A DNA stretch of 64,000 nt, taken from Haliotis cracherodii (Eukaryota). Below the pieces are notes generated by a model. The model made no database searches. It was not told the DNA's origin and was given only the letters and a program-made list of their open reading frames with translations. The stretch spans positions 33,852,001 to 33,916,000 of the forward strand of contig NW_027266266.1 of assembly GCF_022045235.1 (NCBI RefSeq), given 5' to 3'. The number at the start of each line of letters is the position of its first letter. Positions within the stretch are counted from its first letter, which is position 1. Shown piece after piece: positions 1-64,000 of the stretch. The translations under genes were made by a program, and so were the position numbers.

Positions 1-1030
1 TTCGCTGGCCACTACCTAAGAGATGTCACCTTTGGAAGGCATCCATAACTTTGGCCTTGTGGTGGTTACCCAAAAGGTCACTGTCCCTAGACGCCACTGA
101 CGCTTCCACATGTCGGGAGCCGACCTGTCAACCTCTCCGGTGTGTGACACCCTAGACAAGAAGGTGACATGCTACATGCACTGGCTCGGTATGTCAGTTC
201 TAGACTTTAACTCTGTTTAATTTCTTTTACTGCAATGATACCTGGACGTCACATACCTGACTCTCTCCTTCCCTGCCAACAGGAATGGTCACTCGATGCC
301 GGACATCACTGTTGCTGATTAGTGGAGACGAAGGAGAGTTTTGGAAAAACACATCTGATGGTATGCCCTCCTCCGTACTGTCAGATACAGATGCATTAAG
401 GAGTAATGCAGGATGAATTAAAAAATCTTGTAAAATCTAGATATTTTCTATATTTGTACACTTATCCCACATTACTCAAAGAGGCCCACCTGTTGCAGAG
501 CTGCCCTGCCATGATGTCTTCAGATGATCTGTTTTTACCAGTAATATGCTGATCAGTGATGTCACCTCTTCCGTGGTCACATGGTAGATGTGTGATAGGG
601 TTAGCCACTCAACCAGTTGGAACAACTTCTTCTTCAGCAAGACCTCTCACTGCCCTTTCTATGCCAAAAACAAGCAGTGAATGTATTAAGGAGTAATGCA
701 GGATAAGTAAAAAAATCAGGATATTTACCATCCACAAACACACAAGTGTGATAAACTCTTTATCAAATAATGTCATTCTTCAATTCTGTGCCCGAAAAAT
801 CTCTTCCCATCTCTCACAAACATTACGTAAACATTGCAAGTTTTCCTGGTATGTGCGCATTAATATATATTACGTCAGAAGGTAACAGACTTAGCCCTAC
901 AACTAGTTGGAACAACTTGTCTTCAGCAAGACCTCTCACAGCGCTTTCTCTGTCAAAAACAAGCAGTAAATGCTTTAAGGAGTAATGCAGGATAAGTATA
1001 CAAATATAAAAAATATTTAGATTTTAGTAG
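1..1030 (+). mobile_element. DIRS1-like retrotransposon copy 1, 3' end (YR tail, ICR ~388-475, ITR ~476-715, second partial ITR plus right extension ~890-1030)
   Basis: Colinear with ~18900-19590; the ICR halves are complementary to the two element termini. Confidence 0.8.
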
Positions 1031-1054
1031 AACTGTTGTGATATATATGTAAAG

Positions 1055-2010
1055 AGAGGGATATAAACTGATGTGATCTACAGATGGGACATATTCAGAA
1101 AAGGTTCTTCTGTTGTGGTATAGATGTAAACAGATTGGGTGTAACAGATGGGGTATATAGAGATGTGATATCAACATATGGGGAAAAAGAGATGGGATAT
1201 GAACAGATGGGGTATATATAGAGATGTGTTATATAGAGATGTGTTATAAACATCTGGGGTATAAGGAGATGGGATTTAAACTAGGGGTGTCACGATAAAT
1301 CGAAATATCGATATTGGTAAGAACTTGAAGTAATTAAATCGATTGTTAATTCAGTTTACGATCAATAGTATCGATTTCAGTAAAGAATATTGATAGCTTC
1401 GATTGCATTTACCATATCAATAAGATACATGCAATGCTGTTCAAATTTGTTTTTCTTTTCATCATGAGTGGCAGTAATTTCCACATAGTAATGTGGAAGT
1501 TTCTTTTTCTTAAATAATTTACTAACAGGGTAAAGAAAAAACAAATCAGTCATATCTAAAACTTTACTTTTAATTTGTTGTTATGGTTATCACATTCAAA
1601 GGAAACTTCAGTTCCAAGGTTTAAATCAACTCTAAATCCATCTGAAAACTATCGATATTTATCGCAATAGTTGGTTGCAATATCAATAGTTATCTCAATA
1701 GTTTCTTTCAATAGCAATAGTTATCGCAATAATGATTTCCAGACCAATAGTCACCCCGAATTTAAACAGATGGGATATAAACAGATGGGATATAAACAGA
1801 TGAGATTTAAACAGATGGGATATAAACTGATGGGATTTAAACAGATGGGATATAAAGAGATGGGATATAAACAGTTAGGATATAAACAGATGGACTTTAC
1901 ACAGATCGGACTTAAACAGATGGGATTTAATCAGATGGGTTCTGAACTGATGGGATAAAAACTGATGGGAATAAACATTGGATATAAACAGATAGGGTAT
2001 AAACTGTTGT
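1055..2010. repeat. 15-bp minisatellite (AAACAGATGGGATAT)n interrupted by a hAT MITE
   Basis: Visible tandem units on both sides of 1282-1759; the repeat generates the KQMGY pseudo-ORF. Confidence 0.9.
1282..1759. mobile_element. Non-autonomous hAT-like MITE
   Basis: TIRs TAGGGGTG...CACCCCGA, subterminal ATCG motifs, 8-bp TSD ATTTAAAC (1274-1281, 1760-1767). Confidence 0.85.
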
Positions 2011-2564
2011 GATGCTTAGACAGTATGCAAAGTAGTGTGATATAAATGAACCTCATCCATGAATTATTATATCCTATCTGTTTATATGATGACAGCATAT
2101 ATCCCATCTGCTTCATGGCAATTTATATCGAAGCTATATACCATCAAGATGAGGGTTTACAACCTAGTATCTGAATATACAGATGGTTAATCCCCCATGT
2201 TCTACCTGGCCATCCTCTGGAACTTTCATATTTAATGAAACTCTACTTTTGTCACTGGATTGGAATAGTAGGAATCCTATATCAGGAAGTGGTTTTCTGT
2301 TAGCCATCTCTCTCATGTTCCCCTGTCCATCATTTTACAGTTTTTGTATCTCTATGAGACTTAAAGGAAGATGAAGTTGGAACTGTACTTGGCCCCACAC
2401 AAGTCAGGTCTGATATTCAACAAATCAGCAGTGGTGGTAATATTGCAAGAAGTCACTTTTGTACTTTCAAAAATGTTGAGATATGTGGCAATTTGGCATG
2501 CAAAAACTTGTGACCTTTGTCGGCAGTACTGCAAACAGATGGGACCATAGAGTCTTACATCTCT

Positions 2565-2850
2565 TGGGGGCACAGATGGCCCAATCATCTAAGGCGCCAC
2601 AATTCGCTGTGCAGAGTTGCATCCTTTGGGCATGCCAAAAATCTATGATTGTGGGTTCGAATCCTGGTTCGCCCTGATTATGTTTCAAGGTTTGTCAGCA
2701 CCATACCGGTGCTCGTGGGTTTCACCGAGTGGTAAACGTCTGAGACCTGCTTCACTTGGGGCTTTCCTCCCACATTAAGCTGACACACCGCGATATAACT
2801 GGAAAACTGTTAAAAGCGGCGTTAAACCCAACTCACTCTCTCACTCACTC
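2565..2850 (+). mobile_element. tRNA-derived SINE
   Basis: A-box-like start, B box GGTTCGAATCC, (TCAC)n tail; 3' part repeated in reverse at 51408-51565. Confidence 0.75.
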
Positions 2851-2937
2851 TTCTATCTGTTTTCAGTGTCATAACCACAACTGGTCCTAATATGATTGAT
2901 CATGACTAGTTACGTTTTGTTTGCTTTTTCATTCCAG

Positions 2938-3542
2938 GCGTTTAATGTTAGCGAAAATCAACTGGGTTTTTGTCTTCAAGGACACACTGTACAGAGAAAA
3001 TGTACCCAAGTTGATAGACTGCATCCACAACATTCTTCTCCATCATGAGAGAGAGGCTGCAACCACCCAGGACTTAGTGACTACACATGGGATGAAGATC
3101 AACATCAACTTTACCCATGGCTTGGACTTTGCCACGGAGTATCTGGGGGAGGAGGATGTGACAACTAACCCTTCCAATCAACAAGCATCACTGGCCAGAT
3201 CTGGTCTCAGTTATGATTTCTGGGACAGGCATTTTGAAGGAAGAACAGAGGTACCATGGAAAGACTTTAAAGATGCATTTGTGCTTGACTATGGTGACAA
3301 GATAGTTGAGCAGTATTCTGAAGATAAGAAGAAACTGTTTGTTAATCTGATGTATAAGGATATCTTCGATCTGAAGAAAACAGTCAGCAAGTTTGTGTAT
3401 AACCAGGCATGCAGCAACAACATGAATGCTGACCCACACTGTTTCTACAACAGGATTGAGGAGTACGCTATTGCCTATCTCTCACTGAGGGAAGTGATTG
3501 GCATGGACAGCACACTCCGCATCACTACCATACAGAGTTTGG
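2938..3542 (+). CDS. Host gene, internal coding exon A (Cbl-type EF-hand-like segment, then start of the first HEAT-like repeat); gene starts upstream of the window
   Basis: Polypyrimidine tract plus ttccag acceptor ending 2937; open frame RLMLAKINWVF...TTIQSLG; donor G|gtgagc at 3543 (phase 1) is compatible with the next exon. Confidence 0.88.
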
Positions 3543-4425
3543 GTGAGCAATAGCAATCAGGACGTTTAATTCCTTTATGAAACCTGTAGTCTCAGTGTGT
3601 GATATCTATCTCTATCATATTATGGGTACCTCTCGGCAGGATAAAGCCTGCAGATAAACACTATATCCGATGGGGTCATATGCTGATAGAGATGTAAATA
3701 TCAAGGTCAAGTACCCAGCAGGCATAAGAACATTGAAACAGCGTTGAAACAACGTTACTCTTCAACGTTGAAACAACATTGCAAATTGGTTTCATATGAA
3801 AATTGAACTGACGATGACAATTCAAAGTTGGGTTTCAACATCATTTTTCAATGTTGCTTCAACATTTTTTTAATGTTGCTTCAACATTATTTCAACGTTA
3901 TCTCAACATAATTTCTACGTTGCTTCATTGTGTATGTTTCAATGTGTATGTTTCAAGTTGTATGTTTCAACGTGCATGTATCAGGGGACCAGTTGTAAAC
4001 CTAGAAACCGTCTTTCAGTACAGCATCAGCTCATGAAGTGGTGGCTTCCCTGTGGCAGGACACTTTCAGAAATTGCCTGTGTTCAAGATTTGAGAAATAT
4101 TCTAGATGATCATTATACACACCAAACAACTAACCATTTTCTTTCAGTTAAACAATAATTAAGCTAAGCTATAGGTTAATTAGGGTGGTAACCAATTTGC
4201 CTAACATATATTACCATACACAAGTGGAGAAGGCAGTCTTGTCCTTCTTCCCCTTCATATTGATCTTCAACATAAGTGACTTTGTCATCATCCTGAAAAA
4301 TAACCAGTAAAATATCTGAGGATGCAAATTCAAAGTATAGATCGATGTTTTTGATGTATATATAATCATTGACCAACTTTTTTATTATTTGCATGTGGAT
4401 TAACACCACTTCCTTATTATTATAA

Positions 4426-4595
4426 GGGGCAGTGTGGTAACCTAGTGATTTGAGCTTTCACTTGTCACACCGAAGACCCGGGTTGATTCCCCACATGGGT
4501 ATAATGTGTGAAGCCCATTTCCAGTGTCCCCCACCATGATATTGCTAGAGTATTGCTGAAAGTGGCATTAAACCATACTCTCTCACTCACCCACT
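4426..4595 (+). mobile_element. Short tRNA-derived SINE
   Basis: tRNA-like head with A and B boxes (GGGTTGATTCCCC), (TCAC)n tail. Confidence 0.75.
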
Positions 4596-4636
4596 CCTCA
4601 TTATAAACTTTCCAATTATCTTGCAATGAGGCAGTA

Positions 4637-5450
4637 AATAGAGGATATTTCATATGTCAAGTGAAATATGAAATGAATAACCAACAGCAAAAGATTAACT
4701 CCATAAATGACCATCTGTCATTATTTGCCTTGTCAATGTGAAAGTAACGTAAAACAGTTTGTGTATGGGCTTGACACTACGATAAAGGGAGACAATTTCA
4801 GAGGAGGTAACCCTTGTATGACAATAGTTCAATCAAAAGTGTAATAACGAAATATAAATAACGTTGAAAATAAAAGTGCTTTCAGAAACTAGTGCTTGCT
4901 ATAAAATGTGCTGCCGAAGGCTATATTTAGTGGCATAGCCACGAGTGAAAATATCTCCTTTTCCCCTCGTCACGAGATGAGAGAAACATGATATTTCATG
5001 AGACATATGGAATATCTTTCTGTCTACCAGAAAATTAAATTATTTCATTACAAATGTAAAACCTTGAAACGTAAATTCTCTTTACCTGACACACAGGGAT
5101 GGCTCACCAACCCTCATACATTTGCAACTTAAAAGTGGTTCTGTGTTTGCAAAATCTTAAACAATATAAACAAAAGTATTAAAAGATATTTAGGGTCACA
5201 AAAATTCTTTATCATACATTTAGATACGATTATGTACAAAATCAACTTTAACAAAAAATTATTCCTGAAAACTAGGAGACTGCTGTCAGAAGTGAAAGAA
5301 TACGCGCTGGTCAAGGAACAACAATGGAGCTTTGTGAAACAAACCATCTCGATTGACGAGTTAAAGGAGATATTTACAGTTTGTAATGAAACATTTTCGA
5401 GAGAATAACAAACGGCAAGAACACTCCATAAATGACCATCTGTCATTATT
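4637..5450. mobile_element. Non-coding hairpin-ended repeat Y, copy 1
   Basis: Inverted arms ATAGAGGATATTTCATATGTC (4637) and GACATATGGAATATCTTTCT (~5003-5020); internal blocks shared with 43656-44220. Confidence 0.75.
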
Positions 5451-6286
5451 ATCTCCCCGGCATATAATGCAGGGTGATATAGCGATCAGCCAGTCTGTCC
5501 GTCCGTCCGTCCGTCCGTCCGTAATCATTTCCTTTTTTTGGGCAGAACTCGAAAATAATTCAGTGTATTTGATCGAAACTTGGCATATCTATCAGTCACA
5601 TACTGAAGTTGTGCCTTTTGCTATGTAGGAATTTTAGAAATTTTTATTTTTTACGTTTCCATGGTAACAAGTTGTACTTAGGTTCTATAAGGGTGGTGTT
5701 CGTTTCCGGAGCGTAACTCAAAAACCGTTAAATACTTTCTTACAAAACTTTGCATGTCTACCAGGCACATACTGAACTGGTGCCTTTTGCTATTTAGGAA
5801 AAAAAAAATTATTTATTTTTTTACGTTTCCATGGCAACCAGTTGGACTTAGGTTCTATAGGATAGAGTTGGTTTCCGGAGCATAACTCAAAACCCATTCA
5901 AAACTTTCTTACAAAAGTTTGCATGTCTATGAGGCACATACTGAACTGAGGCCTTTTGCTATTTAGGAATTTTAGAATTTTTTATTTTTTACGTTTACAT
6001 GGCAACAAGATGGATTTAAGTTTTCATATATGGTGGGTTCACTTATGGAGTATAACAAATAAACTGTTAAATATTTCCTTGCCAAACATTGCATGTCCAT
6101 ATATAAATTACATACAGAACAGGTGCCATTTGATATTAAGGAGTTTTAGAAATGTTTATTTTATAATTTCCATTACAGCTATTTTGACATGGGCTAAGAG
6201 AAATGTTGGGTCAGTTACCTGGTTTGGGACCATAATGTGTTAAATGGGTTGGGGATATAGATGACTTCGTCGACTATACGCTTGTT
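5447..6286. mobile_element. Helentron-associated non-autonomous element (HINE/DINE-like)
   Basis: Subterminal inverted repeat ATCTCCCC/GGGGATAT, (GTCC)n microsatellite, ~180-bp internal tandem units, ends CTTGTT in a T-rich site. Confidence 0.7.
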
Positions 6287-6814
6287 TCTTGTTATTTGTC
6301 ATTTGTTTGCATAAAAACACCCACAGAAACAAACGTTTTACTTTCCATTTCATATGGATGTGACCATGGTGGATCTTTTGTTGGTAAACAATGTATGCTT
6401 CTTAAAGAACATTCATCTGTTGACTCATTACATACAGAATTGCACATTTACTTGTGTTAGATTCACTGCAATGAAAATATCACTTTTCTCAACTTCAGAA
6501 AACTCTTTCACACTGAAGTATACATAAAAAGTAAATACCTTCACACATTGTCAGGACTACCGACTCAACCACTTCTAGTACCAGACTTCTATTGCTCCAT
6601 AGGCTTGAGTTCTACGTACTGAGCTACTGTAACCCTTCACTAATTCACTTTATTTTACCTCAGCATTGCCTTTTTTACATGGTAATTGGCATTCGCCCAG
6701 CCAACCCTTCGGTACTTTTTCTGTACAAAGAACATTTGAACTTCATATGTGGTATGAAAATCAAAACAGTCATGCATATATGCAAAGTCATGATAAGTAT
6801 ATTAATTCAACCAC

Positions 6815-6983
6815 ACCCATGAAGATCCGGGTTAGAATAGGTCCTCAGCAACCCATAATTGTCGTAAGAGGCAACTAACCGGATTGGGTGGTCAGGATCA
6901 CTGACTTGGTTGATGCATGTCATCATATAAATTGCGTAGGTCGATGCTCATGATGTCAATCACTGGATTGTCTGGTCCAGACT
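6815..6983 (+). mobile_element. SINE fragment with Nin-domain-like core
   Basis: TTGTCGTAAGAGGC.ACTAA core; same family as 23516-23768 and 44540-44800. Confidence 0.75.
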
Positions 6984-7367
6984 AGGGCTAAGGACAGAGT
7001 TCGAGTAATCTAATAGCAACTAAATGGGTACCTGACCCTAATGATCGTAAAGCTAGAGTTGATAGATCGTAAAGGGGATCCAAGGGCTAAGGGCAGAGTT
7101 CAAGTAATCTTATAGCAACTAAACACCAACCTGATAAACTGCATTCATATGTAATAAAGTCTTAATAATGAAAGTTAATTTGAAAAAATAGTATACATGT
7201 ATGTATTTCTCATTTATAATCATTTTAGCCACTTGAATTTCGCCGGTGTGACTGGCAACAAAATACTACAAATTACATCATAGGGTATTGTGACATGTTT
7301 GAAAAGTTTGTGATACTGTATGCCTGTTGTTCAGGGAAAGGTGGTATATTTCCTGTAAACAAAAATA

Positions 7368-8886
7368 TACTGAACTGCAAAAGAAACATCACCATGGATA
7401 GTTATAGGAGAAACCTTGTTTGTTCAAACAATGTAAACATACTGTGAGACATAATAAAAAGATGAAACTTGGCAAAACTGATCATCAAGGTTGAAATTAA
7501 AGTGTCAAATATTCTCAAAGTGAAACACAACACTAATCTCTGAGAAAATGGCATCACAAGTCAGTATCTCGTGTGTCCGCCATGTGCATTGATGACTGCC
7601 ATGCAACGTCGATACATGGAATGGATGAGGCGGTTGATGAAGGCCATAGGCACTTGAGCCCACACTCTGGGGAACGCCTGACGCAGTTCAGCTGCAGTTG
7701 TGGGCCTTAATCGGACGTCATTCAGCCGTCTTTGAATCTCGTCCCACAGATCCTAAAGGTGTTCAATGGGATTTAAATCGGGACTGAGTGCAGGCCACTG
7801 CATGGTTCTGATGCCATTCTGCTGGAGGAAGTCTCTTGTAGCTCTCACAGTGTGTGCATGGGTGTTATCATGCTGAAACCCGTGGTTGCGGCGACGTGCC
7901 AAATGAGGTATGGTCATGTGGTCTCAAGACTTGATCAATGTACCGAGCTGCTGTGACACTATTGCCTCTTCCTGGACCAATGTTCTGGAACATCACAGGG
8001 CCGACCCTCCATCCCACACCATGATGCTCGGACCACCCCATGAGTCTCTCTCAACAACACAAGCATCAGAATAATGTTCCCCACAGTGTTGCCATACTCT
8101 TTCTCTGCCATCTGCTGATGAGATACAGTAACGGCTCTCGTCTGAGAAGAGGACTCTTCCCCACTGCTGGTGGCGCCAATATTAGTGCTGTGTTGCCCGG
8201 CGATGACGTGGTGTCATAATGGGTCCTCGGTGTGGCCTGTGACAGTGGAGGTGTCTGCTCGTCAATCGTCGACACACGGTGTCCGCAATAATGTGTCGCT
8301 GGTGTGTCCCCATGGTCTGTCGAGCAGTTTCCGCAGCAGTAACAACGCGATCTTGAAGATGCTGTCGCACAATCTGACGATCCTGACGTCGGATGGTGTC
8401 CCTTGGTCTTCCACTACGTGGTCGGTCATCTGTAGTGTTGGTGGTCTGGTACCGTTGCTGGAGCATGTAAATGGTTCTTACAAGGACTTGAAATGCATTG
8501 GCTACTTCCCGGTCGGTTTGTCCAGCTTGAAATCGTGCAAGGATTTGCTGTCTCTGATTTCTTGTTAATCTTGGCATGTGGTAGCAATTCAATAACGAAA
8601 GAATGTTATCCGATCTGGTTGGATTCTAACTGGGCAAGAGATGGGGGAACTCATGTGCATTTCAATTTACACGGAACTCCCGTGCATTGGGTTACCATGG
8701 CCATTGCCGTGATGCATTTTGGCGATCGGTTTTATTGTTATCTGCTTTGTTTTTTATCATCAAATTTCATTTTTTCAGACAAGGTAATGCTAAATTTTAG
8801 AAACTTTGACAAAAATTACCCAGATACTTAAATGACAACTTTTCATGCAATGTTACTTGGGGTGACGTTTCTTTTGTGGTTCAGTC
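7368..8886 (-). mobile_element. Tc1-like transposon with disrupted transposase (~7560-8577)
   Basis: TIRs TACTGAACTGCAAAAGAAAC / GTTTCTTTTGTGGTTCAGTC flanked by TA; RPRSGRPR, QHDNT and WPALSPDLNPIEH motifs. Confidence 0.92.
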
Positions 8887-9679
8887 TATATTTCTTTTTC
8901 AGATCATGATGTCAGTGGTGGAAATACATAATCTTTTAAATTTGCAAAATGTAAATGTCTTAAACCCACAAAGTACAAGTATTAAATACCATACATGACA
9001 TTCTAGGTTGAAATATGTATGCATAATAGGGGTATTTTGCAAACACATGTTCAAATATGAGCTTTATCCTATAAATGCTTATGTAATGTTGCTTGACAAT
9101 GTATCTTTGAGCAAATCCATACTGCCAACTAAATCTTGTCTGTAAATATTCAATATATTTTCACAATTTGAGTAAAGATACAAAACTGCTTCAAAAAAAT
9201 ATGTGTTTCTTAGTCCTACCTGAACTACAATGAGGTATTGCATGCTTAGCTGATGCTCCAGCGTAGAGACCCAAGTCTTCACCTTGATCTATTTAGAATA
9301 AACAAAAAGGATTCCACTAAGGTTACATTGTAATCCCTAAATAAACCAAATATGTGAATCAAGATCTGCATAATATGGCACCAACATTACAAATTTAGTG
9401 AGTTATTGATTGCAATATTTGTACTATAAGCAGATGAAAGATGAAAAGTTCTGTTTGTGTACAGAAGCAACATTGTTATTAAAACTGCAACTGTTAAGTA
9501 ATTTCCAATGATATTAAAGAAGTATGAAATACATATTATTTCTACTATGTCAACTTGAGAAAGTGAAGATCAATAAAAAAACCAACTCTAATAAAATGCT
9601 AAAATATATACACTAACATATTGAGTGTAAAGATGCAAATAAAAATATTAGTCCCTTCATTGTGATCTGTATATGCATT

Positions 9680-10205
9680 CCTGATACAAAATCCAACATC
9701 ACTTTTTTCTTGGCCAATCTTTTTTCAGGTGTTTGACACAACTGCTCATCATCTGAAGAGTTCTCCACTGTAGTTGTGAAATCAAAGTCCTAGCATTCCC
9801 TCTTTGAGTCTATGTAAAACGCACACATCCAATACTTGAAAAACAATAGTAACAATAACATATAACGGCTGCAAGGTATGATCTGAGATACACTCATTCA
9901 TGACCATGCAAGATTTAGTTTGTGATTACTATATACATGTTGATTTACTTCAGCCAGTGCATAGTGATATGTATCATACCCTACCCTTCCTGTATCGCTG
10001 CATCCCTGATGGTTTACCAATAATTAAATGGATATATGCTTACCAGATCTACATTTTACCTTCACTAGGTTAAATGTAAGCCATTTCCTTGTCGGACATC
10101 GCATCTCCTTCATGTATCCACACAGACGGTATGGCCTCCTCCATCTCCTCGTCTGCGTCCATCCATACCACTCTTGCCCATGTCTTCATCTTCATGATTT
10201 ATCTA
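9680..10205 (-). pseudogene. Remnant exons of the second (accessory) gene of the CMC element
   Basis: Minus strand: ag acceptor, MKMKTWARVVWMDADEEMEEAIPSVWI then (shifted frame) KWLTFNLVKVKCRS, g|gtaagc donor; a further acidic exon-like segment at ~9790-9680. Confidence 0.45.
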
Positions 10206-10699
10206 GTACCTACAAACAAATATTTACCTTAGTCCTATGTTGTTACACACAGTGTACATGTTCTACTATAAGAGAATAGTATGGGTCAAGTATATGTATC
10301 TAGGATCATAAAGCTATACCTCATCCACAAAATATTTAGTTTCTCTGAGATATCTTGACATCTCTAAAATATGTGGTACAGCTACTATAAGGATTCAATG
10401 TGCAAATACTTGAGTATTTAAACAATAAGAATAAATATATAGTAACAAATCGTCAAATCTAAACTGTCAAAATCTTGTAAGAGCTCAATGTGACTTATAA
10501 ATGTATTCAGTTTTGCTTCATCGTCTGTTTACTGCAACATATTTACTCATGATACTATGAAACCTTTCATTTTGTCTTTGCAATTACTTGCATGATACAA
10601 ACATACATAGACATAATTGTGCCGCTGCAATTAATGTGATTAATTAAGTTTTTAACTGTTAGTATATAAAACAAAGAAATACCGTTTATGATGTCTCAA

Positions 10700-12550
10700 C
10701 TCCATGCTAAAGTGGTAAGGGAAGATGACTTCTATTGTCTAATGGCAGACAACACCACTTTTCTCTCAATGTCCTCTCTTGTGACAAGTCTTTCGTGGCC
10801 ATATCTTCCAATGTGCAGGTAATTCAAGACACCAATATTCAGAAGTTTGGAATCACAGGGTCTCCAAAAATAGCTTTCTATTCTGTGGTTGCTCAATATT
10901 TTGCAAACAGAGAAACCATTTTCTCTCTTCTCCTTGACTGGTCATTTAAAAACAAACAACCATCCTTCTTCTTGGTAGTTATGTATTATGACAAGGATCT
11001 CTTGTGGGGTTGGCTTTTGGACTTTTCAAATTTAGTGAGTTTTTGACTTTGAACGACTGTGTTTTTTAGCTTTCTTCACCATCTTATTAAGCTTTTGCAA
11101 ATAATTTTCAAACTGGAATGCACTGAGTTCATTGAGTGATACTCCATAATGCTCAACATCATCTGGCATGTGAATCAATGCATGACCATTGTAAGATTAC
11201 ACAATATATCTCTTTTCCCGACTGAACAAAATTTGACCATCAAATCACTTGCATACTGCAAGTAGGCTTTCCTTGTGTTAGCTTTCAAATCCAAAAGAAC
11301 TGACATTGTGACAGTTAATCTAAGGAAAATATGATACATTCTGTTGGTCAGCATGTTGCGTAAAACAACTGGACCAATATAGTGTAAGAATTGCCGCAAC
11401 TCTGTTGTCTTCTATCTGTCCAGCATTTCAAGAGGTCATGGTTATCTTGCAGATTGTCTTGGCATCTTTCCACTTAGTGACATTAGGTTATCTGAGATGA
11501 TATTTATTTGCTGATGGGACAACTTGCACTCTCTCGGGCCTTGTTTCAAGTCTTCTTCACAACACCAAGAAACACAAGATGCATGTAGTCAAAAGAGAAG
11601 GAACTGATGCATGGTATGCCTATGTCAATTCAAAGGAGACCTTCCAACTTGATGATCGTTGTACAACATATGATGTAATCCTTCATCAGTCCTCAGCTTA
11701 AGGATATTTTCTTGAACATCAAAGACTACACGGCGTTCCCATGTTCTTCTTACAACACACCACTCACAACTATAGTATGCATTATGTCCCTTGATACTTT
11801 TCGAAAAGACCCAACCTTCAGCATCACATATGAAAGAACTTACTTTCACTGAAAAATGACATCTATCCACATCAATGCCATTGGCACATATCTCTTGAAG
11901 TTCAACTAAAAAGGCAGACAAATATTCAACCACAGGATTTGGTTTTGCTTTTCCACAAGCTGCAACAATAAATGGATCGAAGTTGTTCACACCGCATAAA
12001 TTGGCCACCACTGCATATTTGATGACTTGAACAGAGGAATTCCATCAATGTTGAAGTTGAGTAAGACCAATATATTGGTTCCTTCAAAGAACTGTGGATG
12101 TTGCACTATGACCTTAGAATACCTGAATCCATCCCTAAATAGAGGTAGTCACCTCTACATTTTTCTGTGATTACAATATTCCTAGGTGTTTCAAAAGAGT
12201 GTGTGTGTCTTTAGGGAGACGGAGACCTTGCTTCCTGTGGATATCCAGACGTTCATTTAGTGATGAACGTGTGCATTTATTGTAATCAGCCCAACCAGCG
12301 AGCAGTCCCACCAAGTTATTTTCTACTTCATCCCTCAATTCATTGTGAGACTCAACAGATGTGCCAGTATCACTTCCAGGCACAAATGTTGCATGTTTTC
12401 TTCCTCAGAACTTGCACTGTCAGTATTCTCTGAGTCATTCAGAATGGGATCAGCAACCTCCTGATGTTTGTCTTCTTCCTCACTGCTACTACTAGGTAAG
12501 GCAAGGGCATCCACCTCTACATGGTACATTCTTCAACGCCTCAGAAATGT
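10700..12550 (-). pseudogene. CMC (EnSpm/Mirage-like) transposase pseudogene
   Basis: Motifs LPKDTHTLL, FNIDGIPLFKSS, FICDA...IKGHNAYYSCEWC, DYMHLVFLGVVKK, RQFLHYIGPVVL across frameshifts and stops. Confidence 0.8.
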
Positions 12551-14379
12551 CATCTGTTGAAAATTATTCAACAATTTGACATGCTAAAAACTGGAAGTGT
12601 ATCCATCAATCAATGTTAACTGCATGCAACACAAATCTTAAGTAATATATTAACACTGAAATGAACAGCAATATTATGAAAATTGCAACAGTTGTGAACA
12701 TTTCAAGTCATTTCAGTGGTAAAATTGCTTAAGTTGATAATGGCAGAGCATAGTTCATATGACATACCATATGCTATATGGGCCTATAGTGGACAATCCT
12801 AGTGGAAATTTTGAAAAAGAATAGACAAATCAGTGACAGGCAATCAACCAAATCACCACGCCTGACCACACAATTACGCAAGACCTATACATTGGCACTC
12901 CACTCATTCATGATGTCTAATGGAATAGTTTCTGTCTTCTTGTAGGGATGCTGACTTGTTAATTTGCTGCTAATTATAGCTTGGCTAATGCAGTAATGGT
13001 TTGAGGATATTCTAACATGCCTGAGTAGACTTGTCTATAGACATTGACGAATCAAATAATTGAAAAGTAAGTGATAAAGTTCAAAATAAGCAGAAGAAAA
13101 TAATGGCCCCAATATCGGTGCACCTGCATTATACCGGACACCTATCCGCCATGTTTGTTTGATGCCACTAATAAAGCTTCATGCGACAGCATCAATATTT
13201 GAAAAAATAATACAATAAAGCTCAAAATAAGCAGAAAGAATTACCATGTTGGATTTGTATGATTTAATATGATTAAACCTTGAAATTGAATATTAAATTA
13301 AATTTAAAAAGTACTCAATATTAGAAGTTCCATCATGGCATGCGCCAACCTTATCAGTGACATCCGTCGAAGACACATTTCAGCCAACACATTGTATTTT
13401 TTATCTACTTTGGTAATGAAACATTCCTTTATTTACAAAAGCATTTAATTCGAGCTTTTGTGTGTGGGGCAAGCCCCACCTCCCTCCCCAAACCCACTGT
13501 TTTTTAGCTATGCAGCAAAATATGGCATCTGGAAAACATGGAAACCGTTACTAAGGAATGAGCTCATGCACATCCATTACCAAAACATTTTAGAAGGTGT
13601 GCGGTATATTGCACTCAAAGCAAATCATAAACATCGTAAATTGACATAATGCAACATATTGATCGAAGATTTACTCGAAAATGCTGCACACAGAAATTCC
13701 ATAATGGCTTGTGGAAACCTTGAACATCCTGGCCACAACCACTGTGTTCATTGGGTCCACGTTTCAACAACTATATTGTATTTTTCATTAACTTTACTAA
13801 ACATATTTGGGGATATATGAATTTTAACTACACGTTAATAAAAGTCAGTTCATAATGTTGCGAATACCGACTGAGCTGAGCTGTACTTCATAAAGCCCTA
13901 TAGGCCTAGCCTATCACCGGACAGATTGGTTGTTGTTGTTTTTTATCTGTTCATCCAATTTTTGTGCGAAAATGCAATTTTATAGATTTATGTGTTATAA
14001 CTAAATAACCATCAAACTACAATTCATTTTCAAGAAAAGAATGGAAACAAAACGTGCCCAAATGTTACTTGAAACTACCTTCTCGATCATATGTCGGGCA
14101 AGTTTTTCATTTTCTGCGCAGTCGCAAATCTACTTCCTGTCTACGCTGATGCTAAATATGCAATTATCATCAACTGCAAGTATCGAGTTCAAATCCAAGT
14201 GGCAAGTTCTTTATTTTTTAGTGTTGAGTTTAACGTTATGCTTTTTTCAATTAAACATTTGCATGATATACAGGGACACCCGTTACTATTACTGATCTTG
14301 ATGCACTGTAGACACAAGGAATATTTTATGCGTCCTTCGGGATGCAGTATATTTTTTTCTATGTCCATTCTCTAAATTT

Positions 14380-14383
14380 GTGC

Positions 14384-14414
<31 letters not shown>

Positions 14415-14871
14415 CACACGGTGTACATGTAATATATAATAAAATGATAAAGTCCACGTTAGTCCATCATCTTCTCTTTATATGTTTCAGACAGTACTTT
14501 CGCTGTCTCATGACAGCTCTTCAGTGTAACTGACAATGACATATAATATATATAATAAAATGTGACTTCATAATGTATTTACACATTCCAGCGACGACAC
14601 CAAGTAATTTAACAATTGTAGGGAGACATTTGAATTAAAATATACAGTATTTGTAAAGAAACAGTGTAACATTTACGATTGAAATGAGATTCTATTACTA
14701 CATTCTAGAGTTCAATTTGGGTTTCATCAATTGGATAAACATTTGTTCTTTTTCCAGTCTCAGCTGCTTGTTACTTGTATACAATTAATAAAACGGAAAA
14801 ATGGTAAATTTCCCCGTTTCCGCAATCATCAATGTGTTTGCTGACACAAATACCCGTCGATATTATTTTAT

Positions 14872-14931
<60 letters not shown>

Positions 14932-15122
14932 AAAATGAGGTAAATGTTCACTCGGTGTACATGTAATATATAATAAAATAATAAACTCCACGTTAGTCCA
15001 TCATCTTCTTTATATCAGTTTCAGACATAGTACTTTCACTGTCTCATGACAGCTCTTCAAAGACAGCGAAAGTACTATGTCTGAAACTGATATAAAGAAA
15101 ATGATTGACTAACGTGGATTTT
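14380..15122. mobile_element. Penelope-like pseudo-LTR remnants (two direct copies and one inverted partial copy) next to (TA)n tracts
   Basis: 14418-14525 matches 14952-15059; 15061-15120 is an inverted copy; (TA)n at 14390-14413 and 14875-14929; hammerhead core present. Confidence 0.6.
14486..14532 (-). ncRNA. Minimal type-I hammerhead ribozyme motif (degenerate; second copy 15020-15060)
   Basis: Minus strand reads ACA-CUGAAGA-GCUGUC(AUGA)GACAGC-GAAA-GUAC-U; sibling copies supply the UA cleavage site followed by UGUCUG. Confidence 0.65.
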
Positions 15123-15987
15123 CCAAAAGTCAAAGGTCGAATTGAACTGATGTACATAGGTATTTTGGTTGATCAATGTCACAACCTAAAAGTAACCAAT
15201 ATTAAACATTGTTGTGTTCCAGCTGGGTAGGGACTACTTTCAGTGATTACAAACCAACATGGCATCGCCCTTGTCATTTAGAAATCAAGTCAGAATTAAC
15301 CACAGGAGAAACTACTGGGCTAACTGCTATGATTATCCAAAGAATAGTCTCATATACTGAAAATCAGTGTCCAACTGTGACGTAGCTAAGGCATTTTACA
15401 AGTTTTAGAAACTTTGAAGATATAAACAATTTAGCGAAGATACTTGTCTAGCGGGATCAGTTACCATATCTGTGCTTGTAGACCCCTGTGGCTTGGAACC
15501 TTTTCCCAAAATGAAAACAGTTAGAATTGACCAAAATATGTCTGAATTGTTATCTTGTTTACTTTTGTCGCTGTGTGTACATCTGACTGCACTTTGTGAC
15601 ATTATGACAGGACAGGCAGATTCTAAACAAACGTGATGTCTCAAAGACTAGGGTTAGAGTAGCTTCCCTTTGAAAAAGTGCAGACCAGTGGATTGCTGTG
15701 AAAGGCAAGTAGAAACAATTTGTGTAGGCAGTTGTTGTTTTGGCTATTTGTAGTTACGCCACTGTATAAGAAACAGATTTCAGTTGGAACTATGTTGACT
15801 GTTGTCACTGTCCGACTGACACATCACTTACCTTCTGACGTAATATATATTGATGCGCACATTCCAGGAAAACTTGCAGTGTTTAGGTAATGTTTGTGAG
15901 AGATGGGAAGAGAACAGAATTGAAGAATGACATTATTTCATAAAGAGGTTATCACATTTGTGTGTTTGGGGATGGTAAATATCCTGA

Positions 15988-18900
15988 TTTTTTCACGTAT
16001 CCTGCATTACTCCTTAATGCATTCACTGCTTGTTCTTGACATAGAAAGAGCTGTATGAGGTCTTGCTGAAGAAAAGGTTGTTCCAATTGTTAGAGTGGCT
16101 AACCCTATCACACAGCTCCCAACTGACCACGGAAGAGGTGACATCACTGATCAGCACATTACTGGTAAAAACAGATCATCTGAAGACATCATTGGGGGAC
16201 AGCTCTGCAATGGATAGGTTACTTTAGAATTAAGCTAAAATATCTAGTAAAATCATCTTATCCTGCATAACTCCTTAATGCATCTTTATCAGACGGCATA
16301 CCTCCTTTGACTCCAACCAATTAGCAACAATGATGGCCAGCACTGATCAGCACATTATAGCTGTCACCTAGAGAACAGTCACATGTTTGAGAACTCTGCT
16401 TAATCTATTTGAATCCTTTGCTGATTTTATCAACCCTATTATTACATTGTGATTGTTATTCTGCTTACAGTTTGTCTCTTCATATATTTCATATGATTTC
16501 TGCCATAGCATTATTATTAAATGCCTGGTGGTGGTGTTTGCCGTTCCAATTAGCCATTTTGAATTCATTGCGTGGTCACGTTTGTTCATGTCATGCATTC
16601 TGTATTCTTTATATTGCTTGGTTTCCTTAATTCATTGTCTTACCCTTACATATTACCGTTATTAAAGAGGTGGTTATTTGCAGTTTCTAGCTCCTCCAGC
16701 CGCGCGAGACAGAGACAGCACCTCCTATGGATCTTGGTGGTACCTCTACAGTCCGTTCTTTCTCGTCACACGGCTCTGCCTCTCCTGGTTCAACATCCAG
16801 ACACAGTGGAAGCAAGACATCCCATTCAAGATGCTGCTCTCTTGTCTGGTGCTCTAGAAACTACCATTCCGACTCATCTGTATGTAGACTCCCACCTCGG
16901 CTTCAAGCAGGTCCCTGACTGGCTAGCGAATTGCCTGGCGACTGTCACTCCTTCACAGGGTCCAGAGATGGATAAACATCCAACATCCGTCCATCCTGAT
17001 CTGATGATCAAAGACAGGATATCAGCTTATGACAAAAACTTAGCCAAGCTTTCACTTACCGCCTCCTTCAAAGCACCCAAGTACAGGAACCATCTGTGTC
17101 ATGGATACTAGACTGGCATACATCGAGACGAAAATTGATTGCTCCATCAAGTCTCTTTCTATAATGGCATCCACCTCTTCAATGGCCAAGTCTCTGCCAC
17201 CCACTCCAGTGTCTCCACGGCTAGAGACAAGACTGCCTTCAAGGCCTTTCGTGGCAGTAGCCGTGGCAAGGGGAAGTCTACTGGAACCTACCAGCCGCGC
17301 TGTGACCATTCCCATAGAGGGAATGGTGACACAAGAATAAGTGATGATACGACGGATGCCAACGACTCGAATGTCCCATCCCTAGTTCCAATTGTCGAGA
17401 CACCTGTAGCTTGGAGAATAAGACTCTACTAGCAGAATTGGACCCATAAGTTATCAACATCCTGCGCCACCAGTTTCAACTCACACTGAGAGATGACCCG
17501 CCACTGACATCGTCACCATAGCAGATACCTGCCCCCCAACACAACAGCAGCTCCTTCTTTCCAACATCCGCATGCTGCTGGCCAATATTCCTCGTCCCCC
17601 ATGAAGGATTCGGACTCAGGGATGTGGTCTTCATCAGTGGCACATCAACAACCTAGAAATAGAGGCTCTCATCCTGGCTCTCTCTCACTGAAAACAGGCG
17701 CTTCAGCACTCAGATCACCATATCCACAGACAACATCACCGTCATCGGTGCCTCTGCAATTAGAGGACAACCCACTCCTCCTCCCTGTTCTGACGTTCTG
17801 GTTCTTCCAACTAGTTGATCAACTGGAGCTCCATTTGTCAACACCTCGGCTACGCCAACATCGACCTATTTGCCACCAGCCAGAACTTTCAGGTCGAGAC
17901 CTTCATATCTCCAGTGCTGGATCCACAAGCCTGGGCAGTCGATGCCTTCATTGTCCCCTGGGAAGAACTAATAGTGTACGCTTTTCCACCACCAGTGATC
18001 CTTCCCAGGGTAGTTCTAAAGATTAGGTTGACAAAGAGCCTCGCTGTGACTTTAATAGCGCCTGCGAGAGGCTGGTTTGTGGATCTCAATGAGACGTCAG
18101 CCATCTTCATGCCTGGTCCATCTACAAAGAGCCCTAAGCACCAAGGGTTACTCGTCAGGGACGGCAAAAGCAATCACCTTGGCCGACAGACCTTACACCA
18201 GGGGCCTTTATGATGACATGTGGTGTTCCTTCGAGAGTTTCTATAATTCTTGACAGAATTTCTACTATTTCTGTGCCTTTGTCTGTGGGTCAGCACCATC
18301 AAGACCTACCTTGTGGCCCTTAACTCTGTCTTGGCAGTTCCGGAAGATAGAAAGAAAACCAAGATTCCGGCACTCCCAGCAACAGTCTTCCTCTTGGCTC
18401 TGGCAACAGCAGCATGATTGAGTGAACTGCATGCTCTGGATATCACCCATGTTAGTTTTGAGTGTGGAGCGCATAGGAAGCCATTCATCTTGGGCTGTGA
18501 AGGGACTTCATAGCCAAGAATCAACTCCAAGGACAGACAGATAGATCCTTCACCATCCTGTGCCTATCTTCAATACTTGGGGTTAAAGATGAACAGGAAC
18601 TTCTACTGTGTCCAGTACTACTATTTGTGCACTGCGATGCTTCATTCGACACTCAAAGATTGGTTGAGGACAACAATGCCACCTTTTCATCCCAGTATCT
18701 ACGACATTGTAGGTGGAAGTCAGCCGCAAAACGATCACAATATGGCTTCACGCCATCATTCTTCAGGTCTATGGGGACTGGGACTGGACCCTCATTGAGC
18801 CAACAACCCGCATGAGATCTGGGTGGTCACCTGTACCATAATGCTTCACAGCAAATGTTCCATCCATGCCATTATGGAAGGCTGCTTCCAGTGGACACAG

Positions 18901-19596
18901 TCTTCACCCGCCACTTCTCGCAAGATGTTGCCTTAGAAGACGTCTAAGGTGGCCACAGCTTTGGCACTTTTGTGGTTGCCGAACAGGTCAGTGCCCCAGC
19001 ATGTCTGGAACCAACCTTTCGACCTCTCCCAGACACCCCAGACTAGAAGGTTACATGCTGCACGCATTGGTTCTAGACTTTAGCTTTGCTTAATTTTTAT
19101 TACTGCAATTATATTTGGACATCACGCATACCTCACTCTCTCGTCTCCTACCGACAGGAAAGGTTACTCAGTGCCAGACATCGCTGTTGCTGATTGGTTA
19201 GAGTCTATAGAATGTTTATTGAAGATCACATCTGAAGGTATGCTGTCTGATAAAGATGCATTAAGGAGTTATGCAGGATAAGTTAAAATATCTAGTGAAA
19301 TCTGGATATTTTTTATATTTGTATACTTATCCTGCATTACTTTGTCTAAAGTGGCCCACCTGTTGCAGAGTTGCCCTCCCATGATGTCATCAGATGATCT
19401 GTTTTTACCAGTAATGTGCGGATCAGTGATGTCACCTCTTCCGTGGTCACATGGGAGCTGTGTTAGCCACTCAACAAGGTGGAACAACTTCTTCTTCAGC
19501 AAGACCTCACACAGCGCTTTCTCTGTCAAGAACAAGCAGTGAATGCATTAAGGAGTACTGCAGGTTAAGTATACAAATATAAAAAACATCTGTATT
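15988..19596 (+). mobile_element. DIRS1-like tyrosine-recombinase retrotransposon copy 2, internally deleted
   Basis: Left ITR ~15988-16230 is inverted relative to the right ITR ~19340-19570; ICR 19256-19340; gag-like 16700-17340; DLFAT...AWAVDAF...W...YAFPP methyltransferase-like domain 17815-18070; YR motif TVFLLALATAA*LSELHAL at ~18383-18440. Confidence 0.88.
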
Positions 19597-19674
19597 GCCA
19601 AGGCTTGTTAAATACAATGTTTATTCCTAATACAGCATATTTACCATCCCTAAACACACCCACATGATAACATC

Positions 19675-20243
19675 TATATACCGATGATGTGTTGTAATCT
19701 CAGTGTTTGGTATTAATCTATGCCGATGATATGATGTAGTCTCCATGTTTGATATTAATTTATGCCGATGATATGTTATTGTTTCCATGTTTGATATTAA
19801 TCTTTGCTGATGATATGTTATTCTCTCCGTGTTTGATATTAATCTATGCCGATGATGAGTTGTAGTCTTCGTGTTTGATATTAATCTATGCCGATGATGT
19901 GTTGTAGTCTCAGTGGTTGATATTGATCTATGCCGATGATGTGTTGTAGTCTCAGTGGTTGATATTGATCTATGCAGATGATGTGTTCTAGTCTCTGTGG
20001 TTGATATTAGTCTATGCCGATGATGTGTTCTAGTCTCAGTGGTTGATATTAATCTATGCTGATGATATGTTGTTGTCTCAGGGGTTGATATTAATCTATG
20101 CCGAAGATGTGTTGTAGACTCAGTGGTTGATATTAATCTATGCTGATGATGTGTTGTTGTCTCAGTGGTTGATATTAATCTATGCCGATGATGTGTTGTA
20201 GTCTTCGTGTTTGATATTAATCTATGCCGATGATGTGTTGTAG
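19675..20243. repeat. 42-bp minisatellite, ~13.5 copies, whose last copy supplies the splice acceptor of exon B
   Basis: Unit TATTAATCTATGCCGATGATGTGTTGTAGTCTCAGTGGTTGA. Confidence 0.93.
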
Positions 20244-20345
20244 GCAAGTTTTCCTTTCCTGCGATTGTGAATGGTTTGTCTGATCTCCTTCATGATGATG
20301 ATCCAAACATCCGGGCAGTGGCTGCCATAGCTCTTGCCAAAGCAG
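20244..20345 (+). CDS. Host gene exon B, HEAT/PBS-lyase-like repeat (GKFSFPAIVNGLSDLLHDDDPNIRAVAAIALAKAG)
   Basis: tgtag acceptor, gtgagt donor at 20346, phase 1-1; L.D.D..IR..AA.AL HEAT motif. Not in the ORF track; translated by hand. Confidence 0.88.
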
Positions 20346-20869
20346 GTGAGTGATAGCATGAGTAAGAGTGGATCTGCCTCCTGACACTAATCTGGACGAG
20401 TGTTGAAACTATACATTATGACTGAATTTGGCTAGTTAAATGTGGGACTTTTATTACCTGAATCTTACTTCACCACTTTAGGCTTGAAATGATTTGTTCT
20501 ATTGAAGTAGTTGCAAGGAATGTCTATGACGACTCTCAAGAAGTCTTCATATTTACACACTTCTAATACTTGTGAGTTACATGTCAGTTACATCTCAACT
20601 GACTATTGTTGTAAAAAAACATGCAATGTATAGATTACAATGTCAGAAGTTCTATGTAAGCTGAAACTTGGCAAGTATGATCCCAGTTATAGTGTCACTG
20701 AAACATGCTCACAGAGTTATGATCTGATTTTAAACATGGCTGCCCCAGTGTCCCATGGAACTTGTCATTTTGCTCTTTCTTCAGACATTTCTGTATCATC
20801 ACTGTAACGTGTTGATTCCCAAGTTAAAACATGTTTTAAGGGGCATAGAATGGATATAACTCGTAATAG

Positions 20870-20971
20870 CCACTGGGGGTGCTCCGATTGAGCCCAGAAA
20901 TTCCAGCCTAGTTCAGCAGGGGTGGAAACTGAACTTTTATTGTCAGTTATCTCCTTTGCCTCGGGAAGATG
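20870..20971. mobile_element. Terminal fragment of the CATCTTCCCGAG MITE family
   Basis: Matches the TIR at ~24950-25034. Confidence 0.75.
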
Positions 20972-21597
20972 ACAGCTTCTAAAGTCTGTTGGTCCTGATG
21001 GCAGCCTGACAGTCTGGCATTTTTTATATTTCAAAGTTAAAGTTTCAGTTAAATTCAGTGTATTCATGATCAGATCGTTTTGTATGTGTACCTAAATAAT
21101 TTTTGCCAGGGCTGCATCAATACGATTCCCATTTGGACATTTTGTACCCAGCTCTCAAGACCTATATATATAAGGGGTGCCCAGATAGGGCCAGGTAATA
21201 GGGCATCAGGTACCTGGTTAGTAAATGTGGGCTCATCCAAGACCTACATGTTTTCATTCTGACCCATCTAAGGCCTTGGCCATTCACATGTGTTAGATAT
21301 CTAGTTTTGCAGCATTTTGGACATCTTCCCTGAAAGCTTCTTCAGTGAAGCTGAAAATATCAATGATGATCCCATCAATTGTGGCCACAGACATATCATC
21401 TAATTTAAAACATGGTTATTTTAGCAACCTATAGACTTTGTCATATTATTTCCTCAGCTATTTATGTATGTAACATTGACAAATTTGATATGCAATAAGT
21501 ATGTTGGATAAAAAATAATAAAACTGTTTTAGAGAATCAAGGTTTCTTTACCCCAGACCTAAGGCTTATCATTATGATAAATTCATGTTTTGTTGGA

Positions 21598-21885
21598 ATC
21601 TAGTGGATAGAGCATATGCCAGGAGAGCAGAAGGTCGGTAGTTTGATCCTCGGCCATGTCATAAAAAAGATGTACTTGTTGTTACCCTGCCTGGCACTCA
21701 GCATTAAAGGGATAAAGCAAGGTCTGTTAGCTCGGAGTCAGTATACGACGTGGTATCTCAGTGGTCTAGAACTATGAAACCAGCATCGGTCTGGACTAGT
21801 ACAAACATGTACACACATGTACCTGCTCGTCGTTGTGTAAGTGCAATAATCTTAAACACAATGTTAAACCCCATTTCACCTCACA
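21598..21885 (+). mobile_element. tRNA-derived SINE (Meta-domain-like), diverged
   Basis: Colinear with 47702-48070. Confidence 0.7.
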
Positions 21886-22504
21886 TATTTTACTAGTCTC
21901 ATCTACCCTTCTGTTGTGACCTTTATGAAATTATTGGAGAGAATTTTAGATGACCTACTGAGCCTTAAATTGTGGCTCCACCTTGTTTGTATTAGTGTCG
22001 TGGCTTTAATGAATATCGGGTGTTGATTGTTATGTTCTGAGGCTCACATAAAGGAAATTGTGTATTTGTAATATATCTGTTGGTTGTGGACAATACATGA
22101 TGTCACAGAGGTATGTACACAAAAGCTGGAGTCAATGGAAGAAAGTGTTTCGGTATGACTACTCGGTAAAATAAACAGAGGTCTGTGACATTTGGACAAA
22201 CTTGAGGAACATGCATTCGCAGTGAATAAGTTCAATCGAAAAATAGTATCTCGAAAATAGCAGGCCCGTGGTGTAACTTCAAGATATCCGGACACTGGAA
22301 ATAATGAGGCATGAACATCCAGACAGATCAACTAACAGTATTACAGACACTTTGCAATACGATTGCAAACACGATAAATTAAGAAGACAAGACCTGTATG
22401 TGAGGACAAATTGAAATGAATTTTCACCGGCAATGAACAATAAGAACTGTAACAAGTTATGACAGTGTAGGATTGATATAATGTCTACATGTACATACAC
22501 CTTC

Positions 22505-22708
22505 TTAGGCAATGCAGCTATCAGTGATGATGACATCATAGCAGCTGTGGAGAACTTTTTGAATAGCCAAGAGAAGGTTAAAATCTCTCCGACATTGTTG
22601 GCAAAAGTGTTTCAATGTGGAAGAGGATTATTATGAAAAATATATCATTATAATGTTTTTAGATCAAGTCTTTCTATGTGAATCTCAGAACATACCTATC
22701 ACCCCTCA
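22505..22708 (+). mobile_element. Mariner 3' fragment
   Basis: SDDDIIAAVENFLNSQEK...WQKCFNVEEDYYEK resembles a mariner transposase C-terminus; TIR-like end ...ATCACCCCTCA|TA. Confidence 0.6.
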
Positions 22709-22777
22709 TATGTATATATCGAAAGTTGAGTGTCGTGGTCTTAAGTTTGCCTCATATTGCTTTTGTTGATGTGTCAG

Positions 22778-22913
22778 GCAAACAGAGGCGAGAAACAGTT
22801 GATAAGCTGATCAGCATTATGGAGGACGAGGATCGACTGGTGAGGGAAAGTGCATGCCTGTCTCTTGGATACCTCAAGTCCCAGAGAGCTGTCTCCTACA
22901 TTGTAGACAGATG
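22778..22913 (+). CDS. Host gene exon C, HEAT-like repeat (KQRRETVDKLISIMEDEDRLVRESACLSLGYLKSQRAVSYIVDRW)
   Basis: gtcag acceptor, gtaggt donor at 22914, phase 1-2; D.D..VR..A..SLG motif. Confidence 0.88.
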
Positions 22914-23156
22914 GTAGGTATACACAATCAGCCTCATATAAACAGCTGATATTTCTTCCAGATGATCAGCAAAATCTGCTATAACCTTGGACCATCACAT
23001 AAATCAATCAAGTGTACAACATTGCAATGGCAGCCATATTAATAGAACAGCCTTTCCTGCATTTATTGTTTATGAAATTCATTGTGTAGAAGTATTTGGT
23101 ATACCTTTACAACATGTGTTAAATATGTTTATGATTGATATTATATTGTTTTGAAT

Positions 23157-23350
23157 CCCATATGGATTCAGGTTTAAAATAGGTCTTTCATCACCCCCAT
23201 GCTGGTTGTAAGAGGTGACTTCATGGATTGGGTGGTCAGGTACCTTGTCACATAATAGCAATCTCTGTTTTGTCTGATCTTCATTCATTTATATTCAACT
23301 GTCATATGACTGGAATATTGCTAAGTGGGGTATTAAACAGCAAACCAAAG
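23157..23350 (+). mobile_element. Degenerate Nin-like SINE
   Basis: Diverged match to 23516-23768. Confidence 0.6.
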
Positions 23351-23515
23351 GTTTTTTAGGTAAAATTTTACTTTTGAATTTGCTGTGTCCTTTGACCTTT
23401 ACATGCCTCTTTTTAGGTTACCTGACTAAAAGTCAAGTGAGCTTATGTTGTGGCTGGTTCTCCTCAGAAAGCACTGGACCTATGAAGCTGAAGCTGAAAT
23501 TTCACATGCTCATTC

Positions 23516-23768
23516 CCCCGTGAAGATCGGGGGTAGAGTAGGTCTTCAGCAACCCATGCTTGTCATAAGAGGTGACTAACGGGATAGGGGGGTCAGACTC
23601 GCTGACATGGTTTATGCATGTCATCGTATCCCAGTTGCGTGGATTGATGCTCATGATGTCAGTCACTGGATTGTCTGGTCCAGAGTCGATTATTTACAGA
23701 CTGCCATCATATGGTGAGAATTTTGCTGAGTGCAGTGTTAAACAAACGAACAAACAAACAAACAAACA
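23516..23768 (+). mobile_element. Nin-domain-like SINE with (AAAC)n tail
   Basis: Core CCATGCTTGTCATAAGAGGTGACTAA; degenerate TSD ACATGCTCATTCC / ACATGTTTATTCC. Confidence 0.8.
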
Positions 23769-24491
23769 TGTTTATTCCCACCAATGATGACACCCCAATT
23801 GTTCAAGAGGTTTGAATCTGTTCTCCCACAGCAGCCATATTGAAAAACCTATTTATGACCATTAGTGGGCCATTTGTTTGCAAAGTGTAATAACATGTTG
23901 TGTTTGTTCAGTTGTTTGTGGGAACCAAGAGACGCTTTATTTTTCTTTGTGATATTTTACATTTTGACCTTCACTGACCTTTGCACTTCAACCATACTGC
24001 AAACTGAAACTCCTTAAAGGGGCATCTGCAGTAGGAACTACCGCACTCTAGTGGGCGCAGCTTATACGAGTGATCTGACAGGTCAATATGCATCATGATA
24101 ACACATGAATTTATTTGGTTAATGTGTAAATGGGTGACGTCATGTGAACACCCACCCACATGGGACGTTTGACAACAAGGATGTAAGTTTTAATGGGAAT
24201 AAATATCCATCAAACAATTCCAAGTCTTTTCACCAAACATGTAGGTTTTGTTATGTCGTCTTCACATCTTCATAAAATGATACCTGGGAATGTCCACAAT
24301 TTATCCAACACAGTTCAACACACAAATTATAGTTCTGAGCTATTCCCTGGACGAGAATGAAATACGTTTGTCGTGATGAATAAGAGCAGTGATATTGAAC
24401 AAAAAAACATGATATGTGTCACGGCACCAATCATAATCCTGTAGTGTACTGTATATCTGCATTTTATGAATAGCATTTCTCACCATATATA

Positions 24492-25034
24492 CATCTTCCC
24501 GAGGCAAGGGAGTTAACTTACTATAAAAGTCCAGTTTCCAACCTTGCCGAACTAGGCTGGTATTATGGAGTTACATTTTGTCTGGACTAACGAGTCTATG
24601 CATAGTCCAATCAAAATCGCGAACCGAAATTGAAATCTGCTTCGTAAACTGTCATTAAGATTTCGGTCGATTGCAGGATTTACAAAGCATGTGAACCGCC
24701 AACTCGTTGTCAACAGATATTTTCTAAATCTTTTCAAGTTTAATAAAGGTGCTCACATGATTTGATGCACTTCGCGGTGTAAGACCCGTTTTATCACAAT
24801 ATTGATCTTGATTGTCGATCAGATCGTCTTGTCTGGGCGCCGCCTTTTTGTTTGAAACAAATGCAAGTGATGTGAGAGGTGGAATCTGATTGGTCCATAG
24901 GAGAGGCATAGAAGGGACATAACTCATAACAGCTACTGGTGGCGCTACAATCGATCCCAGGAATTCCAGCCTAGTTCGGCAAGGGTGGAAACTGGACTTT
25001 TAAAGTCAATTAACTCTCTTGACTCGGGAAGATG
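24492..25034. mobile_element. MITE with ~67-bp TIRs and 8-bp TSD (P- or hAT-like)
   Basis: CATCTTCCCGAG...CTCGGGAAGATG; CATATATA duplicated at 24484-24491 and 25035-25042. Confidence 0.9.
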
Positions 25035-26363
25035 CATATATACGGCAATCGTTGATTTCAACAGTGTTTTTCTTCATCTTGCCTTCATCTGGAATCTGGA
25101 TGACATCCATCTTGTAAAAAACCATGGTAATGGTCAAAAATATTTTTTTTAGATGATGAAAGTAGTTTCTTGTCTTTTCTGTGACATGTTTTCATTGCCT
25201 AGAAGCAATGTGTTTTGGCAAAGTCACACTTGTCCAAAAGCCCTTCATGCCGAAGTAACTCGATCCGTGAAACTTGGCGGGTCCCAGTGACCCAGATTCT
25301 CTGTTGATTGGCATGCCAAGTGTTATTTGCATAAGGCCATCCATATTTTTTGTATGTGTTTCTCCCCTTGAGCCTCAACTAACTAGAGAGTGGGCGGCTG
25401 AAAGAAAATATATTACTAAAATAATGTCTATCAATAATTGTGTAAGTTATTTTATGACATTTAAAAAAAGGTTTAAACACTTGGTACTAGAATCTAGTCT
25501 ATCAATTAATTTACAATGTAGATCAATTTGCTTTGCTTCAGAAACAAATATTTAATAAACAACTGAAGAAAGATAAAGTTGACATGGTTCTTTTATGATG
25601 GTGCACAGCGTCATCACAAGATTCCTTCCAAATACCCACCATGTGATCAGGGTCACGACCTTGGGATGAATTAATAACTTAATTTGCATTTTTAGAAAAG
25701 AAATGTTATTGTGAATACTATTATTAAAAAACATCCTGTACATGGTACTTTTTGATTGCACTGCAAATTTCATTTTTTACTTGCTAAAACTTTTTGTTTT
25801 CCCCCTTCCTGACCACGCGATCTCATAGCATGGAGAAAGTTCCAATTCAAGATGATGACATTCCAACCGTCAACAAATTGACAAGATGGTGCCTCTCTTC
25901 CCGCCTTTTCAAGTGCAACAGAGACTTTGACAAATTCACTTTGATCTTTTTTGCGTATGTTTTTCTAAAAGCTTCTCCCGAAGTCAATTATTGTTCAAAA
26001 CTGAAACATCACCACCTTGCGGGCTATTTATAGTCAGGGTGGGGTTTTAAGGCCGTTACTCTTCCATTTTCGTTCAAAATGTAATAAAGTTTGGTTTGTA
26101 TACATGTAGGACTTACTATCTCCTACGTAGGACTTGCTATCTCTTATGTAGGACTTAGTATGGCCTAGAATCACTTTCTCCTACGCAGGCTTTGCTGCCT
26201 CAATGCTCAGAGACTTTTTGTTGGCATTTAAACTGTGGACTATGTATCCAGGTGAGCTTCAGTGATTGTGGCATTATCTAGTTTCACTGCTTATTCGATA
26301 TCTCTATATGCATACCAGTTTGACACCAGAAAAGCCAATAAATTGCATTTTGTTCCTGTTTAG

Positions 26364-26511
26364 GCGGAATGACCCCATCTCTACTGTGAGACAGGCTGCT
26401 GAACTGGCACTTAGCAAGATGAATGTCGAGGAAGCCCAGAAGTGCATTCAAGTCACCAAAGTTCTGTCTGCAGAAATGTCAGCTCTCAAACCTCAGCCAA
26501 AGAAGACTTGA
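26364..26511 (+). CDS. Host gene terminal coding exon D (RNDPISTVRQAAELALSKM...KPQPKKT*)
   Basis: ttcctgtttag acceptor; phase 2 completes the Trp codon; third HEAT-like motif; TGA ends at 26511. Confidence 0.88.
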
Positions 26512-26717
26512 GTTTGCCATTGAAATCTGCCCTGGGATAAGGCAGTGAAAATATTCACTTCCATATGATTCCTGTGCTGCCTGTATGGTACCACAAGAAC
26601 TATTTCAACAATGGAACATTTTTTAATCTTTAAACCTTTCAATTAATTCACTACATGATTCCTTTTTTTTCAAGGCCTGTCATGTTTGGAATAAGTCACC
26701 CGGCATGTTTCTAGCCC

Positions 26718-27140
26718 TAAAATGTAGTTCTACCAGATTAGTATCTAATGACCTAAATGTTGTTCTACCAGATTAGTAAGTAATGACCTAAAATGTTGTT
26801 CTACCAGATTTGTATCTAATGACCTAAAATGTTGTTCTACCTGATTAGTATCTAATGACCTAAAATGTTGTTCTACCAGATTAGTATCTAATGACCTAAA
26901 ATGTTGTTCTACCTGATTAGTATCTAATGACCTAAAATGTTGTTCTACCAGATTAGTATCTAATGACCTAAAATGTTGTTCTACCAGATTAGTATCTAAT
27001 GACCTAAAATGTTGTTCTACCAGATTAGTAACTAATGACTTAAAATGTTGTTCTAGCAGATTTGTATCTAATGACCTAAAATGTTGTTCTACCTGATTAG
27101 TATCTAATGACCTAAAATGTTGTTCTACCTGATTAGTATC
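26718..27140. repeat. 36-bp minisatellite (~11.5 copies) in the putative 3' UTR
   Basis: Unit TAAAATGTTGTTCTACCAGATTAGTATCTAATGACC, no spacers. Confidence 0.95.
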
Positions 27141-27915
27141 ATGTGTTGTACTGTTGCCATGTTATAGGAAACATTCCATGATATGTATTGTGCTGTTGCC
27201 ATGTTACAGGAAACATCCCATAAGATGTGTATTGTACTGTTGCCATGTTACAGGAAACATTCCATGATATGTATTGTACTGTTGCCATATTACAGGAAAC
27301 ATTCCATGATATGTATTGTACTGTTGCCATGTTACAGGAAACATTCCATGATATGTATTGTACTGTTGCCATGTTACAGGAAACATCCCATAAGATGTAT
27401 ATTGTACTGTTGGCATGTTACAGGAAACATCCCATAATATGTGTATTGTACTGTTGCCATGTTACAGGAAACATTCCATGATATGTATTGTACTGTTGCC
27501 ATGTTACAGGAAACATTCCATGATATGTATTGTACTGTTGCCATGTTACAGGAAACATCCCATAATATGTGTATTGTACTGTTGCCATGTTACAGGAAAC
27601 ATTCCATGATATGTATTGTACTGTTGCCATGTTACAGGAAACATCCCATAATATGTGTATTGTACTGTTGCCATGTTACAGGAAACATTCCATGATATCT
27701 ATTGTACTGTTGCCATGTTACAGGAAACATTCCATGATATGTATTGTTCTGTTGCCATGTTACAGGAAACATCCCATAATATGTGTATTGTACTGTTGCC
27801 ATGTTACAGGAAACATCCCATAAGATGTATATTGTACAGTTACCATATTACAGGAAACATCCCATAAGATGTGTATTGTACTGTTGCCATGTTACAGGAA
27901 ACATCCCATGATATT
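27141..27915. repeat. 42/44-bp variant minisatellite (~18 copies)
   Basis: Unit ATGTATTGTACTGTTGCCATGTTACAGGAAACATTCCATGAT, with a 44-bp CATCCCATAA variant. Confidence 0.95.
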
Positions 27916-28339
27916 TATGGTATTGCTGCTCGGTAAGATGAGATGTTTATTGGCATTATGTCTGTGATGTCTACAGCATATTCAAGAGGGTTCTTTTGTA
28001 ACTTTTTCATAACAGTTGCATAAACGGCTTTGTCAGTAAGAGCTGGTACAAAATATTGTGCCAATAATACAGTTAAAATGATTATGCCCTGTTTACCATT
28101 TCCTTCAGTTACAAGTACACACAACCACACTTATTCATTGGAAAATGTAATATAAGTTATTGCATTATGGATAAAAGAATAATTTGTAAAGTCCGTTTGT
28201 TATTGTTCTTGATTGAAAATGTGAATATTTGGCACAAAGGCAGAAGTTATATGCTTTCACCAGTTTTTTGTTGATGACACAACAGGAACTCGGAATTGAG
28301 ATTCAGCTGTAGGATGCATTTTGGTATGTCTTTAGTATA

Positions 28340-28345
28340 AATAAA
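28340..28345 (+). promoter_or_regulatory. Candidate polyadenylation signal of the HEAT-repeat gene
   Basis: AATAAA about 1.8 kb after the stop codon, at the end of AT-rich unique sequence just before TE debris. Confidence 0.3.
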
Positions 28346-28399
28346 CATTTGAATCATGTTGTTCATTATTTAATAGCCGTTAAACAACACAGCTCACCT

Positions 28400-28830
28400 C
28401 GTAACAATCGGAAAGGAATGAGCTTTTATGGCACCTTGCTGTCTCTGTGAGGACGTGCTCAGTCATCCTGGAAGGCAAAGTTCTGATCTGAGCATTGAGC
28501 AAATGGGATGACCACAGGATGCAAAATTAGGACCATGCTGACAGGTCTTATTCCCTTGCCCAAACATCAGACACGTCCTGTTGTCTTAAGGTGATGGTAA
28601 GCCATGATGCTGCCACCAACGTACCTGTCATGCTCTTGGAGTGCTGCCTAATGGTACGTCTCTCTTGATGACCTCAAAGCGGGTGTGCCCACTGTTGTCT
28701 GAGATGCCTGTGTGCCACAGTCAGAGGCATTCTTCAGAAAGGTCAGCAAAATAGGCATCCATACAATCTTCAGCTACTGAGAACACAATGAAGGTTGAAA
28801 AAGTGTCTCTTTCGGGTTCAAAATTCACTG
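28400..28830 (-). mobile_element. Possible highly decayed Tc1-like fragment
   Basis: Weak resemblance to the antisense Tc1 coding sequence seen at 7800-8200. Confidence 0.3.
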
Positions 28831-28849
28831 AGAGACACTTGGGTGACAA

Positions 28850-30560
28850 ATCGGTATGAAAGGAGGTGCCGTCTCCTCAAGAGATGGGAGATCTCATTGC
28901 CTGTCCCACCCTCCCACAGATAAAAGGGAGCAGACGTTCCTTTCTGGTCTCAGGAACACTGACATGCTCACAGGCCTTTCAAGTGAAGTGGTTCCTGTAG
29001 GTCTGAAAGAGCCACAGAGGCCCATGCCATACCACAAGTCCCATTTATCCTGAAAGAGTTCTCAGAACCATTACCTCATCCATGACAAACTTGGATTACC
29101 AGGACACCATGCATTACTCACCCCAGCACATGTGTTTCTGCCACTAACACAGCCTCTTCCTATGATGCTGAAACCTCATACTGGCATTATGCCCCACCAA
29201 CAGGAAAGATCAGGCAATCAAGTCATTTATTGAGCGGTAGGGTTATAAAGAGCAAGTCATAAGTTTGGAAGATTGTTACACTCTACCATTCCCATCCTAT
29301 ACCATCAATGTCATCAGGTAGATTGATGTGTTTAAGAACAGGTCTGGCCATATCCTGAAGATGCAAGATCAGTGCAAGTATTGATGTCTTCCAAATCGTG
29401 CAACACCATACGCCAGCAGATCCAGGAGCCGCTGAAGAGGAATATACTTCTCCACCATCACCCTGGCTTCTATGATACAGGTACGACTGTCCGATTTTGA
29501 AAGTCAGTGAGATCTTTCCAAATGAAGATATGTCACGTGGGGATATGATTATTATTCTGCCCCAGATATATTGTCAAAACCAGAGACCAGCTACACAAAG
29601 AACAAGCAGTCCTTTTCACAGAGGCAGAGACAAGTGACTCGCATCAGGTTCAGCTTATCACTCACATCTCAAACTCATGTCGACCTTGCTTGTCGCATGA
29701 CAGCCCCGGGAGAAGTCAGGGATCGCCTCATGCAATACGCCCAAAATTCGAAGTTAATAAAGGACGACACTTGACAGCTGGAGGTTGTAAATGAAGGTAC
29801 AAGCTACCTTTCCCAGGTCTTATGGTCCATCCTGTAAAGCGCTGATTCCTTTTGGGAGGCACCAAGCTAGTCGCCACAAAATGCTTCTGGACAAAGGAGC
29901 CATCAGGGCTTTAGAAGAGTCATACATCATCCAAGGATTCTACTCAACAGTCTTCTTGGTTTCGAAATAAAATATATTGGAAATGTTAAATCTATTTGAA
30001 ATTACTCAACTAGGACTATCTAATTCATCGTCACAAGTTCCAAAAAATATTAACGAATGCCCTCAGACGAGCTGATTGGGTGATAAGCCTAGACTTTCAG
30101 GACGCCTATTTTCACGTCCTCATCCATTTAAGTTACCAAGTTAAGTTACCATTTAAGTTACCAACATTATTTACAAGTTGTAGTCAAGAAGCAGAAGAAT
30201 CCGTTCAACATTCTATCGTTCACCACATCGCCTTATCTCAATTATTTACCAGGATTTTTACCGGTTATTGCGTTTGCTCATCTAAAGCTTGAATACATGA
30301 CAACATTGAAGACTTCCTATCGGCCGGTCAGGACAAGTCGGAGATCAAAGAGAACACAGTCTGCCCCATCCAACTACTTGCACCTCACAAAGACGACGTC
30401 ACAGTACAGGGAAAACGGTTTCCTCAAAACATGAAGTTGTACAGCAACTAGCTGGAAATCAGAGCGAAAATTCAAGCTATCAAAGCTTGGCAAGTTCGGA
30501 TCCACCATTCATCAGTGCTGATCGCGAGGATTCCAGAAGTACCAGAAAGTGGAAGGTAAG
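28850..30560 (+). mobile_element. Decayed DIRS-type retroelement remnant (RT fragments)
   Basis: LLDKGAI, QGFYSTVFLVSK (~29885-29965) and ISLDFQDAYFHVLIH (30080-30130) are DIRS-type RT motifs. Confidence 0.6.
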
Positions 30561-31599
30561 TTGGCCATTTGTACCCTTGTCTACGAGAGCGTGGTCAAGA
30601 TCAGAGGCTAACTTAATCGAATCTTAAATCAAGGGGTATGAGGTTATATAAGGGTTGTACATTATAGTGTCGGATGTAACAATGTACTAGCCACCAGAAG
30701 TGACGTCATAGGAGACATCAGTACCCATTCGTCACCACTCGCCCCTTTCCGTAACCTGCAAGAAGACTCGTCCCCCTATCGATGAATGTTATGTGCGAAA
30801 ATACGACAAACCAATCAGAATGCGCGAATGATTTCAAGCTCTTCGTCAAAGAATCCCTCAGAAATAATTTTTGATTTTACATATGTCTTGCATCTATAAA
30901 TATACCAAAGACACAGTTAAATGTGTTCAATCATACTGTATAATTCCGCACGTCCCGATGTGCTTTAAATTGCATCTGAAATATACATAATAATATGAGG
31001 AAAATATGTGAACCATTGCGCAACGAGTTGACAATTGTTTTAGGTATGCCCGTTTGCGCTAAGACGGAACCCGGTCGCAAAAATGGCCACGAGAGGGGCA
31101 CGAGTCGCTATTCGGCTTGTCCCGGAATAACACGAGTTGGTCACGAATGATCAGTACCTGACAAATACGTCAAATATACGCAAATATCCCCGACAGGAAA
31201 CGGAAATGTGGGAAATGCCATGGAGTGGTTATGGATACAATTATGTTAGCCTAAAGGAGCAATAGCTAATATGTACCGGTAAAGAAGTCATAAATTATCT
31301 CAGAACCGGAAGTGACGTCAGAAGTACTCCAAAGACTACAAAAGGTAATAAAGAGACGTTATAGGAACTGTAGTGACGTCATAAAATGCCAGAACTAGAA
31401 AATCTAGAACACAATATCAGGCAATTTACTGAATATACTCTTTAAAAAAGAAAAAGATACTCGGAAATGTTTCAAAATGTTCAAAATTGTATGATATATC
31501 AGTTTTTAGTAATAGTTGTGATAATAATGAACCAATTAGGAACACATTACAACTGATAGTGAAGTATGATAGCAGATGTTATGACCACCAACGACCTTG

Positions 31600-31790
31600 A
31601 GTCGCTCAAGGCGATTTGAGGGAGTCTGTCTCTTGCGTCGCCTGGCCAACTTCAGACAACGTGGTCGGCGGCCTATGACGTTGACGCACACGTCTCCCTA
31701 TCTCCCTGACGTGTTCAGTGGACAAATTGTCTGGGCTCAATGATGGCCATGGCATTAAATGCATGACACGTGACCAGCGACGATTGCCCC
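31600..31790 (-). mobile_element. Tc1 transposase C-terminal fragment
   Basis: MPWPSLSPDNLSTEHVREIGRRVRQR. Confidence 0.65.
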
Positions 31791-31809
31791 AGTTTCGACG
31801 TTGTGTACA

Positions 31810-32102
31810 CACCGTTGACGTCTGTTGTCAGTGAGACGATTTTTGAGATTAAAAACGAAAAGATTTGGAAAATATGTGTTGACAACGAGTTGGCGGTGCA
31901 CATGCTTTGCAAATCCTGCAATCGATCGAAATCTGCACGACAGTTTACGAATCGGATTTCGCTTTCTTTGCGTGAGTGTGATTGGACTATGCATAGACAA
32001 TGTACAAAATGTACAAAATGTAACTCCATAATGCCAGCCTAGTTCGGCAAGGGTGGAAACTGGACTTTTATAGTAAGTTAACTCTCTTGCCTCGGGAAGA
32101 TG
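31810..32102. mobile_element. Half copy of the CATCTTCCCGAG MITE (inverted), followed by a SINE fragment 32103-32170
   Basis: Reverse complement of ~24492-24750. Confidence 0.85.
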
Positions 32103-32169
32103 TGGGTGGTTAGGCTCGCTGACTTGGTTGATGCATGTCATTGCGTGAATCGATGCTCAGGATGTCAAT

Positions 32170-33405
32170 CATCTCCGCCAGCTGATTCACTGTATGAAAC
32201 AGTTCTACCGCCAGAACATCTCCTCCACCAGCTGCTTCACTGCATCAAACAGTTCCACCGCCCGAACATCTCCTCCGCCAGTTGCTTCACTGCATCAAAC
32301 AGTTCCACTGCCCGAACATCTCCTCCGCCAGCTGCTTTACTGCATCAAACAGTTCCACCGCCCAAACATCTCCGCCAGCTGCTTCACTGCATCAAAAAGT
32401 TCTACCGCCCGAACATCTCCGCCAGCTGCTTCACTGCATCAGAAAGATCTACCGCCAGAACATCTCCTCCGCCAGCTGCTTCACTGCATCAAACAGTTCT
32501 ACCGCCCGAACATCTCCTCCGCCAGCTGCTTCACTGCATCAAACTGTTCTACCGCCCGAACATCTCCTCCGCCAGCTGCTTTACTGCATCAAACTGTTCT
32601 ACCGCCAGAACATCTCCTCCACCAGCTGCTTCACTGTATCAAACAGTTCTAGCGCCAGAACATCTCCTCCGCCAGCTGCTTCACTGCATCAAACAGTTCT
32701 ACCGCCCGAACATCTCCTCCGCCAGCTGCTTCACCGCATCAAACTGTTCTACCGCCAGAACATCTCCTCCGCCAGCTGCTTCACTGTATCAAACAGTTCT
32801 AGCGCCAGAACATCTCCTCCGCCAGCTGCGTCACTGCATCAAACTGTTCTACCGCCAGAACATCTCCTCCGCCAGCTGCTTCACTGCATCAAACTGTTCT
32901 ACCGCCAGAACATCTCCTCCGCCAGCTGCTTCACTGCATCAAACAGTTCTACCGCCAGAACATCTCGTCCGCCAGTTGCTTCACTGTATCAAACAGTTCT
33001 ACCGCCAGAACATCTCCTCCGACAGCTGCTTCACTGCATTAAATAGTTCTACCACCAGAACCTATCCTGCGATAGCTGCATCACTACATTAAACAGTTCC
33101 ACCTCCCGAACCTCTCCTCAGCCGGTTGCTTCACTGCAACAAACAGTTCTACTGACCGAACCTCTCCTCCAGCAGCTGCTTTACTGCATCAAACAGCTCT
33201 ACCGTCCGAACATCTCCCCCGCCAGCTGCTTCAAAGCTTCAAACAGTTCTACAGCCAGAACATCTCTGCCAGCTGCTTCACTGCATCAAACATTTCTACC
33301 GCCCGAACATCTCCTCCGCCAGCTGCTTCACTGCCCCAAACAGTTCTACCGCCAGAACATCTCCTCCGCCAGCTGCTTTACTGCATCAAACAGTTCTACC
33401 ACTCA
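32170..33405. repeat. 50-bp minisatellite (~25 copies)
   Basis: Unit CATCTCCTCCGCCAGCTGCTTCACTGCATCAAACAGTTCTACCGCCAGAA. Confidence 0.95.
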
Positions 33406-33574
33406 AAACTACAGTAGGCAACTTTGATCTGAAGTATCTTTAGATGACACTAGTGACACTACGCTAGACGATTTTATTTAATATCTGTCTGTTATCCCTC
33501 GATAAAAGCACACAAATGAAAAACAATCCTTATGATTACCAAGTTAATCCTTTCGTAGAATGGTGAATAGTGAG

Positions 33575-36500
33575 TGTTAGAGCCGAATTTTAGGTATTTG
33601 TGGTTCATTGAGAATCCTTTTAATTGGAACTTTGTTAGGGTTTGTATGTGTGCATGGATGCATGTGTTTAGTATAATTATAAGATAAAACATTAGAAACA
33701 GCCAGCCCTTGCTGCCAGTGGCCGTTTCAGGCTATTTTCCCAGGGGTTGGTGACAGCAATAGTATAATGTTGCAGCTAAGACTTTAATTGTTTTGTGTGG
33801 AGTCTTAGAGGTCGTGACCTGATCATCAGCGATAAGCATCCCACAAGAATTTCAGATATATAGCTGGACGAATGAGTGTGAGAAAGAGAGCAGAGAGTTT
33901 TAAGATACGAAAGAAGTAAGACATGTTTCTAAGAGAGTGTAAGAAGATTGTGTTAAGGGAATAGAGGACATACGGTTTTTCAACTTGTCCGAGCTACTGT
34001 CCGAGCTACTGTCCGAGCCACGGTACAAGCTATCCTGCATTTATCCTGCAACTGTGCTGCGACTGTTTATTATATTACGACTTATTCTTGGAGTGTGTGA
34101 TATGTTATTCAATCATTGTGTGGATATTCACTGAATTTATGGAATTATGGTATATGGAATTTGTGAAGTTTGAAATTAAAGACAATATTAAAGTGCTGGA
34201 TCGAGTTGAAACTTTGATATCCTCTATCTCCATTAATTAGATAATTTAAGAGTTCACATTAAAAGTTGAAAAACCCGTGAAAATCCGGATGTAAACCTAA
34301 GACTTGGACATGGAGAAGATTGTGTCTCCATTCGTGAATTGGCAACAGGATCCTGCAAAGTTCAAAACGGATTAACACAGATTGGATTAAGGACTCGAAG
34401 TCGAGGTAAGGTATTTTATTTTCTCAAGAAGTTGACATTGTGAAGTAAATGTGACTTTTATGGTTTTATCAATGCGTGATAAAAGAACTTACGGGTAATA
34501 AGACTACCTGTTCGAGTATTGAAGTGTGTGTTTATTCAGAAACAAGCAAATACAGGAGGGATTATATGTCACTGGAATCGTGTATACACCGAATTGGACT
34601 TATCACATAGGATTACGGAACTCAAGAACTGTAAGTTACATCAAATATTTCATGATTATTGGAACTGGTGTTGAACTGATTTGAAATCATGGCAAGTAGA
34701 ACATTGAGTGATGCTGTTACAAGTGACAAAGAACTGATTCATGAATCTGCAAGAAATGCTAAATCATTAATAACTGAATCAAGATTAAGAAAACAGACTG
34801 AAAAGGGCCAAAAATATGTTTTGAACATGGCACAGGATAAAATGAAATTCTTATACAAGCAGGTTTCTTCAAAGATAAAGGACATTGAGTATTTGATGAG
34901 CTCTGATGCAGATTTGGATGCCGTCAAAAATGAATTTGAAGATTGGAAGGAATTATGTGACAAGTTTCAAGAATCGGCTAAAGCTTATCATGAAAAACTT
35001 CATAGCCAATCAGCTAAAGGCGATGAAGCAACTTGGTTCCAATCAAAGTTAGGCACCTTTTCGCAGTTTGAAAGAAATGTTACCTCCTTCATTAAACATT
35101 ACAGTACGGGAGATGACATTTGACCAGAAGATAGTGTTTCTCAAGTTGGATTACCTAAGGGTTCAGTAATCTCCTCTGCCTCCTCTGCCAAAATGGAGAT
35201 CCTTGCAAAAAGGGCAGAACTTATTGCCAGACAGAAATGTTTAGAACGAAGACACCAATTAGAAGAAGAAGAAAACAGATTAAAACAAAGACGAGAAAGA
35301 TTAGAACTTGAGACAGAAGTAGAAATTGCCGATGCCCAGTATGAAATTTTTGACCAGTATGACCGAGAATCACACAGTTCTCGAAAACCATAAAGTTCAC
35401 TAAGGTCCTTCAAGCAAGTAAAGACCCGAAATAAAGATTTGAACCCAGAAGCTGAAGAATTTACCCCTATACAGAGTACAAACCTACAGGTTGGAGTCCA
35501 CAATTCAAAATTTGATGAAGTATGTAAGCAACAGAATGAGATAATCCAGCTAGTGGTAGAACACCAGAAACTGGCCACGCTACCCACTAGGAAGATTCCT
35601 GTGTTCAGTGGTGACCCACAACAGTTTAAGCCCTTCATACAAGCATTCGAGCATGGTATAGAAGATAAAACCATCAATTCAAAAGATAGGCTCTATTACT
35701 TGGATCAGTACACCAACGGTGAACCGAATGACTTGGTAAGAAGCTGCCTATTCATGAACCCTGAAAGTGGCTATGAACAAGCCAGGTCACTGTTGGATAA
35801 GAAATTTGGGAACAAGTACAAGATAGCAACAGTTTACATGGACAAAGCATTGAAATGGCCGGCTATTAAGTCAGAGGACAGCGAAGCACTTAACAGCTTT
35901 GCTGTATTCCTGACCAGCTGTGGAAATACCATGACCGATATCGACTATCTAAGAGAATTAGAACACCCAAAGAACATCAGAGAGTTGATCCAAAAGTTGC
36001 CATATAAGTTAAGAGAAAGATGGAGAACAGTTTCGTTTAATATCTTGGAAAGAAGAAATGTCACCTTTGCGGACCTTGTTGGTTTCGTAGATAAACAAGC
36101 ACAGATCTTGTCAAGTCCTTTGTTTGGCAATATCATCGACGACATCCAAGTTCAAGCAAGACCAAAGATGAAAGAAGCGCCAAAGAGATATAAGAGCTTT
36201 GCTACCGACACATCAAAGTCTGAATTAGGTCAAGAAACTGCCACCAGGGCAGCCTACCCAGTTCAACCAAAATTGATGACATCTGGTAAGCCATCTGCAA
36301 CTAGAGAAAGAACAGCCAACACGTCTAGAGCATTCATCAAGCCATGCTGGTTCTGCAATGAGGACCACACCATGGAAATGTGCAAGGGAATGCAGTGTAA
36401 GACGTTGGATGAGAAGACTGACTTCTTAAGACCAAAGGGCTTGTGTTTTGGCTGCTTACAATTTGGACATATGAGTCGCGACTGCCCCAGCAGATTGACA

Positions 36501-39500
36501 TGTCATATATGTAAACTGAGACATGCAACCTGTTTTCATGACAACAGTAAGGACAGAGAAAAGAAAGAAATGGACCAAACGAAGCCAAGGGTTGTCACAA
36601 ACAACAGTTTGGCTACGAGTGAGAGCGGGGACCACAAAGACTTGAGCTACATGCCTGTGATCCCTGTTAGGATTAAAGTCAACTCTGGTGACAGATATGT
36701 CAAAACATATGCCTTCCTTGACAACGGCAGTTCAGCAACCTTTTGTACCAGCAATTTGGCAGAGGAGCTGGAAAGATGACAAACATAGTTGTCAGCACCA
36801 TGACTCAAAGGAAAACTGTAAATACCTCCATCCTATCAAATCTAGAAGTTGGTGACATTGACGGAAACAATTGGGTCAAACTGCCTACTGTCTTTACACA
36901 GGATGAAATGCCAATTTCCACAAGCACAGTCCCCAAAGAAAAGTTCATACATCAATGGTCCCATCTACAGGACGTCACACTACCACCTATAGATGCGGAG
37001 ATAGGACTCCTTATTGGCAACAATGTCCCAAGAGCAATGGAACCGTATGAGATAATCAACAGCGATGGTAACGGGCCCTATGCAGTCAGAACCATTCTTG
37101 GATGGATTGTAAATGGGCTAGTACAGGAATCAGAATCTCCCAGTGAGATCTCAGTAAACAGGACTGACGTTCTTGGAGACGAGAAATTGGATCTTCAGTT
37201 AATAGGATACTTCAACAGGGAGTTCAACGAGCGCATCAGTAATGATCAACCTGAGATGTCAAGAGACGACAAGCAATTCTTAGACATCATGAACTCCTCA
37301 AAGACACTGACAGGAGGACATTACCAGATGTCACTCCCATTCAAAGATGCCCAATTAGATTTTCCTAACAATAAACTACAAGCTGAACAAAGAGCCATTT
37401 CACTTAAGAAGAAATTTAAGAAGAATGAAAACTTTTATGAAGACTACAAGGTATTCATGAAAGATCTCCTGGACAAAGACTATGCCCAGAAAGTACCAGA
37501 GAATAAGAAAGACCGTAAGGATGGAAAGGTGTGGTATATACCACATCATGGTGTGTACCATCCAAAAAAGCCAGAGAAGATACGAGTTGTATTTGACTGT
37601 GCAGCAACTTTCAGAGGGAAATCTCTAAACGACCACCTTCTACAGGGGCCGGATCTAACCAATACCCTATTGGGAGTGCTCCTGAGATTTCGCCAAGAAC
37701 CAATAGCTCTGATGGCAGACATCGAAGCTATGTTTTACCAGGTTAGAGTTGAACCAGACGACTATGATGTTCTGCGGTTCCTATGGTGGCCCAATGGAAA
37801 CTTGGAGGAAGAATTACAAGAACATCAGATGAAAGTGCACTTATTTGGCGCTGTCTCATCACCAAGTTGTGCCAACTTTGCCCTGAAAGAAACAGTGAAG
37901 GACAACATGGACTTGTTTGGCAAGGAAGTTGTTCATGCTGTTGAAAAGAGTTTCTACGTGGATGACTGTCTTACTTCAGTCCAATCTGAGAAAATGGCCA
38001 TTGAAATGTCACATAAGCTGAGAGAAATCTGTAAGAAGGGTGGATTTCGCTTGACAAAATGGATAAGTAACAGCAGAGCTGCGATAGAATCAATCCCAGA
38101 AGAGGAGCGAGCCAAAGAAGTTAAAGACTTGGACATAGATGATGCTTTACCAATCGAAAGGGCATTAGGTGTACACTGGTGCGTCGAATCAGATACATTT
38201 GAATTCCGGATTGCAATCAAAGACAAACCAATAACGAGAAGAGGAATACTGTCAACTGTCAGCTCCATCTATGATCCATTAGGATTTGCAGGCCCTTATG
38301 TTCTCAAAGCAAAGGGAATTTTACAAGACCTCTGCAGACTTAAGATAGGATGGGATGACGTAATCCCCGTTCCCTTGCAGAAGGACTGGACCAAATGGTT
38401 GTCGGAACTACGCAGGCTTGAGGAAATGGTGATTAGAAGATGCATTCAACCAAATGATAGTAATCAGAAGATGGTATCTCAAATACATCATTTTTCGGAT
38501 GCCAGTGAAACAGGTTATGGAACTGTTTCTTACCTAAGACAAGTCAGTAGCACTGGTCAAATTCATTGTGCATTTCTCATCAGCAAATCGAGAGTTGCCC
38601 CACTTAAGCAGATCACGATACCAAGAATGGAGCTATCAGCCGCTACTCTAGCAATACGGGTAGACAGTATGCTCAAATGAAAGCTGGAAATGCCAATTGA
38701 CCAAACTTACTTTTGGTCAGACAGTATGTCAGTTTTAAGATACATCGCCAATGATTCAATGCGATTCCATACCTTTGTGGCAAATAGGCTGTCAGTAATT
38801 CATGAAGGCTCAAGCCCATCTCAATGGAAGTATGTGGACACTCAGAACAATCCTGCTGATGAAGCATCTCGAGGACTGTCAATAGATGCATTTCTGAAAG
38901 ATACCAGATGGCTCTCAGGACCAAAGTTCATGTGGGAAGATGAAGAAATGTGGTCTCAACAGACACACATTTTAACAGATATTCCCAAGAAAGACGTTGA
39001 ATTAAAGAAGGTTGCCCGAGTCAACTTGATAGACTACAGCAAGCCATGTAAGGACATAGACAGCCTTATCAGTCACTATTCTGACTGGTTTGCACTGAAG
39101 AAAGCTATCGCATGGGTGCTCAGGATACGGGAAGTACTCCTGGATCGCAGTCAAAAGAAGAAGGCAGGCTTAGCACCTCAGCAAAGCATGCCTGTAGTGT
39201 TGACTGTGAAAGACTTAGAAAATGCAGAGAAAGCCATTGTTTGCTATGTTCAACAGCAAGACTTTTCAAGTGAACTTGAAAGACTTAATTCAAACAAAGA
39301 GCTTGATTTGAACAAAGGTAGTCCAATCTCCAAGTTTGATCCATTTGTAGAAGATGGTGTGCTGAGGGTGGGTGGAAGACTAAGTCGCGCTAACATGCCC
39401 GAAAGCTCCAAACACCCAGTGATTCTACCAAAGAAATCGCATGTCTCGGAACTGATTATTCGCCATGTTCATCGTGAATGTGGGCATTCAGGCAGAAACT

Positions 39501-41590
39501 TTGTACTTTCAAAATTGTTTGAGAAATATTGGATTATCAAAGCCAATGCAGCAGTGAGGCAAGAAATACACAGATGTTTAACTTGCCGACGCAATCAAGT
39601 TGTAGCAGATAAGCAAAAGATGGCTGACTTGCCATCTCAACGTGTGACTCCTGATGAACCTCCTTTTACCTTTGTTGGAGTGGATTACTTTGGTCCATTT
39701 GATGTAAAACGTGGACGAAAGCATGAAAAAAGGTATGGAGTTTTGTTCACGTGCCTCACAACTCGTGCTGTGCACATAGAAGTGGCGTATAGCTTAGACA
39801 CTGACTCTTGTATTAATGCATTGCGCCGTTTCATGGCTAGAAGAGGTCAAGTCAAAGTCATCAGATCAGATAATGGTACCAACTTTGTTGGAAGTGAGTG
39901 TGAGCTCAGAGAAGAGTTAAGAGAACTGGAACAAATGTCAGATTCATCAAGAGATGTTACAAAGAAATGTTGAATGGACATTCAATCCTCCTGCTGGTTC
40001 CCACCATGGCGGCGTGTGGGAGAGACAAATCAGAACCGCGAGAAAAGTGTTGAGATCTCTGGTAAGAGAACAAACGTTAGATGATGAAACTTTGCGAACT
40101 GTGTTGTGTGAGGTAGAGGCTATTATCAATAATAGACCTATCTCCAGAACATCAAGTGATCCAAATGATTTGGAAGCCCTCACTCCAAATCACTTGTTGC
40201 TCTTGAAAAGAAAACCAAATTTGCCACCAGGTATGTTTGGTATGGATGGTCATTATCCAAGACGGAGGTGGCGTCAAGTGCAGTACATGGCAGATCTGTT
40301 TTGGAAGAGATGGTTAAGAGAGTGCCTGCCATTCCTACAGGAGCGACAGAAGTGGGTGAAGCTTAGAAGAAATTTGAAGATTGGTGACATTGTGCTCATA
40401 GTGGACAATACTGCACCTAGAAACTCTTGGTCGATGGGCAAGGTTGTGAAGCTTATGCCTGACAGAAAGGGTGTTGTAAGACGGGTTGAGGTGAAAACCC
40501 AGACAAAGGTTTTGGACAGACCTATTAGCAAGCTATGTTTGCTTCTAGAGAGTGACACTTAAGCTGTGTTTTGAGATTGTGTGATGTTGACACTGCCTTA
40601 AAGACAGGATCAAGACTTTGAGGCTTATGAAGTGTTGACAGTATAGAACATAGGATGTAATTCCTGTACAATGTTCAATGACAATGAGCTGTCTTGATGT
40701 TAAGATGAATGGCATTGATCAATATTGTATGTTTACTACATTCATGCATAATGTAAAAGACTAAGATTTAAATATGACAAACAGGATCATCTTATGTTAT
40801 AGAATGTAGTTATGCAGCTAATTACAGTTGCTTAGGAAGACATTGTTGTACATTCAAAATTCGCTCTGTCCATGAGTTCTTGGTAATTGTTATAGTCAAA
40901 TACAAGTAACAATTAGGGGCCGGAATGTTAGAGCCGAATTTTAGGCATTTGTGGTTCATTGAGAATCCTTTTAATTGGAACTTTGTTAGGGTTTGTATGT
41001 GTGCATGGATGCATGTGTTTAGTATAATTATAAGATAAAACATTAGAAACAGCCAGCCCTTGCTGCCAGTGGCCGTTTCAGGCTATTTTCCCAGGGGTTG
41101 GTGACAGCAGTAGTATAATGTTGCAGCTAAGACTTTAAAGTTAATTGTTTTGTGTGGAGTCTTAGAGGTCGTGACCTGATCATCAGCGATAAGCATCCCA
41201 CAAGAATTTCAGATATATAGCTGGACGAATGAGTGTGAGAAAGAGGAGAGAGTTTTAAGATACGAAAGAAGTAAGACATGTTTCTAAGAGAGTGTAAGAA
41301 GATTGTGTTAAGGGAATAGAGGACATACGGTTTTTCAACTTCTCCGAGCTACTGTCCGAGCCACGGTACAAGCTATCCTGCATTTATCCTGCAACTGTGC
41401 TGCGACTGTTTATTATATTACGACTTATTCTTGGAGTGTGTGATATGTTATTCAATCATTGTGTGGATATTCACTGAATTTATGGAATTATGGTATATGG
41501 AATTTGTGAAGTTTGAAATTAAAGACAATATTAAAGTGCTGGATCGAGTTGAAACTTTGATATCCTCTCTCTCCATTCACAGTGTTCACA
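33575..41590 (+). mobile_element. Full-length BEL/Pao LTR retrotransposon
   Basis: LTRs 33575-34258 and 40926-41590 (TG...CA), 5-bp TSD GTGAG (33570-33574, 41591-41595), polypurine-like tract TAGGGGCCGGAA before the 3' LTR. Confidence 0.97.
34689..40562 (+). pseudogene. BEL/Pao gag-pol polyprotein, disrupted (stops at ~35121, 35391, 38678; frameshifts at ~36770, 39940)
   Basis: DUF1759-like gag, three Cys/His knuckles, protease FLDNGS, RT YVDD, Pao RNase H FSDAS, integrase GVDYFGP / RSDNGTNF / GGVWE, DUF5641-like tail. Confidence 0.95.
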
Positions 41591-42074
41591 GTGAGGTCAT
41601 GTACAAGGATATTTAAGGATTGTGTTTCAAATTCTTTTGCGAATCCTTTCGAAGGAAACGTCCGTAATATGCTGGCCAAAGTTGAAGGTACGTTGTTATT
41701 GATAATCAAGCAATCGGCCGTGATCCCTCTGTTTGACTACCCGATCTGTTTGATCATGAGCGCTTTATCACTGCAACTGTAAATAAAAGTCAAGAGCTCT
41801 TCCTTACTTTTGATATTCTTGAGCGCTATATCTGTAAACACATCCCCCATCTTGCGTAGACTCACTGCTAGTTAGCTGTGAATTGATAATACATGACCTG
41901 TATTTAATTGTATCCTTGTTTCCTGCATGTTGTCCATTTGTACCATTGTTTTCTATATGTCTCGTTTATATCATAAAACGGTGTGTATTCAGAGCTAATT
42001 CGTCGGTTTGGCGGTCACGACACCAACAGCAGAATCCCTCAAATTATGTTTTTGGCACTGTTTTTTGGTGTGTT

Positions 42075-42565
42075 TGTCATTGTCTACTCAAACTATTGAC
42101 AGTGTGTGTATCTTTGTCCACTCAAACTATTGACAGTGTGTGTATCTTTGTCCACTCAAACTATTGATAGTGTGTGTATCTTTGTCCACTCAAACTATTG
42201 ATAGTGTGTGTATCTTTGTCCACTCAAACTATTGACAGTGTGTTTATCATTGTCTACTCAAATCTTTGACAATGTGTTTATCATTGTCCACTGAAACTAT
42301 TGACAGTGTTTTTATCATTGTCTACTCAAACTATTGAGAGTGTGTTTATCATTATCTACTCAAACCTTTGACAGAGTGTTTATCATTGTCTACTCAAACT
42401 ATTGACAGTGTTTTATCAGTCTCCTCAAACTATTGAGAGTGTGTTTATCATTATCTACTCAATCTATTGACAGTGTATTTATCATTGTCTACTCAAACCT
42501 TTGACAGTGTGTTTATCATTGCCTACTCAAACCTTTGACAGTGAGTTTTTCATTGTCTACGCAAA
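42075..42565. repeat. 32/34-bp minisatellite
   Basis: Unit CTCAAACTATTGACAGTGTGTTTATCATTGTCTA and shorter variants. Confidence 0.92.
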
Positions 42566-42619
42566 CCTGCATGGCATTTGTACAACAATGTAGTGATACC
42601 CACGTTCTCCAAATTGGGT

Positions 42620-42800
42620 AGTATACAGTGATCACAGATTTACTATGTCTAGTACCTTTTACAAATTGATGTGATTGTTCTGAAATCTGATAGTGATCAA
42701 ATAGGGTATGATTTACGTACATTTCCAAAGCTTCTCGTGTTATTATATGCAGATGATACAGTGTTATTGGCAGAAACGGATAAGGATCTTCCAGTCCAGT
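42620..42800 (+). mobile_element. LINE RT fragment
   Basis: KLLVLLYADDTVLLAE at ~42728-42778. Confidence 0.55.
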
Positions 42801-42937
42801 CATACTTCTATTAGACGTTTTATATTGTACTAATTCTAATTGTAATCAATGTGACAATTCTTTGTTTTTAAATATGACTTCATGTATCACATAATATTTA
42901 CGTATTCGATAGTATTAAAATTAATAACAGATTGAAT

Positions 42938-42940
<3 letters not shown>

Positions 42941-42994
<54 letters not shown>
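42941..42994. repeat. (TA)n microsatellite
   Basis: Pure AT run. Confidence 0.98.
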
Positions 42995-42996
<2 letters not shown>

Positions 42997-43655
42997 ATAT
43001 CATCAGATAATGCAGGGTAAAATCATATATACAATAATGTTAGAAAATAACGGAATCTCCTTTACAAGATACAATTTTTTTGTCATTCAGAAATCATTTA
43101 TGTATATTGTGTGTATTTACTTATTTATTTTATTGAAATGTTTTAGATTAATTTGTGTGGCGAAAGTAATGCAACAAAGGCCGTTCTCGACGTGGATGTA
43201 TTTTGACAGCTTGCCCTTGTAGTCTAAGACATGCCATTCAATTGCACAACTATATGCACATTATTGTCATGGGATGCCGTTATTGTCTTGAATCACATCT
43301 GAAAAGCACATGTCAACATACAATTCTTTCGCTCTTAGTCAAGCGATAAACGTTCTCATTTACTCGTCGGCTACCGTGGAAATATTCCTAATCGTGATGT
43401 ACTACGTTCGAGCCCAGTCACAACTAGGTAGATAATATTACTTGTTCCGAAACTATACCCAGTTGTCTGACAACACGCGAGGTCAAACCGCGCGCACCTG
43501 TCGCGAAATCAGCGACCATAAAGCATTTACTCATTGTAAACATATAACATATGTAAGAGACTTCCGAAAGATTATAATACGATTATAGAGTACAATCTAC
43601 ATCTTTAAAATGATGAATTATGTATTAATATCAATTGTCGAATGTTAAAAATATA

Positions 43656-44220
43656 TAGAGGATATTTCATTTGTCGAGTGAAATATCATGTTTCTCTCAT
43701 CCAGTGACGAGGAAAAAGGAGATATTTTCACGAGTGGCGTAAATTCTTCCTACCTAACACACGGGGACGGTTCACTTTAAAAGTAGTTTTGTGTTTGCTA
43801 AACCTTAAACAATGTAAACAAAAGTTTAAAAAAATATTAAGGGTCACGAACACTCTTTATCATACATTTAGATATGATTATATACAAAAACAACTTTAAC
43901 AAAAAAATATTTCCTTGAAAACTAGACCGCTGTTGGAAGCGAAAGATTGCACGATAATGAAGTAACAAAAATGGCGAACACTCTCGATTGATGAGTTAAA
44001 TAAGAAATCTACAGTTGATAACGACACATTTTCGAGAGGATAACAAACGGCAACAAGTGATATTCACTCCATAAATGACAATCTGTCATTATTTGGCCTT
44101 GTCAATGTGGAACTAACATAAAAAGGACGTCAACAGTTTGTGTACGGGCTAGACACTTACGATAAAGGGAGACAATGTAAGGGGAGGTAACTCTTGTATG
44201 CCAATAGTTCCGTCAAAGTG
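43656..44220. mobile_element. Repeat Y, copy 2
   Basis: Starts ATAGAGGATATTTCAT; shares all blocks with 4637-5450 but in a different order. Confidence 0.75.
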
Positions 44221-44539
44221 TTATGTTCACTGCGGTGAAATTTCAAGTGTTATGTTCAAGGCTATATATATATAATTAGATATCAGTTATAGTACGATCA
44301 AGGTTTGTTACATGAACATTAGACATGCTGAAAAATCTATTTTAGCAAACCAATCAGACGCCATCGAATCCCAGATTATCCGTCATACAAATATGGCAGA
44401 AAAAGGCCGAGATGTTTTGTTTAGAATTAATTCGTCTGCTTTGCGTCAAATATTAAGTACATGTAGTTTAACAAAGCATGAACAAATTGTCTAATATGCT
44501 CCAATATTACCTTAACTAATATCATCAGTAAGTGACAGG

Positions 44540-44800
44540 ATTGGTTGGTTGTTTTAAGCCGCACTCAGCAATATTCCAGCTATATGACGGCGGTCTGTAA
44601 ATAATCGATCCTGGACCAGACAATCCAGTGATTAATATCATGAGCATCGATCCACGCAATTGGGATCGATGACATGCTTCAACCAAATCAGCGAGCCTGA
44701 CCACCCGATCCCGTTAGTCGCCTTTTACGACAAGCATAGTCACCTTTTACGGCAAGCATGGGTTGCTGAAGACCTAGTCTACCCCGGAATCTTCACGAGT
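44540..44800 (-). mobile_element. Nin-domain-like SINE
   Basis: Reverse complement of 23516-23768. Confidence 0.8.
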
Positions 44801-45409
44801 CAGTACGTGACAGGAAGCCAGGTGAGCTGTTGAACTACAGCCTATTTTGTAAAATTTAGAATAAATGTAGACATAACAAATGAAGAAAGACATTAGAACG
44901 GTTAGGCTCATAACCTTTGGTTAGCAGAAGCAAGAGCTGTTATTCTGTCCAGAGGTAAACCAATGACGAGAGATCAAGTCAGTGTTTTATAATCACCCAA
45001 AAAGGAAGCCTGTGATTAGTTGCAGCCTGAATTGATAGCAGCACAGCTTTCTTGACGTCATTTATTGACCAGTAAATCCTTCGGTCTTAACTGACCTTCA
45101 CAAGGCGGCAGATCCCCTGCGGCTGGGGCTGGAAATTGAACCAGGAGAGCCTTCCCTAATCTGAAATGATTTTTTAACACGTAGCTTCTAAAATTGATTT
45201 TTATGAAAGTGCATATATACCTTTAAAATTAGAAATACAGCAAAACATCTAGTATTTCTGCAATAAGAGAATATATAACAAACAACAGAACAAACAATAC
45301 TCATGGGCTCATGTAAAGTATATTCCCAAATGATAAATAAAAGCAAACAAAAGTTTTCCCTTAATCAAAACATGCAGCTATCAGTCACGGCGACTACTGC
45401 TTGTAACCT

Positions 45410-46520
45410 TTCACCTGCAGTGGAGCTGTACATAAGCCCTTTCACCTGCAGCAATGGCGCTGTATATACCCCCGTTACAGCTGCAGTGGAGTTTTATGAC
45501 ACCCCCGTGACTGCTACAGTGGAAGTTTATATTACCCTGTGATATTTGCAGTGGAAGGTTTAATACCCTGTGATATTAGCAGTGGAAGTTTATATTACCC
45601 TGTGCCATCAGCAGTGGAAGGTTATACTGCCCTGTGACATTTGCAGTGGAAGTTTATATTACCCCGTGATATCAGCAGTGGAAGTTTATATTACCCTGTG
45701 ACATTAGCAGTGAAAATGTATATTACCCTGTGATATCAGCAGTGGAATGTTATATTACCCCGTGATATCAGCAGTGGAAGGTTATACTACCCTGTGACAT
45801 TTGCAGTGGAAGTCTATATTACCCTGTGACATTAGCAGTGAAAATGTATATTACCCTGTGATATCAGCAGTGGAAGTTTATAGTACCCTGTGACATTTGC
45901 AGTGGAAGTTTATACTACCCTGTGACATTTGCAGTGGAAGTTTACATTACCCTGTGCCATTAGCAGTGGAAGTTTATATTACTATATTACCCTTTGATAT
46001 CAGCAGTGAAAATGTATATTACCCTGTGATATCAGCAGTGGAAGTTTATATTACTTTGTGCCATTAGCAGTGGAAGTTTATATTACCCCGTGATATCAGC
46101 AGTGGAAGTTTATATTACCCTGTGACATTAGCAGTGAAAATGTATATTACCCTGTGATATAAGCAGTGGAATTTTATAATACCCTGTGACATTTGCAGTG
46201 GAAGTTTATACTACCCTGTGACATTTGCAATGGAAGTATATATTACTATATTACCCTGTGATATTTGCAGTGGAAGTATATATTACCCTGTGATATTTGC
46301 AATGGAAGTATATATTACTATATTACCCTGTGATATTTGCAGTGGAAGTATATATTACCCTGTGATATATGCAATGGAAGTATATATTACCCTGTGGCAT
46401 TTGCAGTGGAATTTGATATTACCCCGTGACATTTTCAGTGGAATTTGTCATCACCCCCGTGACATTTGCAGTGGAATTTTATATTACTCTGTGCCATTTG
46501 ATGGGGAATTCACCCCGTAG
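45410..46520. repeat. 32-bp minisatellite
   Basis: Unit GCAGTGGAAGTTTATATTACCCTGTGACATTT, with diverged edge copies. Confidence 0.93.
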
Positions 46521-46539
46521 CATGGTCGTACACATTAGT

Positions 46540-47060
46540 AAGCTGCAACACGATTATATACATGGGATGATCTGATATAACATTGAGCTGCAAGACACGA
46601 TTCTATATATGGGATGATATGATATAACGGTAAACTGCAAGACACGATTATATACGTAGGATGATCTGATAAAACAGTCAGCTGCAAGACAATATTATGT
46701 ACATGGGATGATCTGATATAACAGTACGCTGGGAGAAACGATTATATACATGATGTGAACTGATATAACAGTAACCTGCAGGACACGATTATATACATGG
46801 GATGATCTGATATAACAGTACACTGTAAGACACGATTATATACATGGGATGATCTGATGTAACAGTACGCTGTAAGACATGATTATATACATGGGATGAT
46901 CTGATGTAACAGTACGCTGTAAGACACGATTGTATACATGGGATGATCTGATATAACAGTACGCTGTAAGACACGATTATATAAATGGTTTGAACTGATA
47001 TACCAGTAACCTTCAAGACACGATTATATACATGGGATGATCTGATATAACAGTACACTA
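46540..47060. repeat. 47-bp minisatellite (~11 copies)
   Basis: Unit ACACGATTATATACATGGGATGATCTGATATAACAGTACGCTGTAAG. Confidence 0.93.
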
Positions 47061-47701
47061 ATGTCTGAAATGTACTGTGGGTGAATCGGGGTAAGGATGG
47101 TGCAATATTATTTGTGCTAGGTAGTATTGATTAACTGACTGCCACCGTACATGATTGATGGTTCGTATGCATTCATCGCTTTTATTGTCAGACAAATGGG
47201 GCGTTGCTTCCCACGACGGTTCCAATCATCTACATCACTATGGTTACGTGCCGCCCTAGAGTTCGCCTGGTTGTTTTGCAATGAAATGAAATGAAAACTA
47301 TATACAATGCACCCTGTTATGCATATCATTGTCTCTCGGCATTTTGCTCATATAATGATTTGCATGCGTTTTATTTCCAAGATGTTTCTGGGCGTGCGCA
47401 TGTGTGGCTGCAGATGTTTCCGAGTCACTAATATAGTATCGTGACATCTGTCTGGTCCCGAGTTTGTGGGCGTGCGCCTGTGTTTCCGAGTGTATATAGT
47501 TTCCTCAGCCATCGTGTCCATTAATAAGAGAATATAAAACATGTGTCAAAGAAATCACATATTAATTCAAGCAATGCAGTGTGTATCATACGTATGTCTT
47601 TTATTTCTCAGATCAACAAAAACTGTTTCTCATGTGCAGATTTCATTTACGGGACCATACTGCACACTTCAAGGCGAACATATTGACATAGTTCTATGCA
47701 G

Positions 47702-47968
47702 ACCGCCTCCGTGGTCTGGTAGTACAGCGTACGCCCGGAGAGCGGAATGTCCGGGGTTCGATCCCAATTCGCGTCATAACGTTAAAAGACGTTTAAAGAT
47801 GGTACATGTTGTTATCCTGTCTGGTGGGGATAAAAGGGGCTAAAACAAGGACTGATCGGCTTGGAGTCAGCATACTGTTCTGAGTGGGGTATTCATGTTA
47901 AACTGCGGCATGGTATTTCAGTGGGCCAGCACTATAAATCGGCATCAGTCCGGACTAGTACACGCACA

Positions 47969-48004
<36 letters not shown>

Positions 48005-48070
48005 TATGTACGTCGCTATATAAGTGTAATAATCTTGAATGCGACGTTAAATCCCATTTAACCTCACCTT
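47702..48070 (+). mobile_element. tRNA-derived SINE (Meta-domain-like) with internal (CA)n
   Basis: B box GGTTCGATCCC; AAAGACGTTTAAAGATGGTAC core. Confidence 0.75.
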
Positions 48071-48294
48071 TGTTCAATGCACTTATTGATCATCATCATG
48101 TGTAAGCTTTCGTTTTGTATGAAAGCGTCTTTGTTTTACACCACTTTCTTTGTGATATTTCTATATCCGAATAACGATGTCTTTAGAGTTGACATTTATG
48201 TCGAACCATCCCTATTGTCAACATATACACATGTGAAATATGTTCTCCAAACATCGGAGGTTATGTTCGAAAATAACCGATGATTACAGAAATA

Positions 48295-49146
48295 AATAGA
48301 GGAAATCACGCGAGTGTGTTTGGGGATGGTAAATATCCTGCATTAGGAATAAACATTGTATTTAGCGAGCCTTGGTGCGCATTAATATTTATTACGTCAC
48401 AGGGTTAGTGATGATTGTGTCAGTCGGACAGTGACAGTAGCCAATAGAGTTCCAAGTGAAATCTGTTTCTTATACAGTGGCGAAGCAACATATACGCAAA
48501 ACAACAATTGTTTTTACTTGCCTTTCGCGGCAATTCATCGGTCTGTCCGCTAGAGTAACTGCCCTTTGTCAAAGGGAAGCTACTCTTACCCTAGTCTATG
48601 AGACGTCACGGCCTCGTTCAGACGTTGTTGACAGTCGGCCTGTTCTGTCATAACGTTAAGAAACGAAACAAGGTAACAATTCATACATATTTCGCCTAAA
48701 TCCAACTATTTTTATTTGTGGAAAAGGTTTCAAGCCGCAGAGATCTACAAGCACAGATATGGCTACTGATCCCGCTTGACTAGGCCTAGTGCCCTCGCAA
48801 AATTGTTTCAAAATTTATATCTCCAAATTTGCCAAACTTTTAAAATGTTTTTTTAAAACTTAGTTACGTCACAGATAGACACTGATTTTCAGTATCTAAG
48901 ACTGTTTTTTTGGATAATTATAGCAATTATCCCTGTAGTTTATCCAGACTTAAGATGGTTAATTATGACTCGATCGCCGAATTACAAGTGCGACGCCATG
49001 TTTGTTTATAAACACTGAAAGTAGTCACTGCTTGACCTTTGATATTTGCATCTCTATCTGCATATGATCACAACAGATATCGTTTTTATCCGTTGGCTTT
49101 ATCCTGCCGAGTAACCTACCCATTATATGATAAACAGATTTATCAA
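48295..49146. mobile_element. Repeat X, uninterrupted copy
   Basis: Starts ATAGAGGAAATCACGCGAGTGTGTTTGGGGATGGTAAATATCCTG; reverse complement of the three intronic pieces. Confidence 0.8.
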
Positions 49147-49547
49147 GTGATGTTACTGGATATGAAGAAGGACGGCCGAGGTGTACCATGACGACGAAGG
49201 TGTTGGCGGTGTAACATGACGACGAAGGTGTTGGCGGTGTGGTGTATTGTAAGGGTGCAAACAACGAAGAAAGACGACACGGGTGTGAAGTACAAAAATG
49301 ACCGTTTGAGATGACTTGATCAATAATGGGTCCCGCCCCCGCGATTGGTTGTTGTTCGTACCGCGTGGCATGGCCCGGATCAAACTCCCGATGACAAAGT
49401 GAGGGAGTCTTATTCACTCCTCTAGCAGCGCCTGGTTTAGTTAATGTAGCGGGCGGTGGCCTTCACGCCGGCGTACACGTGCTCTACGGGGTTAAGGTCA
49501 GGACTCATGCCTTTAGTCTTCGTAATATCATTGGTCTTCGTATAATC

Positions 49548-49662
49548 AGGTGACAATTTCGTCCTCTGCCACGGCCGTATACAATACCACAGGTAACACT
49601 TGCGTCCTCTGCCACAGCCGTATACAATACCATAGGTGACACATTTGTCCTCTGCCACTGTC
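49548..49662. repeat. Short ~44-bp tandem repeat (~2.5 copies)
   Basis: GTCCTCTGCCAC...GTATACAATACCA repeated. Confidence 0.8.
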
Positions 49663-50929
49663 GTATGAAGTACTACATAACTAGCGGCCCTCTACTGTAT
49701 TCCAGCAAATGGGCTGGTAATACTAAACTTTCCTTATTTTCTCCGTGGAGACGGGTACAGTATTTGTGTAGTGAAAGTTACACTGACAAGGTAAACCTAT
49801 CAAGGCGACATGGCTATGGCCAATGCTGTGTGCTGTGGGTGTTCACGACACCATCAAACATGGGACACATACTGCTGATGACAGACCAACACGTGGAATT
49901 TCAAGATACAGACGAAACATAATATAAGTGTTTCAAACGTCTGTAAAATACCTGTGGTGTTCAACGAACGTCAACAGCCGCTCTACCAAGTTCATCATCG
50001 TGCTGTAGTCTCTTTATATTGGCATCACTGCCAAACTAAACACATCATGCACAATTATTAGTCACAATCCCTCAGAAATGTGTTACCCCGTGACAAAATA
50101 TACCAAGTGTTCGAAACTTCCGGGTGTAAGGAACATTCTCCCCAAAAGTTATGTTCAAATCTTTCAAGGTATGAACATTTACTCTTTTTCGTTAAATATA
50201 CGTTAAGTCGTGTGGACATTCTCCAAGTATTCCAACTATTATGTTTAAACAAGTCACGGCAGCAGTTTTTTTTTCTTTCAGTATTTCATGATTCTGCGAC
50301 AATTTGTTTTATTCAAAATACGTCATGCGAGATGTTCATCCATATCTCCAAACAAACATATGCTCGAATATCTTTCCATAGACAATAACACGTCATCATG
50401 GACAGTGCAGTGTGGGTTCTATGTATATGTTGTAGGAACAGAGGAGACATACTCAACCAGAACCTGATTGTACATATGGCTGCGACACAAGTATGGTAGC
50501 TGATGTCAGAACCTCACTGATGACAGCAGGACGCTCATGTTGTCGGCTGGGCACCGGCGTTTGACACAGGATATAGTTTGTGCGCCACCAGCTATCGATC
50601 AACGGAGGACCAACATGTGAGTTATATGTTTGCAAAACTGAAACCTGTTCACTGCTGATAATCGATCGCAGTGGGTATTTGTTGTGTGATCGCCTGTGGA
50701 TTGTGTGATCAGATTGTTAACGCGATACCGCCAATAGTACTACTGTGTCATACGAGTGAAAGATAACATCGGACCATGCACTTTGTGCGGGACAACCGCC
50801 AGCTTATACGCACTTCATTGAAGATCGTGGATACTCTCTATACCGTACGTTGTTATGGTGATTATGAAACACCACAACAAGGTGTGCATTACCATTCATC
50901 AGCAATATGTTTAATTACAACTGTCGTCA

Positions 50930-64000: not shown

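What the first reader, a model, noticed from the sequence alone, without database searches (positions are those of the whole stretch)
476..1030. DIRS copy 1 carries an inverted copy of copy 2's left junction, including host flank, inside its right end
Seen: 476-885 is the reverse complement of ~15826-16230, i.e. left ITR plus ~160 bp of flanking repeat X across the same junction (ATATCCTGA|TTTTTT). It has the GTGTGATAGGGTTAGCC variant of copy 2's left ITR, which copy 2's right ITR lacks. A normal right ITR end and extension then resumes at ~890-1030. Inference: either ITR-mediated template switching captured 5' flank (transduction by a YR retroelement), or ectopic conversion occurred over 15 kb, or the family repeatedly targets the same site in repeat X.
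Basis: partly seen in the sequence, partly recalled or inferred. Interest (0 to 1): 0.7.

Follow-up and report, generated by a model that had tools for sequence, protein, structure and literature searches.

The report
Repair scar between neighbouring DIRS retrotransposons
A decayed jumping gene carries inside its right end a back-to-front copy of a neighbouring element's left end plus 169 bases of the DNA beside it; no other family copy examined has this, and it is likely the scar of a one-off DNA-repair error, an ordinary kind of event rather than a new way of moving host DNA.

Summary
The structure is real, with corrections. Window 493-885 is the reverse complement of 15828-16210 (352/393): copy 2's left end plus 169 bp of a high-copy repeat X. 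A 5-nt filler, a second partial ITR and a right extension follow (891-1030).

Other sites do tie the tract to copy 2 (661A in 1 of 51 ends; X 766A in 0 of 33 copies). The tract groups with copy 2's left end (94/86), while the two interiors are not sisters.

The X|ITR junction is at these two places only, and 0 of 51 other ends abut X. Targeting and family-wide transduction are therefore not supported.

Best reading: one old repair event in cis. Copy 1's right end likely invaded the inverted ITR 15 kb away, copied past its end and rejoined without homology. Two more terminus-anchored inverted copies lie within about 22 kb, against 0 of 15 other two-ended elements. The 885/891 joint was not confirmed in reads. 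Known kind of event, low interest.

The parts
1..405 (+). Copy 1's own 3' interior (DIRS family A), not derived from copy 2
   Evidence: 18.4% from copy 2 over 109-300, rank 8 of 20; lacks copy 2's 12-bp deletion, 383T and 405T
406..526 (+). Interval that holds the homologous joint; contains copy 1's intact internal complementary region (about 408-470)
   Evidence: last own-type site 405, first rare site shared with copy 2 at 527; 431-477 is complementary to 980-1026
527..716 (+). Spacer and ITR copied from copy 2's left end; ends in a left-type terminus
   Evidence: 527A (2 of 31 others), 567T (2 of 50), 661A (1 of 51), 679G (5 of 50); sister to copy 2 left end 94/86
717..885 (-). 169-bp inverted piece of repeat X, copied from copy 2's left flank 15828-15986
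   Evidence: 8 substitutions in 159 columns plus a 10-bp gap; shared private 766A in 0 of 33 other X copies
886..890 (.). 5-nt filler at the non-homologous return joint
   Evidence: matches neither the donor's nor the ITR's continuation; not bridged in listed contigs
891..1005 (+). Outer 115 bp of copy 1's native right ITR
   Evidence: family state at 661 and 679; 12% from 601-716 and 13% from copy 2 left
1006..1030 (+). Right extension (rE), complementary to the ICR; end of copy 1
1031..2386 (+). Right flank F; an inverted copy of it stands just upstream of the window
   Evidence: 2010-2386 matches 2 places in the genome
15229..15986 (+). Left part of the repeat X copy that copy 2 interrupts; 15828-15986 is the donor stretch
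   Evidence: continues at 19598
15987..16164 (+). Left ITR of copy 2
   Evidence: family left ITR about 178 bp
16165..16345 (-). Inverted copy of copy 2's own spacer, ICR (with a small deletion and micro-inversion) and interior, which lengthens the left ITR; returns to the ITR tail at a 6-bp microhomology
   Evidence: shares the 12-bp deletion (0 of 20 others) and 405T (0 of 24) with copy 2's right end
16340..19262 (+). ITR tail and decayed interior of copy 2
   Evidence: homologous to relatives with recombinase and RT Pfam hits; 0 of 8 of its own frames hit Pfam
19263..19587 (+). ICR, spacer, right ITR (8-bp deletion) and truncated rE of copy 2
19588..19680 (+). Right part of repeat X (rest of its terminal palindrome), with small deletions at the joint

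Best explanation
Copy 1's right end holds an inverted copy of copy 2's left end and 169 bp of its flank, likely made in one old, local DNA-repair or replication template switch. Inferred steps: (1) copy 2 had inserted into repeat X, and its left ITR had been lengthened by an inverted copy of its own spacer and ICR; (2) a break or collapsed fork in copy 1's right end left a 3' end that invaded this inverted homologous stretch 15 kb away (seamless joint between 405 and 527); (3) synthesis ran through the ITR, over the element's end and 169 bp into X; (4) the strand let go and was joined, without homology and with a 5-nt filler, to copy 1's own right ITR at 891, so that 115 bp of ITR now stand twice. 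Shown: the anatomy, the donor and the uniqueness among the copies sampled. Inferred: the break, the pathway and the order of events.
For: One homologous and one non-homologous joint. Donor identified by rare shared sites and by a tree: the three window ends form one group 90/96, copy 1 tract with copy 2 left 94/86, 34 rows; the interiors are grouped in 0% of 200 bootstrap trees, 18 rows. Junction only here; 0 of 51 other ends abut X; in 15 other elements with both ITRs the inverted match is 123-187 bp and stays within the ITR. The donor is the neighbouring copy although the ITR query has 1,236 first-look candidates genome-wide, which points to copying in cis rather than through a diffusible cDNA. 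The 8.1% divergence (31 of 383) excludes an assembler-made duplicate. The outcome fits one-sided invasion and low-processivity template switching with return to the original template (passages of PMC9299229, PMC4888836, PMC7407515).
Against: Raw distances are weakly informative: over 601-716 copy 2 left ranks only 21st, and over 476-540 copy 1 is closer to copy 2's right end (6.3%) than to its left (17.5%); the left end's differences cluster beside a local micro-rearrangement. Site 668A is shared by 601-716 and the native tail (1 of 51 others), which pure copying from copy 2 does not predict. Only one X site is strictly private to both. Tree supports (90/96, 94/86) are below the tool's starred level. 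No clear microhomology at 885/891, and that joint is not confirmed in reads. Only the best 40 candidates per search were scored.
Confidence: 0.75

Rival explanations
1. Two steps: a crossover between copy 1's right ITR and copy 2's left ITR inverted the 15-kb interval; a later break 169 bp into X on the inverted chromosome was joined to the uninverted homologue at 891.
For: Gives the same product; the two ITRs are inverted relative to each other.
Against: Needs two events and an inversion allele for which there is no trace. Copy 2's lengthened left end comes from its own right end, not from copy 1, so no reciprocal product is seen.
Confidence: 0.1
2. The element's own machinery took part: a recombinase nick at a resident terminus started the repair, or a read-through RNA or cDNA of copy 2's left end and flank served as the template.
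For: The three ends are about equally far apart (8.9-10.3%), so the event is about as old as the last time copy 2's ends were identical, possibly its insertion. Three inverted copies within about 22 kb all begin at DIRS termini. Both ITRs of Dictyostelium DIRS-1 have promoter activity (PMC4482531, search listing only).
Against: A diffusible cDNA had about a thousand candidate ITRs yet the recipient is the neighbour. No poly(A) and no splice-site cut at 885. 0 of 15 other two-ended elements show such extensions. Anchoring at termini is also what homology alone predicts.
Confidence: 0.08
3. The 885/891 joint is an assembly error.
For: Not bridged by a listed contig; depth 0 at 891-897 in two of four runs.
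Against: Both sides are copy-1-specific in run X1 (688-822 and 997-1100, 0 differences); the filler is in neither source; depth 17.3 in X5 is near that run's single-copy level; the tool warns that a hole proves nothing.
Confidence: 0.04
4. 5' transduction: a daughter of copy 2 carried X along during retrotransposition.
For: The junction is shared at the nucleotide level.
Against: Copy 1's interior is not a daughter of copy 2; no dispersed copies with the flank; in the published model the transcript lacks most of the left repeat and the ends are rebuilt from the ICR (PMC7192593 Introduction).
Confidence: 0.02
5. The family inserts repeatedly at the same site of repeat X.
For: DIRS elements integrate at short trinucleotide motifs (PMC3266345 passages).
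Against: 0 of 51 ends abut X; junction patterns gave 1 match (copy 1 itself) and 0 matches; the X piece in copy 1 is a 169-bp fragment inside an ITR and shares 766A with copy 2's flank.
Confidence: 0.01

Closest known systems
One-sided invasion / SDSA from an ectopic donor finished by end joining (templated insertion)
   Same: One homologous joint, copying beyond the end of homology, one non-homologous joint with filler (PMC9299229 and PMC7407515, passages).
   Different: Natural and old (8% diverged); the homology is the ITR of a DIRS element; the break site cannot be seen.
FoSTeS/MMBIR and inverted-repeat-driven DUP-TRP/INV-DUP rearrangements
   Same: First switch at an inverted repeat, short inverted synthesis, second switch without long homology, kilobase range (PMC4888836, passages).
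   Different: The strand returns to the starting locus, so the gain is 289 bp, not a large duplication or triplication; no clear microhomology at the return joint.
DIRS1-like tyrosine-recombinase retrotransposons
   Same: ITRs, ICR, right extension, ATT start, recombinase and RT remnants in relatives (PMC3266345, PMC7192593).
   Different: Both window copies are decayed and rearranged; copy 1 lacks its left ITR and is fused to a second family.
Non-autonomous Helentrons (HINE / DINE-1-like), for repeat X
   Same: About 1 kb, sharp ends, T-rich 5' end, a 14-bp subterminal inverted repeat and a 3' palindrome (PMC4067079 passages).
   Different: X's palindrome spans about 160 bp against 5-10 bp in the mite HINEs described; no autonomous partner was sought.

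Membership tests
DIRS1-like retrotransposon (family A) | Inverted terminal repeats with divergent outer parts | tested here: met
   123-187 bp inverted matches in 15 elements; left- and right-type termini
DIRS1-like retrotransposon (family A) | ICR complementary to the left start and to the right extension | tested here: met
   431-477 versus 980-1026 and 391-427 versus 681-717; ICR in most right ends
DIRS1-like retrotransposon (family A) | Tyrosine recombinase and RT coding | tested here: inconclusive
   0 of 8 frames of copy 2 hit Pfam; 5 of 14 frames of relatives hit: Phage_int_SAM_5 three times (two above cut-off), RVT_1 (E 4.6e-6) and Phage_integrase (E 6e-4), both below cut-off
DIRS1-like retrotransposon (family A) | NTT trinucleotide at the start, no target-site duplication | tested here: met
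   left ends mostly start ATT; no duplication at copy 2, whose right joint is damaged
DIRS1-like retrotransposon (family A) | RNase H and methyltransferase domains | tested here: inconclusive
   no such Pfam hit in the 22 broken frames scanned
Retrotransposon transduction | Flank carried to new insertion sites by daughter copies | tested here: not met
   0 of 51 ends; junction at 2 local places only
Retrotransposon transduction | Carrier's interior descends from the source copy | tested here: not met
   18% apart; 0% of 200 bootstrap trees
Site-specific targeting of repeat X | Many independent insertions at the same X site | tested here: not met
One-sided invasion / template-switch insertion | One homologous joint and one non-homologous joint | tested here: met
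One-sided invasion / template-switch insertion | Identifiable intact donor nearby | tested here: met
MMBIR specifically | Microhomology at the return joint | tested here: not met
   5-nt filler, no shared bases at the joint; later decay could have hidden them
One-sided invasion / template-switch insertion | Dependence on RAD51, polymerase theta or BIR factors | not testable with these tools
   ancient event
HINE / Helentron (repeat X) | Subterminal inverted repeats and 3' palindrome | tested here: inconclusive
   present, but the palindrome is far longer than described
HINE / Helentron (repeat X) | Autonomous Rep/Helicase partner with the same ends; TT target | not tested
   not searched

The most novel reading that the evidence does not exclude
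Resident DIRS termini are active hot spots for inverted flank capture: recombinase nicking or ICR/ITR hairpins at an element end prime synthesis on a neighbouring inverted end, so that clusters of DIRS copies repeatedly duplicate adjacent host DNA in inverted orientation without transposing. This locus would show three such events (169 bp of X; about 180 bp of copy 2's own interior; up to 1.36 kb of single-copy flank).
Probability: 0.1. Interest if true: 0.55.

Novelty: new member of a known kind. Interest (0 to 1): 0.22.

Why it matters
As it stands it is a clear natural example of repeat-guided, error-prone repair in a germ line, and a warning for repeat curation: an ITR-bounded copy can contain foreign flank without transduction. 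It would matter more if a census showed that DIRS ends seed such captures more often than other repeats, because that would give DIRS clusters a way to duplicate host DNA without transposing. The sample here (0 of 15 two-ended elements, 0 of 51 ends) does not suggest a common process.

Tried and rejected

2. The segment as a constant part of the family: rejected.

3. A staggered-break inversion that would explain both the X piece and the F/F' duplication: it predicts X left of F'; none was found in the 10 kb upstream.

4. Reciprocal exchange with copy 1 as donor of copy 2's lengthened left end: the diagnostic deletion and 405T point to copy 2's own right end.

5. Rolling-circle read-through by X into the DIRS end: the tract starts inside X, not at its end, and merges homologously with copy 1 (inference).

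6. Spliced RNA origin: the break lies 5 bases beyond a donor-like GT, not at it.

7. Read check of 885/891: inconclusive; only short-read contigs were laid and the lists were cut. The junction contigs of X5 (690-843, 5 differences, 1 gap) and X7 (685-795, 5 differences) cannot be assigned to copy 1 or copy 2.

8. The exact pattern missed copy 2's own junction because of one substitution, so it is a weak test for old copies; one search found nothing.

9. Raw p-distance over 601-716 did not single out the donor.

10. Earlier findings of the scan: nothing returned.

11. Literature on DIRS flank transduction: one search gave 6 papers and one search listed 15 of 21; by title and abstract start none treats it. 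Only listings were seen, so this is no proof of absence from print.

Full report
Setting. The window is G000:C3:33852001-33916000 of a 1.18-Gb genome in 80 contigs. Two decayed copies of a DIRS-type family (A) lie in it in the same orientation: copy 1, whose right end is at 1-1030, and copy 2 at 15987-19587. The family has ITRs, an internal complementary region (ICR) and a right extension (rE), the layout described for DIRS1-like elements (PMC3266345, passages; PMC7192593, passages and Introduction). None of 8 frames of copy 2 hits Pfam; 5 of 14 frames of relatives give weak recombinase or RT hits.

The observation. 493-885 is the reverse complement of 15828-16210 at 352/393: 23 substitutions in 224 columns of spacer and ITR, 8 in 159 columns of X, and one 10-bp gap. 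476-492 does not belong to that match (7 mismatches in 17). After 885 come five filler bases, then the outer 115 bp of a right ITR and the rE (891-1030). 717-885 is an internal piece of repeat X, a 1-kb element with sharp ends and a terminal palindrome (1,286 candidates, 40 scored). Copy 2 interrupts one X copy in the left arm of that palindrome; X resumes at about 19588-19598 with small deletions.

Is it real? A contig of run X1 covers 688-822 without a difference, across the ITR|X junction and across 6 substitutions and the gap that distinguish copy 1 from copy 2; X1 may be the source sample. Contigs from organisms B and C cover 200-414 with 4 and 6 differences, so copy 1 itself is probably shared with them. 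The 885/891 joint was not bridged in the listed pieces; depth at 891-897 was 0, 17.3, 44.1 and 0. An 8% divergence between tract and donor excludes an assembler-made duplicate, but this one joint awaits long reads.

Where did the tract come from? Better sites exist. Copy 1's tract shares 527A (2 of 31 others), 538C (5 of 32), 567T (2 of 50) and 679G (5 of 50) with both ends of copy 2, and 661A (1 of 51) with the left end only; the tail at 891-1005 has the family state at 661 and 679. In X, 766A is shared by the two and absent from 33 other copies (34 extracted, one duplicate dropped); 747T and 880A are shared but common (7 and 11 of 33). A tree of 493-716 (34 rows) groups the three window ends (90/96), with copy 1's tract sister to copy 2's left end (94/86); a tree of the interior 109-405 (18 rows) groups copies 1 and 2 in 0% of 200 bootstrap trees. 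Copy 1 lacks the 12-bp deletion and 405T that both ends of copy 2 share (0 of 20 and 0 of 24 others), so the homologous joint lies between 405 and 527. Against this reading: raw distance over 601-716 ranks copy 2's left end only 21st, 476-540 is closer to copy 2's right end (6.3% against 17.5%), and 668A is shared with the native tail (1 of 51 others).

Local or family-wide? A 101-bp query across the junction matched both sides at only the two window places among 40 scored of 891 candidates. Exact junction patterns gave one match, copy 1 itself, and none. None of 27 ITR loci outside the window had X within 1.5 kb. In 35 regions of 10 kb, 0 of 51 ITR ends had X in the next 400 bp, and in the 15 elements with both ITRs the inverted match was 123-187 bp, confined to the ITR (a 16th, degraded pair in L107 gave 119 bp). 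These are the best-scoring copies, not a census. Targeting and transduction both predict dispersed carriers and are not supported.

Mechanism. One seamless homologous joint, copying past the end of homology, and one non-homologous joint with filler are the signature of one-sided invasion finished by end joining, or of a replication template switch that returns to its template (PMC9299229, PMC7407515, PMC4888836; passages). The donor is the neighbouring inverted ITR although the ITR query has 1,236 candidates genome-wide, which argues for copying in cis. The three ends are 8.9-10.3% apart, so the event is about as old as the last time copy 2's ends were identical. Break, pathway and order are inferred; a crossover inversion followed by a join to the uninverted homologue gives the same product and cannot be excluded.

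Two further inverted copies. (1) Copy 2's left ITR is lengthened by an inverted copy of its own spacer, ICR and interior (16165-16345), which returns to the ITR tail at a 6-bp microhomology. This could be a mis-primed fold-back of the step in which the left repeat is rebuilt from the right (PMC7192593 Introduction), or later repair; it gave copy 1 a longer homologous target. (2) Upstream of the window, L061:7324-8016 is an inverted copy of copy 1's rE end and flank (1002-2386, skipping about 1155-1836 within a minisatellite), with 2 mismatches and one 11-bp gap over 1970-2386; 2010-2386 occurs only at these two places in the genome. It abuts the left end of a second ITR family (B), whose first 1.5 kb (88.8% to a copy in L083) is fused to family A interior about 470 bp before the window. 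Copy 1 is thus a chimera without its own left ITR. Three terminus-anchored inverted copies in about 22 kb, against none in 15 other elements, are the unusual aspect. Closely spaced inverted homology is the simplest cause; a role of the element's recombinase is the bold reading (0.1).

Verdict. A real, one-off, old repair-type insertion of a known kind. Interest 0.22. Papers seen: PMC7192593 (passages and Introduction); PMC3266345, PMC9299229, PMC7407515, PMC4888836, PMC4067079 (passages); PMC4482531 (search listing only). No supplements were consulted. The searches showed no title on DIRS flank transduction; only listings were read.

Noticed in passing
L061:7324-8016 (G000:C3:33849324-33850016) versus window 1002-2386: Inverted duplication of copy 1's rE end and of otherwise single-copy flank on the other side of copy 1; about 99% identical in its unique parts, so much younger than the event in the finding or homogenised later.
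   Followed up: partly
L061:8015-9530 (just upstream of the window): Left ITR and first 1.5 kb of a second ITR-bearing family (B; 205 candidates), sitting in an inverted family A rE and fused to family A interior: copy 1 is a chimera. Fits the reported preference of DIRS-1 for pre-existing DIRS sequence (PMC7192593).
   Followed up: partly
window 16165-16345: Copy 2's left ITR is lengthened by an inverted copy of its own right-end interior, with a micro-inversion of about 24 bp and a deletion inside the ICR copy (16232-16256).
   Followed up: partly
window 15229-15986, 19588-19680 and 48293-49100: Repeat X: about 1 kb, high copy, subterminal inverted repeat and a terminal palindrome of about 160 bp; HINE/Helentron-like. 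The copy at 48.3-49.1 kb lacks the left arm of the palindrome.
   Followed up: partly
L075:2501 and L083:5704: Two family A ITRs (one right, one left) are interrupted by the same foreign sequence at about the same position; in L075 (as L034) it follows a TTAA. Possibly a TTAA-specific transposon (label recalled).
   Followed up: no
window 1263-1760: An AT-rich stretch of about 500 bp interrupts the minisatellite in flank F and is absent from the inverted upstream copy.
   Followed up: no
window 35141-40562 and 33572-34234 / 40923-41577: Long open frames (461, 652, 430 aa) between two 669-bp direct repeats at 96% identity: probably an LTR-type element; not examined.
   Followed up: no
window 19677-20243, 26706-27929, 32166-33400, 42068-42568, 45417-47059, 50930-51407, 56252-56963: Many tandem arrays.
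   Followed up: no

What the first reader, a model, noticed from the sequence alone, without database searches (positions are those of the whole stretch)
3543..20243. A 16.7-kb intron explained almost entirely by nested insertions into one ~1-kb repeat
Seen: 3600-3713, 15228-15860 and 19597-19680 join into the reverse complement of repeat X at 48295-49146. The first gap is bounded by CCCAGC...GCTGGG with TA duplicated (EnSpm/CMC, 11.5 kb); the second holds the DIRS1 element. Inside the EnSpm are SINEs, repeat Y, a HINE, a Tc1 and Penelope-like ends. Inference: the ancestral intron was only about 100 bp, and the nesting gives a relative chronology of at least seven TE families.
Basis: partly seen in the sequence, partly recalled or inferred. 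Interest (0 to 1): 0.7.

Follow-up and report, generated by a model that had tools for sequence, protein, structure and literature searches.

The report
Transposons nested in an abalone intron
A 16.7-kb intron in an abalone gene is a stack of ten kinds of jumping gene inserted one inside another, starting from a 1-kb element that itself landed in a short repeat at the intron's end; this is an ordinary, unusually readable example of how introns grow.

Summary
Observation confirmed. Intron 3543-20243 of an abalone TIR+HEAT gene is 96% transposon DNA. Removing an 11,514-bp EnSpm/CMC-type element (TA duplication) and a 3.6-kb DIRS1-like relic rejoins a colinear 939-bp copy of repeat X, a ~1-kb high-copy family. 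The EnSpm holds seven further families; family copies show the empty site for three inserts.

Two inferences need correcting. (1) X split a unit of the 42-bp minisatellite that forms the splice acceptor (22+20 bp, in register), so the pre-X intron was 131-635 bp, not ~100; deletions also shaped the stack. (2) Nesting orders copies, not families: 17 of 45 pairs are ordered, X still has 99.7%-identical copies, and 10 of 10 sampled non-autonomous EnSpm copies carry one SINE as cargo. Divergences do not contradict the nesting.

Extras: the X/DIRS junction occurs inverted in a second DIRS 15 kb upstream (its 22-mer is found twice in the genome); X is unclassified (no target duplication, 155-bp terminal hairpin). 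Relatives at ~3% divergence share the EnSpm and DIRS, so ancestral length stays untested. Nested-TE clusters and their use for dating are published; the scan noted splice-site arrays elsewhere in this genome. Ordinary biology, low interest.

The parts
2938..3542 (+). Coding exon of the host gene (439-aa TIR_2 + HEAT protein), upstream of the intron
   Evidence: contig of a guessed-RNA run covers 2938-3543
3543..3584 (+). Splice donor and the only non-repeat part of the intron (42 bp)
3585..3611 (+). Left remnant of the 42-bp acceptor minisatellite: 5-bp end of one unit plus 22 bp of the unit that X split
   Evidence: 23 of 27 identical to the majority unit, in register; score reached by 0 of 2000 shuffles and 0 of 6304 real windows
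3612..3713 (+). Repeat X, first piece (5' terminus; TA at 3712-13 is the EnSpm target)
3714..15227 (-). EnSpm/CMC-type DNA transposon, 11,514 bp (about 6.7 kb own backbone, 4.8 kb nested inserts); strand by transposase
   Evidence: both ends and interior colinear with family copies; TA duplicated at 15228-29
4426..4599 (+). SINE1 with ~7-bp target duplication (4419-25 / 4600-06)
   Evidence: empty site in EnSpm family copies; 4681 candidates, best hits 84-87%; TSD; SINE label from tRNA-like head and repeat tail read by eye
4635..6526 (.). Repeat Y (hairpin-ended, no target duplication), rearranged on its left side, split by the HINE
   Evidence: empty site in EnSpm copies; Y on both sides of the HINE; 4843-4931 matches family Z
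5446..6456 (+). HINE (non-autonomous Helentron-type), 3' subTIR and stem-loop lost
6815..6983 (+). SINE2, tail lost
   Evidence: (loose ends)
6984..7321 (.).
7368..8886 (-). Tc1-type element with TA duplication; transposase broken
   Evidence: HTH_Tnp_Tc3_2 hit; empty site in C4 copy; ends as in 9 of 9 family loci
10689..12681 (-). Decayed transposase of the EnSpm element
   Evidence: tblastn with the C4 relative's 490-aa ORF, E 6e-135
14390..15122 (-). Penelope 3' ends in tandem plus a short inverted piece, in the EnSpm's own (TA)n run
   Evidence: family ORF of 785 aa has RVT_1 and GIY-YIG; its C-terminus maps to 14701-14845
15230..15986 (+). Repeat X, second piece, to the middle of its terminal hairpin
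15987..19596 (+). DIRS1-like relic, 3.6 kb: starts with ATT, inverted terminal repeats, internal complementary region at 19256-19341, methyltransferase remnant at 17824-18132; right end eroded
19597..19677 (+). Repeat X, last piece (outer hairpin arm and 3' terminus)
19678..20243 (+). 42-bp minisatellite, 20 bp of the split unit plus 13 units; the last unit ends in the real acceptor AG, 8 of 12 upstream units also end in AG
   Evidence: only one weak (65%) other locus in the genome
20244..20345 (+). 102-nt coding exon (one HEAT repeat); absent from a relative's annotated isoform X2
493..885 (-). Inverted copy of the X/DIRS left junction (15828-16210) inside the right end of a second DIRS relic in the preceding intron
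   Evidence: 89.6%; X part 8 of 159 differences; junction 22-mer found exactly twice in G000
48295..49146 (-).

Best explanation
The intron is one ~1-kb element (X) split by an EnSpm-type transposon and a DIRS-type retrotransposon, with seven more elements inside the EnSpm, and it likely grew from 130-640 bp by neutral, sequential insertion offset by deletions. Shown: X lies inside a unit of the 42-bp acceptor array; the EnSpm lies in X with a 2-bp TA duplication; the DIRS lies in X's hairpin starting at ATT with no duplication; SINE1, Y and Tc1 occupy sites that are empty in other EnSpm copies; the HINE lies in Y. Inferred: each element used its usual route (cut-and-paste for EnSpm and Tc1, recombination at a 3-bp ATT for DIRS, target-primed reverse transcription for SINEs and Penelope, rolling circle for the HINE); X first, EnSpm and DIRS next in unknown order, then the inner copies; after the DIRS insertion a repair event likely copied its left junction into the neighbouring DIRS 15 kb upstream. 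All copies here are dead; donor and acceptor stayed intact, so the gene still splices.
For: Colinear rejoining to 28 of 28 two-ended X copies, exact at the EnSpm joint. EnSpm ends with 2-bp duplications in 9 of 11 and 3-bp in 2 of 11 family copies; backbone colinear with C4, C9, C56 and nine more copies. Empty sites for SINE1, Y+HINE and Tc1. DIRS start at ATT, as in mollusc DIRS1-like elements (PMC3266345 passages). In-register 22+20 split of the array unit. Non-CpG differences from the family majority: X 74/858 = 8.6%; Y 5.2%, Tc1 4.6%, long Penelope piece 4.5%, HINE 4.0% (each lower than X, Fisher p 0.012-0.0001); SINE1 8.6%, Z 6.9%, SINE2 6.1% (not different from X). EnSpm interior is present in runs of organisms B and C, DIRS interior in B and C with short pieces in D, at near single-copy depth and ~3.2% difference (187/5843 sites for B). 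No sibling copy with the same inner inserts among the 40 scored hits.
Against: EnSpm (14.7% non-CpG from sampled non-autonomous copies; p 0.11 to C4 in the transposase) and DIRS (nearest p 0.12-0.18) look more diverged than their host X; I read this as lack of close relatives in the sample, which is not shown. SINE1 is as diverged as X, so it could be cargo that came in with the EnSpm. SINE2, Z and Penelope have no clean empty site because deletions removed their flanks. The left part of Y is scrambled and holds a Z-like piece, unexplained. Genome searches score only 40 candidates each. The orthologous intron of a distant species was not read.
Confidence: 0.88

Rival explanations
1. Cargo model: part of the stack was built elsewhere; the EnSpm (or X with the DIRS) arrived with some inner elements already inside, so nesting does not date insertion at this locus.
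For: 10 of 10 non-autonomous EnSpm copies share one SINE at the same place; the C4 copy carries gag-like and DIRS-like pieces. SINE1 is as diverged as X (13/151 vs 74/858 non-CpG).
Against: Y, Tc1, HINE and Penelope are significantly less diverged than X. The X/DIRS junction 22-mer occurs only twice in G000, both in this gene. No sibling EnSpm with these inserts among 40 scored hits per search.
Confidence: 0.2
2. One reading: the ancestral intron was about 100 bp, the array grew after X, and the nest dates seven or more families.
For: Only 42 bp are non-repeat; the lower bound of 131 bp is near 100; tandem arrays can grow fast (PMC3087553 passages: 6 vs 3 units in two haplotypes).
Against: Array units already differ by 8.2% from their majority; a whole unit must have lain downstream of X; only 17 of 45 pairs are ordered; X has young copies up to 99.7% alike, so family order cannot be read from one copy; deleted non-repeat DNA leaves no trace.
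Confidence: 0.25
3. The acceptor array or the inserted DNA is functional: decoy AGs tune skipping of the 102-nt HEAT exon.
For: 8 of 12 upstream units end in AG and each would bring an in-frame stop; a relative's annotated isoform X2 (P0002) lacks exactly this exon.
Against: One predicted isoform in one species; no such isoform among the listed members for other species or for P0001's own source; amphioxus splice-site arrays are reported not to disturb splicing (PMC3087553 passages). No junction reads were available.
Confidence: 0.1
4. Assembly artefact or chance matches.
For: One assembly; the region is repeat-rich and no relative's contig spans it.
Against: Contigs of independent organisms cover EnSpm and DIRS interiors; one contig of organism C bridges the EnSpm/SINE2 joint; a same-species contig spans 2900-3808 without differences (may be the source sample). 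Base-exact TA duplication and exact X closure are not artefact-like.
Confidence: 0.02

Closest known systems
Nested TE clusters used for relative dating (Transposon Cluster Finder; PMC2517846, passages read; PMC2836564, abstract read)
   Same: Older elements interrupted by younger ones, rejoined by defragmentation; young TEs tend to land in old TEs.
   Different: Those studies order families from very many clusters genome-wide in mammals; one cluster gives only a partial order of copies. Here the host is a mollusc intron and the depth is four (X > EnSpm > Y > HINE).
EnSpm/CMC (CACTA-Mirage-Chapaev) DNA transposons of animals
   Same: CCC...GGG ends, 2-3-bp target duplication, subterminal 11-bp repeats, transposase with 2886 homologues at E <= 0.001, many in molluscs and fish.
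   Different: Pfam support is weak (DUF4218 8 of 24, DUF1258 3 of 24, Transposase_21 1 of 24). The defining end and TSD features are recalled, not read: my search gave no suitable paper.
DIRS1-like retrotransposons of molluscs (AcaDIRS, LgDIRS; PMC3266345, passages read)
   Same: Inverted terminal repeats, internal complementary region, ATT start, no target duplication, methyltransferase domain whose homologues carry reverse transcriptase.
   Different: Internally deleted (3.6 kb against 5.3 kb for L150); RT not found, recombinase not detected, right end eroded.
HINE / DINE-1 non-autonomous Helentrons (PMC4067079, passages read)
   Same: The 5446-6456 family has all features. X shares T-rich 5' flank, no duplication, a 13-bp subterminal inverted repeat and a 3' stem-loop.
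   Different: X's stem-loop is ~155 bp and its 3' inverted repeat lies ~170 bp from the end, against 5-10-bp palindromes and 38-60 bp in the paper; no microsatellite or central repeats; no autonomous partner found.
Amphioxus 'mirage' repeats (PMC3087553, passages read)
   Same: Tandem array at a splice site with many spare AG signals.
   Different: Mirages span the exon-intron boundary; this unit is purely intronic and ends at the acceptor AG.

Membership tests
EnSpm/CMC (3714-15227) | Short terminal inverted repeats shared by family copies | tested here: met
   CCCAGC...GCTGGG in the window and in 11 of 12 family loci with a left end (C9's right end not in the fetched DNA)
EnSpm/CMC (3714-15227) | 2-3-bp target-site duplication (feature recalled) | tested here: met
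   TA/TA here; 2 bp in 9 of 11 and 3 bp in 2 of 11 copies
EnSpm/CMC (3714-15227) | CMC-type DDE transposase | tested here: inconclusive
   Remnant at 10689-12681; weak Pfam hits only; no tree with reference CMC transposases was built
DIRS1-like (15987-19596) | Inverted terminal repeats and internal complementary regions | tested here: met
   ICR 19256-19341 complementary to both ends
DIRS1-like (15987-19596) | NTT (mostly ATT) termini, no target duplication | tested here: inconclusive
   Left end starts ATT as in family copies; right end and 30 bp of X are deleted
DIRS1-like (15987-19596) | RT-RNase H-methyltransferase pol | tested here: inconclusive
   29 homologues among 191 candidates, most with PF00078, 4 with PF05869; only the methyltransferase part maps to the window
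DIRS1-like (15987-19596) | Tyrosine recombinase ORF | tested here: inconclusive
   No Pfam recombinase hit among 84 short ORF pieces from this copy, five relatives and the EnSpm region; copies are too decayed
HINE (5446-6456) | 5' subTIR with inverted repeat, microsatellite, central tandem repeats | tested here: met
   (GTCC)n and 169-bp units; family ends
HINE (5446-6456) | 3' subTIR, stem-loop and T-rich target | tested here: met
   Present in 6 of 7 family copies printed; deleted in the window copy
Tc1/mariner (7368-8886) | TIRs, TA duplication, Tc1-type transposase | tested here: met
   catalytic part broken and not tested
Penelope-like (14390-15122) | RT + GIY-YIG ORF in the family; tandem and inverted ends | tested here: met
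HINE/Helentron (repeat X) | No target duplication, T-rich target, subterminal inverted repeat | tested here: met
   Abutting direct repeat 0-1 bp in 24 of 28 copies; T at the base before the element in 25 of 28; 13-bp inverted repeat at 836 of 1007
HINE/Helentron (repeat X) | Short 3' palindrome close to the end; microsatellite or central repeats; Helentron partner with the same ends | tested here: not met
   Hairpin ~155 bp, z -12.8; no tandem repeat in X; partner not searched
Crypton (repeat X) | Tyrosine recombinase partner; no TIR, 4-6-bp or no terminal direct repeats (PMC3212892 passages) | tested here: inconclusive
   No duplication fits; long hairpin not described in the passages read; no partner found; Repbase/Dfam not available
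Mirage repeats (19678-20243) | Unit spans the exon-intron boundary | tested here: not met
   Unit ends at the acceptor AG and holds no exon sequence

The most novel reading that the evidence does not exclude
Repeats X and Y are members of an unnamed, still active class of high-copy animal transposons that insert without target duplication and end in a subterminal inverted repeat plus a long (up to ~155-bp) terminal hairpin, moved by an unidentified partner enzyme; the hairpin also draws secondary events (DIRS insertion at its centre, rearrangement of Y, templated copying of the junction).
Probability: 0.15. Interest if true: 0.5.

Novelty: new member of a known kind. Interest (0 to 1): 0.2.

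Why it matters
As found, it is a clean teaching case: one intron grew 25- to 125-fold from transposon stacking while donor and acceptor stayed intact, and it shows why single nests must not be read as family chronologies (cargo, long-lived families, deletions). It could serve as a calibration locus for abalone transposon ages once distant orthologues are read. It would matter more only if X/Y proved to be an undescribed transposon class, or if the decoy acceptors were shown to control skipping of a HEAT exon in a TIR-domain protein.

Tried and rejected
Orthologous intron length: no relatives are held for G000. Public runs gave only close relatives; their contigs were laid on 2900-14385 and 14931-19720, not on 14386-14930 or the array, and none spans the intron. 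Contigs of B and C end 16 letters into X, too few to count as bridging. Joints that skip the DIRS (15986 to 19597-19624) have short sides and other letters between; I read them as other X copies, not empty alleles. No RNA holder listed on record; decoy-acceptor use could not be measured.

Two separate Penelope insertions: BLAST identities of 87% and 97% suggested two ages, but the gap is due to deletions; substitutions do not differ (18/398 vs 2/124, p 0.18). Rejected.

DIRS target preference for X: flanks printed for 21 DIRS loci (several overlapping) showed X only in the upstream copy of this same junction (read by eye). A first idea of a 10-bp homology at insertion was dropped for the published 3-bp ATT model.

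Rfam hits in the intron (4 at E <= 0.5, all plant or mammalian microRNA models below their gathering scores) sit on the Penelope inverted piece and TA runs: chance hairpins.

C4's extra 4.3 kb as lost EnSpm backbone: mostly C4's own gag-like and DIRS-like inserts.

Literature: searches found no paper on this locus or on X; Repbase and Dfam could not be searched, so 'unclassified' means unclassified by me. Supplements were not read; those of PMC10294476 may hold mollusc TE libraries that include X or Y.
Full report
Setting. The window is G000:C3:33852001-33916000. The exon at 2938-3542 is 100% identical to part of P0001, a 439-aa protein named from Haliotis with TIR_2 and HEAT domains. tblastn puts the next exons at 20244-20345, about 22777-22914 and 26365-26508, with no coding gap across the intron. 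The intron is 3543 (GT) to 20243 (AG), 16,701 bp, phase 1.

Repeat X. X is a family of about 1.0 kb with 3044-3286 first-look candidates (40 scored each); some copies are 98-99.7% alike. Cutting out 3714-15229 and 15987-19596 leaves 939 bp that align colinearly with all 28 copies whose two ends I could locate (28 of 33 loci; p 0.127-0.161); the native order scores 988 against 652-780 for three other orders. At the EnSpm joint the sequence closes with no base lost; at the DIRS joint 30 bp of X are missing. This is HINE-like in plan but not in proportions (PMC4067079 passages), and does not clearly fit Crypton (PMC3212892 abstract and passages). I leave X unclassified.

EnSpm. The element spans 3714-15227 with TA on both sides. 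Twelve other loci share its left end, 11 both ends, with 2-bp (9) or 3-bp (2) duplications. A 12.4-kb copy on C4 is colinear along its length and holds a 490-aa transposase ORF that maps to 10689-12115 of the window, its N-terminal part to 12681. The ORF has 2886 homologues among 7974 scored candidates; Pfam support is weak, so the CMC label rests on ends, duplication length (recalled features) and these weak hits. About 4.8 kb of the 11.5 kb are nested inserts; of the 6.7-kb backbone all but 715 bp match family copies.

Inner elements. Family copies lack SINE1 (4426-4599, 7-bp duplication), Y with its HINE (4635-6526) and the Tc1 (7368-8886, TA) at the matching sites. The HINE has Y on both sides, so the depth is four. 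SINE2 (6815-6983) and an overlooked family Z (6984-7321) abut each other, both truncated, where about 790 bp of backbone are missing. The Penelope ends (14390-15122) lie in a (TA)n run that the EnSpm family has at this place; their family ORF has RVT_1 and GIY-YIG. Deletions are general: DIRS 3.6 kb against 5.3 kb for L150, HINE and SINE2 ends lost, roughly 1.8 kb of EnSpm backbone by my estimate.

DIRS. 15987-19596 starts with ATT, has inverted terminal repeats and an internal region complementary to both ends, as described for mollusc DIRS1-like elements, which integrate at a 3-bp junction without duplication (PMC3266345 passages). A remnant at 17824-18132 matches RT-bearing proteins, four with PF05869. 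No recombinase was detected in 84 ORF pieces.

What X landed in. The 27 bp left of X (3585-3611) match the 42-bp unit of the array at 19678-20243 in register: 22 bp left plus 20 bp right of X make one unit. The score was reached by 0 of 2000 shuffles and 0 of 6304 real windows. The array is locus-specific and its last unit supplies the acceptor; 8 of the 12 upstream whole units also end in AG, each followed by an in-frame stop. Since whole units lie downstream, at least one existed when X arrived: the pre-X intron was 69+20+42 = 131 bp at least and 635 bp if the array was already full. Units differ from their majority by 8.2% (45 of 546, not all independent), near X's 10.6% at all sites, which leans to an old array. 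Lost non-repeat DNA cannot be counted.

Chronology. Ten copies give 45 pairs; nesting orders 17. The order is of copies: X is outermost here, yet its family has near-identical young copies. Inner position does not prove insertion on site: 10 of 10 non-autonomous EnSpm copies carry the same SINE. Divergence from family majority at non-CpG sites fits the nest where it can be tested: X 8.6%, Y 5.2%, Tc1 4.6%, Penelope 4.5% and 1.6%, HINE 4.0% (all lower than X), with SINE1, Z and SINE2 not distinguishable from X. Against my reading, EnSpm (14.7%) and DIRS (nearest p 0.12-0.18) look older than X; their sampled relatives are distant, so these are upper bounds, but I could not show it. Samples are the best 40 hits per search, SINE2's is incidental.

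Relatives. Contigs from organisms B and C cover the EnSpm interior, and B, C and (short pieces) D the DIRS interior, at about the exon's depth; B differs at 187 of 5843 sites. These insertions predate those splits. No distant relative was available, so ancestral length remains untested.

A copied junction. Window 493-885 is an inverted copy of 15828-16210 (169 bp of X-derived DNA plus the DIRS left end) inside the right end of another DIRS relic, followed by a repeat of that relic's own end. The junction 22-mer occurs exactly twice in G000, both here. The X part differs at 8 of 159 sites and keeps 10 bp since lost from the intron copy. I infer templated repair between the two DIRS ends after the DIRS insertion; the mechanism is inference from general knowledge.

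Comparison and verdict. Nested TE clusters, defragmentation and their use for relative ages are published (PMC2517846 passages; PMC2836564 abstract). Splice-site arrays are known as amphioxus mirages, which unlike this one span the boundary (PMC3087553 passages; lead from scan note e1-9161004). PMC10294476 passages list CMC, DIRS and SINE families as common in molluscs. The finding is real, well resolved and ordinary: a new example of a known kind, interest 0.2.

Noticed in passing
window 493-1031: Inverted copy of the X/DIRS left junction inside the right end of a second DIRS relic, with that relic's end repeated; junction found twice in the genome, both in this gene.
   Followed up: yes
window 4635-4937: Left side of Y is scrambled: a Y segment that is missing after the HINE (4675-4845) and a Z-like segment that is missing from the Z copy (4843-4931) lie here, next to Y's hairpin. 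Unexplained.
   Followed up: partly
window 20244-20345; P0002: A relative's annotated isoform X2 lacks exactly this 102-nt exon, which follows the array of spare acceptor AGs.
   Followed up: partly
repeats X (3612-19677, 48295-49146) and Y (4635-6526, 43652-44224): Both have one hairpin end, no clear target duplication and AT-rich flanks; possibly one unclassified kind. X still has near-identical copies.
   Followed up: partly
L058, L060-L068: A young non-autonomous EnSpm subfamily of 4.4-4.8 kb (96-99.5% alike) carries one SINE as fixed cargo.
   Followed up: yes
G000:C4:43029391-43041801 (L053, L054, L143): A 12.4-kb EnSpm copy with a 490-aa transposase ORF and its own nested gag-like and DIRS-like pieces.
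   Followed up: partly
L151:1884-4241: Open 785-aa Penelope ORF (RT + GIY-YIG); the family is young (up to 99.6% alike) and its copies sit in (TA)n runs.
   Followed up: partly
window 33572-41577: BEL/Pao-type LTR element with 96%-identical LTRs; its reading frame is broken into several pieces.
   Followed up: no
window 52242-52811, 58137-59108, 62204-63259: Three further Tc1-like transposase frames; two gave Tc1-type Pfam hits.
   Followed up: no
window 1123-2023, 26706-27929, 32166-33400, 42068-42568, 45417-47059, 50933-51407, 56252-56965: Several other tandem arrays; the 26706-27929 pair lies just after the host gene's last coding exon.
   Followed up: no
P0001: The host protein joins an N-terminal TIR_2 domain to C-terminal HEAT repeats and is conserved in gastropods and bivalves (14 hits); uncharacterised.
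   Followed up: partly
L116, L117 (G000:C78): The only other match to the acceptor array, 65-66% identical; probably unrelated.
   Followed up: no
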